A stretch of DNA of 64,000 bases from Parcubacteria group bacterium GW2011_GWA2_43_13 (GTDB lineage: Bacteria; Patescibacteriota; Patescibacteriia; UBA9629; GWA2-43-13). Both the position numbers and the translations under genes were made by a program. Shown piece by piece: positions 1 through 64,000 of the stretch. Below the pieces are notes generated by a model. The model worked only from the letters and a program-made list of their open reading frames with translations. It searched no databases and was not told where the DNA came from. Where the stretch lies: positions 1,925 to 65,924 of the forward strand of contig LCFM01000004.1 in the NCBI GenBank assembly GCA_000999025.1, in the 5' to 3' direction. The number at the start of each line of letters is the position of its first letter. The stretch's first letter is position 1.

Positions 1-341
1 TTCTTCTGCGCGCTCTGCCTGATCTGCCAATACCACAACACTATCCGACTGAACCTCTGCCATCCCACCTGATACTGCCATGTAAAACTCTTCGCCTTTC
101 TGTTTGGCAATAATCTCGCCTAATCCAAGCGATGTTACCATTGGCATATGATTCGCAAGCACACCAAACTCTCCTGCCGTGCCAGGTAACGTTACCATGT
201 CCACCTCTTGGTCAAATACCAATCGTTCAAGCGTTGCTATTTTTAATTGGAAAGAAGCCATACCGTATAATGACAAATTTCAGTTATCAGTTTTCACGTA
301 TCAAATGTGATACGTGAAAACTGACATTTGACAATTGGCCT

Positions 342-1825
<1,484 letters not shown>

Positions 1826-1830
<5 letters not shown>

Positions 1831-2758
1831 CTGTTGCCATAGCGCCTGCACTGATTTCCGCGATCTCGCGTGTAATATTAGCTTGTCGCGCCTGATTATA
1901 CGCAAGTTGTAAATCGCTGATCATTTCCCCTGCTCTGTCTGTTGCATTTTTCATTGCAATCATGCGCGCGGAATGTTCAGATGCGCGTGAATCCAGTAGT
2001 GCCTTGTATACCAGCACTTCTATTAAATAAGGAATAAGGTGCTGGAACACTGTTTCTGGTGATGGTTCAAAAATATAATCAGCACGCGTCCCTCCCGCTC
2101 TCACGTCATACCTCACCCCACCCTCTCCTATGTTAGGAGAGGGGGACGACGCAACTTCCGCAATCTGCTCAAATATGGAAATATCAATCGGCAATAACTT
2201 TCTCACCACCGGGCGCTGAAGAATCGTATTCACAAAATCCGTATACGCAATATACACCTCCCGATACTCTTGTTTTATAAAACCTTGCGTTGCAATATGC
2301 GCAATCGGGGTAACCTCATTCATAGTAAAATGGTCGCCAATACCTGAAAAATCCGCACTAATCGGCATACCCATGCGCCGCGCAAAATCACGCCCCTTTT
2401 TTCCCACAGACACAATATCCAAATCATGAGGATGATCCTTAATCAACGGCAATACAGCGTTAAAAAGGTTAATATTTAATCCGCCGCAAAAACCGCGATC
2501 AGCGCTGATAAGAATAAGCCCCACTTTTGCGTTTACAGGCGACTGCTCCCAAAAAGGATGAAAATGTGAACCTGCCAAATGTTGAGTTAAATGGTTGAGA
2601 ATATTCAATGCGCCTTGTGCGTATGGATTCGCCTCTTGAGAACGTTTTTGCGCTTTTTTCATTTTAGACGTTGCGACCAATTGCATTGCACGCGTAATCT
2701 GCCGCGTATTGGTTACGGACTTTATTCTGCGTTTTATATCGCGTGTATTTGAAGACAT
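1826..2758 (-). CDS. atpG: F1Fo ATP synthase gamma subunit
   Basis: 310 aa; N-terminal IKRRIKSVTNTRQITRAMQLVATSKM and C-terminal ITREIAEI are typical gamma-subunit motifs; carries an in-frame palindromic element insert (SPSPNIGEGG). Confidence 0.9.
2111..2152. repeat. palindromic element family B (cctcaccc..ccctctcct-N4-aggagaggg..gacgacg), in frame inside atpG
   Basis: inverted repeat ccctctcctatgttaggagaggg; the same architecture recurs about 10 times in the window. Confidence 0.6.
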
Positions 2759-2842
2759 ATAACGAATAACTCACACATCCGCCAGCTTCCGCCAAAGGCG
2801 AATCTGCCTCTGGCAGTGGCAGACACATGCCACACAAATCTG

Positions 2843-3268
2843 TTAATCAACTTTCTCAACTACTCCATTTAATGTTGCAAAATAGGTCTCTATAGCCAGG
2901 TCTGGGAATGTCTGTTTGATATACTCACCTGCTTGCTTGAGTTCTGATTCGTGTTTGGCGTATTCTTGCTCATCTCCCTCACATGCCCCTTTCCCGCCAT
3001 ACGCACCACAGTCCTCATGATTGATCAGTATCACTTTTTGGATATGGTGCAAATTATGCGCGATTTCAATTTGCTTTAACAGCAAAGCGCGATTGTGTTC
3101 ATCAGCAGGTGTCGTGATATTCAAAACCCCGCCAGCAATGCCGACTCTATCATGATCTCCAATAAGATGTTGCGATTCCAACCATGCATGGATTGACTTT
3201 TGAAATCGAAAATCAATGCAGGTAAAAACTATAGTTGAACATGAATGAGACATAGTGGTGAATGACAA
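2843..3268 (-). CDS. small beta-carbonic-anhydrase-like protein
   Basis: 141 aa; CIDFR (CxDxR) and HEDCG (HxxCG) zinc-ligand-like motifs; inserted between atpA and atpG. Confidence 0.4.
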   Translation of the reverse strand: MSFTTMSHSCSTIVFTCIDFRFQKSIHAWLESQHLIGDHDRVGIAGGVLNITTPADEHNRALLLKQIEIAHNLHHIQKVILINHEDCGAYGGKGACEGDEQEYAKHESELKQAGEYIKQTFPDLAIETYFATLNGVVEKVD

Positions 3269-3328
3269 ATAACTTTCGTATCATTTGGCATTTATCATTA
3301 AGTGTTGATTTGACATTTGTTATTCTCA

Positions 3329-4837
3329 TCAGAATCCTTTTTTAAACTCTTCTGCTAATTTTTTGACTTTTTCTTGCGTTTGTTCAGTAAAATCCTTTGT
3401 TTCATGAATTTTGGCAATCAATTCAGGCGCTGCTGTGTCAAGGAATATTCTAAAACTGCTTTCAAACTGTTTTACTTTTTCAAGTTCAATGTCATCCAAT
3501 ATACCGCTTGTCGCGCTAAAAATAGCAATGACCTGATATGCCAAAGGGACAGGATCGTAATTTACTTGTTTGAGTATTTCAGTTAAACGCTTTCCGCGTT
3601 CAATACGGTTGCGGGTCTCTGTATCCAAATCCGAACCGAATTGCGCAAATGCGGCCAACTCGCGGAATTGAGCCAATTCCAAACGCAACTTTTTTGCTAC
3701 TGACTTCATTGCCTTGGTCTGGGCCGAACTACCGACACGCGAAACCGAAAGCCCCACATTCACCGCAGGCCTGATATCAGAATAAAATAAATCCGGTTCC
3801 AAATATATCTGGCCATCTGTAATAGAAATGACATTGGTAGGAATATAGGCAGACACATCACCTGCTTGGGTTTCGATAACCGGCAAAGCAGTCAATGATC
3901 CGCCTCCGTGCTCATCACTCATTTTAGCAGCGCGCTCGAGTAAACGGGAATGCAAGTAAAAGACATCACCCGGGTATGCTTCACGACCTGGCGGACGACG
4001 CAATAGCAAAGCGATCTGACGATATGCGGATGCATGTTTTGACAAATCATCATACACAATCAACGCATCTTTCCCTGCATCTCTAAAATACTCGCCCATG
4101 GCACAGCCGGCATACGGCGCTAAATATATCAATGCGGCGGGATCAGACGCACCTGCAACAACCACAATAGTATGCTCCATTGCGCCTGCTTCCTTAAGTT
4201 TAGTAACAAGTTTCGCAACTTTGGATTCTTTTTGCCCGATGGCAACGTAAATACATGTAAGGTCCCCGCCGATTTGATTCAAAATTGTATCAATTGCTAT
4301 TGCTGTTTTCCCGGTCCCGCGATCGCCGATAATCAATTCGCGCTGGCCTCGACCAATCGGAATCATGCTGTCTATGGCTTTGATACCTGTTTGCACTGGC
4401 TGTTTGACGCCTTGTCGTAACATCACGCCAGGGGCGACTTTCTCAACAAATGAGGTCTCTTTTGTTTTAATCTCCCCCTTCCCATCAAGAGGACGACCTA
4501 AAGGATCAATAACACGACCCACTAACTCCGCTCCAACCGGAACCTGCAATATTTTTCCGGTTGATTCAACTGTATCGCCCTGTTCAATTTTGGTCCAGTC
4601 GCCAAGTACAACAATACCCACGCTTTCGCGAGCTAAATTCAAAGCAAACCCATGCGATTGCTGTTTTGGGAAATACACCATTTCTCCCATCATCACATCT
4701 GACAATCCAGAAAGCAGGGCAACTCCATCTGCCACCATTGTTACTTCTCCGACATGCCTGACTTCTGTGGTTTGAGGAAGATGCTCAATCTGCTTACGCA
4801 GTGTTTCGATGATGGATTGTGAACTATCTTTAGGCAT
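3329..4837 (-). CDS. atpA: F1Fo ATP synthase alpha subunit
   Basis: 502 aa; [18 protein letters not shown] Walker A and conserved F1-alpha sequence. Confidence 0.95.
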
Positions 4838-4856
4838 ATAAAAATATCGCTAAAAA

Positions 4857-5348
4857 TTACGCGAGAAATCCTGCTAATTTTTTCCGTATGGACTGATCAA
4901 CTTCTCTATCCCCTATTTGAATTTTTATTCCTCCCATTAACTCTTTATCCACGGTAAAATGAATAGCGCCGGTGCTTTCAATATCACGCAGTTCATTGGC
5001 AAGCCATGACGAAATCTCTTCAGAAAGAGGTTGAGCAGACGTAACAGTAATCTGTTTTCCATCGTTTTGTTCTGCGTGCCGAGCAAGTTCCGCAAGCGCA
5101 CGCCAATCTTGATTTCCAATTGCCAATATCACAACATGTTTCACCGCGTCCACAACATATTCCCCAAAAATATCATCAAGCGCCTGCTTCTTTTTTTGAT
5201 TATCACTCTCTTTTGACAATTCCTGTTTTTGCGCTTGATCCAAGGTGTGTACCACAAGAGACAGATGATCCAACGCCAAATCGAGCCGCTCATGCCCAAC
5301 AGATTGCTGTAATGCTTGAAGATAATCGTGCGTTGTAGGCATAAACAA
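4857..5348 (-). CDS. atpH: F1Fo ATP synthase delta (OSCP) subunit
   Basis: 163 aa between atpF and atpA, the expected size and position; weak OSCP-like C-terminus. Confidence 0.7.
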   Translation of the reverse strand: MFMPTTHDYLQALQQSVGHERLDLALDHLSLVVHTLDQAQKQELSKESDNQKKKQALDDIFGEYVVDAVKHVVILAIGNQDWRALAELARHAEQNDGKQITVTSAQPLSEEISSWLANELRDIESTGAIHFTVDKELMGGIKIQIGDREVDQSIRKKLAGFLA

Positions 5349-5388
5349 TACATTAAAAATGAAAGTGTAAAAAGCAAATTGTGCATTT

Positions 5389-5898
5389 TTATTTTTGCTT
5401 TTTCTTTTTCAACGTGGCGAGTGCTTCTTCCATCAGCTTTTTCTGTACTTTTTCATCAACTTCTTTTTCTAAAATTTTTTCCGCCAATAGAGCTGCAAGT
5501 TGCTTGACCTCTGATTCTAAAGCAACAAACATATTCTGCTTTTCTTGAGCAATAATAGATCGCGCTTCTTCCACAATTTTATGCGCTTCCTCTTCTGCCC
5601 GCGCTTTCAATTCTTTTCTTATTTTATCCTGCTGTTCCAATGACTTTGCGTGCATATCTTCCAATTCCTTTCGCTGTTGAGCCATGCGCGCCTTTACATC
5701 CTTTTCCAATGCTTGCGATTTTTTTTCAAGCTCTGCCGCCTTATTCAAACTTTCACTTATTTTCCCCTCTCGTTCAGCCATAATTTTTTTAACTGGCTTG
5801 TATAAAAAATACCACAGCACGGCAAATAGCAAACCAAAATTAATGATTTGCCACAACAATACTTTGCCTTCTATACCAAATGATCGTAAAAGTTCCAT
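5389..5898 (-). CDS. atpF: F1Fo ATP synthase subunit b
   Basis: 169 aa; N-terminal TM helix followed by a long charged coiled-coil; operon position. Confidence 0.85.
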   Translation of the reverse strand: MELLRSFGIEGKVLLWQIINFGLLFAVLWYFLYKPVKKIMAEREGKISESLNKAAELEKKSQALEKDVKARMAQQRKELEDMHAKSLEQQDKIRKELKARAEEEAHKIVEEARSIIAQEKQNMFVALESEVKQLAALLAEKILEKEVDEKVQKKLMEEALATLKKKKQK

Positions 5899-5945
5899 AT
5901 CACATGTGTGAGTTATTCGTAATCAATGTGTAAACTATTCGTGCT

Positions 5946-6283
<338 letters not shown>

Positions 6284-7105
6284 TTAATGATGTTCCTCTG
6301 CATGACTTGTCATTGCAAGTTTTATAAAGACAAGCGTGAGCATAGCAAATACAAACGCCTGTATCAATGCCACAAACAATTCAAGCCCGTAAAATGGAAT
6401 CGGTAAAAAATATGGCACCAGCATTCCGATGACAGCCAACAGCACTTCACCTGCAAAAATATTCCCGAACAACCGGAAAGAAAAAGAAATAATCTTAGCG
6501 AATTCTGAAATCGTTTCCAATATCCCGACAAAAAAATTGATTGGATTAGAAACATTAAAAAACTTTTTCAGATACCCCCATCCCAACATACGGAATCCCA
6601 CAATCTGCGTAATGGCAACTGAAATCAAAGCAAGGGCAATCGTCGTGTTTAAATCAGATGTCGGCGCGCGAAAGAGTGGCACAAATTCCTCATGATACTC
6701 CGTCTCCGTAGAAACGACCCCCTGGGGCGTTTCTACGGTCTCTCCATCTGCAACCTCTTCCGCCTTGACTGTTTCTTTCTCAAAAAACCCGACACTCCCA
6801 ACCCCGGGCAACAGTCCGATTAAATTTCCAATAAAAACAAACAAGAAAATCGTCGTAATGAACGGCGCGGCTTTTTCTGCCCACCGCTTTTGTTCAAGCA
6901 CGGTCTCGCATAAGTTGAGAAAAAAAACATACACTGCCTCCAAAACCATCTGCAATCCAACTGGAACCAATCTGCGCCTCCCCAACCCAATAAGAACGAG
7001 CACAGCCAATACCGCCATGCCTATCCATGTAGTAAACAAGGAATTGGTAATCGGCCAGCCGCCGATATTCCATAATTCTTCCGCAACAATCGAAATAGAA
7101 AGCAT
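6284..7105 (-). CDS. atpB: F1Fo ATP synthase subunit a
   Basis: 273 aa polytopic protein; conserved C-terminal helices with the R-containing motif; acidic loop insertion ETVKAEEVADGETVETPQ. Confidence 0.85.
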   Translation of the reverse strand: MLSISIVAEELWNIGGWPITNSLFTTWIGMAVLAVLVLIGLGRRRLVPVGLQMVLEAVYVFFLNLCETVLEQKRWAEKAAPFITTIFLFVFIGNLIGLLPGVGSVGFFEKETVKAEEVADGETVETPQGVVSTETEYHEEFVPLFRAPTSDLNTTIALALISVAITQIVGFRMLGWGYLKKFFNVSNPINFFVGILETISEFAKIISFSFRLFGNIFAGEVLLAVIGMLVPYFLPIPFYGLELFVALIQAFVFAMLTLVFIKLAMTSHAEEHH

Positions 7106-7292
7106 ACTTCTGCTGTTTTTAAAAAATATTAAACTATAGTACGTTCTTTTCTCTTATACGTCAACCCTCGTATGCCTTGACACAAAGCATTTTCCCTCCC
7201 TGCGCTCCACTTTTCAACCCATCACTATACATAGTATAGCATAATACACAAAAAAGAGAGGCAATGCCTCTCTTTTTCTATAAACACATTGA

Positions 7293-8600
7293 CTATTGCG
7301 ATTTTTTATGGCTTATAATGTCGGATCCCACATATTTCTGCAATACCTTGGGCACTGCAATGGTTCCGTCTTTTTGCTGATTATGTTCCAAAATCGCAAT
7401 CAGCATACGAGGGCTTGGAACAGCTGTACTGTTTAACATATAAACATGTTTTGTTCCTGTGTCATCTTTATACCGCACATTCAACCGGCGCGCTTGCCAG
7501 TCCAAAAAATTAGAAGCTGACCCTGTTTCGCCATACCCGTTCATGCTTGGTATCCATGCTTCTATATCATACTGCTTGTATTTTCCTGCGCCTAAATCGC
7601 CAGTGCAAATTAAAAGCTGACGATATGGGATATTCAAATCTTCATGCAGTTCTTTTGCAATCAGAATCAACTCTTCATGCAATTTCTCTGATTCAGCAAC
7701 ATCAGCATGAGTCATCGCAACCTGCTCAATTTTCATAAATTCGTGCACCCGATAAATACCTTTTGTATTTTTGCCGTAACTGCCGATTTCACTGCGATAG
7801 CACTGGGAAAACCCACAAAATTTCATGGGTAATTTTTTTTCATCAATAATCTCATCAGCATAATACGCCAAAATACTTGGCTCTGCTGTACCGACTAAAA
7901 ATTTATCTTCCTTTAAGATACTCCCATCTGCCGTTTTCTCTTCACTATTTGCGATTTTATAAATTTCATCAATACATGGATCATACTTTCTGCCACTAAA
8001 ATATCCACTCCCAAACAATGCAAATTCTTTCACCAAGGTCGGCGGAATTATTGGAGTAAATCCTTTTTTTATCAGTTTTTCCAGCGCATACATCATCAGC
8101 CCCATGACAAGTCCGACTGCTTCATTTTTAAGATAATATCCGCGATACCCAGACACCTTTGCTCCGCGTTGAAAATCAATCAAGTCCAAATTTTCCGCCA
8201 ATTCAACATGGCTCTTTGGTTCAAAATCAAATTTCGGCGGTTCGCCCCATGTTACTACTTCAATATTATCTTTATCACTTTTGCCCAATGGGACATCTTT
8301 TGACGGTATGGTTGGCACTTTCACCATTAAATCCATGTACTCTTCTTGAACCCTCCCCAACTCTTGCTCTAATTCCGCGATGTGTTTTTTAACTCCTTTG
8401 AGCCGCTCAATAGTAGCATCATCTGGTTTGGTTTTAGATAATTTGTTCTGCTCGGCTTTCATGTCTTCTATCTGACGCAAACAATTCACCCGCGCTGAAT
8501 CAACTTTCAAAAGCTGGTCAATATCAATATTCAGCCCCCTATCTTGGGCCGCTTTTTTAACCTCATCCGCATGTTCTCGAATAAATTTAATATCCACCAT
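7293..8600 (-). CDS. serS: seryl-tRNA synthetase
   Basis: 435 aa; N-terminal coiled-coil arm and class II core motifs. Confidence 0.9.
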   Translation of the reverse strand: MVDIKFIREHADEVKKAAQDRGLNIDIDQLLKVDSARVNCLRQIEDMKAEQNKLSKTKPDDATIERLKGVKKHIAELEQELGRVQEEYMDLMVKVPTIPSKDVPLGKSDKDNIEVVTWGEPPKFDFEPKSHVELAENLDLIDFQRGAKVSGYRGYYLKNEAVGLVMGLMMYALEKLIKKGFTPIIPPTLVKEFALFGSGYFSGRKYDPCIDEIYKIANSEEKTADGSILKEDKFLVGTAEPSILAYYADEIIDEKKLPMKFCGFSQCYRSEIGSYGKNTKGIYRVHEFMKIEQVAMTHADVAESEKLHEELILIAKELHEDLNIPYRQLLICTGDLGAGKYKQYDIEAWIPSMNGYGETGSASNFLDWQARRLNVRYKDDTGTKHVYMLNSTAVPSPRMLIAILEHNQQKDGTIAVPKVLQKYVGSDIISHKKSQ

Positions 8601-8658
8601 AGTGATGTTTTATTCCTCATCACTCTACCACTCGCATAAAAAATTGCAAAGCAACACA

Positions 8659-9168
8659 TTAAAAAAAGTACTTTTTCAGCAAAAACAGCAACTCAGGATG
8701 AAACTTTTCTCCTTTTTCAATCATATCTTGAATAGTTTGGAGGGTAAAAAAATCAGCCCTTACTACTGCGTTCGAATCAGGTGACAAAGGACCATTAAAT
8801 GTTGTTTTAAATGTTACAAGAAATTTAGAAGGACGTCCTTCAACCTCATACACAGCTTTCCCTAAAAACACCAGATCGCTTGTACTGCCCAATTCTTCTG
8901 TATATTCTCTCAATGCCGCTTGTTCATACGTCTCGCCTGATTGCACATGCCCACCAACAGCAGTTGACCAATGCAAAGGACAAAAAAATACATGAGTGCT
9001 CCGCAGTTGCAAAGCCATTTCATTGGTATCATTAAAAATCAGGACATGCGCAATCCGATGACGCAAACAATCGCGATATACGTCATCTTTTGCCGCTCGC
9101 CCCACCACTTGATCCTGCTCATCAACGATATCTAAAAATTCGATCATACTCGGAATATTTTTATCCAT
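8659..9168 (-). CDS. NUDIX hydrolase
   Basis: Nudix box GGHVQSGETYEQAALREYTEELG; start may be the internal MIEFLDIV. Confidence 0.8.
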   Translation of the reverse strand: MDKNIPSMIEFLDIVDEQDQVVGRAAKDDVYRDCLRHRIAHVLIFNDTNEMALQLRSTHVFFCPLHWSTAVGGHVQSGETYEQAALREYTEELGSTSDLVFLGKAVYEVEGRPSKFLVTFKTTFNGPLSPDSNAVVRADFFTLQTIQDMIEKGEKFHPELLFLLKKYFF

Positions 9169-9241
9169 ATTAAGTAGATATCGTGAATCGATTAAACTAT
9201 TTGCAGATAAAATCTATCAAATTTTACATTAGTGACAAATT

Positions 9242-9886
9242 CTAAATCTTGGAATCCTTATCTCCTAAACATACCTGGTGGCTCATGTTCCAAAAAAGAT
9301 CCTTGGCGTCTTCAATAGCTTCTGGGTCAGTCGCGCTCGTCAATAAAGAAGCGATATGTCTAAGAGAAATGCGTTTAGAATTGTTTAATGCCTCCTGGCA
9401 TGTATGCCCCTTCAATAATGAAATAGCAATATGATTAGAGGGCCCCAAAAATCTCTCCGCCCGCCTATCTTGTAACGGATTGGTAAGAAAATTACGATCC
9501 AAGTTAAGAATAAAGCATTCATCGTAACCAATAAAAGTAGCATTATTTTTGGTGCAAACTTCAACGCCTAATACCTTTGCCGAAGAACAGGCAACCGCAT
9601 ATGTAATACGATTTTCTAATAGATTGCTGTTAACCCCAACACTCACCAACACCTCATCATTATGCCCGCAAATCGAACGATTATCGCCATGTCCGTTTAA
9701 TAATACCAAAAACGGACCGATTTTTTTAATCCGCCCTTCAAACTCCTTTTTATTAGCTTTTTCTTTGTGTAGATCAACCACCTCATGGCCTTTACTCTTG
9801 GCTATTTCAATGACCTTTTTGTTCCAATGGGATAAATGCCGAGTCAAAGGATCGTGTTCCGGTCTGGTAACCAGTATCCTACCCAT
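9242..9886 (-). CDS. hypothetical protein, possible caspase/gingipain-like Cys-protease fold
   Basis: 214 aa; LNGHGD..(~30 aa)..YAVACSS resembles a His-Gly / Ala-Cys catalytic dyad arrangement; weak. Confidence 0.2.
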   Translation of the reverse strand: MGRILVTRPEHDPLTRHLSHWNKKVIEIAKSKGHEVVDLHKEKANKKEFEGRIKKIGPFLVLLNGHGDNRSICGHNDEVLVSVGVNSNLLENRITYAVACSSAKVLGVEVCTKNNATFIGYDECFILNLDRNFLTNPLQDRRAERFLGPSNHIAISLLKGHTCQEALNNSKRISLRHIASLLTSATDPEAIEDAKDLFWNMSHQVCLGDKDSKI

Positions 9887-9889
9887 AAA

Positions 9890-10147
9890 TTAAGCCGTTA
9901 AAATTTCATTTATAATCCCACTTTTTAAAGCTCGTAACCATTCTATTTCCACCCGCTCGATTGTTTCTCCTATTTCATCGCCGGCCCGTACATGCTCAAT
10001 CAGCTGGTCCCTCGTAAATGAGCCCTCACTACCTATACATTTAATAGTATCTGGTGAAGTTGTTTTTAACCGCGCAATTACAAGCCGCCTGATTTCTTCA
10101 TCAGTAGAAAAATCGTTATGTATTTTTTCACCCTCTTGTTTTTTCAT
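9890..10147 (-). CDS. hypothetical small protein
   Basis: 85-aa ORF co-directional with and abutting its neighbours. Confidence 0.4.
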   Translation of the reverse strand: MKKQEGEKIHNDFSTDEEIRRLVIARLKTTSPDTIKCIGSEGSFTRDQLIEHVRAGDEIGETIERVEIEWLRALKSGIINEILTA

Positions 10148-10148
10148 A

Positions 10149-10340
10149 TTAAATAAACTGCAACTTCTCGAGTTTTTCTAAAATAGTTTTACTTAATTCC
10201 GTGTCATTATCCACCTCAATGAAAGCCACATCCCAAGTGATTGGGCCTTTTTCATCCAAAACCAAAATAATCTCCTGTCTAATACCAAGCGGTAGATTGG
10301 CATAGGTTTTAAGAAATTTTTCCCTGCTACCCTGGTTCAT
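10149..10340 (-). CDS. hypothetical small protein
   Basis: 63-aa ORF, 1-nt spacing to the upstream ORF. Confidence 0.35.
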   Translation of the reverse strand: MNQGSREKFLKTYANLPLGIRQEIILVLDEKGPITWDVAFIEVDNDTELSKTILEKLEKLQFI

Positions 10341-10349
10341 AGGTTTCTA

Positions 10350-11060
10350 TTATACCACTTCCGCTCGGTTGACGGCAACTTTATTCAAACACATCAAATC
10401 TTCTCCATATAATTCGGCTTTTAGAACAAAATTAAATGCATCAAGCGCCATACAATAATCAAAATCCTCTACCGGGTGGGTTTCTACATTGGTGTCAAAA
10501 AAATGATCAGCAAATCCTTCCGTCTTGAGATGATCAACAATCTTTTTAAAATCATTCGGTTTTCCGAGCAACGCGTTTTTAATATAGCACGCGCACACCG
10601 CATCTTCATCTAAAATAGTTTCATTTTCCGTTCCAGTACACACAAGAGAAATATTTTCAGAATTTTTTGTTTTTATGTAATTGATAATTGCTCCGACATT
10701 TACAAAACTCCCTGTTAAAATTTCTTCCGCATGGTGAGCGTACACGATGCATGGCGTCCCTTTCGTTGTAGTGTGAACAACCGTTTTGCCTGTAAAATCA
10801 ATGTCGTGTATCTGGGACGGTGAATTCCCAAAATCAAATTCAGTGAGGATAGTTCCATGGCATTCGCCCATGAGGATAAAATCAGGATTGTCTTTTTTTA
10901 ATTGAAGCGCGGTGTCAGTATCACCAATAGGAATTATTTTTTCAGCGCCTGCGCCGATAACATAGCAGGCAGTAGAAAACGCTCGAAAAACATCAATAAT
11001 AACCGCTAATCCTTTCGCCTTCTTTGCGCCTTCAATGTTTTGCAAAATTTCGATGTTCAT
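10350..11060 (-). CDS. comB: 2-phosphosulfolactate phosphatase (ComB family)
   Basis: 236 aa; DVFRAFST motif and overall ComB-like sequence. Confidence 0.7.
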   Translation of the reverse strand: MNIEILQNIEGAKKAKGLAVIIDVFRAFSTACYVIGAGAEKIIPIGDTDTALQLKKDNPDFILMGECHGTILTEFDFGNSPSQIHDIDFTGKTVVHTTTKGTPCIVYAHHAEEILTGSFVNVGAIINYIKTKNSENISLVCTGTENETILDEDAVCACYIKNALLGKPNDFKKIVDHLKTEGFADHFFDTNVETHPVEDFDYCMALDAFNFVLKAELYGEDLMCLNKVAVNRAEVV

Positions 11061-11065
11061 AGATT

Positions 11066-11416
11066 TTAAGAATTCGTACTTATAGATATTTCTTGTGTAT
11101 CATCTTTTGTCGCGTCAGTGGTTATCATTTCTCCTTTTTTAATATCTCGCAAAGCAATATCGCATTTTTTAACTAAATCCTGATATGTATTTGGGTGTTC
11201 TGAATGATTAACATACCGCTCTGGTTCAGAATACAAATATATTACGCCCCAATGCGTGTGCGTAAACTGTTTTTCTTTTTCTGGCAAGTTCTGATATTTC
11301 TCATCAGTCAGCACTTTCAAATTATACGCAATCACCACTTCTCCTCTCTTAAAATCCCGCGCCGCATACACGCCCCTGCCATCTAAATTCCCTTTCCCTA
11401 TAACCATATCTTTCAT
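11066..11416 (-). CDS. SET-domain protein (putative lysine methyltransferase)
   Basis: GRGVYAARDFKRGEVV, NHSEHPN (NHSCxPN-like) and C-terminal GEMITTD motifs. Confidence 0.65.
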   Translation of the reverse strand: MKDMVIGKGNLDGRGVYAARDFKRGEVVIAYNLKVLTDEKYQNLPEKEKQFTHTHWGVIYLYSEPERYVNHSEHPNTYQDLVKKCDIALRDIKKGEMITTDATKDDTQEISISTNS

Positions 11417-11550
11417 AGTGAATTAGCCAATTCTTGCTCTCATTTTTTATAAAAAATATCTACTGCCTCTCTTTCAATCCATAGCTTATGGCCGCACTGT
11501 TCTAATATATATTCTGATATGTTCCATACTTGTATTTTCTTGAAAAATAT

Positions 11551-11578
11551 TTGACTTTTTGGTCCAATCTGCTATACT
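11551..11578 (+). promoter_or_regulatory. candidate sigma70-like promoter TTGACT-N16-TATACT
   Basis: near-consensus -35/-10 hexamers; points toward the hairpin and T-tract ~25 nt downstream. Confidence 0.3.
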
Positions 11579-11600
11579 ATATTCATCACTACGAAAAAGA

Positions 11601-11636
11601 CCCTTACCGGGGTTAGTCCCGGTCGGGGGTTTTTTC
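11601..11636. terminator. bidirectional rho-independent terminator-like hairpin
   Basis: aaaaaga-CCCTTACCGGGG-TTAGT-CCCGGTCGGGGG-tttttt; A-tract and T-tract on either side; overlaps the stop codon of the NYN gene. Confidence 0.5.
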
Positions 11637-12143
11637 ATTATGGTCACCTTTTTTGACTTCCAATAGAGACCTTTGGTCATTGATGTACGCTATGCGCGCG
11701 CCAGTCCGTTTCAGCAACACCGAACATTTAGCCGAGACCGAGGGAGAAATAATGCCTACACATTTGTTTCTTTCCAACAAGAATTTAACCAACCCCGCAT
11801 AATCACCATCACTTGAAACCAAAACCGCCTGCCCGAAAACCTTCTCATAGGCGTCGCGAGTGGCTTTAAGCACCAAGTCAGCATCGCAATTTCCTTTAAC
11901 TTTGCCCTCGCCGTCATACGTTATTTCTTTATAGACAAGAGTAAATCCTACCTCCTGCAAGTTGGTGTATAAATCTTTGTTCTTGGGTACTAGTCCAATA
12001 AACAAATAGGCACGGCTAACACCGTATTTTTCTTTCAACCACACCCTAAATTTCGCGTAATCCAATTGCCATCCCAGATGGATAACGCCACGATGCAAAT
12101 TGGCGCCATCAACATAGGCAAAGTTATTTTGTGCTGGTTTCAT
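11613..12143 (-). CDS. NYN-domain (LabA-like PIN nuclease) protein
   Basis: YVDGANL, DADLVL and SSDGDYAGLV motifs of the NYN/LabA family. Confidence 0.6.
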   Translation of the reverse strand: MKPAQNNFAYVDGANLHRGVIHLGWQLDYAKFRVWLKEKYGVSRAYLFIGLVPKNKDLYTNLQEVGFTLVYKEITYDGEGKVKGNCDADLVLKATRDAYEKVFGQAVLVSSDGDYAGLVKFLLERNKCVGIISPSVSAKCSVLLKRTGARIAYINDQRSLLEVKKGDHNEKTPDRD

Positions 12144-12201
12144 ATGTCACAGGAGTTTATCTATATTTTCTCGTGATGACATGCCAAATTTTATCATATA
12201 T

Positions 12202-12399
12202 TTACTCCAATAAATAATCCCACTCCGGTTGCCACGCCCTGTTATTTCGCCAATCCTCGACAAATGCTTGTCCCCATGTTTTACCTTTCAACAAAACATC
12301 AAGCGCAAGTTGCGGGGCTTGATGCGCGACAATGGCAACGCTCTTTCCATTATAGTTCTGTTTAAGAAATTCCAGAAAATTTGCCATGCGCTCTTGCAC
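12202..12399 (-). pseudogene. C-terminal fragment of a histidine-phosphatase (phosphoglycerate-mutase-like) gene
   Basis: 65 aa ending ..SVAIVAHQ..; lacks the N-terminal RHG catalytic region. Confidence 0.35.
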
Positions 12400-12437
12400 A
12401 TCTTGGTAGCTTTCCCCTTCAGGAAACAGCTCTCTTA

Positions 12438-12515
12438 TCGCTTTTTCTTGCCAATAACAGCATCATTTTCATCAACAAGATCAAGATATTCAGCCACAGT
12501 GTGAGTTGGTATCAT
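12438..12515 (-). pseudogene. N-terminal fragment of a Nudix paralog
   Basis: minus-strand translation MIPTHTVAEYLDLVDENDAVIGKKKR* parallels the N-terminus of the 8659-9168 Nudix (EFLDIVDEQDQVVGRAAK), then a stop. Confidence 0.35.
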
Positions 12516-12531
12516 ATTTGGTTATTGTCAA

Positions 12532-13095
12532 TTATCTTTTTACACCCTCACAGCCCAATAAAAAATCTTTTAATTCCGCAAATGGTTTTATTTGTACATA
12601 CGTTTTTTGGTCGTCTTCCTCGCTCAATTGCGCCCGTGTAACGGTATATCCCTTTGGGATAAAAATCTTGTCCCATCCATACCCACGTTCACCAGCTGGA
12701 ATTTGAGATATCTCTCCATCCATGCTCCTTTCAAATAATTTTAGAATATTTCCATCGTAATACCCAAACACACATCGCGCAACAGCGTTACGCGTCTTTC
12801 CATGTACCATGGAACAGATAGTTTCAAACGGCAGTTCTTCAACAAAAAACCGAATAAAAGGGCCGGGCAACCTGCCAAAAGCCACAAACTCAAGCGAAAC
12901 ATCTTCAACAATTACCGGACTTTTAATTTTCTCGTATGCTTGCCGCACTTTGTGTTCAACAATTTCTTTAAGATCTAATGATTGTATCTCGTCTAAATCA
13001 AGTTTTAGGTGTTTTACAGGAAACCCCAAATATTTCGCCAAATAATCGGCCTTATTCTGGTTGCCTGTTATAAATGTAACATCTCTATTCTCCAT
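12532..13095 (-). CDS. rdgB: non-canonical purine NTP pyrophosphatase (Ham1/RdgB/ITPase)
   Basis: MENRDVTFITGNQNKADY N-terminus and Ham1-family motifs; the ORF-track N-terminal extension to 13281 crosses a repeat/poly-C tract and is probably not translated. Confidence 0.8.
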   Translation of the reverse strand: MENRDVTFITGNQNKADYLAKYLGFPVKHLKLDLDEIQSLDLKEIVEHKVRQAYEKIKSPVIVEDVSLEFVAFGRLPGPFIRFFVEELPFETICSMVHGKTRNAVARCVFGYYDGNILKLFERSMDGEISQIPAGERGYGWDKIFIPKGYTVTRAQLSEEDDQKTYVQIKPFAELKDFLLGCEGVKR

Positions 13096-13142
13096 AAGAA
13101 TAAACAAATGCATTAATTCGAGAATTACACAAAATACCCTCA

Positions 13143-13215
13143 ATGGTGCGGTGTCTGTTTGAAAATATCCGAACGGAACTGGCTGGGCTCGGCGGGAGGA
13201 ATCCCCCCCACCCCC
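13143..13215. repeat. ~75-bp repeat with homopolymeric C tract (copy 1)
   Basis: cggtgtctgtttgaaaatatccgaacggaactggctgggctcggcgggaggaatccccccca-cccccccc; second copy at 13965-14040. Confidence 0.7.
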
Positions 13216-13545
13216 CCCTTCCGCCCGCCTCGCCTTGAACCGGAGCGGAAAGGACGATTTCAAGTTTTTCTTTGGCGACAAGCCCTAAACCAAATCCTTT
13301 TTCTTCTCCTCAAATTCTTTCTTATTTATCTCACCCTTCGCGTATCGCTCTTTCAAAATTTCAAGTGGCGATTTTTCGCCATTGTGAGTGCCGCGAAATT
13401 GGCTCGTAAGCCACATGATAAGGGCAACAATACCCGCGATGATGAGCCCCCACCAAAGGAACATAAACATCCAGCCGAAACCGTCAAAAGGGAAAAATCC
13501 AAAATTCATCATAGTGTTTGTTGAATTATTAAAGGTCAATATTAC
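13215..13545. repeat. ~300-bp direct repeat carrying the SHOCT gene (copy 1)
   Basis: near-identical to 16185-16465, including upstream cttccgcc..cgccttg and the whole small ORF. Confidence 0.8.
13285..13512 (-). CDS. SHOCT-domain small membrane protein (copy 1)
   Basis: 75 aa; TM helix and C-terminal ILKERYAKGEINKKEFEEKKKDL; near-identical to 16231-16458. Confidence 0.7.
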   Translation of the reverse strand: MMNFGFFPFDGFGWMFMFLWWGLIIAGIVALIMWLTSQFRGTHNGEKSPLEILKERYAKGEINKKEFEEKKKDLV

Positions 13546-13868
13546 CCAAAAACTAATACTTTATCCGAGGTCTCGACCATCTTGAGCAAGTCGGACATCG
13601 TGGACACTGCGCACACTTTGCTTTCTTCTTTCCCACGTATTTTGAGACAACTGGCGCATGCGTATATTTCGCCTTTCAATCCTTTGAATTCCACTACTTT
13701 TGCCGAGATATCAAAATACTCGCTATCAAGAATGGTATCAAGCTCCGAACCCTCACTCATCAAAAAAACCTCTACTTGATGGTTGGCTTTGAGCGCGGTA
13801 ATTCCGAATCGGAATGTATTCCACGCATGTTCGGGTTTGTTAGATTGCAAGATAATGCCAAGTTTCAT
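13542..13868 (-). CDS. DsrE/DsrF-like family protein
   Basis: 108 aa with a Cys-containing peroxiredoxin/DsrE-like pattern; tentative. Confidence 0.35.
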   Translation of the reverse strand: MKLGIILQSNKPEHAWNTFRFGITALKANHQVEVFLMSEGSELDTILDSEYFDISAKVVEFKGLKGEIYACASCLKIRGKEESKVCAVSTMSDLLKMVETSDKVLVFG

Positions 13869-13964
13869 AAAGTTATTTTATTAATTCAAGTATACAATAC
13901 ATCAATGTATCTCTAAAATCAACGAAAAGAAAGGATGGCCTTTCTTTTTTGATTCGGTGTCTGT

Positions 13965-14040
13965 TTGAAAATATCCGAACGGAACTGGCTGGGCTCGGCG
14001 GGAGGAATTCCCCCCCAACCCCCTTTTTTTGCCCACCTAC
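13965..14040. repeat. ~75-bp repeat with C/T homopolymer tract (copy 2)
   Basis: cggtgtctgtttgaaaatatccgaacggaactggctgggctcggcgggaggaattcccccccaaccccctttttttg. Confidence 0.7.
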
Positions 14041-14097
14041 TGGAAACTCCCAGCGATTTTTTCGGACGGCGGGGCCTCAAATTGGGTAGTGGGTGGG

Positions 14098-14442
14098 TTA
14101 GTTTTGATGATTGATTAGATACTCTTTGATTCTACTATTATCTTCACTTTCCTTGTCGCCCTTGTAATACAACTCAATAAATTCAATGTGTAGAGTTTGT
14201 TCAAAATATGCGTAAATGATCCGCAGTGATGCCCCCTTCAAGTATCTACAAAATAACCGAGCTTTAACAATATGTAAAACTTCGGTTTTCGTGATGACAT
14301 TAAAATGTTTGCTGTTGCCTAGAGGAACAGCAGAAACTACATTGCGAAATTCCTGCAGATCGTCGTGGAGTGATTTGTATTTTTTGGCAAGCCGTTTGAG
14401 TTCTTTTTGAAATTCCGGCACCTCATCAAAGTTCATCGTCAT
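14098..14442 (-). CDS. RelE/ParE-family type II toxin
   Basis: 114 aa; ..SLRIIYAYFEQTLHIEFIELYYKGDKE C-terminus typical of RelE/ParE; overlaps the upstream antitoxin gene by 17 nt. Confidence 0.55.
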   Translation of the reverse strand: MTMNFDEVPEFQKELKRLAKKYKSLHDDLQEFRNVVSAVPLGNSKHFNVITKTEVLHIVKARLFCRYLKGASLRIIYAYFEQTLHIEFIELYYKGDKESEDNSRIKEYLINHQN

Positions 14443-15196
14443 AATTTCTTACGGAGTATCTTTCATCACGGTAAAAGACGCTTTCGTAAGAAAGCGGTTT
14501 GCCGTCCTGCGCGGATTTCCACGGTATATCTTCATGCGAGTAATTTTCTATCTCGGCGGCGTTTTTATCCGAAAGACGAGCTAAGACATCGTCAATGTGT
14601 TCTATTTCGCGCGCCGAAAGTATATCGAGATTTGGACGCTTCCGTGGCAGGTACTTCTTTTGCAAATACTTGAAATACTGGCTTTTAACGGCCTCCAACT
14701 CGCCTTGCTCCTGCATTTCCTTCATTATTGAACCGAGCTCAACAGAGGTGGGGCCGTGATGGTTTTTAATATACGTCGCGCCCATCAAGTTTTCTTCAAA
14801 TTTTTCGTAGTAATCAAAATCAATAAAATAAAGTAATTTATGGAGCACGGTCTCACCTACATTTGGCTTACTGCCTACTTTCCCCAAAACATAGAGTAAA
14901 ACCTGCTTGAACTTCTCAAGGTTCTTTTCTGTAACACGAATCTGTAAGTCATCGGATTTTTTTGCTGACCCTTTCTCAATAGTTACAACTATTTTCGTAT
15001 CTTCTTTTTCCTCCAAAAAGTTTTCAAATGGAATATCAAAAACTTCCGCCAATTTCTTTGCCTCGGTAATAGTTAAATCCCGCTCCCCACGTTCAATTTG
15101 TATGTAGGTTGGGCGAGAAATACCAAGCTCTGACGCAAGATATTCCTGCGTCATATTACGCTTGCCACGTTGCTGTTGGATAAATTTTGAAAGCAT
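14426..15196 (-). CDS. XRE-family HTH protein with C-terminal Panacea (SocA-like, DUF4065) domain; putative antitoxin
   Basis: HTH QEYLASELGISRPTYIQIERGERDLTI; C-terminal KLLYFIDFDYYEKFEENLMGATYIKNHHGP fits the Panacea domain; translationally coupled to the toxin. Confidence 0.6.
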   Translation of the reverse strand: MLSKFIQQQRGKRNMTQEYLASELGISRPTYIQIERGERDLTITEAKKLAEVFDIPFENFLEEKEDTKIVVTIEKGSAKKSDDLQIRVTEKNLEKFKQVLLYVLGKVGSKPNVGETVLHKLLYFIDFDYYEKFEENLMGATYIKNHHGPTSVELGSIMKEMQEQGELEAVKSQYFKYLQKKYLPRKRPNLDILSAREIEHIDDVLARLSDKNAAEIENYSHEDIPWKSAQDGKPLSYESVFYRDERYSVRNYDDEL

Positions 15197-15293
15197 AGTT
15201 ATTTTGAAAATATTTCCCACACATGCAGGCCGAAAAAATAATAAGAGATTAATTCAGCTCCGACTGCTATAATTGTGATAATGAGCGGGGTTT

Positions 15294-15620
15294 TTAGTTT
15301 TTTTTTACTTCATTGAGTACTTCTCCCTCATTTTCAGCTGATTGATCAAGATTTTCCTGATGGAGAGTGCCTCCAACAACACGATTTGTAATTTTTCCAT
15401 TATTTTTTGCGGTTTGTCTACCGCCAATCTGAGTTAGGTCTGTCGCATTATGAGAGATTTCTCCACCCGAGGATTCTTGTTCTACATTTTGCATATGAAT
15501 TTTTGTCGCGTTAGTGGTTACAGACGCTCCCGGAGGTGTGTTGATTTCAATTTTATTATTTACTCCGTCGGGAGTCATAAAAATTATGGTATCGTGTTTA
15601 TATTCAGACATAAATAGCAT
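15294..15620 (-). CDS. hypothetical protein
   Basis: 108-aa ORF, no recognisable motif. Confidence 0.3.
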   Translation of the reverse strand: MLFMSEYKHDTIIFMTPDGVNNKIEINTPPGASVTTNATKIHMQNVEQESSGGEISHNATDLTQIGGRQTAKNNGKITNRVVGGTLHQENLDQSAENEGEVLNEVKKN

Positions 15621-15673
15621 TGTTTAAGATTATAATACTTACACTTCTATCGTAAGCGGTGTAGGGATTCTTG

Positions 15674-16021
15674 TCAATAGGAATGTAAAGAAGTTATACA
15701 CTCTCGCCTACAAGTGGGCAGGGTTATCTCGCCCAAAACCTGGGTGATGATTTCTTCTTCTTTTTCTACTTCGGCAACAAGGTGTTTTTGGATTTCCAAC
15801 GGAATAAAAGGAATTTTGAGAGAGGATAGATATTCAAAGCTCACGCGTGGTAATTGAGTGCCTTTTAGTCCTTTCAGCACTTCCGCGTTGAATTCATCGT
15901 TTCGTAGTATCAAAGCATATAATCCGGCAATGATTTTTTCAGAATTACTTCTCAAGACAAGAATATCTGTTGAACAAATACCATCTCTATCGGCAAACCA
16001 AACTTTGTTGAGGTTCGGCAT
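15674..16021 (-). pseudogene. hsdS: fragment of a type I R-M specificity subunit (HsdS) gene
   Basis: 115 aa with LKGTQLPRVSFEYLSSLKIPFIPLEIQKHLVAEVEKEEEII, the HsdS conserved-region signature; far too short to be functional. Confidence 0.55.
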
Positions 16022-16184
16022 TAACTTGCCATTGCCTTTCTAAAAGACGCCACCCAAGCCGAAAAATACGCAGAGCAAAAATCCGCCATAGGCGGACGGG
16101 ATTTTCTCAAAAAGATTGGTTCGAACTTCCGCATTGCCGAGCGGACGCTTTCGTTCCCCCTCAAAAATGCTTGGATTCTCGCGG

Positions 16185-16465
16185 GGAAATACCATCACCC
16201 CTTCCGCCTCGCCTTGCTTGCCTGCCCGACCTAAACTAAATCCTTTTTCTTTTCCTCAAATTCTTTTTTATTTATCTCACCTTTCGCGTATCGCTCTTTC
16301 AAAATTTCAAGTGGCGATTTTTCGCCATTATGAGTGCCGCGAAATTGGCTCGTAAGCCACATGATAAGCGCAACAATACCCGCGATGATGAGCCCCCACC
16401 AAAGGAACATAAACATCCAGCCGAAACCGCCAAAAGGAAAAAATCCGAAATTCATCATAGTGTTT
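16185..16465. repeat. ~300-bp direct repeat carrying the SHOCT gene (copy 2)
   Basis: near-identical to 13215-13545. Confidence 0.8.
16231..16458 (-). CDS. SHOCT-domain small membrane protein (copy 2)
   Basis: 75 aa, a few substitutions relative to copy 1. Confidence 0.7.
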   Translation of the reverse strand: MMNFGFFPFGGFGWMFMFLWWGLIIAGIVALIMWLTSQFRGTHNGEKSPLEILKERYAKGEINKKEFEEKKKDLV

Positions 16466-16471
16466 GTTGAA

Positions 16472-17170
16472 TTATTTTTTTAATCTCCTTATTTCTACTT
16501 CTATTTCTTTCACTACTTCTTTATTTTCAATGTCCCCATCTAAACTAAAAATAATGAATACCTTGCCTTGATATTTTTTCTCAAAATCAAAAAAATTTGT
16601 TTTCATTCTTTCGGATACAGAATAATTACCAAAATTTGCTTGTGCAGTTACTGGTTTAATTTGTATGCCAAAAGCTTTTTCGCCTACAAATCCTAAATAA
16701 TCTATATCGCCAGCATGATCAAGATCGTTATCACTTTTAACGAATTTTACTTCTGGAAAATATTCAGCCAGTCCATCATTGACGACAGATTTTTCACGAA
16801 TAAAACCATCATACGTACGATGTATTGTCAGGTTATAAATATAATCTTTGCAATCTTGTAGCGATAATTCATTGAAAGCGGCTTGCCATTCTGGTATAAC
16901 AACCTCGATAATTTTTTCATATAATCTTTCGCCCAATTCCATTAAAATTTCTGGTGTAATTTTTATCGCATTTTTGTTTTCGGTAAATGCTTTCTCAAAA
17001 TACCACTGTTCCCATTCATCTATGGTTTTAGGCTGACATTCTCGTATGAGCATCATGACAGCACCAACTTTATTCGGACGAGATAATTGATACGTTTGGC
17101 AAGCGTAATTTAATACTTTTTCTTTTTTACCAAAGTCCTTAGAATATTTTTTAGATTTTTTTACCGGCAT
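16472..17170 (-). CDS. putative type II restriction endonuclease, cognate of the adjacent methyltransferase
   Basis: 232 aa from MPVKKSKK; overlaps the 3' end of the MTase gene by 20 nt; acidic D/E-K-like segments (DLDHAGDIDYLGFVGEKAFGIQIK); family not recognised. Confidence 0.4.
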   Translation of the reverse strand: MPVKKSKKYSKDFGKKEKVLNYACQTYQLSRPNKVGAVMMLIRECQPKTIDEWEQWYFEKAFTENKNAIKITPEILMELGERLYEKIIEVVIPEWQAAFNELSLQDCKDYIYNLTIHRTYDGFIREKSVVNDGLAEYFPEVKFVKSDNDLDHAGDIDYLGFVGEKAFGIQIKPVTAQANFGNYSVSERMKTNFFDFEKKYQGKVFIIFSLDGDIENKEVVKEIEVEIRRLKK

Positions 17171-18467
17171 AATTTTGAGATAAATTAATAAATTTTTCTT
17201 TATATTTGTAATCCATTTCATTATCAACAAAAACATAGCCCCCTCTTATTAAATGAGCGTTTAGAAAAGTTTTATTTTGAAGATATAAATAACATAACAA
17301 ATTATTTCTTTTGTCATATTTTAAATCATCAAACTTTAAAAAAACCCGTTGTTTGTTGGTTTTATTTAATAAAAATTCCTTGGCATCTTCACATTTTTCT
17401 GGGTTAGTTTTTATACCTAATAATTTTATCATTAAACCATTATTTAACTTTATCGTCTCCGGATCTATTATTTCTTGTACTGTATAAAATTCATCTCTCT
17501 GCGCTTTATTGCTATCTATTTTTGAACCGAATTGCAATTTCTTTGGGTCTATCTTTCTGTCCATTTTTATAGGGTCTTTAAAAACATAAGGTAGGTTGGA
17601 AATTTCGTTTTCATAATTATTTTCGTTGCTCTCTTTATCTATAAAATTGACAGTTGAATTATCAAGTATTCTACCAGCATCAAATCCTAATTTTCCCTTA
17701 ATAATATCTCTAAACTTGGGATTAATTTCGTAACCTACCGAATTGCGATTTAAATTTCTTGCAGCTAACGAAGTGGTGCCGCTCCCCACAAACGGATCAA
17801 GTACCACATCACCAACAAAAGAAAACATTTTTATCAATCTTTTCGGCAATTCCTCCGGAAACATGGCAATATGCCCATCTTGCCTAACGCCGTTAAAATT
17901 CCAATGCCCTTGGAAATATGTATTCCATTCTTCTTTGGTAAGTTTTGAGAGTTCTTTTAATTCCAAATTTATTTTAGGGGACACTCCATTTTTTTTAAAT
18001 ATTAAAATAAACTCATAATCAAGTTTTATTATCCCATTTCGGGGGTATGGAAATGATCCCATTATTGTGGCACCGCCTGTTGTGTTCATGGTAGTTGATT
18101 TTTGCCAAATAATTGCCCCCATGTAATCGAGCCCTATGACTTCGCAAAATTTAATTATTTCTGTTCTTATCGGAATTACCTTATATCTTCCATAATAAAC
18201 AGAACGGGCAAATTGATCTCCAATATTGACACATAAACGACATCCATTTTCTAAAACCCTATAACACTCTTGCCAAACTAAGTTAAGATTATTTATATAA
18301 TCTTCATAATTATCATTGTAACCAATTTGATCCTCTGTCCCATAATCCTTCAATTGCCAATACGGTGGCGAGGTCACCACAAGATGAACGGATTTGTCTT
18401 GCAACTCCGCCATATTGCGAGAATCGCCAATGATAATTTTATGGTTTGTTTTTATACTTTCCTTCAT
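17151..18467 (-). CDS. beta-class N4/N6 DNA methyltransferase fused to a C-terminal SNase (thermonuclease)-like domain
   Basis: motif IV VVTSPPYW followed by motif I DPFVGSGTTSLAAR; C-terminal ~110 aa (KLLGIKTNPE..AKEFLL..RVFLKFD..LLCYLYL..LNAHLIRGGYVFV) aligns by eye to the SNase OB-fold, with Lys in place of the Ca-binding Asp. Confidence 0.75.
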   Translation of the reverse strand: MKESIKTNHKIIIGDSRNMAELQDKSVHLVVTSPPYWQLKDYGTEDQIGYNDNYEDYINNLNLVWQECYRVLENGCRLCVNIGDQFARSVYYGRYKVIPIRTEIIKFCEVIGLDYMGAIIWQKSTTMNTTGGATIMGSFPYPRNGIIKLDYEFILIFKKNGVSPKINLELKELSKLTKEEWNTYFQGHWNFNGVRQDGHIAMFPEELPKRLIKMFSFVGDVVLDPFVGSGTTSLAARNLNRNSVGYEINPKFRDIIKGKLGFDAGRILDNSTVNFIDKESNENNYENEISNLPYVFKDPIKMDRKIDPKKLQFGSKIDSNKAQRDEFYTVQEIIDPETIKLNNGLMIKLLGIKTNPEKCEDAKEFLLNKTNKQRVFLKFDDLKYDKRNNLLCYLYLQNKTFLNAHLIRGGYVFVDNEMDYKYKEKFINLSQNYAGKKI

Positions 18468-18504
18468 ACCAACAACCTTATCTTAATCTCCTAAACTTTC
18501 AAAT

Positions 18505-18591
18505 CGGAGAGGGAGGGATTCGAACCCTCGAGGGAGTTGCCCCCCTAACATCTTAGCAGGATGCTGCCTTCAGCCGCTCGGCCACCTCTCC
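18505..18591 (-). tRNA. tRNA-Ser(GCU)
   Basis: reverse complement GGAGAGGTGGCCGAGCGGCTGAAGGCAGCATCCTGCTAAGATGTTAGGGGGGCAACTCCCTCGAGGGTTCGAATCCCTCCCTCTCCG; cloverleaf with long variable arm and anticodon GCT; no encoded CCA. Confidence 0.85.
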
Positions 18592-18749
18592 ACGTCGGAA
18601 TTGCACTCCAGCTTTCGTCCCGACACAATGTCAGGACTACAGCTTCTGTGAATTCCTCCGTACAACAACACAAAACCTTCTCATCAAAACACGTCCGCAG
18701 TATAGCTATTTTACTCTATCCAGTCAATTAAATAAAACACATATGAAAT

Positions 18750-18820
18750 GTAGAGACGCAGTGATACTGCGTCTTTATTGAAATAAGACATGCCGGGGAC
18801 GCGTCTCTACAAACTATTCC
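18750..18820. repeat. palindromic element family A (gtagagacg..cgtctctac)
   Basis: tagagacgcagtgatactgcgtct..gacgcgtctctac, intergenic. Confidence 0.6.
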
Positions 18821-18853
18821 ACCATAACCCTAAAAAGAGTATACTACTATTAT

Positions 18854-19330
18854 ATGGAAACACGGGTAACCGCATTTGAATGGGATTTCCCAGAATTTGA
18901 AAAACACCAACACACGCTTGGGTGGTATATTGGCGCTGGCATTTTCACCGCTGCTCTCCTTATTTACGCGCTTTCTGATGGAAATTTTCTCTTCGCAATA
19001 CTCATTATCACCTTTGCCCTTGTTGTATTATTCCATAACCATACAGAGCCAATCCTTGTTCACTGCAAACTTGATAAGCATGGCATCCAAGTCGGGAATG
19101 AAATATTTGAATTTAAACACCTTTACCGTTTTTGGCTTCTGTACGAACCGCCCCAAGCTAAAAATCTGTACATTGAATTTAAAAACAAAGTAAAACCGCG
19201 TCTGCGTATTCCTATAGAAAATGAAAATCCGCTTTTGATCCGCGACTTTCTCCTTGACCATATCAAAGAAGATCTTGAGCGAGAGGATTTGCCATTAAGC
19301 GATCAGTTCAGCAAACTCTTGAAGATATAA
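18854..19330 (+). CDS. hypothetical membrane protein
   Basis: 158 aa with two N-terminal TM helices; followed by a terminator. Confidence 0.5.
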   Translation: METRVTAFEWDFPEFEKHQHTLGWYIGAGIFTAALLIYALSDGNFLFAILIITFALVVLFHNHTEPILVHCKLDKHGIQVGNEIFEFKHLYRFWLLYEPPQAKNLYIEFKNKVKPRLRIPIENENPLLIRDFLLDHIKEDLEREDLPLSDQFSKLLKI

Positions 19331-19351
19331 TCATGATATGATACTGTCGAG

Positions 19352-19370
19352 AGGGCTTTAAGCCCTTTTT
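19352..19370 (+). terminator. rho-independent terminator
   Basis: AGGGC-TTTAA-GCCCT followed by TTTTT directly after the 18854-19330 stop. Confidence 0.6.
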
Positions 19371-19389
19371 AAATGTATGAGTGTCTGTT

Positions 19390-19432
19390 GCTCTCGTCGT
19401 TCAACGGATAGGACACGAGATTGCGTTCCCTG
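19390..19432 (+). pseudogene. partial tRNA-like duplication (5' half)
   Basis: GCTCTCGTCGTTCAACGGATAGGACACGAGATTGCG.. mirrors the acceptor, D-arm and anticodon 5' strand of the downstream tRNA, but the anticodon stem cannot close. Confidence 0.45.
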
Positions 19433-19443
19433 TCATAATATCT

Positions 19444-19515
19444 GCTCCCATCGTTCAATGGATAGGACGCAAGATTGCGGATCTTGTAATCCAAGTTCGA
19501 ATCTTGGTGGGAGCA
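19444..19515 (+). tRNA. tRNA with anticodon GCG (Arg by anticodon)
   Basis: GCTCCCATCGTTCAATGGATAGGACGCAAGATTGCGGATCTTGTAATCCAAGTTCGAATCTTGGTGGGAGCA folds as a 72-nt cloverleaf: 7-bp acceptor, anticodon loop TTGCGGA, T-loop TTCGAAT. Confidence 0.7.
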
Positions 19516-19727
19516 TATATCATGGCAATAATATCTCGCTACCCTACAGGTGATAATTGAGGTTCTCACCCTATTGAGGGCGATCACCCTGTATAGGATG
19601 AGATTCCTCACGAGAGCAATGGATACTTTTAAAAAACAGAAACAGGCCGCTTCTTGCGGCTTTTTCTGTATCTTGGCTCATTGCCCCAATAGCAAAATAC
19701 ACTCCAATATGATATACAAAAAAGGAT

Positions 19728-21857
19728 ATGAACATCACCCTGAACACAGCGGTTTCCGAACTCTGGAAAGTTGGCAAGGTTACGGCAAGTCGGTTAAAAA
19801 AATTAGGCGTTGAAACTGTCTATGATCTTTTAATGTACTATCCATTTCGATACGACGATTTTTCAGTCATCACGCCTATCGCAAATATTCAACCTCACCA
19901 ACCGGTAACAATTCACGGGGAAATCATGATGATTGCAAATAAAAAAACAGCTCGACAAGGAATGAATATCACAGAGGCAATGATTCAAGACGCGCATGGA
20001 GACACAATCCCCTGCATTTGGTTCAATCAACCGTATCTTGCAAAAACACTTTCTATTGGAACACGCATTGCTCTTTCAGGAACGCCTGAATATGGATATC
20101 GCAATGCTCTGCAATTCACATCACCCCAATACGAAAAAATCATCAGCTCATCTCATATCCACACCGGCCGATTGGTGCCTATTTATCCAACCACTGCCAA
20201 CCTCACGCAAAAACAAATCAGATTTTTAATACAAACCGCAATGGAGTCGGTAAACAATGTATCTGACTGGATACCAGACGCTATAAAAACAGATGCCCAC
20301 CTTATCTCCCGAAAAGAAGCTATTAAAGAAATTCATTTCCCAACCGCACAATCCTCGCTTGCCAAGGCAGAACGGCGACTGAAATTTGAAGAACTCTTTT
20401 TAACTCAACTCCTTGCGTTTACTTCCCGCAACCACGCGCAACAATCCCAAGCTCATGCGTTGCATTTTCATGAAGATGCTATCAAGTCCTTTGTTGCCGG
20501 ATTGCCATTTATACTCACAGATGACCAAAAAAAGACCGCATGGCACATTATACAGGACTGCGAACACACAATGCCCATGAATCGGCTATTAGAAGGCGAT
20601 GTCGGCTCAGGAAAAACAGCTGTCGCGGCTATTGCAATGTTAAACTGCGCGCTGAATAATGTACAAGCAGTGCTGATGGCGCCGACGGAAATTTTAGCGC
20701 GCCAGCATTTTCAGACGCTGATGGAGTTGTTCGCTCATACCTCACCCCAACCCTCCCCTTGTAAAGGAGAGGGAGGCATATCGCCAACTATCGCCTTACT
20801 TACCAATTCCGAACACCGATTATACACACTGAACAACAAAAAACAAAAAACATATACAAAAAAACAAATAATTCAAGCAATTGCAGATGGCACCGCTCAT
20901 ATTGTGTTAGGCACCCATGCGCTGATACAAGAGGCAATAACATTTCACAGCATAGGGCTTGCCATTATTGATGAACAGCATCGCTTTGGCGTTGAACAAC
21001 GCAAAATGCTTATGCAAAAATCAATACAGACCGCACTATCCCCTCACTTTCTCTCCATGACGGCAACCCCTATCCCCCGTTCGCTCGCACTCACAGTATA
21101 CGGCGATCTTGATCTTTCTGTTATAAAACAGATGCCTAAAAATAGAAAACCGATTATCACTCGCATCATCCATCCTGCGGATCGCAATACAACATACGAA
21201 TTCATACGCTCCCATATTAAACAAGGCAGACAAGCATTTGTGATTTGTCCGTTGATTGAAGAATCCGATACATTGGGCATCAAAGCCGCAACGCAGGAAT
21301 ATGAACGGCTATCGCGTGATGTATTCCCCACTATCACTGTTGGGTTATTGCACGGAAAACTCAAACCAAAAGAAAAACAAGAAATACAAGAAAAATTTTC
21401 AAGCGGAGTGATTGATATTTTAGTTGCAACATCAGTGGTTGAAGTTGGGGTCAATATACCAAATGCAACCATTATGGTTATTGAAGGAGCGGAACGATTT
21501 GGATTGGCGCAACTCCATCAATTTCGTGGCAGAGTAGGTCGTGCGCACCATCAATCATATTGCTTTTTATTCACCAGCCACGCAGAACAAAAAAATCGCC
21601 TTGAGGCGCTTGTCAACACAACAAATGGATTTGAATTAGCAGAAATAGACCTTACACTGCGTGGGCCCGGCGATATGTTTGGTACGCGTCAGTCCGGTTT
21701 ACCGAATCTTCGTATTGCCTCGCTCACTGATATTGCGTTAATAGCAGAAACACGTACGCACGCGAAAAAACTTTTTGAGCAGGATCCGACCTTACAATCA
21801 TGGCCGACGCTTAAATCGTTGGTTGAGGAGTACGCAAATAAAACGCATCGGGAATAA
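19728..21857 (+). CDS. recG: ATP-dependent DNA helicase RecG
   Basis: 709 aa; Walker A GDVGSGKTAVA and helicase motifs; in-frame palindromic insert SPQPSPCKGEGGISP. Confidence 0.9.
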   Translation: MNITLNTAVSELWKVGKVTASRLKKLGVETVYDLLMYYPFRYDDFSVITPIANIQPHQPVTIHGEIMMIANKKTARQGMNITEAMIQDAHGDTIPCIWFNQPYLAKTLSIGTRIALSGTPEYGYRNALQFTSPQYEKIISSSHIHTGRLVPIYPTTANLTQKQIRFLIQTAMESVNNVSDWIPDAIKTDAHLISRKEAIKEIHFPTAQSSLAKAERRLKFEELFLTQLLAFTSRNHAQQSQAHALHFHEDAIKSFVAGLPFILTDDQKKTAWHIIQDCEHTMPMNRLLEGDVGSGKTAVAAIAMLNCALNNVQAVLMAPTEILARQHFQTLMELFAHTSPQPSPCKGEGGISPTIALLTNSEHRLYTLNNKKQKTYTKKQIIQAIADGTAHIVLGTHALIQEAITFHSIGLAIIDEQHRFGVEQRKMLMQKSIQTALSPHFLSMTATPIPRSLALTVYGDLDLSVIKQMPKNRKPIITRIIHPADRNTTYEFIRSHIKQGRQAFVICPLIEESDTLGIKAATQEYERLSRDVFPTITVGLLHGKLKPKEKQEIQEKFSSGVIDILVATSVVEVGVNIPNATIMVIEGAERFGLAQLHQFRGRVGRAHHQSYCFLFTSHAEQKNRLEALVNTTNGFELAEIDLTLRGPGDMFGTRQSGLPNLRIASLTDIALIAETRTHAKKLFEQDPTLQSWPTLKSLVEEYANKTHRE
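20741..20778. repeat. palindromic element family B, in frame inside recG
   Basis: cctcaccccaaccctccccttgtaaaggagagggagg. Confidence 0.6.
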
Positions 21858-21864
21858 AAAATCA

Positions 21865-23181
21865 TTAAAACATCCCGCCCAACACTTCTGTAAGCGATTT
21901 CCCCTGCTCAATCTCCAATACTTGAAACCCCAACTGCTCTGCTTCTTTTTTTCTCCTATCCTCATGCGGAACGCGCCTAATTTCGCCTGCCAATCCCACC
22001 TCGCCCCACACAACAGCGTCATTTCTGATTGCACTATTTTTATACGCAGACGCGATAGCCGCGGCAACAGCCATATCTGCGGCCGGTTCTTTGATTTTAT
22101 AGCCGCCCACAACATTCACAAACACGTCATACGCACTGATAGCAATACCTGCTCTGCGCTCAAGAACTGCAAGGAGTAATTGAACCCGATTGAGATCCAT
22201 CCCCGATACCGTGCGTTTGGGATACCCAAATTGCGTGCGAGAAACAAGCGCCTGAATTTCCACAATAAAAGGCCGCACTCCTTCAAGTACAACCGTAAGC
22301 GCGGAGCCGGGAGATGAATGACGCTCTGTCGGTAAAAAAATACGCGACGGATTAGAGACCTCGGATAATCCTTTTTCATTCATGGCAAATACCCCGACTT
22401 CAGATGTTGACCCAAAACGATTTTTTACCCCCCTCAACAACCGATATCCTGACGACTGATCGCCTTCAAGATACAACACCACATCAACCAAATGCTCAAG
22501 CGTGCGCGGACCTGCCACAGCGCCGTCTTTTGTAACATGGCCAATCAATATAACCGCGGTGCCTGTTTCTTTCGCGGCCTGAAGTAATTTGACTGTACAG
22601 GCCCGAACTTGCGTAATTGATCCCGGCTCTTGCTGAACATCAAGAGACGCAATGGTTTGAATAGAATCAATCACCGCAAGCGCTGGGGATGTTGCTTTGA
22701 GTGCTGATATAATTGCCTCAACAGTTGTTTCCGAAGAAAACGCAACAGCATCCGAGTGCATGCCAAGCCGATCAAACCGCATTTTCACCTGACGTGCTGA
22801 TTCTTCACCAGAAACATACACCACCCCTGCGCCACGAGCCGCAATCCCAGCGCACACCTGTCCTGTGAGTGTTGATTTTCCAACTCCGGGATCGCCACCT
22901 AATAATACCAACGATCCTGCAACAAACCCACCACCTAATACACGATCCATTTCGCTGATACCTGATGAAAACCTATCTTCTGCCTGCGCCACGATATCCG
23001 CAAGCTGGAGTGTCTTTGCTGATGGAATCGCTACCGCTTTTGCGTTTGTTGCGCCCACCATTGCAACTTCTTCTTCAAGAGTTCCCCATTTTCCGCAAGA
23101 TGAACACTGCCCAAGCCATTTGGGGAATTGCGCATCGCAATTGACACAATGGTAAATCACTTTTGGTTTTGCATTCGACAT
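21865..23181 (-). CDS. radA: DNA repair protein RadA/Sms
   Basis: N-terminal zinc finger CVNCDAQFPKWLGQCSSCGKW, RecA-like Walker A GDPGVGKSTL, C-terminal Lon-like domain; start taken at MSNAK. Confidence 0.9.
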   Translation of the reverse strand: MSNAKPKVIYHCVNCDAQFPKWLGQCSSCGKWGTLEEEVAMVGATNAKAVAIPSAKTLQLADIVAQAEDRFSSGISEMDRVLGGGFVAGSLVLLGGDPGVGKSTLTGQVCAGIAARGAGVVYVSGEESARQVKMRFDRLGMHSDAVAFSSETTVEAIISALKATSPALAVIDSIQTIASLDVQQEPGSITQVRACTVKLLQAAKETGTAVILIGHVTKDGAVAGPRTLEHLVDVVLYLEGDQSSGYRLLRGVKNRFGSTSEVGVFAMNEKGLSEVSNPSRIFLPTERHSSPGSALTVVLEGVRPFIVEIQALVSRTQFGYPKRTVSGMDLNRVQLLLAVLERRAGIAISAYDVFVNVVGGYKIKEPAADMAVAAAIASAYKNSAIRNDAVVWGEVGLAGEIRRVPHEDRRKKEAEQLGFQVLEIEQGKSLTEVLGGMF

Positions 23182-23335
23182 AGCACTGTATAGTATCACT
23201 TCAAGATAGAAACCACCACTGCGTTTACTGACATACACGCAATAAAAAAAGGCAGCTATCGTCACGGATAGCCACCTGCGATCATCGCCCCTGTTCTTTT
23301 AGATAGACTCGCCCACTCAGCGACAGTCCCATACA

Positions 23336-24610
23336 CTACGGAGTGAACGACCTCTGCGGTGCGAGATACTGGTAGCGCCGTTGCACCAGTTCCTCGACAG
23401 TTTGCGCTGGCGCGATCATATCCACACGGCCGTCAAGGCGTAGTATCAGCATCTGTGGCCATGGCCAGTTGTTATAGTTATTTCCCATCTCCGGGGCATG
23501 CGCGCCGGTGTCGTGAACAATGACATGCTGACCCTCTTGGAGCGAGAGCATTCTGTCCCAGCCGAAGCGATCGCTGTCTTCGCAGGCCGGTCCAACCACG
23601 CTACACACAACAGGTTCGTCGACCGGAGATTCGAACACAGTTATGTGATGATACCCGCCGTTAGGATGATACATCGGCGGACGCATAATGGACGCCATTG
23701 CCGAAGCATCAACTCCGCGGAACTCGCGGTAGCCGTGCTTCACAGTTATACACCTGGCAACGAAAACGCCGTTGGGACCAAGAACATAGCGGCCATTTTC
23801 CGAACATAGCCGCGGACGCCATCCACGCTTGCTGGCAAAAGTATGCAGAGTTTGAGTGATAGCTACTGCCAGACGTTCTAGGTCAACCGGATCGTCTTCC
23901 GGTCGGTAGGGAATGCCGAGCCCGCCACCGATATTAATGAACCTCACGCGGATATTGAGCCCGTCTTCCAGAAGACCGGCGACATCCAGAAGCATATTGG
24001 CTGTCTCGGCATGGCACTCCCAATTGCGCTCATTGGACACGAGCATGGTATGCAACCCGAAAGAGGTAGCGCCACACTCCTGTGCCTGTCGATAGGCATC
24101 CACGATCTGCTCGTGCGGTACGCCGTACTTGCACGTTTCGGGATTACCAATGACGCTGTCCAACACGCGCTGGGCGCCAGGGTTATAGCGGAAGCAAACG
24201 AATTGTGGAAATGGAGATGGCACCCGTGCGATTAACCCCCTATCATCAAGGTTGAGGATACAGCCACCGTCAGCTCTACTCACCTCAAAAAGACGGGCTG
24301 AAGTGTTGTTGGAAGTGAAAAAAATGTCCTCGGAAACGGCACCGACGCGCCGAGCTAAAACGAGCTCCACCTCGGAACTGCAGTCAAAGCCCATTCCCAA
24401 TTTAAAAAGTAGCTTTAGCACTTCGGGGTTGGAGTTTGCCTTAACTGCAAAGAAGTTGCGGTACAGGTTACACGCTCGACGCAAGACGGAACAGAGACGT
24501 TCTGTTGTCCCTATTATCCCGAGCTCATCCAGGATATGAAATGGCGTGCCGAAGTGCTGGATGACACTTGGCAAAACCGGGAACAGCCGGTTTTCGAAAT
24601 CTTGCGACAT
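23336..24610 (-). CDS. lysA: PLP-dependent Orn/DAP/Arg decarboxylase family 2 (LysA-like diaminopimelate decarboxylase)
   Basis: FFAVKANSNPEVLKLLFKLGMGFDCSSEVELVLA and GGGLGIPY motifs; conspicuously GC-rich (~57%) compared with its neighbours. Confidence 0.7.
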   Translation of the reverse strand: MSQDFENRLFPVLPSVIQHFGTPFHILDELGIIGTTERLCSVLRRACNLYRNFFAVKANSNPEVLKLLFKLGMGFDCSSEVELVLARRVGAVSEDIFFTSNNTSARLFEVSRADGGCILNLDDRGLIARVPSPFPQFVCFRYNPGAQRVLDSVIGNPETCKYGVPHEQIVDAYRQAQECGATSFGLHTMLVSNERNWECHAETANMLLDVAGLLEDGLNIRVRFINIGGGLGIPYRPEDDPVDLERLAVAITQTLHTFASKRGWRPRLCSENGRYVLGPNGVFVARCITVKHGYREFRGVDASAMASIMRPPMYHPNGGYHHITVFESPVDEPVVCSVVGPACEDSDRFGWDRMLSLQEGQHVIVHDTGAHAPEMGNNYNNWPWPQMLILRLDGRVDMIAPAQTVEELVQRRYQYLAPQRSFTP

Positions 24611-24860
24611 GGGCACAGCGCGATCCTCCTCGTTGTGGGGGTAATAAAAACACTTCTGAAGTATCAAAGAACATACCCCCAATGATCAAAATCCTACTTA
24701 AAACAAGTATCTTTGTCAAACATACAATGAACAAAAATAATCAACAATTTCATTTAACCACCTTCCTCCCCTTGGCACAAAAATGGCTATTGGTAAACAA
24801 AAACCACACCAACGAAATGATGCGGTTTGAAGGCGTATTACTTCATGCCCTTGCTTTTTG

Positions 24861-25547
24861 CTATTGCAACTGCTCTCGCTTTTTCAAATCACTCAAAATT
24901 TGCTCAAGTTGGTCTTTTTCCGGCAATCCGGAAATTTCTACATCACCAATGATGTAATACGGCGTTGCATCAACACCCAATGCCTGGCCTTCTGATATAT
25001 CCTGCCTGATATTGCCGACATATCTGCCGGACTCCATACACACTTGAAAACGATCAATGGGCATACCAAGCTGGCGGGCAAGCAATATCATGCCCTGCTG
25101 GTTCAGTGCCACATTTCGACGGAACAGTTCATCATGAAAATCCCAAAACCTTCCCATTTCCGCCGCGCATCGAGCCGCGTTATGCACAACTGTTGTGCCG
25201 GGATGCGACTGTTCAACAGGGAAATCTTTCCACACAAGCTGAATATCGTTCGGATACGAAGAAAGGAGTTCATTGATAATCGGCGCCGCTTGCGCGCAAG
25301 CTGGACACAAAAAATCGCTGTATTCAACAATTTTCATAACAGCAGTGTCAGGTCCTTTGCGTATTGTTGTTTTGTCAATGATTGGCTCAGAAATATTTAA
25401 ACGATTCGAAGAAGATGGTTGTTGCGTGTTTTGTCTTTTCAAAAACGAGGGTATGCCGAACACGGAAAAAGCGAATGCAGTAATAACCGATATCGCTATC
25501 AGAATACATAACGCTATGCCAAGTGTAGTTAATGATTCTTTTTTCAT
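24861..25547 (-). CDS. DsbA-like thiol:disulfide oxidoreductase, membrane-anchored
   Basis: N-terminal TM helix; thioredoxin-fold YSDFLCPACAQ (CxxC). Confidence 0.75.
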   Translation of the reverse strand: MKKESLTTLGIALCILIAISVITAFAFSVFGIPSFLKRQNTQQPSSSNRLNISEPIIDKTTIRKGPDTAVMKIVEYSDFLCPACAQAAPIINELLSSYPNDIQLVWKDFPVEQSHPGTTVVHNAARCAAEMGRFWDFHDELFRRNVALNQQGMILLARQLGMPIDRFQVCMESGRYVGNIRQDISEGQALGVDATPYYIIGDVEISGLPEKDQLEQILSDLKKREQLQ

Positions 25548-25574
25548 ACTCAACCCCCTCTTTATCTCCTGCAA

Positions 25575-25603
25575 CGGAGACGCCCCAGGGGGGCGTCTCT
25601 ACA
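25575..25603. repeat. palindromic element family A
   Basis: ggagacgccccaggggggcgtctctac between the DsbA-like and TolB-like genes. Confidence 0.6.
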
Positions 25604-25625
25604 ATACATTTTTTATATATCAATG

Positions 25626-26924
25626 TTATTCCAACCCCATCCGATACACGCCACCCAGCGTGCTATCACGGAATATCAAGTCCTTTCCATCAGAAGATAT
25701 GTGAAGATCGGTTGCCTTCAGCCCGGGTGGCGCTCCAACCGGTTTTGCAAGTAGTGTGGTCTTGCCGGTAAAAATATCAATTTCATAAAAATCTTCAGGT
25801 ATTTTTTTTGCCAACTCTGGGAATAACCCAGATCCTTGCGGTAATTCTTGCGGCACCGCGCAAATGACACTCTCACCATTTGATCTAAATACACATTTTT
25901 CAGCCCATGTCTGCACATACAACGGCACGTTGTTTTCTCCCATTGTCTCGGGACGAGCATCAGTAATCCACAATGTTGGATTATGATTTGTTGTTTCACT
26001 GCGCACGCTATACAGCAATTTATCTCCTGTCGGCGCCCACACTTCCTCAAACCCACGACCGGCAACGCGCAAAGCAGGTAAATTCTCTTGATTCTTTCCT
26101 AAAGGATAAATCTTTTGCGTATCACCTGTTTCGCCTTTAGTATAAAACGCAATCACCTGATTATTCGGCGACCAATCAACCCGCACTAATACGCCGTTGT
26201 CGCCTAAATGCTCAACATTTTGAATTGATTCGCCGTCAGTGCTTGATACGGCAAGCCAATTCTGCCAAAAATCAGTTGTCATCATTTTATACGCCACTTC
26301 TTGCGATGACGGGGAAAACGAAAATCCTTCTGCTTCTTTGGGAAGCGTTACCTGTTTATCATGAGCAAAATCATAAATAATATTGTAGCCGTCTGGAAAT
26401 TCAACCACTGCTTTATCGCCTGATTGCGACCACACTACCTGCTTTGCGCTTGGGAACGCGTCTTGAGAAAGATACTGTGTTTTTTGATCTAAACTAACTT
26501 CAACGAATTGTCCTTTTGACTGATCATAATACCTCACTGATCCATCTCCGCTGATTGCAATATTTTGAAACGACCCACTCGGCGTTGTGGGAGTAATGGC
26601 AGTATATCCGCCCTGTGCCACATCTGACACATTTCCAATCTGCGCCCCCTCATCCCCAAGTTGAGGAAGATCGGAAATACTGCCTCTTGTACCAGAAACT
26701 GCGAGCCCTCCTTGTGATTGCGACTGCTGAACAGTACCGCTTGTACCATCTTGAAGACCAGCTTGAGGTAACCCTTCGAGAGATGGCTTTGACGGAACAG
26801 GAGCAAGTACATTTGCACCTTGATCCCGACCAGAATTAAAAAAGACGAGCCAAATCCCAAGGATTATAACAAAAATCCCCATTACCCCCACACTGATAAT
26901 AATCATTGTCCTTTTATCCATCAT
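25626..26924 (-). CDS. TolB-like beta-propeller (PD40/WD40-like) protein with N-terminal TM anchor
   Basis: 432 aa; N-terminal TM helix and repeated beta-propeller blade-like segments (DWSPNNQVIAFY etc.). Confidence 0.5.
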   Translation of the reverse strand: MMDKRTMIIISVGVMGIFVIILGIWLVFFNSGRDQGANVLAPVPSKPSLEGLPQAGLQDGTSGTVQQSQSQGGLAVSGTRGSISDLPQLGDEGAQIGNVSDVAQGGYTAITPTTPSGSFQNIAISGDGSVRYYDQSKGQFVEVSLDQKTQYLSQDAFPSAKQVVWSQSGDKAVVEFPDGYNIIYDFAHDKQVTLPKEAEGFSFSPSSQEVAYKMMTTDFWQNWLAVSSTDGESIQNVEHLGDNGVLVRVDWSPNNQVIAFYTKGETGDTQKIYPLGKNQENLPALRVAGRGFEEVWAPTGDKLLYSVRSETTNHNPTLWITDARPETMGENNVPLYVQTWAEKCVFRSNGESVICAVPQELPQGSGLFPELAKKIPEDFYEIDIFTGKTTLLAKPVGAPPGLKATDLHISSDGKDLIFRDSTLGGVYRMGLE

Positions 26925-26987
26925 AAAAACATCTTAAATACCATCTTACCATGTCTTAACTTATCATACTATATGATGATTTTTAAC

Positions 26988-28748
26988 TCATCGCTTGAAT
27001 AATCGAGTAAAATCATACATTTTCTCACCATACCGATCTATCTTTAACTGAATATCTATGCAACAATTTTGCGTACACTGAGAAAGGCCTCCCTTATAAG
27101 ATTGACCACTAAGTAACCCTGAATTCCAATAATCGCATGAAACTTTCGCTTCTTCTTTACTATCACAACTTGACTTGCATTGAATATAGTTATTCTTTGT
27201 GAAAACAGGGCTTACGGAGCTCCCCTCCCCGCTAACCTTAGCACAACATACGCCGTAGGTGTATGTATTAGCGGTGAAATCTGCATTCCACGCTATTTCA
27301 ACACCTGGTACTACAGCGTCATCACTGCACACAATATTATTCAACTGAAAAGCTTCATCAAGTTTCCCAGCGAATGGAATCCACGAAAATATTGAATAAA
27401 CAAGATCACCCATCTCTCCTATGAAGCTTTTATCAACCGCTACTTTACCACCCGGGACATCTGGCTTTACCGTCAAATTATTACACATGATATTCTTATT
27501 AGATCCATCGTTTATAAGATGTAAATCAATTCTATCGAATGTCCCGATTTGATCAGATCCATCACACCTAATACGAGCAAGATCCTGCCCACATTGTACT
27601 ATTCTTCTTGTAGCACTACAAAACTCTTTCGTATTCATATAATTCTCAGGAAGCCAAACACATGCCGGGACATCCACTTCCTTGCCTGCTTCTTGTCCCC
27701 TAGAGTCAAGATAATATCCTGCTACTTCTGTCGCCGCAGCTTTACAACTTGGCTCTCCTTGCGCAACATTACATCGCGCTTTTGCGTATTCACCAGCCAC
27801 CCCCTTACTACATCCAAAGCCAGTCGCATTCTTTAACTGAACACATGTTTTATTTTTATCAATATTAGACGGATTACTTGTAATAGAACGAAAACGTTCG
27901 GGTGTTACCCCATTTTTTAGCTCTTCTGCTATTTTATCTACATAACATACTCTGCCATAACATCCATTATAATCACCTTTTTCATCTAACTTATACTCAC
28001 TAAATTGCTTCCGATCATCTGCCTCCACCTCAACATATACTTCTCCGCATACTGTTTGAGTTGCTTGCAATATCGGTTTTTGTTTTGCTATCGCCTCATC
28101 AAGATGCTTGCCATTAGATGTCTCAAGATACATACTTGCTCCTTGGCATTGTGCCGCTATATACTCTCTTGCTCGATCCTCTGGATCAGCAAACTTCTGT
28201 TCTACTGTTTCAATCACATCCGGCATATTTTCTAATTTCAAATTCACTAATTCAGGATTGATTAAATTTAAAATATTATACGAAAGCAGTGCTATCACAA
28301 GTCCTGCGACCGCGCCTTTTATTCGTGTTTTTGCGTCATCTATTGCTCCGGAATTTCCGCCTGCAAACAACCATCGGTAACCAGCAATCATAATCATAAA
28401 CACCGAGGCAATCGCGGCAATCCCTACCAAAAACCGATACACTCCGGCGATATACGAAATAACGCCACCTGTTTTATCGTCTGGATCAACAACTGCCGTT
28501 GCCTTTGTAACACATCTGCCTTTAATGGTCTTGCCTTCTACTAATTTGTTGCAATCTTCATCTTTCTCACATTTCTCCCCTATCTTCCCAAGCGCGCATT
28601 CTTTTTTTGGCGTTGACACCCCCGGAATATACACTTGCAAATCAATTGGCGCAGGATCATCCGCGGAAAAAACATTGGAAATAATACCTATCACACCCAA
28701 AAAGACAATAACTATACTCAAGAATATTCGCACTTGTCTAAAAAACAT
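26988..28748 (-). CDS. Cys-rich surface protein with VirB2/TrbC-like two-TM hairpin (paralog 1)
   Basis: 586 aa; signal peptide, ~100-aa Cys segment, TM-loop-TM FLVGIAAIASVFMIMIAGYRWLFAGGNSGAIDDAKTRIKGAVAGLVIALLSYNILNLINPELV, then ~400-aa Cys-rich domain with CYGRVCY. Confidence 0.5.
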   Translation of the reverse strand: MFFRQVRIFLSIVIVFLGVIGIISNVFSADDPAPIDLQVYIPGVSTPKKECALGKIGEKCEKDEDCNKLVEGKTIKGRCVTKATAVVDPDDKTGGVISYIAGVYRFLVGIAAIASVFMIMIAGYRWLFAGGNSGAIDDAKTRIKGAVAGLVIALLSYNILNLINPELVNLKLENMPDVIETVEQKFADPEDRAREYIAAQCQGASMYLETSNGKHLDEAIAKQKPILQATQTVCGEVYVEVEADDRKQFSEYKLDEKGDYNGCYGRVCYVDKIAEELKNGVTPERFRSITSNPSNIDKNKTCVQLKNATGFGCSKGVAGEYAKARCNVAQGEPSCKAAATEVAGYYLDSRGQEAGKEVDVPACVWLPENYMNTKEFCSATRRIVQCGQDLARIRCDGSDQIGTFDRIDLHLINDGSNKNIMCNNLTVKPDVPGGKVAVDKSFIGEMGDLVYSIFSWIPFAGKLDEAFQLNNIVCSDDAVVPGVEIAWNADFTANTYTYGVCCAKVSGEGSSVSPVFTKNNYIQCKSSCDSKEEAKVSCDYWNSGLLSGQSYKGGLSQCTQNCCIDIQLKIDRYGEKMYDFTRLFKR

Positions 28749-28779
28749 ATATCAATACAATTAACCCACAAACCACTAC

Positions 28780-30387
28780 CTATTTTTGCTCTATTTGTAA
28801 ACAACAAATATCAGGACTTTCACAGCGTTCTTTGGGTTTTCCTGACTTCCATATACTCTCATATCCACCTGCAACATCATTCCAAACAGAACAGTCGACT
28901 TTAACTTCGTTGGAATGACACTGCGGCGTCCCACCACCTCGACAATCAATCCCATTCTTAATCAATCTTGCTGATACATCAGTTTGTTCCCTTCTCTTAT
29001 CTAAAACAGCGCAACAAATTCCTACCCCATAATCTCCGCCAGCGATTTGTTCCTCCGAGCATCTCGCAATAGGGGTTTGGTTTTCAATCATACACTCATA
29101 CCCAACAGGACGTTTTGTATCAGTACTCTCGAACCCCTCTAATCCCAAAGAAATAGTATAAGGAGCAGGAATTGTATCCTTACCCGCACAATCTAATCTT
29201 ACCTCACCAACCCCACAATTTCTCACTTCTGCTATATCGCATGTATACTGGCCAGTCCCTTGTAATACCTTTCCTCCCGGAGAAAGCTCCATAACCTCTG
29301 CCGCTGTACAAATAAGAGAACCACCACTCGCACGAAACGTTAAATCATTCTTTGTAGCACATTTTTGTTCACACGTTTTTTGACTATCCGTGGTAGTACA
29401 CTTAACCTCTTTACATATATCTTTCGCCATTATATTCTGCCCTACATTTTGTCCAAACCCTAATGCTTTTCCACTACACTCAAATCCTATAGTATCTGTC
29501 TTAGGATTACAGGTATCTTTTGTAGCTTCTGATGTAACCCCCGCTTGTATGTACTGCCCCTCTTGCAATCCCTTATAACATACTCGACCATAACATTGTT
29601 TACTAGGAAACCGCTGTTGTAAATCTTGAGATAATAAATCAAACCCTACTATTGTATACATTGAACCACAAACCGTAGCATCACCAGTGGCGGCCCTATT
29701 ACTCGGGCTTAATACTTTTATATCAGGCGGGCACTGGAGATCTAAATTTCTCTCTACTTGATTTGCAGTAGCCCAATCCTGTTCTATACATTCAATCGGT
29801 GTTAAATTTTTCGCGACATTGGGAAGGGAAAGGTCTACAAGCTCGGGGTTGATGATTTTTAAAATCGTAAAAGAAAATAACGCAATCAACAGTCCTGCGA
29901 GAGCGGAGCGCATGGTCTCTTTTGCTTTATCAACTGCGCCGGAATTTCCACCTGCAAACATCCATCTGTAACCCGCTACTGCCAGCATCAATACTGACGC
30001 CATTGCCGCAAGAATAACAAAAAATTTATATAATTTACTAATATAATCAACCGCTCCACCAGCGGGGTTGTCCGCGTCAATGTTAATCTGCGCCTGTTGA
30101 ACGCATATCCCTTTAATTTTTACCCCGTTAACCTCTTTTTCACATGCAGTATCATTCTCTGTGCCTGCGTTTGCTTTATGACATTCCGCTCCCACTTTGC
30201 CAGTCGCGCACACATACGCCTCGTCAGTCACTCCAGGAATATAAATCTGCAATTTTGCCGGATCCGGACCATCTTTCTCTTTTTTACACTTTCCCCCTTG
30301 CGCTAAAACAGGAGCAACACTGTATAACAAAATAAAAAAAAGCAATAGTATAAAAGACAATCGCGTGTATTTTAAAACACTATTCAT
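28780..30387 (-). CDS. Cys-rich surface protein with VirB2/TrbC-like two-TM hairpin (paralog 2)
   Basis: 535 aa; same architecture and conserved hairpin FFVILAAMASVLMLAVAGYRWMFAGGNSGAVDKAK..LIALFSFTILKIINPELV and CYGRVCY. Confidence 0.5.
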   Translation of the reverse strand: MNSVLKYTRLSFILLLFFILLYSVAPVLAQGGKCKKEKDGPDPAKLQIYIPGVTDEAYVCATGKVGAECHKANAGTENDTACEKEVNGVKIKGICVQQAQINIDADNPAGGAVDYISKLYKFFVILAAMASVLMLAVAGYRWMFAGGNSGAVDKAKETMRSALAGLLIALFSFTILKIINPELVDLSLPNVAKNLTPIECIEQDWATANQVERNLDLQCPPDIKVLSPSNRAATGDATVCGSMYTIVGFDLLSQDLQQRFPSKQCYGRVCYKGLQEGQYIQAGVTSEATKDTCNPKTDTIGFECSGKALGFGQNVGQNIMAKDICKEVKCTTTDSQKTCEQKCATKNDLTFRASGGSLICTAAEVMELSPGGKVLQGTGQYTCDIAEVRNCGVGEVRLDCAGKDTIPAPYTISLGLEGFESTDTKRPVGYECMIENQTPIARCSEEQIAGGDYGVGICCAVLDKRREQTDVSARLIKNGIDCRGGGTPQCHSNEVKVDCSVWNDVAGGYESIWKSGKPKERCESPDICCLQIEQK

Positions 30388-30408
30388 ACGTTTATATGGT
30401 ATCCACTA

Positions 30409-31119
30409 TCATTCTCCCGTAGCGCCAGCGCCTCCTCCCCGCACCTCCTCAATTTGTTGTGGCTCCTCTGTAGGTTCTTCTGTTGGTTCTGTGTCTTTGC
30501 CGCCAAAAATCGCCGATACCACTCCAATAATCACAAACAAAATTAACAACCCCAATAAAATCCACGGCAAAACAGAGGCAATAGCAGACAGCACAGAGAT
30601 GATCACCTTTTTTTTTATCTGCTGTTTTATCATGTCCTTCCCTGCCTGTTGAGCCACACTCTTCACTTGTTGTTGCGCCACATCAGCCGCGCGCGAGCGC
30701 GCGCTTTCTCTCATATCCTCTAATTGATCTTTCATCGTTTCTGTTTCTACCTCCTGCGCTTGTTCTTGCGCCTGCTGTTCATCAGCTTGCTTTGATTCCT
30801 GCTCTTGCGCGCTCAACTCTTGTTGTTGTTGTAAATTTTGCTGTTGCGCTTTATCTTGCTCTTCTTGAAACCCTCTATCTTGTTCTTCGCGCACGTCTTG
30901 TGAAGATTCTTGATCTTCGTCATCATCATCATCTTCTTCTCTATACCCATACTCCTCCTCATCATCATCGTCCTCATCTTGCTCTGATTGTAAAATCCGA
31001 CTCTCATCTTGAGAGTCCTTTAATGTTTCAGATGCAATATTCTGCTCATGCTCGCCAAGCTCTAAATCAAGTTCAAGATCGCTTGGATCATCTTTTTGCA
31101 ATGCTTTTTCTTCTGCCAT
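30409..31119 (-). CDS. acidic low-complexity protein with C-terminal TM anchor
   Basis: D/E/Q-rich (EDDDDEEEYGYREEDDDDDEDQ) with C-terminal TM VISVLSAIASVLPWILLGLLILFVIIGVV; start taken at MAEEK. Confidence 0.45.
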   Translation of the reverse strand: MAEEKALQKDDPSDLELDLELGEHEQNIASETLKDSQDESRILQSEQDEDDDDEEEYGYREEDDDDDEDQESSQDVREEQDRGFQEEQDKAQQQNLQQQQELSAQEQESKQADEQQAQEQAQEVETETMKDQLEDMRESARSRAADVAQQQVKSVAQQAGKDMIKQQIKKKVIISVLSAIASVLPWILLGLLILFVIIGVVSAIFGGKDTEPTEEPTEEPQQIEEVRGGGAGATGE

Positions 31120-31134
31120 AGTTATATCCCAAAG

Positions 31135-31190
31135 GAATACCTCCCCCTTCCCCCTCCTTATAAAGGAGGGGGAACGCATACTATCCCTCC
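31135..31190. repeat. palindromic element family B
   Basis: cctcccccttccccctccttataaaggagggggaacg, intergenic. Confidence 0.6.
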
Positions 31191-31804
31191 ACGCCCTTTT
31201 TCCAAAATACGCTATTCACAAGCCATTGATCCCCCTCTTTTATCAACTCAACATCCGCATTTTGAGGAAACAACATTGTATTGCCTTCAAATCCTCGCGC
31301 CTCGGCTCGTTGAGTAACAACCGTGTATACACGCTTTGCATCAGGATTTTCCTGTTGCGAAAAATCAATAGAAACATTCAACGCCTGGGTTGTTATTCCA
31401 TAATACACAGAAGAATCGTTGTCTGCCATCATTCCCAATCCATACCGTCTCGCCCACTGATAAAACTGCTCTGTTGTAACCATTTTTAATGCTTCAAGAT
31501 TGCTAAACTCATTTTGATTTGAAAACGTGCCAAATCGTTCAATAAAAGTAGATACAAAACGCTCCATTTGTCGCTCTTTTCTTTCTTGTTCAGAGATTGG
31601 GGTCGGCTCATATTCAACCGCCTTTGAGATTGATATCGGGTCATCAAAATTTTCTTGAATATCCTGCGCATCAGCATCTGTTGTTAGTGATGAGGGCTGT
31701 GTTTTTGCTGTACGAATCGTAATCACAAAAATCACAACAATGCTTATGAGAATAAGCCCGGTAATAATAATGATGATTTTTTTCAACGCACTCATGTCGA
31801 GCAT
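31181..31804 (-). CDS. membrane-anchored protein, possible VirB8-like (NTF2-like) T4SS component
   Basis: 207 aa; N-terminal TM plus ~170-aa extracytoplasmic domain; size, topology and position next to virB4 only. Confidence 0.25.
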   Translation of the reverse strand: MLDMSALKKIIIIITGLILISIVVIFVITIRTAKTQPSSLTTDADAQDIQENFDDPISISKAVEYEPTPISEQERKERQMERFVSTFIERFGTFSNQNEFSNLEALKMVTTEQFYQWARRYGLGMMADNDSSVYYGITTQALNVSIDFSQQENPDAKRVYTVVTQRAEARGFEGNTMLFPQNADVELIKEGDQWLVNSVFWKKGVEG

Positions 31805-31815
31805 AGGAGTTTATA

Positions 31816-31875
31816 TCTCACCCCTCCGCCAGCTGGCGGACTCTCCTTATAAAGGAGAGGGAGACGACGCGCCTC
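31816..31875. repeat. palindromic element family B
   Basis: tctcacccctccgccagctggcggactctccttataaaggagagggagacgacgcgcc. Confidence 0.6.
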
Positions 31876-31898
31876 TTTTTTTATCTATAAGAAAGAAG

Positions 31899-33848
31899 CT
31901 ACGCCGCCGGAGCTGATTGAGGGGTTACTGGCGCCGTAACTTGTTCTTCTTCTTTTTTCTGAGTCGAACCAAACCCTTCGAGCTGGGCATTTTCAAACTC
32001 TTTCTTTGATTCTTCAATCTCAAGCAACTGCCGCGGGTCAGAGGTGATAATTTGATCTTCAGTATATGACGCAATAATTTTGATAGCCGCGTGCTTGTTG
32101 CCTGCGAAAAAGATACCCTCACCAACTCCGCTTTCAAGTAATAAATACCGCTCACCTTGGGTTAACATAAATGTTTTACTTACAACATCAATAGATGCTG
32201 TTGATTGCCTCAAAAGAATCTGCATCGGCGAATTCGTTACAATCGCTTGTCCGTATGGCGAAAGCAAAAAATCATTCACATCTTGCGTAATAGTAGTAAC
32301 ACCTAAATAATATTTACGGCACCGTTTGACGAGAGCAAAAATAAACCGCGCAGAGTCCTCATGTTGCATCAACCACCATGCCTCATCAACCACAAGAATG
32401 CGTTTTTTGAGTTTTGACCGCACAATATTCCAAATGTAATTCACAATCATGTACACTGCCATGGGACGCAACTCATCTTCCAAATCCCGCACGCTGAAAA
32501 TCACAAGCTGATTATCCATGTCAATATTCGTACGGTTGTTAAATAAACCGGAAAATGTGCCTTCTGTGTATTTTTTCAATCGCTCAGCAAGATTATCTCC
32601 TCCCTCCATGCCGTTTAACACATCCAATAAATCCTGCATAACCGGCATTTCCACTTTGGCAAGATCAGCATCAGGAGTAATATCGCGTTTCGCATACACT
32701 TCAAGTAACGCGCGATCAAGTAAAGAATCCTCTGTCTGATTCATTTTCCCAAGCATAATTCTCAATAACCCCTTAACCGTAATAACTGCGGAACGAATGA
32801 CATCGGCAACGCTTGTGTCTTCCCCCACTGCGCGCGGAAGATCGAATGGATTGATTTTACTATCAGAACTCAATGAAATATTGATATACGTTCCTCCAAC
32901 AGCATCTGACAGATGCTTATACTCGCGTTCAGGATCAATAATAATCACATCAGTGCCTACCATTAAACTTCTCAATACTTCAAGCTTTACCGCGTAACTT
33001 TTTCCTGCGCCAGATGTTGCAAACACGACTGAATTTGCATTTTGCAATGAAAACCTGTCAAAAATGATCAAACCGTTATTATGCCGATTGATACCGTACA
33101 AAATTCCATGATCGCTGGTTAAATCAGATGAAATAAACGGGAACGACGACGCAATCGGAGAAGAGTTCATATTAAAACTCACACTTAATTCATCATTACC
33201 AAGTGGCAGTGTTGAATTAAACCCTTGCTCGTTTTGCCAGAGTGAACGTTTTGTTACGACTAACTTTGAGCCGAAAATACTTTCAATTTTAACGGTCTGC
33301 TGATCAAGTTCTTCTTTGGTTTTTGCATAAATAGTTACGTATAACGCGAACTGAAAAAACTTTTCAATGCCCTGCGTAATATCATCGCGCAATTTTTCCA
33401 AATCCTGCAGAGCTGATTCCCTCAATGGATCGCGGGGAGCTCCTTTTTCAGCGTCAGCAACCAACTGCGCTTCAATATTTCCGACCTTATTCCTCATTTG
33501 TTTCAGCACCACTTCGGTTGGTATTGGATAAAAAAACATTGAAATATCAATCGGCCCGTTAAAATTAATAATCGGAGCAAACCATCCAACACTGATATAG
33601 CGTGGATACCCGATCACAAAAAGAGTTCGGGTCCAGTTGCTTCCAAGCCGAAGAGTATCGGGAGCAACTTCCATGCCTGACGGAGCAATGATATCCCGAA
33701 TCGCGACAGTCCCTTCTTGATAAAACTTTTCCGCTTCCAGTAGTTCTTTCACTTGCTTTTGATCACCCTTTTCTTGAAGTTGCGAAGAGTGAGCAAGGTC
33801 ATCGCTCTCTTGTTGTTTTTGTTGTAATTGATTTGGTGTAAAAGCCAC
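31899..33848 (-). CDS. virB4: VirB4/TrsE/PrgJ-family T4SS ATPase
   Basis: 649 aa; Walker A ATSGAGKSYAVK and Walker B ILVVDEAWWLM; N-terminal domain IRDIIAPSGMEV..RTLFVIGYPRY typical of Gram-positive VirB4 homologues. Confidence 0.85.
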   Translation of the reverse strand: MAFTPNQLQQKQQESDDLAHSSQLQEKGDQKQVKELLEAEKFYQEGTVAIRDIIAPSGMEVAPDTLRLGSNWTRTLFVIGYPRYISVGWFAPIINFNGPIDISMFFYPIPTEVVLKQMRNKVGNIEAQLVADAEKGAPRDPLRESALQDLEKLRDDITQGIEKFFQFALYVTIYAKTKEELDQQTVKIESIFGSKLVVTKRSLWQNEQGFNSTLPLGNDELSVSFNMNSSPIASSFPFISSDLTSDHGILYGINRHNNGLIIFDRFSLQNANSVVFATSGAGKSYAVKLEVLRSLMVGTDVIIIDPEREYKHLSDAVGGTYINISLSSDSKINPFDLPRAVGEDTSVADVIRSAVITVKGLLRIMLGKMNQTEDSLLDRALLEVYAKRDITPDADLAKVEMPVMQDLLDVLNGMEGGDNLAERLKKYTEGTFSGLFNNRTNIDMDNQLVIFSVRDLEDELRPMAVYMIVNYIWNIVRSKLKKRILVVDEAWWLMQHEDSARFIFALVKRCRKYYLGVTTITQDVNDFLLSPYGQAIVTNSPMQILLRQSTASIDVVSKTFMLTQGERYLLLESGVGEGIFFAGNKHAAIKIIASYTEDQIITSDPRQLLEIEESKKEFENAQLEGFGSTQKKEEEQVTAPVTPQSAPAA

Positions 33849-33860
33849 AGAAAAAATAAT

Positions 33861-33905
33861 GAATACCTCCCCTTATCCCATCCTTATAAAGGAGGGAACA
33901 CGAAA
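33861..33905. repeat. palindromic element family B
   Basis: gaatacctccccttatcccatccttataaaggagggaacacg. Confidence 0.55.
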
Positions 33906-33914
33906 GATGGTCGC

Positions 33915-34610
33915 TTAAAATGATTCAACTTGCACTTTTTCTATTTCATGCATTTTTTGCGAATCAACAAGTTCAGGATTATAGGTTGAGTAAAATAATT
34001 CTATCAAACCTTGCGTATCCAGCATAATCGGCGTCAATCCCATACCCGCAAGTCCGGACATAACATAATCAACTCTTTTCATAAGAGAATCTCGGTACGA
34101 AGTAAATGTTTTTTGAGAAAGACGAATAACTTTACTGGGGGTAAAAATCTCACTCATTCGGGAAAAAAATCCTTTTTGCTTGTCAGAACCGGGTGCGTAG
34201 GAAATGACCGTAAAAAATTTTTTGCCCATAATATCGCCTAATCCAATCAGCTCTTTGATAAAATTGATATACTCAACGGTTTGCGCGCGCAATAAATCAT
34301 TTGAATGTTTGTTAATATACTCCTCAAGCTCTGCGATATACGCGTCAATATTCAACGGTCGGGATTGAATCACGATTTGGAGCGAAAAATTAATAGAATT
34401 TAAAAATCCAACATAGCCGCCAACAATCGCTTCTTGCTCCTCCTCTGATTTTAACGCAAAATTAATAGATGAAACCATTAATACAGAGCGCAATGTACCA
34501 TCTTTTAACACAACAACGTCATCACGAATCTCGGCAATATCCAAATACTGCTGTGTTGACGCTTTAGGTTTATTGCCTTGAAGTTGCTTTGATTTCATAA
34601 CGGGTAACAC
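33915..34610 (-). CDS. VirB4 N-terminal-domain-like protein
   Basis: 231 aa; YLDIAEIRDDVVVLKDGTLRSVLMVSSINFALKSEEEQEAI..FLNSINFSLQIVIQSR resembles the N-terminal region of VirB4-family proteins but has no ATPase motifs. Confidence 0.35.
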   Translation of the reverse strand: MLPVMKSKQLQGNKPKASTQQYLDIAEIRDDVVVLKDGTLRSVLMVSSINFALKSEEEQEAIVGGYVGFLNSINFSLQIVIQSRPLNIDAYIAELEEYINKHSNDLLRAQTVEYINFIKELIGLGDIMGKKFFTVISYAPGSDKQKGFFSRMSEIFTPSKVIRLSQKTFTSYRDSLMKRVDYVMSGLAGMGLTPIMLDTQGLIELFYSTYNPELVDSQKMHEIEKVQVESF

Positions 34611-34631
34611 TAAAAACTCTAAATATGGTAC

Positions 34632-35141
34632 TTATGCCTTCCGGCCCTGCGTAATTTCAGCGTGCAAATCTGTTTTATATCTTCCGCCAGTATCAGCCAT
34701 TAAAGACAATTCAGAAAGACGCGAATGCGTTACTTGCGACTTTTTCACTACCTGGGGAGCAACCATGTGCGATGTCTTTTTATCCTGATGGCTCGCGACC
34801 GCGTGAACCACTGTCATGCCTTTATTCCAAATTCGTTTAGACGGCCGTTTGAGTGTTTGCAACATTCCCACAATAAAAACATGGAATGGCCTGCCGTTTA
34901 CTTTCACGAATCCGAACAACGCGACCGTAGCTAAAATACCGATGGCAAAAGCGATAAATATCGGCAATACGAAAATTTTATAACACACAAAAAGAAACAA
35001 CCCGCCGATAATCATGATAATAAATTGACGAATCGTAATCGGTCCGATAATTTTATCTTCTACATCAATAAATTGTGGAACTACATACTGCTGTGGCATA
35101 CTGCATGAAAATAACAAAATCCAAATATCAAATGACAACAA
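34632..35141 (-). CDS. PrgI/VirB3-like small T4SS membrane protein
   Basis: VPQFIDVEDKIIGPITIRQFIIMIIGGLFLF followed by two TM helices, the PrgI/VirB3-like pattern; the start may be the internal Met ending at 35099. Confidence 0.5.
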   Translation of the reverse strand: MLSFDIWILLFSCSMPQQYVVPQFIDVEDKIIGPITIRQFIIMIIGGLFLFVCYKIFVLPIFIAFAIGILATVALFGFVKVNGRPFHVFIVGMLQTLKRPSKRIWNKGMTVVHAVASHQDKKTSHMVAPQVVKKSQVTHSRLSELSLMADTGGRYKTDLHAEITQGRKA

Positions 35142-36671
35142 TTACTCTAACTCAGTATTAAAATCAGCGATGGCGTCAAATTCTTCTTGCGTTAATCCAT
35201 TCGACCCATCTTCGGATATAATCTGCGAAACCGACTTTGCTCCCTGCATTGCGCGATTACCAATAGATACATACTGTTTATACAACGGCGATTGTCGCCA
35301 TTGTCGAACCGCCGCGAGCCGCTTGTCATACGATTGTTGCGCCATGGTCGTTATTTCATGTTGGACACGTGCAAAAATATCCCGAATACCATGCGGACTC
35401 ATGCGCACATCATCCAATGAAATCGTTCCCAACTGCTCTACTGTTCCCATAACTTGCTGTCCCATCGGCCGAACCGGCGCAATATCCTGCATGTTCGGCT
35501 TTTGCGTATCCACTATTTTTCGCACAGGAATTTTATTTCCACTATTCCCTGTTTGAACGGATACCCCTTGTTGTTGCCCGTCAATGCCTGAAACCGCAGA
35601 AGGCGTAAACGCATCAAGTGCAATGGAAACAACATCAGGCCTGTTTGTTGCGGATTGCAACGCCTGCTGTTGAGACGCGTCATGGGAGGCAGTGACAGAC
35701 GGCACAACAGAATCCCGTGCTGATTGAGATGGAGCTGTGGGCGCAGTATCTTTATGCTCGCTTGAAAGCGATTGAGCCAACACCGATGGGGTTGGAAACG
35801 GCTCTTGTGGAATACTCTGCGCGGCCGGATAATGATCTTCTATTTCTTGAACTATCTGTTGCGCTGTCTCTTCAGGTATCTCTAATCCTCCTATTTTATG
35901 TCCCCGCACAAGCAAAGCCAATGTCTGTTTTTTTGTGCGCAATCCTTTTATTTGCGCCGCAAGTACGCTTCCAAATCGTTGAATACGCAAGTCCTCTTCA
36001 AATTGAAGAGAATATTTATGCATCAGCGCCTCTGCGATTTTTCGATAATCAAGAATCACCGCGCTTTCAGGAACCATTTTCCGATGCCAATCAATCTCCT
36101 TCGCGTCTTGAGGATCAAAATGATGAGTGAATGAGTCCCCTCGCTGTTCAGATAATAATATTTTATGCAAAGCGACTGATTGCGCCTGTTCATTCACTTG
36201 GGGGTGAAATTGGACCTTTTGGATATCATCTACTAAAGACATGTCTTGTAATGCGTGTTCGTCTGTCGATTCACTTTGAACTTTTGAAAGATCATACTCA
36301 AGCGCGGCTTCAATAACAGCTTTATTATGAGGATTACCCTCGGAAAACAGGTGTTCTATAAACTCATCACTTTGCTCATCTGACACCATATTCAAGCGTC
36401 TTTTCATCCGTTCGGCAACAGGAATATGGTATGCCTGACTGACAGCAGATATATCCTGCTTAAACAAATCGCTCACCTCTGCATCAACAAGCAATGGGAG
36501 TGCTACGATTTTAAGCGGAGCAACCCAGGTTTTTGCTGTTTCATCCGTATCCAATCGCAATTCCTGCCACAGCAGATGCGCTTTGGCAGTTTGATTCTTT
36601 TTAATCACTTCTTTTATCTCTTCAATTTTTGTTTCTGATAGCATACAGCAATCCCAATATACGAATGACAT
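35142..36671 (-). CDS. hypothetical protein (T4SS-locus associated)
   Basis: 509 aa with S/Q/A-rich central low-complexity segment; no recognisable motif. Confidence 0.4.
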   Translation of the reverse strand: MSFVYWDCCMLSETKIEEIKEVIKKNQTAKAHLLWQELRLDTDETAKTWVAPLKIVALPLLVDAEVSDLFKQDISAVSQAYHIPVAERMKRRLNMVSDEQSDEFIEHLFSEGNPHNKAVIEAALEYDLSKVQSESTDEHALQDMSLVDDIQKVQFHPQVNEQAQSVALHKILLSEQRGDSFTHHFDPQDAKEIDWHRKMVPESAVILDYRKIAEALMHKYSLQFEEDLRIQRFGSVLAAQIKGLRTKKQTLALLVRGHKIGGLEIPEETAQQIVQEIEDHYPAAQSIPQEPFPTPSVLAQSLSSEHKDTAPTAPSQSARDSVVPSVTASHDASQQQALQSATNRPDVVSIALDAFTPSAVSGIDGQQQGVSVQTGNSGNKIPVRKIVDTQKPNMQDIAPVRPMGQQVMGTVEQLGTISLDDVRMSPHGIRDIFARVQHEITTMAQQSYDKRLAAVRQWRQSPLYKQYVSIGNRAMQGAKSVSQIISEDGSNGLTQEEFDAIADFNTELE

Positions 36672-36770
36672 CCTAATCTACACATACAACGAATACGTAT
36701 GTCATTATTTACACTATTCGTATCATTCGGATGTATTCGTAGATTAAGATAACAGATCTATTATACCACA
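36650..36770. repeat. structured intergenic repeat, family C
   Basis: tacgaatgacatcctaatctac..cattcggatgtattcgtagattaagat. Confidence 0.6.
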
Positions 36771-36777
36771 CAATTCT

Positions 36778-37398
36778 TCACATCTGACTCACCACACACT
36801 CAATCATCCTACCTGCTTCATCTTCTGCAACATGGCACTGGTCAACAAGAACCTGCGCGAGCGCAAGCCGAACCTGCTCTGTTTTATTTCGTTCACCAGC
36901 AAGGAGTTCTGCAAAATCAGGCAACATAAGCCAGCGATCAATTTCGCCGGCATTCGCCAACACAAACCCAGCCGATACAACGCGAAGAGCGGCGCATTTC
37001 TGTTGAGCTAAAATCATTTCTTTCACTATCTTTGATATATCTCCGCCTGTAGCGAAAAGTATCGTTTGCGCCTCTTGCGCAATAAGGCCTTGCACCCTTG
37101 AACTCTCTATTGCTTCGCGTGATAGCCGTATCATTCTTTTGATATCTATGTCATTGAGCATCTGCTGGAACGCCACGCGATTTTCCTCACTCAATCCATA
37201 TTCCTGTTCTAAGACGCGTTCGCTATCGCTGAATTGCATGACTCCTATAATCAGCCGAGTTATGATTTCATAGACCGGCACGCCTGTTTTCCGCTTTATC
37301 GCTTCAGTACGGTTGACCACTGCCGGCTGACTCAAAAAATCATGCACTTCTTGCGGAAGCCGATCTAATGTTTTCAGTTGTTGATCATTCAGCGGCAT
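36778..37398 (-). CDS. hypothetical protein (T4SS-locus associated)
   Basis: 206 aa soluble; no recognisable motif. Confidence 0.4.
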   Translation of the reverse strand: MPLNDQQLKTLDRLPQEVHDFLSQPAVVNRTEAIKRKTGVPVYEIITRLIIGVMQFSDSERVLEQEYGLSEENRVAFQQMLNDIDIKRMIRLSREAIESSRVQGLIAQEAQTILFATGGDISKIVKEMILAQQKCAALRVVSAGFVLANAGEIDRWLMLPDFAELLAGERNKTEQVRLALAQVLVDQCHVAEDEAGRMIECVVSQM

Positions 37399-37412
37399 AA
37401 AAGCTACATTCT

Positions 37413-37481
37413 TGTAGAGACGGGGTTAACCCCGTCTCTACACATGATGAGATAGCCAATCAGCGGAAACCCCGTCTCTAC
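37413..37481. repeat. palindromic element family A (two units)
   Basis: gtagagacggggttaaccccgtctctac..aaaccccgtctctac; overlaps the stop codon of the upstream gene. Confidence 0.6.
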
Positions 37482-40400
37482 GCGGAAGTGTCTTGGCTTT
37501 GAGGTACAGATTCTTTCGTTTCTGGGGCAGAAGGCACTTCTTGAGTGCTACTTGTTTCTGTATCTGATGAAGCTGGCTGTGTGCTCTGGGTGGTTTGATT
37601 TTCCGCGACTGTTCCGATTTGCTCTGCTGTCTCGGCTCCTTGGCGAAGAATGGTACCTTGTCCCTCTTGAGTTTTCGCTTGACTGTCTTTCATAATCTCT
37701 TGCGTTCTTCGAGTTGTTGTCACTTGCACACGTGATTGCCGTGTCGCTCTATCACTTGCCTGTCTTCGTGTTGTTTGAGCTTCTTTTTTCTCCTGTTGCA
37801 ATGCCGCGGCCCCTGTCGCCTGCACTGTTTCACTCATCTGTTCTGCTCCTTGCATAACTTGTTCTGCCACATCTCGTAATGCGTCACCCACATCAGCAGA
37901 GCCGGTCTGCGCTTCCGATGATGAAACGCTCGGACTCCCTATTTCTTGATCAACTTGCTCTGAATCAAGACGAGCGCGGAATGCGGATTGTTGCTTTGCC
38001 GAAGCAGGTGGCGAAAGCGTACCGGATTTAAGCACTGATTGCATAAAACGCATTGACGGATCCTGGCTTTGCTCAACCATGGTTTTCATTGCATCGTTCA
38101 GCTGATACGTCGCGTCGTCTTTCTTTCCATATCGTGTCGCGTTGACCAATGATGTGCTTAAAAATTCATCTGCGATTATTGCTTCAGGCGGTTCTGCTCC
38201 ATACGTACCTTTATATTCTTCTGTTATTTTCTGCTGTACGCCAGCTTTTTGATCACCCAATGCATTCCAAAATTGCATCAGCACATCTTGAGGCAATTTC
38301 CCAACAAAGCTGTGCATTTTTTCTTCAAGCCCTGTAAGATATTGTTCTTGGCCCCCACGCTCGCCTTGATGTAAGTTTGCATCTGTATTAACAATCCGAA
38401 CAGTGCCTGATTTTTCCAGCCCTTGCCGAGCCAGCGCGCGTTCCGCTTCGCTATATCCTTGAGATGCCATCTTCTGGTCAAGCGCGTTGAGAAGTTTTTC
38501 TAATGTCTGCTGATCCTGTGGGTTTGCATCTTGAACATGAAGGGTCGCGCCAGCAACATCTTTCATGCCAGCGACATGTAATATATCTTTATCAAGATAT
38601 AATTTCGGGTTGCGCGTCTCTAACCCTTTTTGCTGTTGAGTAATCACTGAATCAACTCCACCAATTCTGTCTTGCGGTTTTCGTGTATCTTCAATCTGAA
38701 TGCTTTCGGCATTTTTAAGATACTGTTCAAACGCCTGAAGTTGCGGGCCAACAACCCCTTGCTCTTGCGATTGCTTTAATAAATCCGGTAAAAACTTTGC
38801 AATATCACCGCGTGACAACATGTCCTGATTTTTAGCAATACCCCATTTTTCTTTATCAATCCGCAGTGCTGGATTTATATTGTTGTTGCGCCCCTGCAAT
38901 CCTTGCAGTTTATCCTGGGCTCGACGTTGATCATCCTGCACCTGCATCAATGCTTCACCGCCTTCACCACGATCTAACAAATCACGCTGTTGTTGTATTG
39001 CTTGATCTGCCTCTTGTTGCGCGCCGTCTATTTGGCTTGATATGGTATCTTTTTCCTGCATCTGCTGAACAAATGTCTGCGCTCCGATTTCTAATCGCTG
39101 TTTGCCCTGATCCTGAACAATCACATTCTGCGCCGCTATTGTGACATTACCCATGTTTCCACCCACCACCCCCTTCTCAACTTTTTCTGTTTTCTCTTTC
39201 TCTTCTCCATCAAGACGAAACATATCAAAACGACCAGATGTAGGTGACGCCTTACTGTCCGCAAAGGTTTTACTGTTTTCTAATCTACGTTGCGTCGTCT
39301 CAATTGCTCGCACATCCTCATCTTTCAAAGCAGAATTCTTCACATACTTCCCAGTAGCGTCCTTAAGATACTTCCCTGTAGGATCTTTTTGATAAATGTC
39401 ATGATTATCTTTATCTAAATTGACTGCGGCTTTTTGAAGATTAGTGCCTCGTTGAGCCACTTCGTGTAATCGCTTAATCCCTGTTAATGCTTCTCCCTGT
39501 TCGTCAGCGCTTCCAGTCTCGGTGATGTCTATTAACTTCTGCATCATCGCGCGGAGTTGTTCTGAATCTTTGATATCATCAGGATCCGATACATCTTGCG
39601 CCCACTTTACCGCATCGGACCCTTCTAATGTATGGTATGTCTCAGCAATAGCCGCCTCTTTCTTTGCCCTCCCCATTGGAGTAATTTTCTTCCCACTAGC
39701 AGTACGCGCGATAGTACTTTGCATCTTCGCACTTTTTAGTGCCTGAACTCGCTCCGTTGCTTTCTTTTTATATCCAGCTCTGTTTTTTGACATCGCAAGC
39801 CCAGTACGCTCTGATACGGCACGAACTCCGGTAAACTTTGCAAGTTGCCCCCAACCACCACGCGCGCCAGCGACATTATCAACCCCTTTCTGAAGCCACT
39901 TTGCACGGGCAAGAGTCCCTCCTGCAACTTTAAATGGCGCTTTAAGCGTACCTTTCAACGCCCTCCCTCCCCCCTTCAACACCGCCCCTCCCGCGCCCTG
40001 TAACTTCCCCATCATTGTGCCGGCGAATTTTCCGGCAATACCGGATGTTTGACCTGCGTATTTTAATGCCATCCATAACACGCCAATAGAAATCACAAAA
40101 CTCAACATGTTCACAGGGGACCCAACTGAAGACACTCCTGCAGATAAATCACCTGTTGCTCCTGTTATAGAATCAAACGTACTATGCGACGTCCCCATGA
40201 TTGCAAACGAAAGCCAGAGAAAAAATGCTAAAATCGGGCCCATGGGAACATATTTGCCAAATTCAGTCATCCACTGGCTTGCATATTTTTCACCAAACGG
40301 CACTGCCCGCATCACAAAAAATACCGGTGAGGTAATTGTTAAAAACCATAAAATAACAATACGAGTAACAAAAACCAAAAGATATACAAGAACTGTAACA

Positions 40401-41056
40401 ATTGCGACAATAAGCATGACTATCGCCAAAAGATACGCGCCTAAAACTTCCCCGCTATTCCCTCCTACAGCATTGGAAAATTGTATCATCTCTCTAAGCC
40501 CCAGCGCTTCTGTCATATTTCCTGCGGCGGCACTTTTGTACGCGTTAAAAAACATCATAGTAAACACATGCGCAAAATCAATCGCAAGCCCTACTATCGT
40601 TTTGCTGAAATTAACCAATATCGCGGCAAGCAACACTTTGCCCAGCATTGATTTGTAACTATATTTTTGGACATTAAAGATCGTTCCAAACGCAATCATC
40701 ATCATAAAAATAATAAACCCGACATTCAATATATCTCTCATCACAAGCCACCCCTTAATAACAGCTGGTTGATAAATAATATTATTGTATGAAGCAATCT
40801 GAATGAGAAAAGAAACTATAATAGCAAGTATTTTCCCTAATAACCATACAATACTTCCCAAGGTGGCATTTATAATACCATTAATTATTTCAGCTACCAA
40901 AGCATGCGCTATCGCAGGAGTTGCAAAAAAGATAGCCACGAAAAATACCGCCACTAAACACAACACAGCCGCTTGTGTGCGACTTAAAAATGGCTGTTGA
41001 TTTTTTATACAAAAAAATTCTTTCATCCGGAATGAGATAATTCTCGCTTCATACAA
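37478..41056 (-). CDS. VirB6/TrbL-like polytopic T4SS membrane protein with ~800-aa disordered C-terminal extension
   Basis: 1192 aa; ~8 TM helices in the first ~400 aa; the rest is a Q/E/T/A/K-rich low-complexity region. Confidence 0.5.
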   Translation of the reverse strand: MYEARIISFRMKEFFCIKNQQPFLSRTQAAVLCLVAVFFVAIFFATPAIAHALVAEIINGIINATLGSIVWLLGKILAIIVSFLIQIASYNNIIYQPAVIKGWLVMRDILNVGFIIFMMMIAFGTIFNVQKYSYKSMLGKVLLAAILVNFSKTIVGLAIDFAHVFTMMFFNAYKSAAAGNMTEALGLREMIQFSNAVGGNSGEVLGAYLLAIVMLIVAIVTVLVYLLVFVTRIVILWFLTITSPVFFVMRAVPFGEKYASQWMTEFGKYVPMGPILAFFLWLSFAIMGTSHSTFDSITGATGDLSAGVSSVGSPVNMLSFVISIGVLWMALKYAGQTSGIAGKFAGTMMGKLQGAGGAVLKGGGRALKGTLKAPFKVAGGTLARAKWLQKGVDNVAGARGGWGQLAKFTGVRAVSERTGLAMSKNRAGYKKKATERVQALKSAKMQSTIARTASGKKITPMGRAKKEAAIAETYHTLEGSDAVKWAQDVSDPDDIKDSEQLRAMMQKLIDITETGSADEQGEALTGIKRLHEVAQRGTNLQKAAVNLDKDNHDIYQKDPTGKYLKDATGKYVKNSALKDEDVRAIETTQRRLENSKTFADSKASPTSGRFDMFRLDGEEKEKTEKVEKGVVGGNMGNVTIAAQNVIVQDQGKQRLEIGAQTFVQQMQEKDTISSQIDGAQQEADQAIQQQRDLLDRGEGGEALMQVQDDQRRAQDKLQGLQGRNNNINPALRIDKEKWGIAKNQDMLSRGDIAKFLPDLLKQSQEQGVVGPQLQAFEQYLKNAESIQIEDTRKPQDRIGGVDSVITQQQKGLETRNPKLYLDKDILHVAGMKDVAGATLHVQDANPQDQQTLEKLLNALDQKMASQGYSEAERALARQGLEKSGTVRIVNTDANLHQGERGGQEQYLTGLEEKMHSFVGKLPQDVLMQFWNALGDQKAGVQQKITEEYKGTYGAEPPEAIIADEFLSTSLVNATRYGKKDDATYQLNDAMKTMVEQSQDPSMRFMQSVLKSGTLSPPASAKQQSAFRARLDSEQVDQEIGSPSVSSSEAQTGSADVGDALRDVAEQVMQGAEQMSETVQATGAAALQQEKKEAQTTRRQASDRATRQSRVQVTTTRRTQEIMKDSQAKTQEGQGTILRQGAETAEQIGTVAENQTTQSTQPASSDTETSSTQEVPSAPETKESVPQSQDTSA

Positions 41057-41142
41057 CTATTATATCACAAATATAAAAAAAGCAGGTACACAATAATACC
41101 CCGCCCTTGCCCTCCCCTCTATAGGAAGCATCCCATAAAACG

Positions 41143-41199
41143 CAGAGACGCGACGATGCCACGTCTCTAACAAAGACGCCCCATCGGGGCGTCTCTACA
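41143..41199. repeat. palindromic element family A (two units)
   Basis: gcagagacgcgacgatgccacgtctct..aagacgccccatcggggcgtctctac. Confidence 0.6.
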
Positions 41200-41211
41200 C
41201 TATTCTGTATT

Positions 41212-44200
41212 CTACTCCTGAATCTTGACTGGTAAAGAAAAGAACGTGTTATCGTTCTGATCGCAGTCCGATCCCCAATTCCCCGCCCCACTGGCTGGTT
41301 CCGAGATATTGTCTGCGCCATTGCACCATCCCCAGTTATCAGTCACACGAATGCGAATCTTAATATCCGTACCAACAACACCTGAACCATATACATGCGT
41401 GTACCGATGTGGGCTTGCCATATCGCGGCGCTGATCAATGGCAAGATTTGTCTGGCGGGTAAAACTGCCATCTCCCCAGTCAATTTCTATGGCCTTAATC
41501 GGCAAATGATCAATAGGAACATTTGTTGTAAATGCCAACTGAACTGATCTTTGCTCGCCGATGCTAACCACAGGAGTAGGAGTAATAGCAGATTTTTGGC
41601 CAATCTTCACCCCATTCGCCTGCACTTCTAAAATTTGAGGAGCATAATACTTACATGTCCCTTTCCCCTTATCACAAGAAGAACCCAACGCGCAAGAAGA
41701 ATCCAACGCGCAAGGAGAACCCAACACGTCGGAGCAGAACTGCCGATTAGAGGAACAAACCAACATACCACGCTTATCCACTACTCCCCCTTCAGAGCGA
41801 TACCCTTGAATACCATCATCCCACTTAAATCGCTCGAATATCTTACTAAACACACTGAAAATTCGATTTAATCCAGTAGATGCAAGCGTTGTAGATGCAA
41901 GCGTTGTGGAAGGCGCCACAATAGTTGTTGGCGTACATACTCCTGGTGGTTCATCTGCTGGTTTCGGCGGTGTTGATGTCTCGCAATTGCTTGAAATTTT
42001 ACATGATTTCCCAAGCTTATCTTTTGCGCCCTTCGTACACACATTCCCTGCGGGACATGATCCGCCTGGGCAATCTTTTGGCGTAAAACACACACTTCCG
42101 TCTCGCGCGCCACCAACACAGGTATTAATGGTTGCATCATACGCAAATGCCATATTGCCCCTGTGCGTTTCTGTGCATAATTTTGCCTGCTCGTTGTTTT
42201 GCGTATCTCCACTGCTAAACAACAATAATGGACTTTGAATAATTTGATCAGGCACAAAATCGTTATTTGTATCAAGCGTCCTTAGAATATCTGACGGCCG
42301 ATCAATAGCAGGCGCGGCGCTGAACGGCAAACACTGTGTGTTCACGCCAAATTGAACAGGTTTTTCAAGCGTATACGTTCCCTGCATCCGCGACGCCCAT
42401 GCCGCATTTGTTCCATCATCATCAACTGTTTTAACCAATTCCGCGCAATATAATGGACGTGAAATGCGCTGTACCTTCTTTAATGTGGAAACACCTTCAA
42501 GGACAAGGAAACGATCCATCACCCTATCCCGTACACCAGCATGGGTAGTTAATTTAGTAAAACCATCAAATACCGCATCAGAACTGCCGGTACAGTATGG
42601 TTCTGCACAATATGATTCCCGCGGGTCATATCCAGAATGATCATCATCATCACAGAAATTAGTATCGTCAGACCATTCATAAATAGCCGCCTTATGGTAT
42701 ACCTCTAATAATTTATCTGTATAACACGAAGAATCTGAAGAACTTGCGCAATCACTTGATGAAGAAAATTGCAGGGTTTTAATCCGGTTATCATCTGATG
42801 ACTCTTTTCCTGTCACTTCTAAACATCCGCCTTTGACCTCGCCGTCGTCAGCACCTGTCGACTCCACTCCAATCCGTCCGCTGGCGTTAGCGGTCAAATG
42901 TGGATTAAACACATTCACTGAATCACCTAATAGCCAATCATCTTCTGATAAACTGTAAAACGCTGGTTTAGGATCGCTTGCAATAGCAAACTTCCAGCAT
43001 CCGGCATCTTTATCAAGCGGGTTCCCTCTAAACGCAACGCACACAAAACGAGGCACATCATATCTTGGCGGAAGTGGCTTTTCTTTTGCCACGGCGCAAT
43101 GGTATACAGGTCCCGGACCTTGGTAGCCAATATTTTCCGGCTTGGTGAATATATTGGTTTCGTCTTTAATCACATCAACCGGATACCATTGAATACACAC
43201 CGCAGGGTTTGCCGGATCACGCTCCATGCACAACCCTTTCCATCCGCGCACATACTGGCCTCTATCATCTATAGCATCGCACTGTAAAGCAGATGATGCA
43301 GGATACAGCCGGCATGACGGAGCGGAATCAAGCAACGGTCGCTCGGTCTCTTTTGCCACGCGCAGTACCGGCCGAATTTGAATATCATCAAACACAACTG
43401 ATCCTGTAATATCCTGCATAAGGTCAATACGCAAGGAACGCGTTGTGCTGTGCGTTGTGAAATCTTTTGCAAAAAACTGCCACTGATTCCCAAGAGTAAA
43501 ATTCGATGTATCCACAGCAAGTACAGAACCAACTGCTCCGCTATTCCCGCTCTCCGGCGCTCTATCATTATTAAATTGAACAACTTTCACCAACGTCTGC
43601 GCTCTATCAGTTCCAACAGTGCTCTGGTCAAGGTTTCGCGTATTCACCCACCCTGAAACCACATACGTAGTATTCCCCCGAATGTTTGACACGCGCGTGG
43701 ACATGCCGGTTTGCTCTCCTTCAGAAGACGCGACAGTTTGAAGAAACGCGGCAATATCCACATCAGATCCGCGAATCAAATCACACTTCCCGTCGCACAC
43801 ACTTTGCTCATACCAGATGATATCTGAATACTCCAAACGCGATGTATTGGAAAATACCACATCATCAATTATTAATGCAGTAGCGCCTGAATCAGCGCGT
43901 TGGAACCTCACCGCGAGTTTGCGCGATTCTACTGAATCTACTTTTAAAAATGTGATGGTAAATGTTTTCCATGTATCGCCAGTTGATGATACATCTAATC
44001 CTGAAACAAAAGCTCCCAATCCAGTGCTTCCGGTATCATAACTATTTTTAAGTTCATCTTCATTAGGATTTTTATGGAGTTCAACCTTTAATGTGCCTGT
44101 GCCTTTTATTTTTCCTTTTATAGAATATGACTCACCTGCTTTCATCTCATCTAAAACCATTGCCACTTCCGCTTTCTCTACCCCGCACCGCGCGCCCAAA

Positions 44201-47200
44201 CCCGAACAATCAGTGTCCTTTGTACACACTGCGCCTTTGTTTGTTCCTGCGTCACCGTCACATACCCTTTCAGATGAAGTAATTTTTCCAATCTGAAACG
44301 CCTGCCCGCCATCTGAAGAAACAAGCTTGCAGTTCGTGCACCCAACGCTTTTATACCAATTCACAGGTCCGGTTGGTTGGGATGACGCGTTCGGCATCTG
44401 GTTTAATACATTATTCGGTACATTCTGTTCAAAATTAAACACCCGAGTCAAACCGTTATATGGCACAAAACGAGTATTGCGCAAAGAAAACACTCCTTCT
44501 GTCTTTTTTATAACATCAACAATCACAAATGTATTACTAAAATCGCCACGAGGGACATCAATGATATGCGAAAATGATTTCTTTTCCGACGGCGCAAGCG
44601 TAATGGTTTCTGTTGTTGCCGTTGTGTCTAACGCCTTCTCATCACCAGCCCTCCACCCTTCTCGCGTTACATCATTCGGCGCGATGTACTTGCCTGCGGC
44701 GTCTTTACCAGCATAGAAGAAACGATACCGTATATCAATACTTCCAGGCGCGCCTGCGTATGATTGCGCTTCACCGGTAAATACAAATTTTCCAGGCACT
44801 CCAAAAAGTTGTATATCAGCGCTGTATCGGTTTTGAAGAATCTCACGAGATGAAGCATCAGATGTTACCGACCCGATACGCAAGGATCGGACACCGCTTT
44901 TTACCTCTTTGGTATCAAGCGAACACGACCCCTCGCACGGTTTTTGAATAATCCAGCCATCAGGAAAATTATCCTCGTTTACATCTTTTTCAAAATCAAA
45001 GTTCAGTACACTTGCTGAATCACCCTCAACGCTCATAGCGTTTGGATGATAACTTCCCGAAATTGTTTGACCTGTATTAAATACCAGCCCTGGTCGAGCG
45101 AGCCCGCTTCTGCGCGTAAATTCTTCAAAATCACCTCCTCCTGTAAATCCGGTACCAATAGAATCAGCAATTGCCGGTTGCGCATAAATAAATGACCGGG
45201 AAATATCACTATCATCAACGATGTCCGTACATTCGCCATTCTCGCCCCAGTCGCGGCACGCAAAACGATCAAAACACACCTGTTTCTCTTTTCCATCCGC
45301 GCCAATAGTAGTCGCGCCTGAACGGCACTCCAGCCATTCGCCACATACTCGATCATTTTCCACCCGAACCGATTCCGCCTGCCTTTGCGCGCCTTCTGTT
45401 GCCACGCGTTCCCAGTATTCTTTCCGATTTTCATTTTCAAACGGTAATGGAGCGATAAATGTTCGGAATGCACGGCATGATCCAAAACTCAAATCAATAT
45501 CAGTGCACGCCGCTCCATTTTGAAGGCCAGTACCAAGAGTAATAAATTGACTGGTAAGATCTTTTTCTTCCCGCACTTCAGTACATGACGCCTCTTGTTG
45601 AGGACACAATCCGGCATATCCGTCGCTTGGTTGCGTGTACTCATTAGATGAACGTGCGCCTATTGGCTGAAGAGTAGCAACAGGACATGGCGAAGATGTT
45701 CCTTTTATCAGCCACGCATCGCCATTAAACTCACACACCTGTCCTTGAGGCGCTTTAAATAACGCAGTCCCGCTCTCCACAAGTTTGCCGTCTTGATTCT
45801 TTTTCATCACAGTATACTGCTGGCACATAGAACTCTTTTCACTGCACACAATGCGGTCATACTGATCAGGCCTCTCAATCAACGCAACGGGATTGAATCC
45901 AACAAGCGCGGGACTCAACGCTCCATCTGACTGTTGTTTATTTTCTATATTTGGTTGCGCATACAGCATACATCCCATTTCTGATGATTGGCACTGCGCT
46001 TCCGGCGTCACTTTCACAACTTCAACAAAATCCTGTGGTATAAGGGTCAGCCGATCCTCGCCTTCAAAGTGAACTTCTTCTTCAATGGCAGTATTATTAT
46101 TGGTATTAATAAGCGCTTCGCATCCCACATCACTTTCAGGGCATGGTTGGCTGAATTTATACAGATACACATTCGTTTTTGCGCTTACCCCCGGCATGCG
46201 CGTTGAATACGCGGAACATCCTTGATATGCCTGATCAATGCATATCTTCGGAACAGGAGACCACGAATCCCGCACCCGATAAAACACATCAGTGCGAGTG
46301 CTCATTTGAATCTGATCAATCAATAACCGCGCTGAACCTGCATCCGGATATGAAAAATACATAACAAATTGATTGACGCTCTGCATCCCTTCATCAGATA
46401 ATGCATTTTTATACACCAGCGGTCCAAGCGTCGCGGTATGCCATTCATTATCAGGAATCAGCAGTGTCTCTGACACATCTGTTTCAGCAGGGCCGTACGG
46501 AAGCGTAACACGCGGATACTGATCAATGGAGAGAAATGACGAGACAGCGCTGGCAGAACTTATTTTATACAGTATGGTTACGGAATACTCCCTGCCTGTT
46601 TGTAATATACTGGAAAATCCGGTTGATGGAAGTTTTGCCCCACCAGTTCCTGATGGAAGAGCCAATGACTGCGTTTCCCCATCCGACTCTGTGGCAAGCA
46701 TTCCGCCTTCCCATGGCGATGTTCCTGTATTGAAATCGCTTTTAAAAATCATTTGAACATTTCCGGCTTTAGGCCCTTCATATCTTCTGCACATATTGTC
46801 CGTGGCAGAACATTTCGCGCTTGCGGACGGCAGAATATTCATACGCTCGCCTGTGGTTGTTCTCCGTAAAAGACGGCAATCATTTGAAACCGGTACGGTT
46901 TTACTTTGAAGGATAAACACGTTTCGACCTTGAGAATCAATAAATTCACGGCAATCCGGATTGGTTGCTGTAGTATCAGGACTGCACACTGCCTGCGTTG
47001 CAACAGTATCAGCGCACACTGTTCCTTCATCGCGCATAGCAGGATTTGTGCATGGACTGTTATTGATATTGCTCTGTAACAAATCAACAGCCCGCAGTTG
47101 GAAGCCGAAAATATCAGCGCCTTCCCAGACAAAATACCGTTTCTTTACTCGATCCTCACTATCCGCAACTGTTTGGCTTACATTAGCGCACCATCGTGTA

Positions 47201-50200
47201 TTGGTATAATATTCCCGGGCTTCAGATGTTCCAAGATTTTCCGCATTCACATTAGTAAACTCTTCGCACCCAACTGCAGTGGCATTGCATACCTTGCCGC
47301 CATTATCTCCAATCGGAATAAAGCTCACAGTTTTATATCCAGGATCAAGCCGGGTCGGACTTTCGATATAATCATTAAACCCGACACACTGGGCAACGCA
47401 TTGGTCCCCTTGCACTAACTTCGCGTACACGGTAACAGGGTTGCTTGTATTGTGCGGAATAAACGCCTGACAACCGATTGCTTCTGTACCCCGACACATC
47501 GCCCGCTTGCTGTTTAAAAATAATTCTTCTGTAGAGCGAAATCCTTCAACTTCTGTCGAATAATCACCTTGTTCAGCATTCGCGGTAATAAGTTGAGTAA
47601 TCTGGCCTGCCGAAGGTAAGATAAGTTTATCTTGATCATCTCGTTTTGGCACAACGCGCACATAGCGCTGACATCCGGCAGATGTCGGTTTGCATGACTG
47701 CGCTTTCGCGTTTAAATGAATAATCGCATTCGCATCAGAGCCGGCAACACTGCACGTGCTTACCAATTCTCCGCCTGCATCACGAATTTCGCATGAATCC
47801 TCTCCCACGCCAATCTGACATCGCGCCCCTCCGGCAACTGTGCACCAAAAAACCCCATCTGCTTCTGTTCCGGGGATCGAGGTAAAGGCGCTATCAAGTA
47901 ACGGAGTTGAAGTATTTTCCAATTGTATGGCAATTGAAGAAGATATTTTAGGAACACTCATTCCCTTTACATCAGGGTTTGACACGCGCAATAACTCGCG
48001 GCATCCAATACTAGAATCATCTTTGCATCCAGTTGTATCAAGCGTACTCTTAAGATACGACACCTGCTGTTTCTTGCTATCTTTAAAGGTCTCGCACGAA
48101 GCATATTCAGGCCGACATGCTTTATTTTGATCTCCAAACTGCCACTGATACTTCTCAAGCGTGCAATACCCATAGCGCTTGCAATTTCCTTTATCATCTT
48201 CTAATACGCAGGTCTGCTCATCTGCGCAATAATCAGCGCGTTGAATGGCAATACTTTTTGCTTTTTTAGGATCTGATTTATTTTCTTCTTCTTGGCGCGA
48301 AATAATTTGCTCACCAGCTCCAGTAGCCGCGCACTGCACCTGCGGCGCCTTTAACACCCATTGAGGATTAATCAATCCAAAGTATGGATTATCGGAAAAC
48401 GGAACAACTTTCCCTGCTTTCCCTTCACGTGGCACAACAAGCGTGGATCCACCACATACGATATCTGCAACAGAAAGGACTGTTACTGTCCCAGGATTCA
48501 CCCCAACAACTCGTGTAGTACACTGAACCGCGTCATCGTCATTCGGAACAAAAATAAGCGACTGGCCGACATAAAAATCACGAGTGTAATCCTTACTGCT
48601 TGGCAGATTAATCTGCATACCAGTCGCGTTCTCGCTTGCAGAAGCACCCTCGATTGGAAGGACATTTTTTGCCGGTTTATCAAACGCGAACATTAAATCA
48701 CCCAACGTCTTTGGACTGTCATATCTATTGATATACTCGGCCGCTAATTCCCATGAAACCGGTATAATCCGATAATGGCGCAACAGCGCTAAACTGCGAT
48801 ATGGGTATCCATTGCCGACTTTCGGCTCTATATCTTTTTTTTCATATCCGAATTTCCAATCAGCATGAAGAAGATTTTTCTCAATCGCCTCTTTGACAGT
48901 CAACTCCTGCTTGACTGCCTCGGCAAACCCGGAATCAATAATGTTTTCATTATATTCCGTAAACCCGTTTCCGCTTGATGACGAACGCGATAGCAAGGTA
49001 ACCGCATCAATAGATGTGGCCGATTTATACGCCGGCGCGGCAAGCGAGGCAAACCGTTTTTGCGCGACTTTCACTCCGCCAAGCGCCGGAATCGCGCCCT
49101 TTTGCGTTGCTTGCTGTGCTGTGGCAAGATTGGTATTCAACCCGGGTCCGTCATAATACTTTTTAACCAATTGCGAAACAAGCGTATTGGTAAAAATACC
49201 AACCGCATCTGCAATCGCAACGCCGGTGTATTGAGCAAATTGATTATTCGATTGTTTCAGCGATTCAACGCCAAGCGCATTCACTAATGTTGACGGCGTT
49301 TTAACAACCCCGGAAACCGTTGAGGTAATACTGTCTGTTACGCCTTGGAGACCCTGAAAATACTTACTCTTTTCTACTTCTTTCGCCGCTTTGTTATTCG
49401 CTTCTGATGTCAGTTTTAACTGCGCGCCTATAGGATTGCTTTCCGGATTAAACATTTTGGATAAATCAGCAAGTTCGCTCCCAGGAGTTGTCGGCTTTAA
49501 CGCTCCTCTGCGACGGTCATCATTCATGGTATCCACCATGCCATACAACTCTTTAAACCACCCGTCAAACCGATTAAGGTATTCGTTAATCTGTGTTTTG
49601 CATACGTCTTGTCCTTCTGTTGCTCTTACGCAAAATGGTTGAATAACAGTAAAATCCTTATTAGAAAAAAGAGTGGAAAAAAAGTTTTCTTGCACTGCAT
49701 AGCCATATGTGGCAGGAGTAGCTGGATTATTGGTCAAACTTTCAAGGTATTCAATATACTTCTCTGCCCCGGTAAACGTAGATGGTTGTAGAAATGATTT
49801 TGTTCGCTCTTGTTCGATCTGAAAATACAACGCCACTTCATTAGCCACTGTGGCGCATGGACTGTCTGGATCTTCTAAATACGACGCAGGACAAATTTCT
49901 TTACTGATATATATCTGCCGAAAATAGTCCTCAAGTTTAAGAGAATCACCATAATAAAGGTATCCAAAATTATATGTCTGAATATAATTTTTATTCAGCA
50001 ACACGCCAGCATCAAGCATTGATGAAATAATGGATACAAATCGTTTATTCGCGCCTGCCTCATCTAATTTTTGCGCGCTTAAATCCTCAACCACTTTTGT
50101 TAATACATCTGTCGCGCCTTGCAGTGTTTCTCCGACTTTCAATAATCGAGCACGCGCCGCATCACCTATCTTTTTATCATTTTTGATAATATCGGTTATT

Positions 50201-64000: not shown

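Follow-up and report, generated by a model that had tools for sequence, protein, structure and literature searches.

The 5.4 kb between a tRNA-Ser(GCU) gene and Ham1 in a Candidatus Jacksonbacteria population raise the question of how a group of defence and addiction genes came to be assembled, and rearranged, beside a tRNA. The window analysed was the whole 64-kb stretch of DNA, and the siblings compared with it were metagenome contigs.

Gene content of the tRNA-Ser island

All island genes lie on the minus strand. The inventory proposed in the initial annotation (a restriction-modification (R-M) pair, a toxin-antitoxin (TA) pair, an hsdS remnant, DsrE, two SHOCT genes and repeats) was recovered in full, each item in its assigned place, and the features are as follows.

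12532-13113, minus: Ham1/ITPase, first housekeeping gene beyond the island, away from the tRNA (Pfam Ham1p_like, E 2e-29)
13147-13278, minus: boundary element copy (iii), full length (nhmmer E 1e-39, profile positions 2-137)
13285-13512, minus: SHOCT-domain protein, copy 1 (Pfam SHOCT, E 3.5e-10)
13542-13868, minus: DsrE-like small protein of sulfur-relay fold (Pfam DsrE, E 1.1e-10)
13925-13948, minus: terminator-like hairpin, 10-bp stem then T run (consensus scan only)
13955-14035, minus: boundary element copy (ii), 3' 80 nt (nhmmer family profile E 4.6e-26, positions 57-135)
14098-14442, minus: predicted toxin of RelE/HigB2/YoeB-type fold, 114 aa (AlphaFold model and Foldseek)
14426-15220, minus: predicted antitoxin, with an XRE-type HTH joined to a SocA/Panacea domain (Pfam HTH_3 E 9e-16, SocA_Panacea E 1e-16)
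15294-15620, minus: hypothetical protein, 105-108 aa, low complexity (no family)
15674-16021, minus: HsdS (type I specificity subunit) fragment (Pfam Methylase_S; PADLOC Specificity_I)
16025-16183, plus: large serine recombinase relic ("block X"), C-terminal ~53 codons (tblastn with the L170 recombinase)
16196-16229, minus: boundary element copy (i), remnant, 5' 34 nt (alignment with L001 and L004; blastn maps)
16231-16458, minus: SHOCT-domain small membrane protein, copy 2 (Pfam SHOCT, E 2.8e-10)
16472-17170, minus: MjaI-family type II restriction endonuclease (Pfam RE_MjaI E 2.3e-28; PADLOC REase_II 308 bits)
17151-18467, minus: type II DNA methyltransferase, N4/N6 class, with C-terminal SNase-like domain (Pfam, PADLOC)
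18504-18592, minus: tRNA-Ser(GCU), island anchor (ARAGORN; Rfam tRNA, 55 bits)

By domain or fold, the cargo consists of ordinary family members (SocA_Panacea plus HTH antitoxin, RelE/HigB2-like toxin, RE_MjaI, N6_N4_Mtase). Nearest to the tRNA, whose 3' end is ...CTCTCCG with CCA not encoded, stands a low-GC cassette (G+C of the R-M pair 31.5% vs 39-46% in the flanks) with the methyltransferase as its first gene. The start codon of this gene is 36 nt away from the tRNA, in agreement with the earlier placement of the R-M pair beside tRNA-Ser. The methyltransferase matches N6_N4_Mtase (E 9.5e-45) and SNase (E 6.7e-6) in Pfam and PADLOC MTase_II over its full length (618 bits, profile positions 2-421 of 423), and its C-terminal SNase-like domain distinguishes it from MjaI-type (CTAG) type II R-M systems. 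As called in public contigs, the endonuclease has 232 aa and SHOCT-1 has 75 aa, with open frames that extend to 17236 and 13539, respectively.

The toxin and antitoxin genes overlap by 17 nt, and the two-gene pair recurs together in 4 of 4 unrelated places. Unlike RelE/ParE-superfamily toxins, the 114-aa toxin has no Pfam, NCBIfam or PADLOC profile match and belongs to a family of 1026 homologues without annotation; its AlphaFold model (pLDDT 85.5) matched RelE, HigB2 and YoeB structures in Foldseek, the best match being 1wmi_A (E 4.6e-5, TM 0.84). The HsdS fragment covers Methylase_S profile positions 75-147 of 168, with a deletion joint to the recombinase relic at about 16021-16032. The adjacent hypothetical protein gave zero matches in Pfam, PADLOC and NCBIfam and has a single relative, 42% identical, in L150. 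Relatives of the DsrE-like protein (80-88% identical) adjoin the boundary element in seven further loci, making it a recurrent cargo; the terminator-like hairpin stands between this gene and element (ii), and the Ham1 right flank is conserved in all sibling contigs. The island is ordinary in kind; any novelty would sit in the system of boundary element and recombinase.

Boundary elements and a large serine recombinase

Element copies close all three gene groups of the island. The repeat initially annotated as 75 bp does have two copies (13144-13220 and 13950-14026; 77 nt, 91% identity), with a 32-nt core that occurs twice vs zero times expected by chance, but it is only the 3' part of a ~135-nt boundary element with a 42-45-nt invariant block, and its membership of a dispersed family had been missed. 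The ~300-bp repeat likewise has the two SHOCT-bearing copies described (13284-13530 and 16230-16476; 247 nt without gaps, 96% identity), with similarity extending, with indels, into 13219-13283 and 16196-16229 and SHOCT-2 as the core of the copy nearer the tRNA, but it is a composite of a SHOCT gene and the 5' part of the element. Element (iii) lies between SHOCT-1 and Ham1: it begins directly past the stop codon of the former and stops 33 nt short of the start codon of the latter. Element (ii) contains the invariant block ...CCCAGCCAGTTCCGTTCGGATATTTTCAAACAGACACCG. The remaining 77 nt of element (i) and 44 nt beyond are deleted in the window at 16195/16196 and kept in sibling contigs; these 121 nt hold the third element copy in nearly all of them.

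The exact 31-nt core of the element was found in at least 120 metagenome stretches and, among species-dereplicated genomes, in at least 119; it occurs in more than 240 loci (a lower bound) across many lineages of the candidate phyla radiation (CPR), with zero exact matches in viral contigs. The architecture of the island is explained by a very large dispersed element family, not by simple local duplication. Among the matches listed, 111 of 121 right-hand contexts of the element are distinct, and in 26 of the 34 loci with several copies the elements form tail-out inverted pairs at distances of 0.8-3.1 kb. About 20 inverted pairs enclose a conserved HTH gene of 65-70 aa, standing 115-155 nt from one element of the pair, and then diverse cargo.

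Within the 239 element-bearing loci listed, tRNA-Ser accounts for 105 of 204 tRNAs (51%), with four anticodons, and the motif GTT[AGT]G[GA]AA follows 34 of 104 tRNA-Ser genes vs 2 of 98 other tRNAs. Because the loci were collected by a pattern taken from the element itself, these association statistics are conditional on its presence; such a collection also under-samples hybrid or partial sites, and among ~250 element copies just 4 hybrid tRNA/element junctions turned up. A conserved large serine recombinase (Resolvase, Recombinase and Zn_ribbon_recom domains) was detected by tblastn in 52 of the listed loci. In 13 loci it starts 114-117 nt past the element 3' end on the same strand, and in six (L065, L167, L075, L217, L112, L170) its 3' end overlaps a tRNA-Ser gene. 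The ~85 nt past the tRNA end ..CCGCCA are identical to the ~85 nt past the element end ..CACCGCCA. In the intact layout, tRNA-Ser is followed by a ~85-nt inverted repeat, the recombinase gene (3' end overlapping the tRNA), the second inverted-repeat copy, the element, a 68-aa XRE-type HTH gene, one to three cargo genes and a second element. The recombinase segment was found in both orientations, and the system is therefore more complicated than simple integration.

The initial annotation had proposed a search for an integrase nearby, and a relic of this recombinase was found inside the island itself, with intact relatives beside element and tRNA-Ser in many genomes. The relic runs antisense to the island genes and is 50% identical to the L170 recombinase over 54 aa (E 5e-7); its longer counterpart in the sibling L030 (44% over 90 aa, E 1e-11) terminates, as ..WRRRKDSN, inside a tRNA-Ser gene. 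Neither an intact recombinase nor the 68-aa HTH gene was found in the 64-kb window. A search of the distal boundary found no partial tRNA-Ser copy, and the classical attL/attR signature is therefore absent; tRNA end and element end have only 6 nt (CCGCCA) in common.

Rearrangements and their possible origins

At least eight island arrangements were present among sibling contigs at 99-100% identity. Identical content and order everywhere was not seen, which supports the earlier description of a mobile or recombination-prone segment: the stretch beside tRNA-Ser is an island whose defence and addiction genes vary between strains. Excision between the ~300-bp repeats had been predicted, and a 14.7-kb contig (L004) with the order REase-SHOCT-element-Ham1 lacks exactly the ~3.07 kb between them, in a single Logan short-read contig for which assembly repeat collapse is possible. 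The inner 3 kb of L030 (99.9% identical) is joined straight to a different tRNA-Ser(GCU), with infB, and this tRNA occupies the exact place of element (i) in the full haplotype. Additionally, L023 and L024 carry longer HsdS ORFs (at least 196-205 aa), L035 carries different genes beside a 98.3% identical flank, and the inner segment of L010 is only 95.9% identical vs 100% for the adjacent R-M pair. One sibling has another cassette (HTH, queuosine-salvage and NUDIX) before Ham1, and in one the right-hand flank differs. Repeat copies are converted (homogenised) in some siblings, and the mosaic SNP patterns of the SHOCT copies indicate exchange between them. Breakpoints stand at element 3' ends in L004, L037, L030, L023 and L035; lying in identical repeat sequence, they fit homologous as well as site-specific recombination.

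Taken with the anatomy of the locus, it is probable that the island grew at tRNA-Ser(GCU) by accretion of three or more cassettes into a stack that has since decayed and is now reshuffled via its boundary elements. Growth would have taken place 3' of the tRNA gene, and each cassette ends in an element copy of the same orientation: cassette A (R-M pair, SHOCT-2, element (i)), in which no sequence is clearly from a recombinase unit; cassette B (recombinase relic, HsdS fragment, hypothetical gene, Panacea/RelE-type TA pair, element (ii)); and cassette C (DsrE, SHOCT-1, element (iii)). We infer that the recombinase acts on the element and inserts cassettes where the 3' end of a tRNA-Ser gene reads ...CCGCCA or, alternatively, at the look-alike 3' end of a resident element. 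Such integration implies that new cassettes enter beside the tRNA and older ones are pushed outward, and the low-GC R-M cassette would then be the newest. The recombinase would have decayed in the present genome to its C-terminal relic, and present variation may arise from homologous recombination between repeated boundary units or from recombinase supplied in trans. This could account for loss of B and C, loss of C, conversion of the SHOCT/element repeats and allele replacement of B.

An unlikely but conceivable alternative is an ordinary recombination-prone island in which the element, rather than a recombinase site, would be a dispersed repeat of REP-like or 3'-UTR/terminator type and would lie near tRNA-Ser and recombinase only since these are hot spots for foreign DNA, all variation being RecA-type. 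The identity between copies at every variant junction, the gene conversion indicated by mosaic SNPs and the lack of a surviving recombinase in the window all agree with it, as do the GC-rich hairpin modules that make up the 5' two thirds of the element in a patchwork resembling BIME/REP mosaics, and the position of most copies 3' of a gene's end. The fixed element-recombinase spacing, the identical ~85-nt sequences after tRNA and element ends, the strong bias to tail-out inverted pairs around HTH and cargo, and the tRNA-Ser share argue against it, and an exact 31-nt core preserved in hosts spanning 32-66% GC is unexpected for a passive repeat. That the variation is an artefact of short-read assembly (~350-nt near-identical repeats, mixed strains) and the island fixed in the population is very improbable. 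Many contigs do end at the repeats, the L004 junction is in one contig, that of L037 lies inside the first 127 nt of its contig, element (iii) of L001 contains a run of N, and the almost identical repeats of the L026/L282 lineage favour collapse. However, the L035, L024/L023, L030 and L010 variants have unique sequence on both sides and therefore cannot come from collapse, and the L026-type junction recurs in an independent sample (L282). All four combinations of two middle SNPs also occur and, at 39 nt apart (below the assembler k of 141), must exist in reads.

We also regard it as improbable that the element is a MITE or non-autonomous transposon end moved by a DDE transposase, with the serine recombinase merely a frequent cargo or neighbour; that the pairs serve as long terminal inverted repeats of 'mobile insertion cassettes' is equally doubtful. 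Passenger genes without transposase within tail-out inverted pairs, the 5'-TG...CA-3' termini, an IS1595-type transposase in one cargo (L187) and a ~195-nt solo insertion within an intergenic spacer of 66% GC (L067) would suit such movement. Against it, a transposase is present in only 1 of 26 cargos and recurs in no other locus, no target-site duplication is evident, lone elements lack terminal inverted repeats, and tRNA-Ser preference with fixed serine-recombinase geometry is unexpected for DDE transposition. The cassette stack remains the favoured reading.

Relation to known systems

In the model described for Prochlorococcus, islands are built by tycheposons through repeated site-specific integration at a tRNA gene, with later decay, and incoming elements displace older ones outward; among 937 elements with an integrase in that study, of which 501 were tycheposons, 910 carry a tyrosine recombinase (bioRxiv 10.1101/2020.12.28.424599). 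The present island resembles these and CIME/ICE-accretion islands in its tRNA-adjacent tandem stack of small cargo units, and tycheposon islands also in scattered integrase fragments, repeated boundary sequences and strain-variable content (bioRxiv 10.1101/2020.12.28.424599). Unlike tycheposons, the recombinase here is of the large serine type, the hosts are CPR bacteria, replication genes are absent, the units are very small (~1.5 kb recombinase plus 1-3 kb cargo), and the boundary is a separate near-invariant element with only CCGCCA in common with the tRNA rather than a partial tRNA.

The co-oriented small cassettes, each closed by a conserved recombination-site-like element and typically carrying TA and R-M genes, recall integrons, in which attC cassettes lie beside intI; in intact relatives here the recombinase similarly heads the array and points away from the first cassette gene. 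In contrast to integrons, there is no tyrosine integrase, a tRNA gene serves as the anchor of the array, element pairs in intact units are inverted rather than direct, and the element forms no attC-like hairpin (DNA folding z-scores -1.4 to +1.4). SCC elements (SCCmec, pseudo-SCC) are moved by Ccr large serine recombinases, integrate at a single conserved site in the chromosome, the 3' end of the housekeeping gene rlmH, and form composite tandem arrays, including recombinase-less units between repeated att-like sequences, with R-M and other accessory genes as cargo. By this general description, recombinase type, putative 3'-end target, composite arrays and R-M cargo are alike; the system here differs in that putative target (tRNA-Ser of four isoacceptors), 10-fold smaller units, a single recombinase gene between ~85-nt inverted repeats and the ~135-nt boundary element. 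With MITEs, mobile insertion cassettes (MIC231, Bacillus cereus) and REP/BIME sequences the element shares being short, non-coding, highly repeated and assembly-breaking, with the inverted pairs of the insertion cassettes and the modular GC-rich 5' part of REP/BIME, but neither a DDE nor a RAYT transposase was found to match it, and the tRNA-Ser preference and recombinase geometry set it apart.

No description of the element/recombinase system was found within the literature searched, and it appears to be undescribed. That an almost unchanged element recurs beside tRNA-Ser genes in many CPR bacteria, often together with a large serine recombinase, suggests that these organisms exchange genes by a route that appears not to have been described.

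Gene content of the island and its cargo systems

The window derives from a Candidatus Jacksonbacteria (CPR) population of the Rifle aquifer that is also represented by the sibling assemblies GCA_001818105.1, GCA_001818135.1 and GCA_001818055.1. Every gene between 12.5 and 18.6 kb is encoded on the minus strand, and the 5.4-kb island between tRNA-Ser(GCU) and Ham1 is enclosed by housekeeping flanks, with SerRS, NUDIX, ComB, SET and NYN genes on one side and tRNA-Arg, RecG, RadA and a decarboxylase on the other.

Features of the island and its two borders, with the source of each assignment in brackets
18504-18592, minus strand: tRNA-Ser(GCU), the island anchor
17151-18467, minus strand: N4/N6 DNA methyltransferase with a SNase-like C-terminal domain (Pfam, PADLOC)
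16472-17170, minus strand: MjaI-family restriction endonuclease (Pfam, PADLOC)
16231-16458, minus strand: SHOCT-domain gene, tRNA-proximal copy, SHOCT-2 (Pfam)
15674-16021, minus strand: HsdS fragment (Pfam, PADLOC)
15294-15620, minus strand: hypothetical gene, 105-108 aa
14426-15220, minus strand: predicted XRE-HTH/Panacea antitoxin, overlapping the 114-aa gene by 17 nt (Pfam)
14098-14442, minus strand: predicted toxin gene, 114 aa (structure model and Foldseek)
13542-13868, minus strand: DsrE-like gene (Pfam)
13285-13512, minus strand: second SHOCT gene, Ham1-proximal copy, SHOCT-1 (Pfam)
12532-13113, minus strand: Ham1 (Pfam)

The initial annotation had described this region as holding a restriction-modification (R-M) pair, a toxin-antitoxin (TA) pair and an hsdS remnant, and the profile and structure searches agree with it on all three. 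The R-M genes are adjacent, overlapping and co-oriented, and both match full-length REBASE-type profiles (REase_II, 308 bits, and MTase_II, 618 bits, in PADLOC) as well as Pfam families (RE_MjaI, E 2.3e-28, and N6_N4_Mtase, E 9.5e-45); judged by endonuclease family and neighbouring methyltransferase, they are predicted to form a type II system of the MjaI family. MjaI itself recognizes CTAG. The G+C content of the pair is 31.5%, compared with 39-46% in its surroundings. The C-terminal ~110 aa of the methyltransferase resemble a staphylococcal nuclease (Pfam SNase, E 6.7e-6; weak NCBIfam match to thermonuclease NucI), and this fusion is a recurrent architecture because the full-length PADLOC type II methyltransferase model covers the SNase part.

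The 114-aa protein had no match in Pfam, NCBIfam, PADLOC or PDB sequences. Its structure model, a confident one (pLDDT 85.5, pTM 0.80), retrieved RelE, HigB2, YoeB and ParE-type toxins as at least the top 20 Foldseek matches against the PDB (best E 4.6e-5, TM 0.84), pointing to a RelE/ParE toxin fold and a predicted toxic activity. More than 1,000 homologues were retrieved, with 70-90% identity within the best 120, and the invariant residues include K45, H46, R62/R66 and Y77/Y79. No model in Pfam, NCBIfam or PADLOC covers the family, whose members the source databases label only as 'hypothetical'. The neighbouring antitoxin carries HTH_3 and SocA_Panacea domains (Pfam), and the antitoxin-toxin adjacency recurs at four of four unrelated genomic places; a DNA-binding Panacea antitoxin in a pairing conserved in other genomes argues for a predicted type II TA pair.

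The HsdS fragment spans profile positions 75-147 of one Methylase_S domain, and a scan of neighbouring ORFs revealed neither HsdM nor HsdR. Because only a single partial domain is present, no HsdM or HsdR came up in that scan, and longer alleles occur in two sibling contigs (L023 and L024, with HsdS ORFs of at least 196-205 aa), the gene in the window is a remnant; the longer alleles therefore also identify positions ~16021-16032 as a deletion joint. A functional type I R-M system was rejected, as a complete HsdS would hold two target-recognition domains and be accompanied by HsdM and HsdR.

Several further observations concern the surroundings of the island. Between Ham1 and the NYN gene, a 65-aa ORF (12202-12399) resembles a histidine phosphatase tail and is probably a gene remnant just beyond the island edge; a 78-aa His_Phos_1 gene is called at the equivalent place in one sibling contig (L037). 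On the other side, a 48-nt copy (79% identical) of the tRNA-Arg 5' half at 19389-19436 lies 6 nt upstream of the intact tRNA-Arg(GCG) at 19443-19516, and ARAGORN and Rfam each call one tRNA only across 19389-19516. Further away, the stretch 37478-54585 contains three ORFs of very large size in the same orientation (1192, 3202 and 1222 aa).

Structural variants of the island in the sibling population

Exact-protein look-ups returned about 40 contigs from the same population with flanks 99-100% identical, which were mapped onto the window. Both the 75-bp and the ~300-bp repeats of the initial annotation are real, the SHOCT genes forming the core of the latter and the former belonging to the 3' part of a ~135-nt boundary element (hereafter the element; its 3' part, the short repeat). 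The full form of the island (L001, L002/L003, L005) has the window arrangement plus 121 nt at 16195/16196, which hold a third short-repeat copy directly after SHOCT-2. The window alone is missing these 121 nt (element copy (i) and 44 nt of block X, the segment at 16025-16183), as every other contig crossing 16195/16196 has them; the joint shows a microhomology of only 2 nt, and the absence could reflect either a rare variant or faulty assembly.

Recombination between the ~300-bp repeats had been predicted to excise the TA/hsdS segment, and one sibling contig has the expected arrangement: L004 (Logan SRR6482946, 14.7 kb) reads REase-SHOCT-repeat-Ham1, the intervening ~3.07 kb being missing, and its junction falls in the final 36 nt of the short repeat, which are identical between copies. 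A Ham1 look-up found no second contig with this junction; further contigs with converted repeats surfaced instead. In this form, known from two samples (L026 and L282), the inner genes are kept and the 3' part of SHOCT-1 and the next repeat are converted to the copy-2 type. In L037 the toxin flank is joined via the repeat to Ham1, with DsrE and SHOCT-1 lost, a weak case resting on 127 nt at a contig end. Two SNPs 39 nt apart in the DsrE-side SHOCT copy occur in all four combinations across contigs, which points to conversion between the two SHOCT copies as a likely source of this sequence pattern.

Collapse of repeats during assembly could also produce such junctions, and many sibling contigs do terminate at repeats; it may account for L004, whose junction is known from a single contig, and for L037. 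Four other arrangements are not explicable by collapse because unique sequence lies on both sides. In L035, small HTH, queuosine-salvage and NUDIX genes are followed by a degenerate repeat, an 88% block X copy and Ham1. L030 carries an infB fragment and a different tRNA-Ser(GCU) (85% identical to that of the window), followed directly by the inner 3 kb (99.9% identical), with the R-M pair and SHOCT-2 absent. The contigs with longer HsdS (L024/L023) form the third case, L023 also having a different flank beyond the last repeat on its right side. In L010 the inner segment is 95.9% identical and the neighbouring 3.8 kb with the R-M pair are 100% identical. With several arrangements across the ~40 contigs, the proposal of a recombination-prone island is supported. 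Separately, L033 is missing 123 nt (15380-15502), which may be a scaffold gap. Taken by itself, the island is an ordinary strain-variable defence/addiction island, a modest result for the window alone.

A boundary element associated with tRNA-Ser and a large serine recombinase

The element has a consensus of ~135 nt with a sharp 3' end (...ACACCGCCA). Its final 42-45 nt are nearly invariant (block ..CAGCCAGTTCCGTTCGGATATTTTCAAACAGACACCG(CCA)), and GC-rich hairpin modules make up a patchwork in its 5' part. The window holds one full-length copy (copy (iii), 13147-13278, E 1e-39) and the 3' 80 nt of another (copy (ii), 13955-14035, E 4.6e-26), with the third copy found in sibling contigs. The exact 31-nt core, in gene-strand orientation GTTCCGTTCGGATATTTTCAAACAGACACCG, occurs in at least 120 metagenome stretches from unrelated sites and in at least 119 stretches of species-dereplicated genomes. 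Among the matches listed, the genomes are named as members of many CPR lineages, including Kaiser-, Vogel-, Wolfe-, Yanofsky-, Davies-, Falkow-, Colwell-, Peregrini-, Ames-, Lipton-, Sung-, Doudna-, Jorgensen-, Nomura-, Harrison-, Chisholm-, Gottesman-, Roizman- and Yonath-bacteria, WWE3 and others. The right-hand contexts are distinct in 111 of 121 cases, and the G+C content of the host loci ranges from 32 to 66%. A few element-bearing bins carry other phylum labels, which may reflect mis-binning. The core sequence appears in no paper of the searchable literature, a body that largely leaves out subscription journals.

Known classes of repeat were compared with the element. An integron or CALIN attC reading of the 77-nt repeat was rejected, since no significant hairpin forms on either strand (z from -1.43 to +1.35 for the DNA folds of three copies, both strands) and no tyrosine integrase or IntI was found. 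A structured non-coding RNA was rejected on the variable 5' patchwork, the RNA fold z of the consensus (0.02 and -0.96) and the Rfam search, which gave no match at gathering or at E <= 10 except chance-level ones. A MITE was rejected as well: the consensus has no convincing terminal inverted repeat, no target-site duplication was seen at the junctions read, and a transposase occurs in only one of 26 cargos of inverted element pairs (an IS1595-like gene, not recurring). Phage origin was rejected on zero core matches in the viral contigs of IMG/VR.

Associations were counted in 239 element-bearing loci (1.42 Mb); as these had been selected by the presence of the element, all statistics are conditional on that selection. 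Within this set, the element family is statistically associated with tRNA-Ser, a large serine recombinase, an HTH gene and cargo. tRNA-Ser accounts for 105 of the 204 tRNA genes, with anticodons TGA, GGA, CGA and GCT; tRNA-Arg is the second commonest (34/204). The commonest layout, also that of the window, is tRNA-Ser, then 0.4-2 kb of genes, then a co-oriented element.

The recombinase carries Resolvase, Recombinase and Zn-ribbon domains and gave tblastn matches in 52 loci, with 87-94% protein identity between copies in different bins. Its clade comprises at least 7947 protein clusters at E <= 1e-30, which carry generic names where a source names them ('recombinase family protein', 'site-specific DNA recombinase', 'DNA invertase Pin-like site-specific DNA recombinase'). 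In 13 loci the start codon lies 114-117 nt past the element 3' end on the same strand. The last codons of the gene overlap the 3' end of a tRNA-Ser gene in antisense. The ~85 nt after tRNA ..CCGCCA are the same sequence as the ~85 nt after element ..CACCGCCA; the recombinase gene therefore lies between two long inverted repeats, one meeting a tRNA end and the other an element end on the outer side. The segment lies in one orientation relative to tRNA-Ser in L065, L167, L075, L112, L275, L228 and L210 and in the opposite one in L202, L200, L117, L250, L181, L185 and L223 (about seven loci each way), which suggests that the segment between the ~85-nt inverted repeats inverts. Additionally, three loci (L187, L195, L255) share a hybrid junction, tRNA..CCGCCA-GTTAGGAAAT|ATCCGAACGG..element, with its breakpoint at the centre of the invariant block, which is where these junctions predict a crossover.

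Of 34 loci with at least two elements, 26 have tail-out inverted pairs, spaced 0.8-3.1 kb apart. In about 20 such pairs, a conserved XRE-type HTH gene of 65-70 aa lies 115-155 nt inward of one element, and the cargo that comes after it is varied: HNH, membrane, glyoxalase-type and metallo-beta-lactamase-fold proteins, peroxiredoxin with DsrE, isochorismatase, methyltransferases and others. DsrE and SHOCT genes sharing 80-88% identity with the window copies adjoin the element in seven other loci. The TA pair was rejected as a regular companion, with the element or tRNA-Ser nearby in none of the four other TA loci.

Some loci hold smaller peculiarities. In five (L050, L055, L151, L169, L221), a scar, GTTAGGAAATG, past the tRNA-Ser CCA runs directly into the final ~20 codons of HTH68, the 68-aa HTH gene of intact relatives (..MAKIAKALGVS.EDLLK), a deletion that recurs at a short shared motif. 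In the element copy at L132 4334-4494, the G-rich loop enclosed by an 11-bp inverted repeat (GGCGGGCGGAA/TTCCGCCCGCC) reads as its reverse complement, so that a short natural inversion has taken place across the stem. A 0.8-kb cassette of 36% GC with a VOC/glyoxalase-type gene lies between inverted element copies inside 63-70% GC DNA (L069 245-1319, L153 1457-2531), and L067 has a ~195-nt solo insertion in an intergenic spacer of 66% GC; for these three, either the element crosses phylum boundaries or the contigs are chimeric.

The window as a decayed derivative and a possible cassette system

Between SHOCT-2 and the HsdS fragment, block X (160 nt, 16025-16183, plus strand) encodes a relic of the C-terminal ~53 residues of such a recombinase (50% identity, E 5e-7). 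In L030 the same relic spans 90 codons (E 1e-11), and its end, ..WRRRKDSN, falls within the tRNA-Ser gene, which is the canonical junction; in the full haplotype, element (i) rather than the tRNA precedes it. The tRNA and element ends are therefore interchangeable at CCGCCA. The tRNA gene of the window ends ..CTCTCCG|ATTTGAAAG without CCA, and in sibling contigs CCA follows element (i). All element copies lie downstream of tRNA-Ser(GCU) at distances of 2.3-5.4 kb and share its orientation (minus strand), which is the most frequent arrangement in the wider family. Of the recombinase unit, the relic and one repeat arm (block X) remain. In the search for a nearby integrase that the initial annotation had proposed, no integrase or recombinase was found among the ORFs scanned at 7.3-24.7 kb and no intact recombinase or HTH68 gene in the 64 kb; the 53-codon relic is what is left of one. 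With a relic only and no HTH68, the window is therefore a decayed derivative and not an intact member of the family; an HTH68 cassette is present at this locus in the variant contig L035.

A classical tRNA-integrated genomic island was rejected, as the tRNA-proximal end has no intact integrase and the distal boundary no partial tRNA-Ser copy, the 22-nt tRNA 3' end occurring once in the window with up to three mismatches allowed. The recombinase may act at two kinds of site, the element's invariant block and the 3' ends of tRNA-Ser genes, and the island would have grown through successive insertions beside the tRNA. The observed arrangement would result if, in an ancestor resembling L030, the cassette 'R-M + SHOCT-2 + element (i)' had inserted between the tRNA and block X, and the deviating base composition of the R-M pair is in keeping with recent acquisition. 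The current variants would then arise via recombination between boundary units; because every junction lies in identical sequence, homologous and site-specific mechanisms would leave the same trace. The system is clearly more complex than this model: the recombinase segment is invertible or re-inserted, decayed forms are numerous, and in some loci the HTH gene is joined to the tRNA flank.

A wider reading, tentative and somewhat doubtful, is that CPR/Patescibacteria share a serine-recombinase-driven cassette system at tRNA-Ser, an integron-like platform with another recombinase, of which the island in the window would be one decayed array. In such a system, the nearly invariant ~45-nt end of the ~135-nt element would be the cassette recombination site, and the enzyme would come from a ~1.56-kb recombinase unit that has 85-nt inverted repeats and is possibly an invertible module. 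Small cassettes (a 68-aa HTH with one to three cargo genes, or only cargo) would be taken up, accumulate in stacks, and be swapped or lost. Unlike an integron, it has no attC hairpin and no IntI. The closest concept is that of tycheposon islands, which are built by repeated tRNA integration followed by decay, newcomers pushing older elements outward and leaving fragmented integrases and partial tRNAs (bioRxiv 10.1101/2020.12.28.424599). SCC composite arrays offer a possible analogy in that a large serine recombinase moves arrays. In contrast to both, the recombinase class or the target differs, a dedicated, nearly invariant boundary element replaces the tRNA fragment, the units are very small, and the hosts are CPR bacteria. 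No description of serine-recombinase/tRNA-Ser cassettes in CPR was found in the searchable literature, subscription journals being largely outside it. What is new is the link of the island to a CPR-wide, apparently undescribed serine-recombinase/tRNA-Ser cassette family, for which the mechanism is a proposed one.

The element would provide a sequence tag for an accessory gene pool (defence, TA, redox, salvage) in thousands of fragmented metagenome-assembled genomes, and the system would explain frequent assembly breaks beside tRNA-Ser in CPR genomes. The recombinases are compact, with sites readable from natural junctions, and may be of interest to genome engineers. Hundreds of genomic islands with mostly within-group transfer have been reported for Patescibacteria, in a study that does not mention a recombinase, integrase or tRNA target (PMC12455944). 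For organisms with tiny genomes, a conserved site and a recombinase would constitute a concrete, testable mechanism for the reported gene exchange, and if the wider reading is true, much of the gene transfer from Patescibacteria to Patescibacteria that others have inferred could take place through the cassette system as a main route.

What the first reader, a model, noticed from the sequence alone, without database searches (positions are those of the whole stretch)
26988..30387. Paralogous Cys-rich proteins with a VirB2/TrbC-like two-helix hairpin embedded between large extracellular domains
Both proteins (586 and 535 aa) have a signal peptide and a ~100-aa Cys-containing N-terminal segment. 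A strongly conserved TM-loop-TM hairpin follows (..AGYRW[LM]FAGGNSGA[IV]D.AK..A.AGL.IAL.S..IL..INPELV). After it comes a ~350-400-aa Cys-rich domain (>30 Cys each) sharing a CYGRVCY motif. This is the topology of a T4SS pilin fused to large ectodomains, and the proteins sit next to VirB4 and a DsbA-like oxidoreductase. They could be pilus or adhesin subunits of the T4SS-like machine.
Basis: seen in the sequence. Interest (0 to 1): 0.65.

Follow-up and report, generated by a model that had tools for sequence, protein, structure and literature searches.

The report
Giant cysteine-rich T4SS pilin-like proteins
Two neighbouring genes of an ultrasmall (Patescibacteria) bacterium encode type IV secretion pilin-like membrane hairpins that each carry a large, very fast-evolving, disulfide-rich outer domain, most likely swappable surface-contact modules of a machine already known in this phylum.

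Summary
ORFs 26988-28748 (586 aa) and 28780-30387 (535 aa), both on the minus strand, are paralogues (35% identity, E 1e-54). Each has a signal peptide, a 4-Cys N-terminal mini-domain, a conserved two-helix hairpin and a 350-415 aa Cys-rich C-terminal domain with CYGRVCY. Cys totals are 26 and 30, not >30 each.

The hairpin matches Pfam PF18895 (T4SS_pilin). The genes sit in a Candidatus Jacksonbacteria (class ABY1) T4SS cluster: PrgI, TrsD-like, VirB4, p207, p256, pilin B, pilin A, p432, DsbA-like.

VirB2-like pilins near virB4 in Patescibacteria are published (2023, 2025), so the kind is known. Four things looked new:
- Typical family members are 98-146 aa; every pilin gene in the 12 related loci with a complete pilin ORF is long (339-585 aa, 10-30 Cys). 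In 9 of the 10 GTDB loci it sits beside p432 and/or DsbA homologues.
- The C-domain is an orphan: 3 clusters among 1.84 billion representatives.
- It is about 20% identical between genomes whose VirB4 is 94% identical. At the B position it is replaced by an unrelated domain just after the hairpin.
- Other members carry a 3D peptidoglycan-lytic domain instead.

Best reading: modular VirB2-type pilins displaying interchangeable ectodomains. Assembly into a pilus is untested.

The parts
28780..30387 (-). Pilin-like protein B (535 aa, 30 Cys), first of the tandem pair
   Evidence: ORF. PF18895 at 28.7 bits, above the 26.6 cut-off, aa 113-178. 100% identical to P0001 from Candidatus Jacksonbacteria.
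30301..30387 (-). B: signal peptide, aa 1-29 (VLA|QGG)
   Evidence: Hydrophobic window 3-32. The AXA site is read from the sequence.
30055..30300 (-). B: N-terminal extracytoplasmic mini-domain, aa 30-111. It holds the family's LQIYIPG motif and 4 conserved Cys (60, 69, 82, 95), plus non-conserved C34.
   Evidence: Invariant Cys columns in alignment A1. AlphaFold2 gives a small beta-rich fold here, with block pLDDT about 69-89.
29830..30054 (-). B: pilin hairpin, aa 112-186. Order is amphipathic lead-in, TM1, loop AGGNSGAVDKAKETMRS, TM2, then INPELVDL.
   Evidence: 92-97% identical to orthologues P0002-4.
28783..29829 (-). B: C-terminal Cys-rich ectodomain, aa 187-535 (25 Cys; CYGRVCY at 265-271)
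   Evidence: No Pfam family even at E 10. The profile finds only 3 clusters in 1.84 billion representatives. It is homologous to the C-domain of protein A, z = 12.8.
26988..28748 (-). Pilin-like protein A (586 aa, 26 Cys), second of the pair
   Evidence: ORF. PF18895 E 6e-5, 23.5 bits, aa 100-161. Local hairpin HMM E 8e-48.
28665..28748 (-). A: signal peptide, aa 1-28 (VFS|ADD)
   Evidence: The cleavage site is conserved as V[YF]A|ADDPA in P0006-8.
28464..28664 (-). A: N-terminal 4-Cys mini-domain, aa 29-95 (Cys 51, 60, 66, 79)
   Evidence: 82-84% identical to orthologues.
28239..28463 (-). A: pilin hairpin, aa 96-170
   Evidence: 85-88% identical to orthologues.
26991..28238 (-). A: C-terminal Cys-rich ectodomain, aa 171-586 (22 Cys; CYGRVCY at 263-269)
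   Evidence: Only 17-26% identical to orthologues P0006-8, whereas neighbouring genes are 71-94% identical. No family match.
24861..25574 (-). Membrane-anchored DsbA/MdbA-like thiol-disulfide oxidoreductase (CPAC motif), last gene of the run
   Evidence: PF13462 E 1.6e-19 and PF01323 E 7.4e-17. A DsbA homologue lies near the long pilin in 9 of 10 GTDB loci and in the close relatives L002 and (partial, at the contig end) L001.
24801..24828 (-). Terminator-like stem-loop (11 pairs plus a T run) just after the DsbA-like gene
   Evidence: Consensus scan only.
25626..26924 (-). p432: N-terminal TM, low-complexity linker and beta-propeller-like repeats. PD40/TolB-like motifs were read by eye.
   Evidence: Homologues lie next to the long pilin in L001, L002 and 8 of 10 GTDB loci. 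Pfam gives only faint hits.
30409..31179 (-). p256: acidic low-complexity protein with a C-terminal TM segment, between p207 and pilin B
   Evidence: Conserved in L001 and L002 at 52-53%. No credible family.
31181..31804 (-). p207: single-pass membrane protein always found directly after VirB4
   Evidence: tblastn hits after VirB4 in L001, L002, L004, L006, L009 and L011-13. No family match.
31899..33848 (-). VirB4-type ATPase
   Evidence: PF19044 E 5.5e-29 and PF12846 E 2.1e-11.
33915..34610 (-). TrsD-like protein (stand-alone VirB4 N-terminal domain)
   Evidence: NCBIfam NF041427 TrsD E 3.4e-9 and NF045975 E 4e-10. PF26593 TraC-like on the L002 orthologue.
34632..35141 (-). PrgI/VirB3-like protein
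   Evidence: PF12666 E 3.1e-10, above cut-off.

Best explanation
The two genes encode modular members of the Patescibacteria T4SS pilin family (PF18895, VirB2-like).

Proposed pathway, with the basis for each step:
- Sec export and signal-peptidase I cleavage leave the 4-Cys N-domain outside the cell. This is read from the sequence.
- The two long hydrophobic helices insert as a hairpin, with the short K/R-bearing loop (AGGNSGA-D-AK) in the cytoplasm. This is shown by hydropathy, charge distribution and the AlphaFold2 model.
- The 350-415 aa C-terminal domain therefore also lies outside the cell. This follows from the topology.
- Its 22-25 cysteines are oxidised by the co-transcribed membrane-anchored DsbA/MdbA-like enzyme. 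This is inferred from conserved linkage.
- The conserved hairpin is the part that docks with, or is handled by, the VirB4/PrgI/TrsD machine, as VirB2 pilins are. This is inferred from family membership and gene context.
- The ectodomain is the variable business end: a surface-exposed, non-enzymatic binding module for contact with the host or partner cell. It diversifies very fast and can be exchanged as a cassette at the end of the hairpin-coding DNA. Divergence and exchange are shown; the binding role is inferred.

Stoichiometric polymerisation of 40-kDa ectodomains on a VirB2-type filament looks sterically hard. I therefore favour a location at the tip or base of a short pilus, or as a collar around the channel.
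For: Family: PF18895 matches both hairpins, P0001's precomputed label and 8 of 10 further long homologues above cut-off. A hairpin profile retrieves ordinary 98-146 aa PF18895 pilins that share the IPG...hairpin...INP[DE]L layout.

Topology. The loop carries 4 K/R, and both flanks are acidic (and the sequence).

Context: the order PrgI, TrsD-like, VirB4, p207, pilin(s), p432, DsbA is conserved in close relatives and, wholly or in part, in the 10 GTDB Patescibacteria loci. Gaps between genes are 0-106 nt, and a terminator-like site follows DsbA.

Long form only: every pilin-like ORF detected in those loci that is not cut by a contig end is 339-585 aa with 10-30 Cys.

Fast evolution and exchange, window versus L002:
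- VirB4 94%, TrsD-like 92%, DsbA 84% and p432 79% identical.
- Pilin A C-domain about 20% identical.
- Pilin B C-domain not homologous at all (z = -0.3).
- Nucleotide identity falls from 80-93% to about 50% within roughly 60 nt after the hairpin.

Orphan domain: 3 clusters in 1.84 billion representatives.

No enzyme signature: apart from Cys, only Gly and hydrophobic positions plus Q218, T238, R397, K477 and E494 are invariant, and there is no His.

Published background: pilin arrays in the T4SS cluster are essential in Southlakia epibionticum (PMC10633639), and VirB2-like pilins occur near virB4 in 1135 Patescibacteria assemblies (PMC12102498).
Against: No experiment or structure shows that PF18895 proteins polymerise, in any organism.

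The link to canonical VirB2 is weak. PF04956 scores 15.8-16.7 bits here against a cut-off of 27.9. hhalign against six annotated MPF-T VirB2/TrbC proteins gives E 0.01 and probability 4%. Foldseek of the hairpin model returns only generic helical hairpins.

The ectodomain could not be modelled (pLDDT 36), so a binding role rests on the absence of catalytic motifs in only 5 sequences.

Fast divergence could also reflect relaxed constraint. Other family members carry an enzymatic (3D) domain, so an enzymatic role cannot be excluded by analogy. Short pilins may exist elsewhere in this genome; only 64 kb were visible.
Confidence: 0.55

Rival explanations
1. Giant pro-pilins. The C-terminal domain is cut off at or just after the universally conserved INP[DE]L motif. 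This would yield an ordinary small pilin plus a released, disulfide-rich secreted protein, acting either as a passenger or as a propeptide.
For: Short family members end 5-25 residues after INP[DE]L, exactly where the long ones continue. C-terminal trimming of T4SS propilins is established for RP4 TrbC and Ti VirB2 (textbook knowledge, from memory). The sharp conservation boundary lies at that motif.
Against: No TraF-like or other peptidase gene was recognised in the cluster. A 400-aa disulfide-rich domain with a dedicated oxidoreductase is an expensive propeptide. In protein B the two non-conserved cysteines C34 and C200 sit on the outer face, one on each side of the hairpin. They could link the N- and C-domains, although this is speculative.
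Confidence: 0.15
2. The hairpin is only a membrane anchor. These would be ordinary envelope or surface proteins (structural or adhesive) that happen to be encoded beside the T4SS and do not interact with it.
For: The ectodomains are heterogeneous: orphan Cys-rich domains, a 3D domain and others. This is what a generic anchor would allow.
Against: The hairpin is the most conserved part (85-97% identity, against 45-84% for p432 and DsbA at comparable distances), far more than a passive anchor needs. It belongs to a family defined by T4SS linkage. The linkage to VirB4, p207, p432 and DsbA recurs in the 10 GTDB loci, which come from differently named Patescibacteria MAGs.
Confidence: 0.15
3. Pilin-tagged effectors. 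VirB4, acting as a pilin dislocase, extracts the hairpin from the membrane, and the whole protein is exported and inserted into the host cell envelope.
For: Family members fuse the same hairpin to a peptidoglycan-lytic 3D domain (PF06725, E 4e-7, above cut-off). Most Patescibacteria T4SS clusters lack a relaxase or coupling protein, which suggests protein rather than DNA transport (PMC12102498, PMC10633639).
Against: There is no precedent for a VirB2-type hairpin acting as a translocation signal. The ectodomain is already outside the cell after Sec export, so translocation through the channel is unnecessary.
Confidence: 0.1
4. The C-domains are themselves cell-wall or polysaccharide-degrading enzymes, a VirB1 substitute, as in the 3D-domain relatives.
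For: 3D-domain fusions occupy the same architecture. Most Patescibacteria with VirB2 homologues lack VirB1 (PMC12102498).
Against: No hydrolase family matches even at E 10. No conserved His, Asp or Glu constellation appears among 5 homologues. About 20% identity between close relatives is atypical for an enzyme with a fixed substrate.
Confidence: 0.05

Closest known systems
VirB2-like pilins and pilin arrays of Patescibacteria T4SS (Pfam PF18895). Examples are SEML1 pilin genes of Southlakia epibionticum and the arrays of 2-11 genes reported by Quinonero-Coronel et al. 2025 (PMC10633639, PMC12102498, PMC12857230).
   Same: Same Pfam family. Same layout of signal peptide, IPG motif, two-helix hairpin and INP[DE]L. 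Same location beside virB4, prgI and trsD. Tandem, divergent paralogues.
   Different: [quoted passage not shown] These are 535-586 aa, with an inserted 4-Cys N-domain and a 350-415 aa disulfide-rich C-domain. They are also linked to DsbA and p432. The papers read here do not mention fused ectodomains.
Canonical TrbC/VirB2 pilins of diderm conjugation systems (Pfam PF04956; Ti-plasmid VirB2, RP4 TrbC)
   Same: Cleaved signal peptide, two long hydrophobic helices, a short basic loop, and a gene next to virB3 and virB4. The weak PF04956 hits fall on exactly the hairpin.
   Different: Scores are below the cut-off, and hhalign is not significant. Canonical pilins have no ectodomains and are trimmed or cyclised. 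The host here is a monoderm with an MPF-FATA-like machine.
Mbov_0395 / MMCAP2_0565 'pilin-like conjugal transfer protein' of Mycoplasma ICEs (NCBIfam NF045849)
   Same: 17 of 22 hairpin sequences of this family hit the model (best E 2.2e-8), over nearly its whole length. The TrsD-like neighbour also hits the Mycoplasma ICE VirB4 model. Both belong to wall-less or monoderm MPF-FATA-type systems.
   Different: All scores are below the 40-bit cut-off, so these are relatives rather than members. The Mycoplasma profile is only 80 positions long, with no room for an ectodomain.
Modular type IV (T4P) pilins of monoderms, e.g. Streptococcus sanguinis PilB (vWA module) and PilC (lectin module). This is from memory and was not checked here.
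   Same: Same design principle: a conserved pilin module that assembles, fused to a bulky functional domain displayed on the filament.
   Different: An unrelated pilin fold and machine. T4P pilins have a class III signal peptide and a single N-terminal helix. Here there is an SPase I signal and a two-helix hairpin in a T4SS context.
MdbA/DsbA-dependent surface proteins of Actinobacteria, and the CPR-enriched MdbA-like oxidoreductase family (bioRxiv 10.1101/335083)
   Same: A membrane-anchored CxxC oxidoreductase is encoded with, and presumed to fold, disulfide-containing pilus or surface proteins.
   Different: That work linked the oxidoreductase to type IV pili (T4P), not to T4SS pilin-like proteins.

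Membership tests
Pfam PF18895 T4SS_pilin (Patescibacteria VirB2-like pilins) | Profile match at or above the gathering score (26.6 bits) | tested here: met
   The 535-aa protein scores 28.7 bits. The 586-aa protein scores 23.5 bits (E 6e-5), below the cut-off on its own, but its hairpin is 59% identical to that of protein B. Eight of 10 further long homologues score 31-44 bits.
Pfam PF18895 T4SS_pilin | Signal peptide followed by two hydrophobic helices joined by a short loop, then the INP[DE]L motif | tested here: met
   Hydropathy, AlphaFold2 helices with pLDDT 86-92, and alignment with small family members.
Pfam PF18895 T4SS_pilin | Gene lies in a T4SS cluster near virB4 and prgI | tested here: met
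Pfam PF18895 T4SS_pilin | Small single-domain protein (about 100-150 aa) | tested here: not met
   535 and 586 aa, against 98-146 aa for the hits to the hairpin profile. This is the basis for calling it a variant.
TrbC/VirB2 (Pfam PF04956), canonical conjugative pilin | Significant sequence or profile similarity | tested here: inconclusive
   15.8-16.7 bits here and up to 26.2 bits in relative L007, against a cut-off of 27.9. hhalign versus six annotated MPF-T VirB2/TrbC proteins gives E 0.01 and probability 4%, although the alignment is topologically congruent.
TrbC/VirB2 (Pfam PF04956) | Polymerises with phospholipid into an extracellular pilus | not testable with these tools
   Needs cryo-EM, cryo-ET or biochemistry.
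TrbC/VirB2 (Pfam PF04956) | Fold match to solved T4SS pilins | tested here: inconclusive
NCBIfam NF045849 Mbov_0395 pilin-like conjugal transfer protein (Mycoplasma ICE) | Score at or above the 40-bit cut-off | tested here: not met
   16.8-16.9 bits for the window proteins. 17 of 22 family hairpins hit, best E 2.2e-8. They are related but not members.
Type IV pilus (T4P) pilins | Class III signal peptide (G|F/M...E5) and a single N-terminal hydrophobic helix | tested here: not met
   Read from the sequence: an AXA-type SPase I site, no G-F-T-L-I-E motif, and two internal TM helices.
Gram-positive T4SS or sortase-anchored adhesins (PrgB-like) | C-terminal LPXTG sorting signal and adhesin domains | tested here: not met
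   The C-termini are ...YDFTRLFKR and ...CCLQIEQK, with no LPXTG. No adhesin Pfam domain was found.
VirB1-type or 3D-domain cell-wall hydrolases | Match to a lytic transglycosylase, 3D or peptidase family in the ectodomain | tested here: not met
   No family even at E 10 for either C-domain. Relatives P0012-14 and L010 do carry PF06725.

The most novel reading that the evidence does not exclude
In ABY1-class Patescibacteria, the VirB2-type hairpin may be a universal docking or polymerisation module of the T4SS. Interchangeable disulfide-rich ectodomains would be grafted onto it: orphan binding domains as here, 3D-type peptidoglycan lyases elsewhere. The exchange would occur by recombination at the conserved hairpin-coding DNA. 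This would be the first 'modular pilin' system for a type IV secretion pilus. It would mean an armed or adhesive filament, folded by a dedicated DsbA and assisted by a TolB-like propeller, whose swappable heads set host range for these epibionts.
Probability: 0.3. Interest if true: 0.75.

Novelty: new variant of a known kind. Interest (0 to 1): 0.55.

Why it matters
The Patescibacteria T4SS is essential for epibiotic growth in the one species tested (PMC10633639). What it does, and what touches the host, are both unknown.

A pilin-family protein that carries a large, hypervariable, disulfide-stabilised outer domain is an obvious candidate for the host-contact surface. The same hairpin fused to a 3D cell-wall-lytic domain in relatives suggests that the family delivers functions to the cell-cell interface.

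This gives concrete, testable targets: ectodomain swaps, antibodies and binding assays. It also provides a sequence marker for strain-level host specificity in metagenomes, namely the conserved hairpin followed by a variable 3' cassette.

The recurrent hits to the Mycoplasma ICE pilin-like model also bear on an open point in PMC12102498. That point is whether the pilin was native to the monoderm MPF-FATA lineage or co-opted from diderm systems.

Tried and rejected
- AlphaFold2 of the full 535-aa protein with the only 5 homologues available gave pLDDT 36. Apart from the hairpin helices it was unusable, so no fold search of the ectodomain was possible.
- PDB sequence searches with the hairpin profile and with a relative's C-terminal module found nothing meaningful.
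- hhalign against six annotated MPF-T VirB2/TrbC proteins fetched from plasmids gave E 0.01 and probability 4%, so canonical VirB2 homology is not proven.
- Pfam at E 10 and NCBIfam on both C-domains gave no family.
- L006, L007 and L009 share a C-terminal module (...SCHYGG...AVDIGDE...H-HIS). I suspected a LAS/M15-type peptidase, but Pfam and PDB searches do not support this, so the idea is dropped as unverified.
- Internal repeats in the C-domains: none (z at most 1.8).
- A second or short pilin gene in the window: none found with a local hairpin HMM or with the broader A5 profile. Two small repeated ORFs that gave faint hits are SHOCT-like proteins, not pilins.
- P0002 joins the N-half of protein B (100% identical) to the C-half of P0004. 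It could be a real recombinant or a metagenome assembly chimera, so it is not used as evidence.
- The paralogue-versus-paralogue nucleotide profile failed because of an alignment artefact and is disregarded.


Full report
**What is there**

The window is a chromosome segment of Candidatus Jacksonbacteria (Patescibacteria/CPR). The 535-aa protein is 100% identical to a 'hypothetical protein' of Candidatus Jacksonbacteria RIFCSPLOWO2_02_FULL. The supplement of PMC12102498 places Jacksonbacteria in class ABY1.

On the minus strand, ORFs 28780-30387 (B, 535 aa) and 26988-28748 (A, 586 aa) are separated by 31 nt. They are paralogues: 35% identity over 398 aa, E 1e-54. Each has four parts:
- A signal peptide with an AXA-type cleavage site.
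- An N-terminal segment of about 65-80 aa with four conserved cysteines, following an LQ[IV]YIPGV motif.
- Two hydrophobic helices joined by the loop AGGNSGA[IV]D-AK, ending in INPELV.
- A C-terminal domain of 350-415 aa with 25 (B) or 22 (A) cysteines and a shared CYGRVCY motif.

**The hairpin is a T4SS_pilin (PF18895) module**

- Pfam places PF18895 on the hairpin of both proteins. B scores 28.7 bits, above the 26.6 cut-off. A scores 23.5 bits, E 6e-5. TrbC/VirB2 PF04956 gives a weaker hit at the same position.
- A profile of the hairpin alone retrieves ordinary PF18895 proteins of 98-146 aa. These have the same layout and stop a few residues after INP[DE]L.
- AlphaFold2 on a 22-sequence alignment of the N-domain plus hairpin gives mean pLDDT 79.8. 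The two helices span residues 108-143 and 149-179 of B at pLDDT 86-92, and the model predicts a small beta-rich N-domain.
- The loop holds four K/R, and both outer flanks are acidic. The topology is therefore N-out, loop-in, C-out, which fits cysteine-rich domains on both ends and a DsbA-like gene in the operon.
- The link to canonical diderm VirB2 is not proven. PF04956 stays below its cut-off. hhalign against six annotated plasmid VirB2/TrbC proteins gives E 0.01 and probability 4%. Foldseek returns only generic hairpins.
- An unexpected relative turned up. 17 of 22 hairpins hit NCBIfam NF045849, the Mbov_0395 'pilin-like conjugal transfer protein' of Mycoplasma ICEs (best E 2.2e-8, all below cut-off). 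The neighbouring TrsD-like protein hits the Mycoplasma ICE VirB4 model.

**Genomic context**

The gene run on the minus strand is as follows:
- a polytopic 1192-aa protein
- p206
- p509
- PrgI/VirB3 (PF12666)
- a TrsD-like protein
- VirB4 (PF19044)
- p207
- p256
- pilin B
- pilin A
- p432
- a DsbA/MdbA-like protein (CPAC motif)

Intergenic gaps are 0-106 nt, and a terminator-like hairpin follows the DsbA-like gene.

The same order is found in two close relatives, L001 and L002. A genome scan with hairpin peptide patterns returned 10 further loci, among them two Komeilibacteria and several MAGs labelled only 'Patescibacteria group bacterium'. Of these, 8 hold a p432 homologue and 9 a DsbA homologue beside the pilin gene. 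VirB4 lies within the fetched flank in 7, and RadA follows in 4. L010 is the exception: no p432, DsbA or VirB4 homologue lies within its fetched flank.

Every pilin-like ORF detected in these loci that is not cut by a contig end is long: 339-585 aa, with 10-30 Cys and 150-410 aa after the hairpin. No short pilin lies within the fetched flanks or in the 64-kb window.

**The ectodomain is an orphan, evolves extremely fast, and is exchangeable**

A profile of the C-domain was searched against 1.84 billion cluster representatives. It found only three clusters: the protein itself, the A-type orthologue, and a truncated copy. Pfam (E up to 10) and NCBIfam find nothing, and there are no internal repeats.

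Identity between the window and L002:

| Protein | Identity to L002 |
|---|---|
| VirB4 | 94% |
| TrsD-like | 92% |
| PrgI | 88% |
| RadA | 87% |
| DsbA-like | 84% |
| p432 | 79% |
| Pilin A, N-domain | 82-84% |
| Pilin A, hairpin | 85-88% |
| Pilin A, C-domain | 17-26% |

These figures come; the three pilin A rows are ranges against the A-type orthologues P0006-8, one of which is L002's.

At the B position, the relatives P0002-4 keep the hairpin at 92-97% identity. They then continue with a shorter, unrelated domain (z = -0.3 against either window C-domain).

At the DNA level, identity falls from 80-93% over the hairpin to about 50% within roughly 60 nt after it. The conserved hairpin-coding DNA thus abuts a hypervariable 3' cassette.

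Among five homologues, the invariant ectodomain positions are the cysteines, some Gly and hydrophobic residues, and Q218, T238, R397, K477 and E494. There is no His. That argues for a disulfide-stapled binding scaffold rather than an enzyme, but with only five sequences the argument is weak.

**The family is modular**

The same hairpin subfamily (YKF-VGIAG...WLF[AS]GG...INP-L) is fused to different C-terminal domains:
- A 3D domain, PF06725, which is peptidoglycan-lytic, in P0012-14 and L010 (E 4e-7, above cut-off).
- A distinct Cys-rich domain in P0009-11 and L008.
- A shared C-terminal module of about 140 aa in L006, L007 and L009. I could not assign this module.
- P0003 duplicates the 4-Cys N-domain.

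**How it most likely works**

Shown: family membership of the hairpin, the topology signals, operon-like linkage to VirB4, PrgI, TrsD, p432 and DsbA, and the orphan, hypervariable, exchangeable ectodomain.

Inferred:
- The DsbA-like enzyme oxidises the ectodomains.
- The hairpin is what the T4SS recognises, as VirB4 handles VirB2 pilins in classical systems (textbook knowledge).
- The ectodomain is a surface-exposed contact module under diversifying pressure.

In F-type pili the area per subunit on the filament surface is of the order of 25 x 25 angstrom (from memory of published structures). A 40-kDa domain on every subunit would therefore be crowded. I favour a tip, base or collar location, or a short decorated filament. 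This is speculation.

The rivals are a giant pro-pilin cleaved after INP[DE]L, a mere membrane anchor, a pilin-tagged effector, and a cryptic hydrolase. They are listed separately with their tests.

**Comparison with what is known, and novelty**

Predicted pilins in an essential Saccharibacteria T4SS cluster were reported in 2023 (PMC10633639). A 2025 survey found VirB2-like pilins in 1948 Patescibacteria assemblies, near virB4 in 1135, with arrays of 2-11 divergent copies (PMC12102498). A 2025 review highlights them (PMC12857230). So 'a pilin next to VirB4 in a CPR genome' is known.

The passages I read in these papers treat the pilins as small proteins. They do not mention fused ectodomains, linkage to DsbA or p432, or cassette exchange. 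A full-text search for PF18895 found only that survey and an unrelated structure-clustering preprint. An earlier CPR study linked the CPR-enriched MdbA-like oxidoreductase to type IV pili, not to T4SS pilins (bioRxiv 10.1101/335083).

I therefore rate this a new variant of a known kind. The closest concept is the 'modular pilin' of Gram-positive type IV pili (from memory), which belongs to an unrelated machine.

**Verdict**

The functional role is plausible but untested. Interest is moderate (0.55). It is not a new kind of system. It is a concrete and previously undiscussed architecture at what is probably the host interface of an essential, poorly understood machine.

Noticed in passing
window 13284-13530 and 16230-16476; also 13144-13220 and 13950-14026: A 247-nt direct repeat (96% identical) encodes two copies of a small TM plus SHOCT-like protein. 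There is also a 77-nt repeat (91%). Both lie in a lower-GC island at about 11-18.5 kb that also holds a 438-aa ORF I took for a DNA methyltransferase and ORFs that look like toxin-antitoxin genes (read by eye). This looks like a mobile or defence island.
   Followed up: partly
L010:1612-2748, and proteins P0012-P0014: The same pilin hairpin is fused to a C-terminal 3D domain (PF06725, peptidoglycan-lytic). In L010 it is preceded by a free-standing 172-aa ORF (956-1474) that looks 3D-like by eye. This may be the missing VirB1 function of Patescibacteria T4SS.
   Followed up: partly
L006:5578-7335, L007:1285-2394, L009:5608-7350 (C-terminal ~140 aa): Three long pilin-like proteins share a conserved C-terminal module (GRISSIS..HIG..C..SCHYGG..AVDIGDE..H-HIS). 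To me it resembles a metallopeptidase motif, but Pfam and PDB sequence searches gave nothing.
   Followed up: partly
Alignment A5 (22 hairpins of the family); window 33915-34610: 17 of 22 PF18895-type hairpins hit NCBIfam NF045849, the Mycoplasma ICE 'Mbov_0395 pilin-like conjugal transfer protein' (best E 2.2e-8). The TrsD-like neighbour hits the Mycoplasma ICE VirB4 model. This suggests the Patescibacteria pilin may be native to the monoderm MPF-FATA lineage rather than borrowed from diderm systems, a point left open in PMC12102498.
   Followed up: partly
Protein P0002 versus window 28780-30387 and P0004: P0002 is 100% identical to pilin B up to about residue 175, inside TM2. From there on it appears identical, by eye, to the unrelated C-domain of P0004. 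It is either a natural recombinant with its crossover in the conserved hairpin DNA or a metagenome assembly chimera.
   Followed up: partly
window 25626-26924: p432 has an N-terminal TM segment, a low-complexity linker and PD40/TolB-like propeller repeat motifs (by eye). Its homologues lie next to the long pilin in L001, L002 and 8 of the 10 GTDB loci. Pfam gives only faint hits, and its role is unknown.
   Followed up: partly
window 41212-50820 and 50917-54585: A 3202-aa ORF with no Pfam match and a 1222-aa ORF with IPT/TIG domains lie directly upstream of the T4SS genes on the same strand. They are probably giant surface proteins.
   Followed up: no
window 28780-30387 (residues C34 and C200 of the 535-aa protein): Pilin B has two extra, non-conserved cysteines, one just after the signal peptide and one just after TM2. 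Both are on the outer face, so they could form a disulfide tying the N- and C-ectodomains together. This is speculative.
   Followed up: no
window 31181-31804: p207 is a single-pass membrane protein with an outer domain of about 170 aa. It is found directly after VirB4 in 8 related loci. Position and size fit a VirB8/PrgL-like component, but no profile supports that.
   Followed up: no

Follow-up and report, generated by a model that had tools for sequence, protein, structure and literature searches.

A giant, probably disulfide-braced secreted protein of ABY1-type Patescibacteria: a conserved family and a candidate role in host contact

The window (the whole stretch of 64,000 nucleotides that was analysed) contains a single gene for a protein of 3202 residues, hereafter the giant, which by profile comparison belongs to a large, widespread and so far unnamed family. 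We propose that it is an adhesin for host contact, coupled to a module of T4SS origin, a reading to which we give slightly less than even credence; as the part that touches the host cell it is a reasonable but unproven candidate. That it may be a host-attachment or glycan-binding fibre, as put forward in an earlier note on this DNA, we infer from the sequence.

Patescibacteria account for a large part of the bacterial diversity that has not been cultured, and their presumed way of life is attachment to other microbes; to our knowledge, nothing is known of the contact molecules outside a few Saccharibacteria. The giant gene is among the largest in genomes of roughly 1 Mb, belongs to a conserved family and provides a concrete, testable candidate for host recognition in ABY1 lineages. 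Roughly 2500 conserved residues have no counterpart in Pfam, NCBIfam or PDB and merit family models and a structure. Should the giant merely be a structural envelope protein, it would still help to mark the lineage, and for a minimal genome it would be a remarkable expense.

Results

Open reading frame and export signal

As stated in the earlier note, the gene is one unbroken open reading frame (Table 1), starting with ATG. The cleavable signal peptide claimed for it is supported by lysines at positions 2 and 4, a hydrophobic core (residues 5-23) and the predicted cleavage site AYA followed by Q (residues 27-30), of which A27 and Q30 are invariant among the relatives of the giant (alignment A1); the AxAQ motif is kept family-wide. 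The only further hydrophobic stretch (residues 778-796) lies inside a lineage-specific insert and is modelled as beta strands, with moderate confidence there. It is therefore not considered a transmembrane anchor, in line with the earlier claim that such an anchor is absent.

The unusual length, together with a shorter form of 1878 aa in some clades, might point to an error of assembly or annotation (a chimera, or several genes run together), and a chimera had been named as the finding that would overturn the earlier reading. It is ruled out by an identical 2310-aa fragment on an independent contig and by relatives of 73%, 41% and about 25% identity whose colinearity with the giant starts at the N-terminus and extends as far as the C-terminal domain. 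Hundreds of full-length relatives are of similar size, and the GC content of the gene resembles that of the flanking sequence. The artefact reading is thus effectively refuted, and we give it practically no weight.

Table 1. Features of the giant gene and its neighbourhood (window positions; residues refer to the giant).
Feature	Residues	Position	Strand	Remarks
Giant gene	1-3202	41212..50820	-	
Signal peptide	1-29	50734..50820	-	cleavage predicted after AYA
Family-conserved N-terminal segment	30-200	50221..50733	-	predicted helical
Lineage-variable helical insert	201-449	49474..50220	-	from BLAST coverage and identity
Family-conserved core	450-830	48331..49473	-	holds the sole confidently modelled domain
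Cys-hairpin region I	831-1349	46774..48330	-	paired Cys, motif C-x5-8-[G]C-x2-[FY]
Module M1	1350-1530	46231..46773	-	CBM_4_9 / galactose-binding-like beta-sandwich by orthology
Cys-hairpin region II	1531-1929	45034..46230	-	conserved Cys pairs
Module M2 (NFDFE)	1930-2125	44446..45033	-	lineage-specific, candidate fold
Module M3 (FNFEQN)	2126-2335	43816..44445	-	lineage-specific, candidate fold
Module M4 (WYEQ)	2336-2500	43321..43815	-	family-conserved beta module
Conserved block	2501-2600	43021..43320	-	CRLYP...GW.GYC.E.DP....C..WYP.D
Variable Cys/Ser/Thr-rich region	2601-3060	41641..43020	-	holds both short tandem repeats
Conserved C-terminal domain	3061-3202 and stop codon	41212..41640	-	IDWGDG ... 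H.Y.H.Y ... DNWGW
Terminator-like 12-bp hairpin		41143..41169	-	just 3' of the giant's stop codon; consensus match only
TSP3 partner, upstream		54588..55430	-	small single-pass membrane protein with bacterial TSP3 (Ca-binding) repeats; Pfam TSP3_bac, E 1.5e-8
TIG/IPT surface protein, 1222 aa		50917..54585	-	between TSP3 gene and giant; Pfam TIG, E 1.3e-15; CoaZ repeat
Polytopic partner, 1192 aa, downstream		37478..41056	-	8 N-terminal TM segments, tail of ~860 aa, few Cys
Downstream T4SS genes		31899..37398	-	206-aa and 509-aa unknowns, PrgI/VirB3-like, TrsD-like, VirB4-like
PrgI/VirB3-like		34632-35141	-	
TrsD-like		33915-34610	-	
VirB4-like		31899-33848	-	
Two T4SS_pilin-domain proteins, 432-aa protein, DsbA		24861..30387	-	pilin-domain proteins Cys-rich (535 and 586 aa)

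Cysteines and short repeats

The giant has 101 cysteines (3.15%), 100 of them in the mature protein; the earlier figure of more than 150 was wrong. The cysteine pairs described at the same time are real: most cysteines occur in conserved pairs 6-8 residues apart, and both the spacing and a hairpin motif exceed chance. Adjacent cysteines are separated by 3-12 residues in 48 cases (against 25.5 +/- 3.9, maximum 40, in 5000 random placements), and the giant has 15 copies of the motif C-x(4-11)-C-x2-[FYW], where shuffled sequences lead one to expect 1.6 (6 at most). The protein is probably disulfide-braced, to judge from this pattern.

In region I the cysteines are invariant in alignments of 5, 16 and 73 sequences. 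Region II contains the conserved pairs 1527/1535, 1560/1567, 1610/1617, 1659/1666, 1739/1746 and 1826/1832, with family coverage running to about residue 1750. Residues 2601-3060 show low family coverage and poorly conserved cysteines. Here we recovered the short C-terminal tandem repeats noticed before, both in the protein and as DNA arrays (TRF): TTLAS twice at residues 2972 and 2977 (15 nt x 2.1 copies, 41876-41907) and LGSPCA/LDSSCA/LGSSCD at 3033, 3039 and 3045 (18 nt x 2.8 copies, 41675-41725).

Candidate carbohydrate-binding modules

Three segments had been described as CBM-like on the basis of the motifs NFDFE, FNFEQN and WYEQ, all of which are present (at residues 1940, 2128 and 2336, respectively); the modules of the giant open with the typical x-[FY]-D-F-E strand. 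Internal repeats are absent by self-BLASTP, and any repetition among the "repeated modules" is of a distant structural kind at best. The whole protein has no match in Pfam or NCBIfam, and none to CBM_4_9 (PF02018) at E<=1.

The relationship becomes visible through the relatives, 11 out of 16 of which match CBM_4_9 in Pfam (best E 3e-15). Family module FB of one of them (P0004) clears the gathering score (27.7 against 25.9 bits) and also matches Mann_GBD_bact, and M1 aligns with FB at 99.2% (hhalign, E 6e-19), whereas isolated M1 remains below that score (14.0 bits, E 0.068). Through these threshold-passing relatives M1, and M1 only, can be assigned as homologous to CBM_4_9; by orthology it is carbohydrate-binding-like, with putative ligand binding. 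M1 was not among the three segments listed earlier.

Isolated M2, M3 and M4 have no Pfam match. M4 aligns with family module FD (hhalign 99.5%, E 4e-22), which in turn compares to FB at E 5.5e-5 (probability 38%), so M4 appears distantly related to the CBM module. M2 and M3 are present only in P0002 and P0003; with M2 against M1 giving a non-significant hhalign E of 0.065 over 142 columns and M3 against FB giving 0.068 over 143 columns, neither has a discernible link to CBM_4_9. Of the earlier description it thus stands that the family has CBM_4_9 modules and that the WYEQ segment is family-conserved, but the NFDFE and FNFEQN segments are lineage-specific and matchless. The domain annotation proposed there likewise yields CBM_4_9 in relatives, though the giant's own modules stay below Pfam thresholds.

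Identity to the 73% relative is lowest at residues 2000-2500, as well as at 200-400 and 700-800; the M3 region is among the least similar to P0002 (55% over residues 2201-2300). The number of modules varies between clades. This faster divergence and varying module number suggest adaptation to an external ligand.

Conserved core and structure models

Residues 30-200 are covered by 100-190 of 269 relatives (BLASTP) and modelled as long helices, with a pLDDT of just 25-57. The adjoining insert (201-449) has near-zero BLAST coverage beyond the closest relatives, and is 51-58% identical to P0002, whereas its flanks reach 85-96%. Coverage is highest for residues 450-700 (243-266 of the 269) and decreases past 700. 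A compact domain at about 627-827, with the motifs RHYRIIPVxWELA and NPxWVLKAP, reaches a pLDDT of 84-93 at model residues 601-690; a family profile of this domain (600-830) has no relative in PDB, and Foldseek returned nothing significant.

The CRLYP block is near-invariant in alignments of 16, 28 and 73 sequences. Invariant W, G, D, H, H, Y and DNW positions characterize the C-terminal domain (alignment A9), for which the only Pfam match at E<=10 is a 12-bit one to UnbV_ASPIC (E 0.15) and whose family profile has no PDB match at E<=10. A PKD identity is not supported: the likeness is limited to motifs (WGDG / H.Y / DNW), and no PKD profile matches at E<=10. The whole-family profile gave nothing useful against PDB.

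Structure prediction per segment, as the earlier note had advised, produced two poor AlphaFold models. Residues 1352-2502 (model 1, 4 sequences) have a mean pLDDT of 36, with strands in the module regions and 10-residue block means up to 79 in M4; residues 28-1227 (28 sequences) reach 46, and only about 627-827 is confident. Consequently, we do not claim a fibre shape or a lectin site.

A widespread family

In an exhaustive profile search the family comprises 1331 clusters (50% identity), of which 1175 reach E<=1e-30; word-indexed homology searches, which returned 5 matches and then 1, strongly under-count it. Members typically measure 2500-2900 aa, have signal peptides and contain a median of about 3.6% cysteine (range 2.6-5.2%). 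At least 571 GTDB species carry a giant, mostly ABY1-type Patescibacteria, the titled carriers being Jacksonbacteria, Kerfeldbacteria, Komeilibacteria, Kuenenbacteria, Buchananbacteria and Falkowbacteria, and each locus gives one long match. CBM_4_9 apart, the family has no match in Pfam or PDB except for Dockerin_1 in 3 of 16 relatives; PGAP names among the relatives include 'dockerin type I domain-containing protein' and 'carbohydrate binding domain-containing protein'. Our literature search found no description of the family.

Gene neighbourhood

Directly downstream and on the same strand lies the gene of the 1192-aa polytopic protein, in which a TM scan finds eight hydrophobic segments (residues 31-331). 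Its N-terminal domain shares 36-40% identity with the proteins that follow the giant at five other loci and recurs at 45 of 80 GTDB loci. By a tally read off our table of loci, this partner accompanies the giant at all but one locus with a complete frame of >=2300 aa and enough downstream sequence, usually starting 130-320 nt past the giant's stop codon. The terminator-like hairpin sits between the two genes.

The earlier note placed the giant upstream of a VirB6-like gene. Adjacency, eight TM segments and a T4SS position were all found: topology and location (between the giant and the 206-aa, 509-aa, PrgI, TrsD and VirB4 genes) fit VirB6/TrbL. Homology is sub-threshold in one of seven proteins (the window protein and six homologues), namely the L008 homologue, which matches TrbL/VirB6 (PF04610) at 18.4 bits (E 0.0019, positions 4-177 of 215; cut-off 25.9 bits). 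The window protein itself has no match in Pfam, NCBIfam or PDB and none at E<=10 to PF04610 or to VirB6/TrbL/PrgH models, and its homologues give no VirB6/TrbL match in NCBIfam. By topology, position and that one match the partner is only weakly VirB6-like.

Upstream, a TSP3 homologue is present at 74 of 80 GTDB loci and in every context look-up that reaches that far (the L003 contig starts at the giant gene). The TIG/IPT protein is found at none of the 80 and is lineage-specific.

Downstream, the T4SS gene order is repeated in L003, and a homologue of the 509-aa protein occurs in L023 and L028, in the latter together with PrgI. PrgI, TrsD and VirB4 directly follow the giant only in this lineage: within 10 kb of the giant none of them occurs in L001, L004-L006 or L008. 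L007 and L009 contain too little downstream sequence for this comparison, and since the GTDB loci extend ~5 kb past the giant gene they provide no count of VirB4 adjacency. Other clades show conserved synteny with the housekeeping genes LeuRS, KsgA, AdoHcyase and MetK, in many species in the order LeuRS-KsgA-TSP3-giant-polytopic-...-AdoHcyase-MetK, an arrangement equally compatible with a core component of the envelope and with a factor in host interaction. In L004, L005, L006 and L009, pilin-domain and DsbA homologues are encoded 5-8 kb upstream of the giant; a DsbA homologue was found in the neighbourhood in every clade examined.

Discussion

Proposed role and alternatives

The T4SS of Patescibacteria is similar to that of monoderm conjugation systems, in most cases has no relaxase, and in a phylum-wide survey was found without adhesins such as PrgB (PMC12102498). 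A Saccharibacterium cannot grow epibiotically without its T4SS and several surface proteins that bind polysaccharides, and a role in protein export has been suggested for the Patescibacteria T4SS (PMC10633639). For large cysteine-rich extracellular proteins of CPR bacteria, a function in attachment has been suggested (PMC4736985).

Against this background, we suggest that the giant would be exported by Sec and then oxidised by the DsbA of its neighbourhood. From N- to C-terminus it would consist of the signal peptide, a mostly helical region ending in the compact domain and two stretches of cysteine hairpins, with beta-sandwich modules (one CBM_4_9-like, one family-conserved, two lineage-specific) interleaving with and following the hairpins; then come the CRLYP block, the variable Cys/Ser-rich linker and the conserved, presumably beta-structured C-terminal domain. 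The conserved N-terminal part could hold the protein on the surface non-covalently via the TSP3 membrane protein and the eight-TM, possibly VirB6-like protein. Retention at the surface is assumed here, because no anchoring or LPXTG motif is seen by eye in the translated C-terminus (...FFSLPVKIQE). The faster-evolving modules would project outward and bind surface glycans of the host bacterium, making the giant the contact or adhesion element of a T4SS-derived apparatus.

It might also be argued that the giant is a core scaffold of the cell envelope (S-layer-like or envelope-spanning) that maintains the integrity or shape of an ultrasmall cell, with neither a specific role in host recognition nor a connection to the T4SS. 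The single long match per locus, the deeply conserved housekeeping synteny, the many species, the strong conservation of the N-terminal core and cysteine framework and the missing VirB4, PrgI and TrsD within 10 kb in most clades all agree with this. However, S-layer proteins are usually much smaller, highly expressed and not typically built with CBM-like modules; moreover, the module region diverges faster than the core, the number of modules depends on the clade, and pilin-domain genes and possibly a VirB6-like partner stay linked. We consider a scaffold unlikely, although it deserves serious attention. Less likely still, in our opinion, is a cellulosome-like scaffold for harvesting polysaccharides, in which CBM and dockerin-like modules would tether the cell or enzymes for nutrients rather than for cell-cell adhesion. 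The CBM_4_9 and Dockerin_1 matches among the relatives, the corresponding PGAP names and the adjoining Ca-binding TSP3-repeat partner point in that direction, but neither the giant nor its conserved neighbours contain a glycoside-hydrolase, lyase or cohesin domain. The giant in the window has no dockerin match, those of its relatives may merely mirror Ca-binding loops, and only a small share of the 3202 residues can be annotated with Pfam.

Finally, the giant might be a secreted effector or toxin, or a T4SS substrate or extracellular conduit, delivered to or inserted in the host cell. In this lineage it adjoins a relaxase-less T4SS, a type of system for which protein export has been proposed (PMC10633639), and its long predicted helical N-terminal region could in principle contact membranes. 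Nonetheless, the classical Sec signal peptide suggests export independent of the T4SS, and its 3202 aa and roughly 50 putative disulfides make the giant an improbable candidate for translocation. Nor do most homologues lie beside VirB4. As there is in addition no toxin or enzyme domain and the C-terminus is conserved rather than polymorphic, we set this aside as a primary reading and regard it as very improbable.

The host-contact reading can be taken further. The giant, the TSP3 partner, the eight-TM VirB6-like protein, the cysteine-rich pilin-domain proteins and DsbA might together form the extracellular half of a repurposed T4SS, with the giant as the missing element for host recognition or bridging that replaces the unfound adhesin, and with the variable modules setting the host range of the ABY1 epibiont. 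This extension is speculative, and we doubt that it will hold in full.

Comparison with known systems

The CBM_4_9 or galactose-binding-like likeness lies in a module of the relatives that passes the threshold and is orthologous to M1; M1 itself is sub-threshold (14 bits) and Pfam matches none of the other three modules. While classical CBM4/9 modules are parts of glycoside hydrolases, those of the giant have no catalytic domain attached.

With PrgB or aggregation substance, the adhesins of MPF-FATA conjugative T4SS, the giant shares its nature as a large secreted surface protein beside PrgI/VirB3-, TrsD- and VirB4-type genes (in this lineage), its lectin-like module(s) and stalk-like regions and a proposed role in cell-cell contact. 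On the other hand, searches of the giant in Pfam, NCBIfam and PDB reveal no similarity to PrgB, and it is 2.5 times larger, has paired cysteines and shows no LPXTG by eye; most family members are not beside VirB4.

The giant adhesins of diderms (Marinomonas MpIBP, LapA, SiiE; RTX/Bap type) are of the same size class, modular and equipped with sugar-binding lectin modules. Ca-binding elements are common to both systems, here on the neighbouring TSP3 protein. Those adhesins are T1SS substrates with tandem BIg repeats, recognisably repetitive and without cysteine, while the giant has Sec-type export, no sequence repeats, no BIg or RTX match in Pfam and is probably braced by disulfides.

Compared by description, the cysteine-rich extracellular proteins of Peribacteria (PMC4736985) resemble the giant in CPR origin, signal peptide, large size, raised cysteine content, a genome-encoded enzyme for disulfide formation and a suggested role in attachment. 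That set is described as genes only, with about 7% cysteine and, in some, similarity to FG-GAP or to Myxococcus Cys-rich repeats; the giant family has 3-4% cysteine, a hairpin motif of its own and fixed gene partners.

The polytopic neighbour resembles VirB6/TrbL (PF04610) in its eight TM segments, large hydrophilic extension and location near PrgI, TrsD and VirB4. It differs in that six of the seven proteins are matchless and one scores below the Pfam cut-off; furthermore, in most genomes the polytopic partner travels with the giant gene and not with VirB4.

The exported protein and its family

The giant gene is one unbroken ORF of 3202 codons with an ATG start, and its GC content is that of the flanking DNA. 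At the N-terminus lysines 2 and 4, a hydrophobic core (residues 5-23) and AYA followed by Q (27-30) look like a Sec signal peptide; A27 and Q30 show no variation among relatives. The sole other hydrophobic stretch (778-796) sits in a lineage-specific insert, is modelled by AlphaFold as beta strands at moderate confidence and is no membrane anchor.

A word-indexed search returned only five relatives, which are colinear with the giant over its full length at 73%, 41% and ~25% identity. Because of this colinearity an assembly chimera or artefact, a possibility raised in the earlier note, can be excluded. With an exhaustive HMMER profile search (query: residues 420-1360) the family comprises 1331 clusters at 50% identity for E<=1e-3 and 1175 for E<=1e-30, and a scan of GTDB species representatives places it in at least 571 genomes. 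Members are typically 2500-2900 aa long, all have a signal peptide and their median cysteine content is ~3.6%; where the source names them, they are a 'hypothetical protein', 'dockerin type I domain-containing protein' or 'carbohydrate binding domain-containing protein'. Among the matches listed, informative titles point to Jacksonbacteria (nearest, at 48% identity), Kerfeldbacteria, Komeilibacteria, Kuenenbacteria, Buchananbacteria and Falkowbacteria, groups that belong to GTDB class ABY1. Many GTDB records with such a locus are titled 'uncultured Gammaproteobacteria bacterium' (TPA; L019, L022, L023, L026, L032 and others), almost certainly a mislabelling of these Patescibacteria-type loci.

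Cysteine pairs, modules and structure prediction

The earlier note had claimed more than 150 cysteines, but the count is 101 (3.15%). Exactly 100 are left in the mature protein, mostly paired 6-8 residues apart, and the pairs are kept in relatives. Gaps of 3-12 residues between neighbouring cysteines occur 48 times, where 5000 randomized placements give 25.5 +/- 3.9 and never exceed 40, and C-x(4-11)-C-x2-[FYW] is present in 15 copies against 1.6 in shuffles (maximum 6), most commonly as C-x6-GC-x-x-[FY]. The pattern fits a chain of small hairpins stapled by putative disulfides; a DsbA gene is found in the neighbourhood of the giant in the window. The sequence motifs quoted in the earlier note all occur where it had placed them, and its two C-terminal mini-repeats are tandem repeats in the DNA as well (15 nt x 2.1 and 18 nt x 2.8 copies).

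For the giant itself, searches of Pfam, NCBIfam and PDB sequences yield no match, and ~2500 of its 3202 residues are without counterpart in curated libraries. Among 16 diverse relatives, Pfam finds CBM_4_9 in 11 (best E 3e-15) and Dockerin_1 in three. We mapped the modules using family alignments and hhalign, and ran Pfam on isolated modules. M1 (residues 1350-1530), which the earlier note did not list, is the orthologue of family module FB (hhalign 99.2%). In relative P0004 this module scores 27.7 bits, above the CBM_4_9 gathering score, and also matches Mann_GBD_bact; isolated M1 reaches 14 bits (E 0.068) against CBM_4_9. M4 (2336-2500, WYEQ) is orthologous to the family-wide module FD (hhalign 99.5%), which is only distantly related to FB (E 5.5e-5, probability 38%). 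M2 (1930-2125, NFDFE) and M3 (2126-2335, FNFEQN) are present in the two closest relatives only and match nothing, the best hhalign hit being full-length and non-significant (E ~0.07). The beta-sandwich, CBM-like modules proposed earlier thus hold for the family and, within the giant, for the unlisted M1; they are plausible for WYEQ and unproven for NFDFE and FNFEQN.

Family-wide conservation covers residues 1-200, 450-720, 800-950, 1100-1750, 2400-2600 and 3050-3200, and the module region diverges faster. The conserved C-terminal domain (IDWGDG ... H.Y.H.Y ... DNWGW) resembles PKD in its motifs, an assignment that neither Pfam nor PDB profiles back. In genomes of the Kerfeldbacteria type the family is represented by a short form of 1878 aa, equivalent to giant residues 1 to ~1734. 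The family core therefore comprises the N-terminal region and the hairpins, together with the first CBM-like module. The short form is also observed in L012, L016, L020, L022, L025, L030 and others.

AlphaFold models of residues 1352-2502 (4 sequences) and 28-1227 (28 sequences) have a mean pLDDT of 36 and 46, respectively, and these weak models justify neither the shape nor the binding site of the glycan-binding fibre suggested earlier. The latter model shows, at low confidence, long helices for roughly the initial 570 residues; a single compact domain is predicted with confidence (~627-827, pLDDT up to 93), and its family profile finds no relative in PDB. Foldseek against PDB and viral models gave no hit at E<=0.001.

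Gene neighbourhood

Nine locus contexts and 80 GTDB loci were compared and agree with one another. In 74 of the 80 loci a gene upstream of the giant encodes a small membrane protein that spans the membrane once and carries Ca-binding repeats of the bacterial TSP3 type, with KsgA (67/80) and LeuRS (51/80) on its 5' side. The TSP3 ORF of the window measures 280 aa from the first ATG and its homologues 204-225 aa; alignments with three of four homologues start at residue 49, and judged from these the true start probably lies ~40 codons further in. Between the TSP3 gene and the giant the window has a TIG/IPT-domain protein, of which L003 shows a C-terminal fragment only; tblastn detects it in none of the 80 GTDB loci. 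It probably represents another surface protein, specific to this lineage.

Downstream of the giant, usually 130-320 nt past the stop, lies a gene for a polytopic protein with eight N-terminal TM segments and a low-cysteine tail of 500-900 aa, the N-terminal domain being 36-40% identical to that of the 1192-aa protein in the window. It was detected by tblastn in 45 of the 80 loci. When the tabulated loci are narrowed to those whose giant ORF is complete, measures at least 2300 aa and is followed by sufficient sequence, we read off a single one that lacks it. Among short-form loci it is found ~7.4-8 kb downstream in L018 and L029; in most, none is within reach. In most clades the polytopic gene is followed by a ~310-aa protein and then by PfkB, AdoHcyase and MetK, and no VirB4 is present within 10 kb of the giant. 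The 155-nt gap between the giant and polytopic genes of the window contains a terminator-like hairpin with a weak, interrupted T-tract (CGTTTTATGG), which suggests separate or attenuated transcription.

Features in the window and in loci of relatives
Feature	Locus	Position	Strand	Remarks
Giant	window	41212-50820	-	3202 aa
Polytopic partner	window	37478-41056	-	1192 aa, 8 TM
Hairpin	window	41143-41169	-	12-bp stem
TIG/IPT-domain protein	window	50917-54585	-	1222 aa, membrane-anchored, C-terminal CoaZ repeat
TSP3 ORF	window	54588-55430	-	
206-aa protein	window	36778-37398	-	cytoplasmic, no detectable family
509-aa protein	window	35142-36671	-	cytoplasmic, no detectable family
T4SS_pilin-domain protein	window	28780-30387	-	535 aa, unusually long, 30 Cys
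T4SS_pilin-domain protein	window	26988-28748	-	586 aa, unusually long, 26 Cys
Ornithine/DAP-type decarboxylase	window	23336-24682		between RecG/RadA and DsbA end
RecG; RadA/Sms	window	19728-23265	+; -	~1.6 kb from DsbA end of T4SS cluster
Restriction-modification pair; HTH plus SocA/Panacea gene	window	16472-18467, 14426-15220	-	MjaI-like endonuclease; N6/N4 methylase fused to staphylococcal-nuclease domain
Short form	L019	8912-14548		
Next ORF	L019	14545-18696		1383 aa, secreted, unrelated; 4-nt overlap with short form
Embedded pilin-domain homologues	L004	~1199-2293		
	L005	1-739, 1635-2471		
	L006	1257-2390		
	L009	1406-2443		

Relation to T4SS-type genes

After the polytopic gene, the window and L003 have the 206-aa and 509-aa unknowns and then PrgI/VirB3-like and TrsD-like genes. 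There the L003 contig stops, and the window continues with VirB4-like, two cysteine-rich T4SS_pilin-domain proteins and DsbA. A homologue of the 509-aa protein is present in L023 and L028, the latter also having PrgI. Where the arrangement is T4SS-adjacent, as in the window, L003, L023 and L028, PrgI and TrsD always come with the 206-/509-aa pair; elsewhere an unrelated ~310-aa protein replaces it. Other clades have pilin-domain and DsbA homologues 5-8 kb upstream of the giant. Direct adjacency to the T4SS core is therefore lineage-specific, but a looser connection with T4SS-type genes is more widespread.

Some pilin-domain homologues are located inside a pyruvate:ferredoxin oxidoreductase gene cluster ~8 kb upstream of the giant, where POR_N flanks them on one side and TPP_enzyme_C on the other. 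This odd placement recurs across several clades. Richness in cysteine when extracellular is common to pilin-domain proteins and the giant; cytoplasmic and membrane T4SS parts have 0-2 cysteines.

The polytopic neighbour had been called VirB6-like. Topology and position agree with this, but homology stays below threshold: among seven homologues a single one gives an alignment, over 80% of the TrbL/VirB6 profile, and its E of 0.0019 does not reach the cut-off; the window protein matches nothing in Pfam, NCBIfam or PDB.

Possible role

The giant has an export signal of the Sec type, cysteines paired in a conserved pattern, a core conserved at its N-terminal end and two membrane proteins as fixed neighbours. 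It might be argued that it is exported through Sec and then oxidized by DsbA, that the TSP3 and polytopic partners would hold its conserved N-terminal part at the surface, and that its variable beta-sandwich modules would extend to glycans on the host, making the giant the contact element of a T4SS-derived apparatus. We favour this reading tentatively, at somewhat less than even chances. In Patescibacteria the T4SS follows the monoderm conjugation type; it carries pilin arrays, usually has no relaxase, and no PrgB-like adhesin could be detected (PMC12102498). A Saccharibacterium needs its T4SS and several polysaccharide-binding surface proteins for epibiotic growth (PMC10633639), and large cysteine-rich secreted proteins of CPR bacteria were proposed as attachment factors (PMC4736985).

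The main rival makes the giant a core envelope scaffold with no part in host recognition, for which both the synteny with housekeeping genes and the missing VirB4 adjacency in most clades argue; we consider it rather unlikely. A scaffold for harvesting polysaccharides appears improbable, and an effector or conduit more improbable still. If both the T4SS link and the host-recognition role of the favoured contact element are true, the family is far more interesting. Giant modular surface adhesins with lectin-like modules are already known as a general kind; the literature searched holds no description of this family, nor of a fixed pairing of the giant with a TSP3-repeat protein and a possibly VirB6-like membrane protein.

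Other loci in the window

RecG and RadA/Sms beside the T4SS genes correspond to the arrangement described as specific to or typical of ABY1 (PMC12102498). A gene of the HTH plus SocA/Panacea antitoxin type is close to the restriction-modification pair, in a patch of low GC content (0.34).
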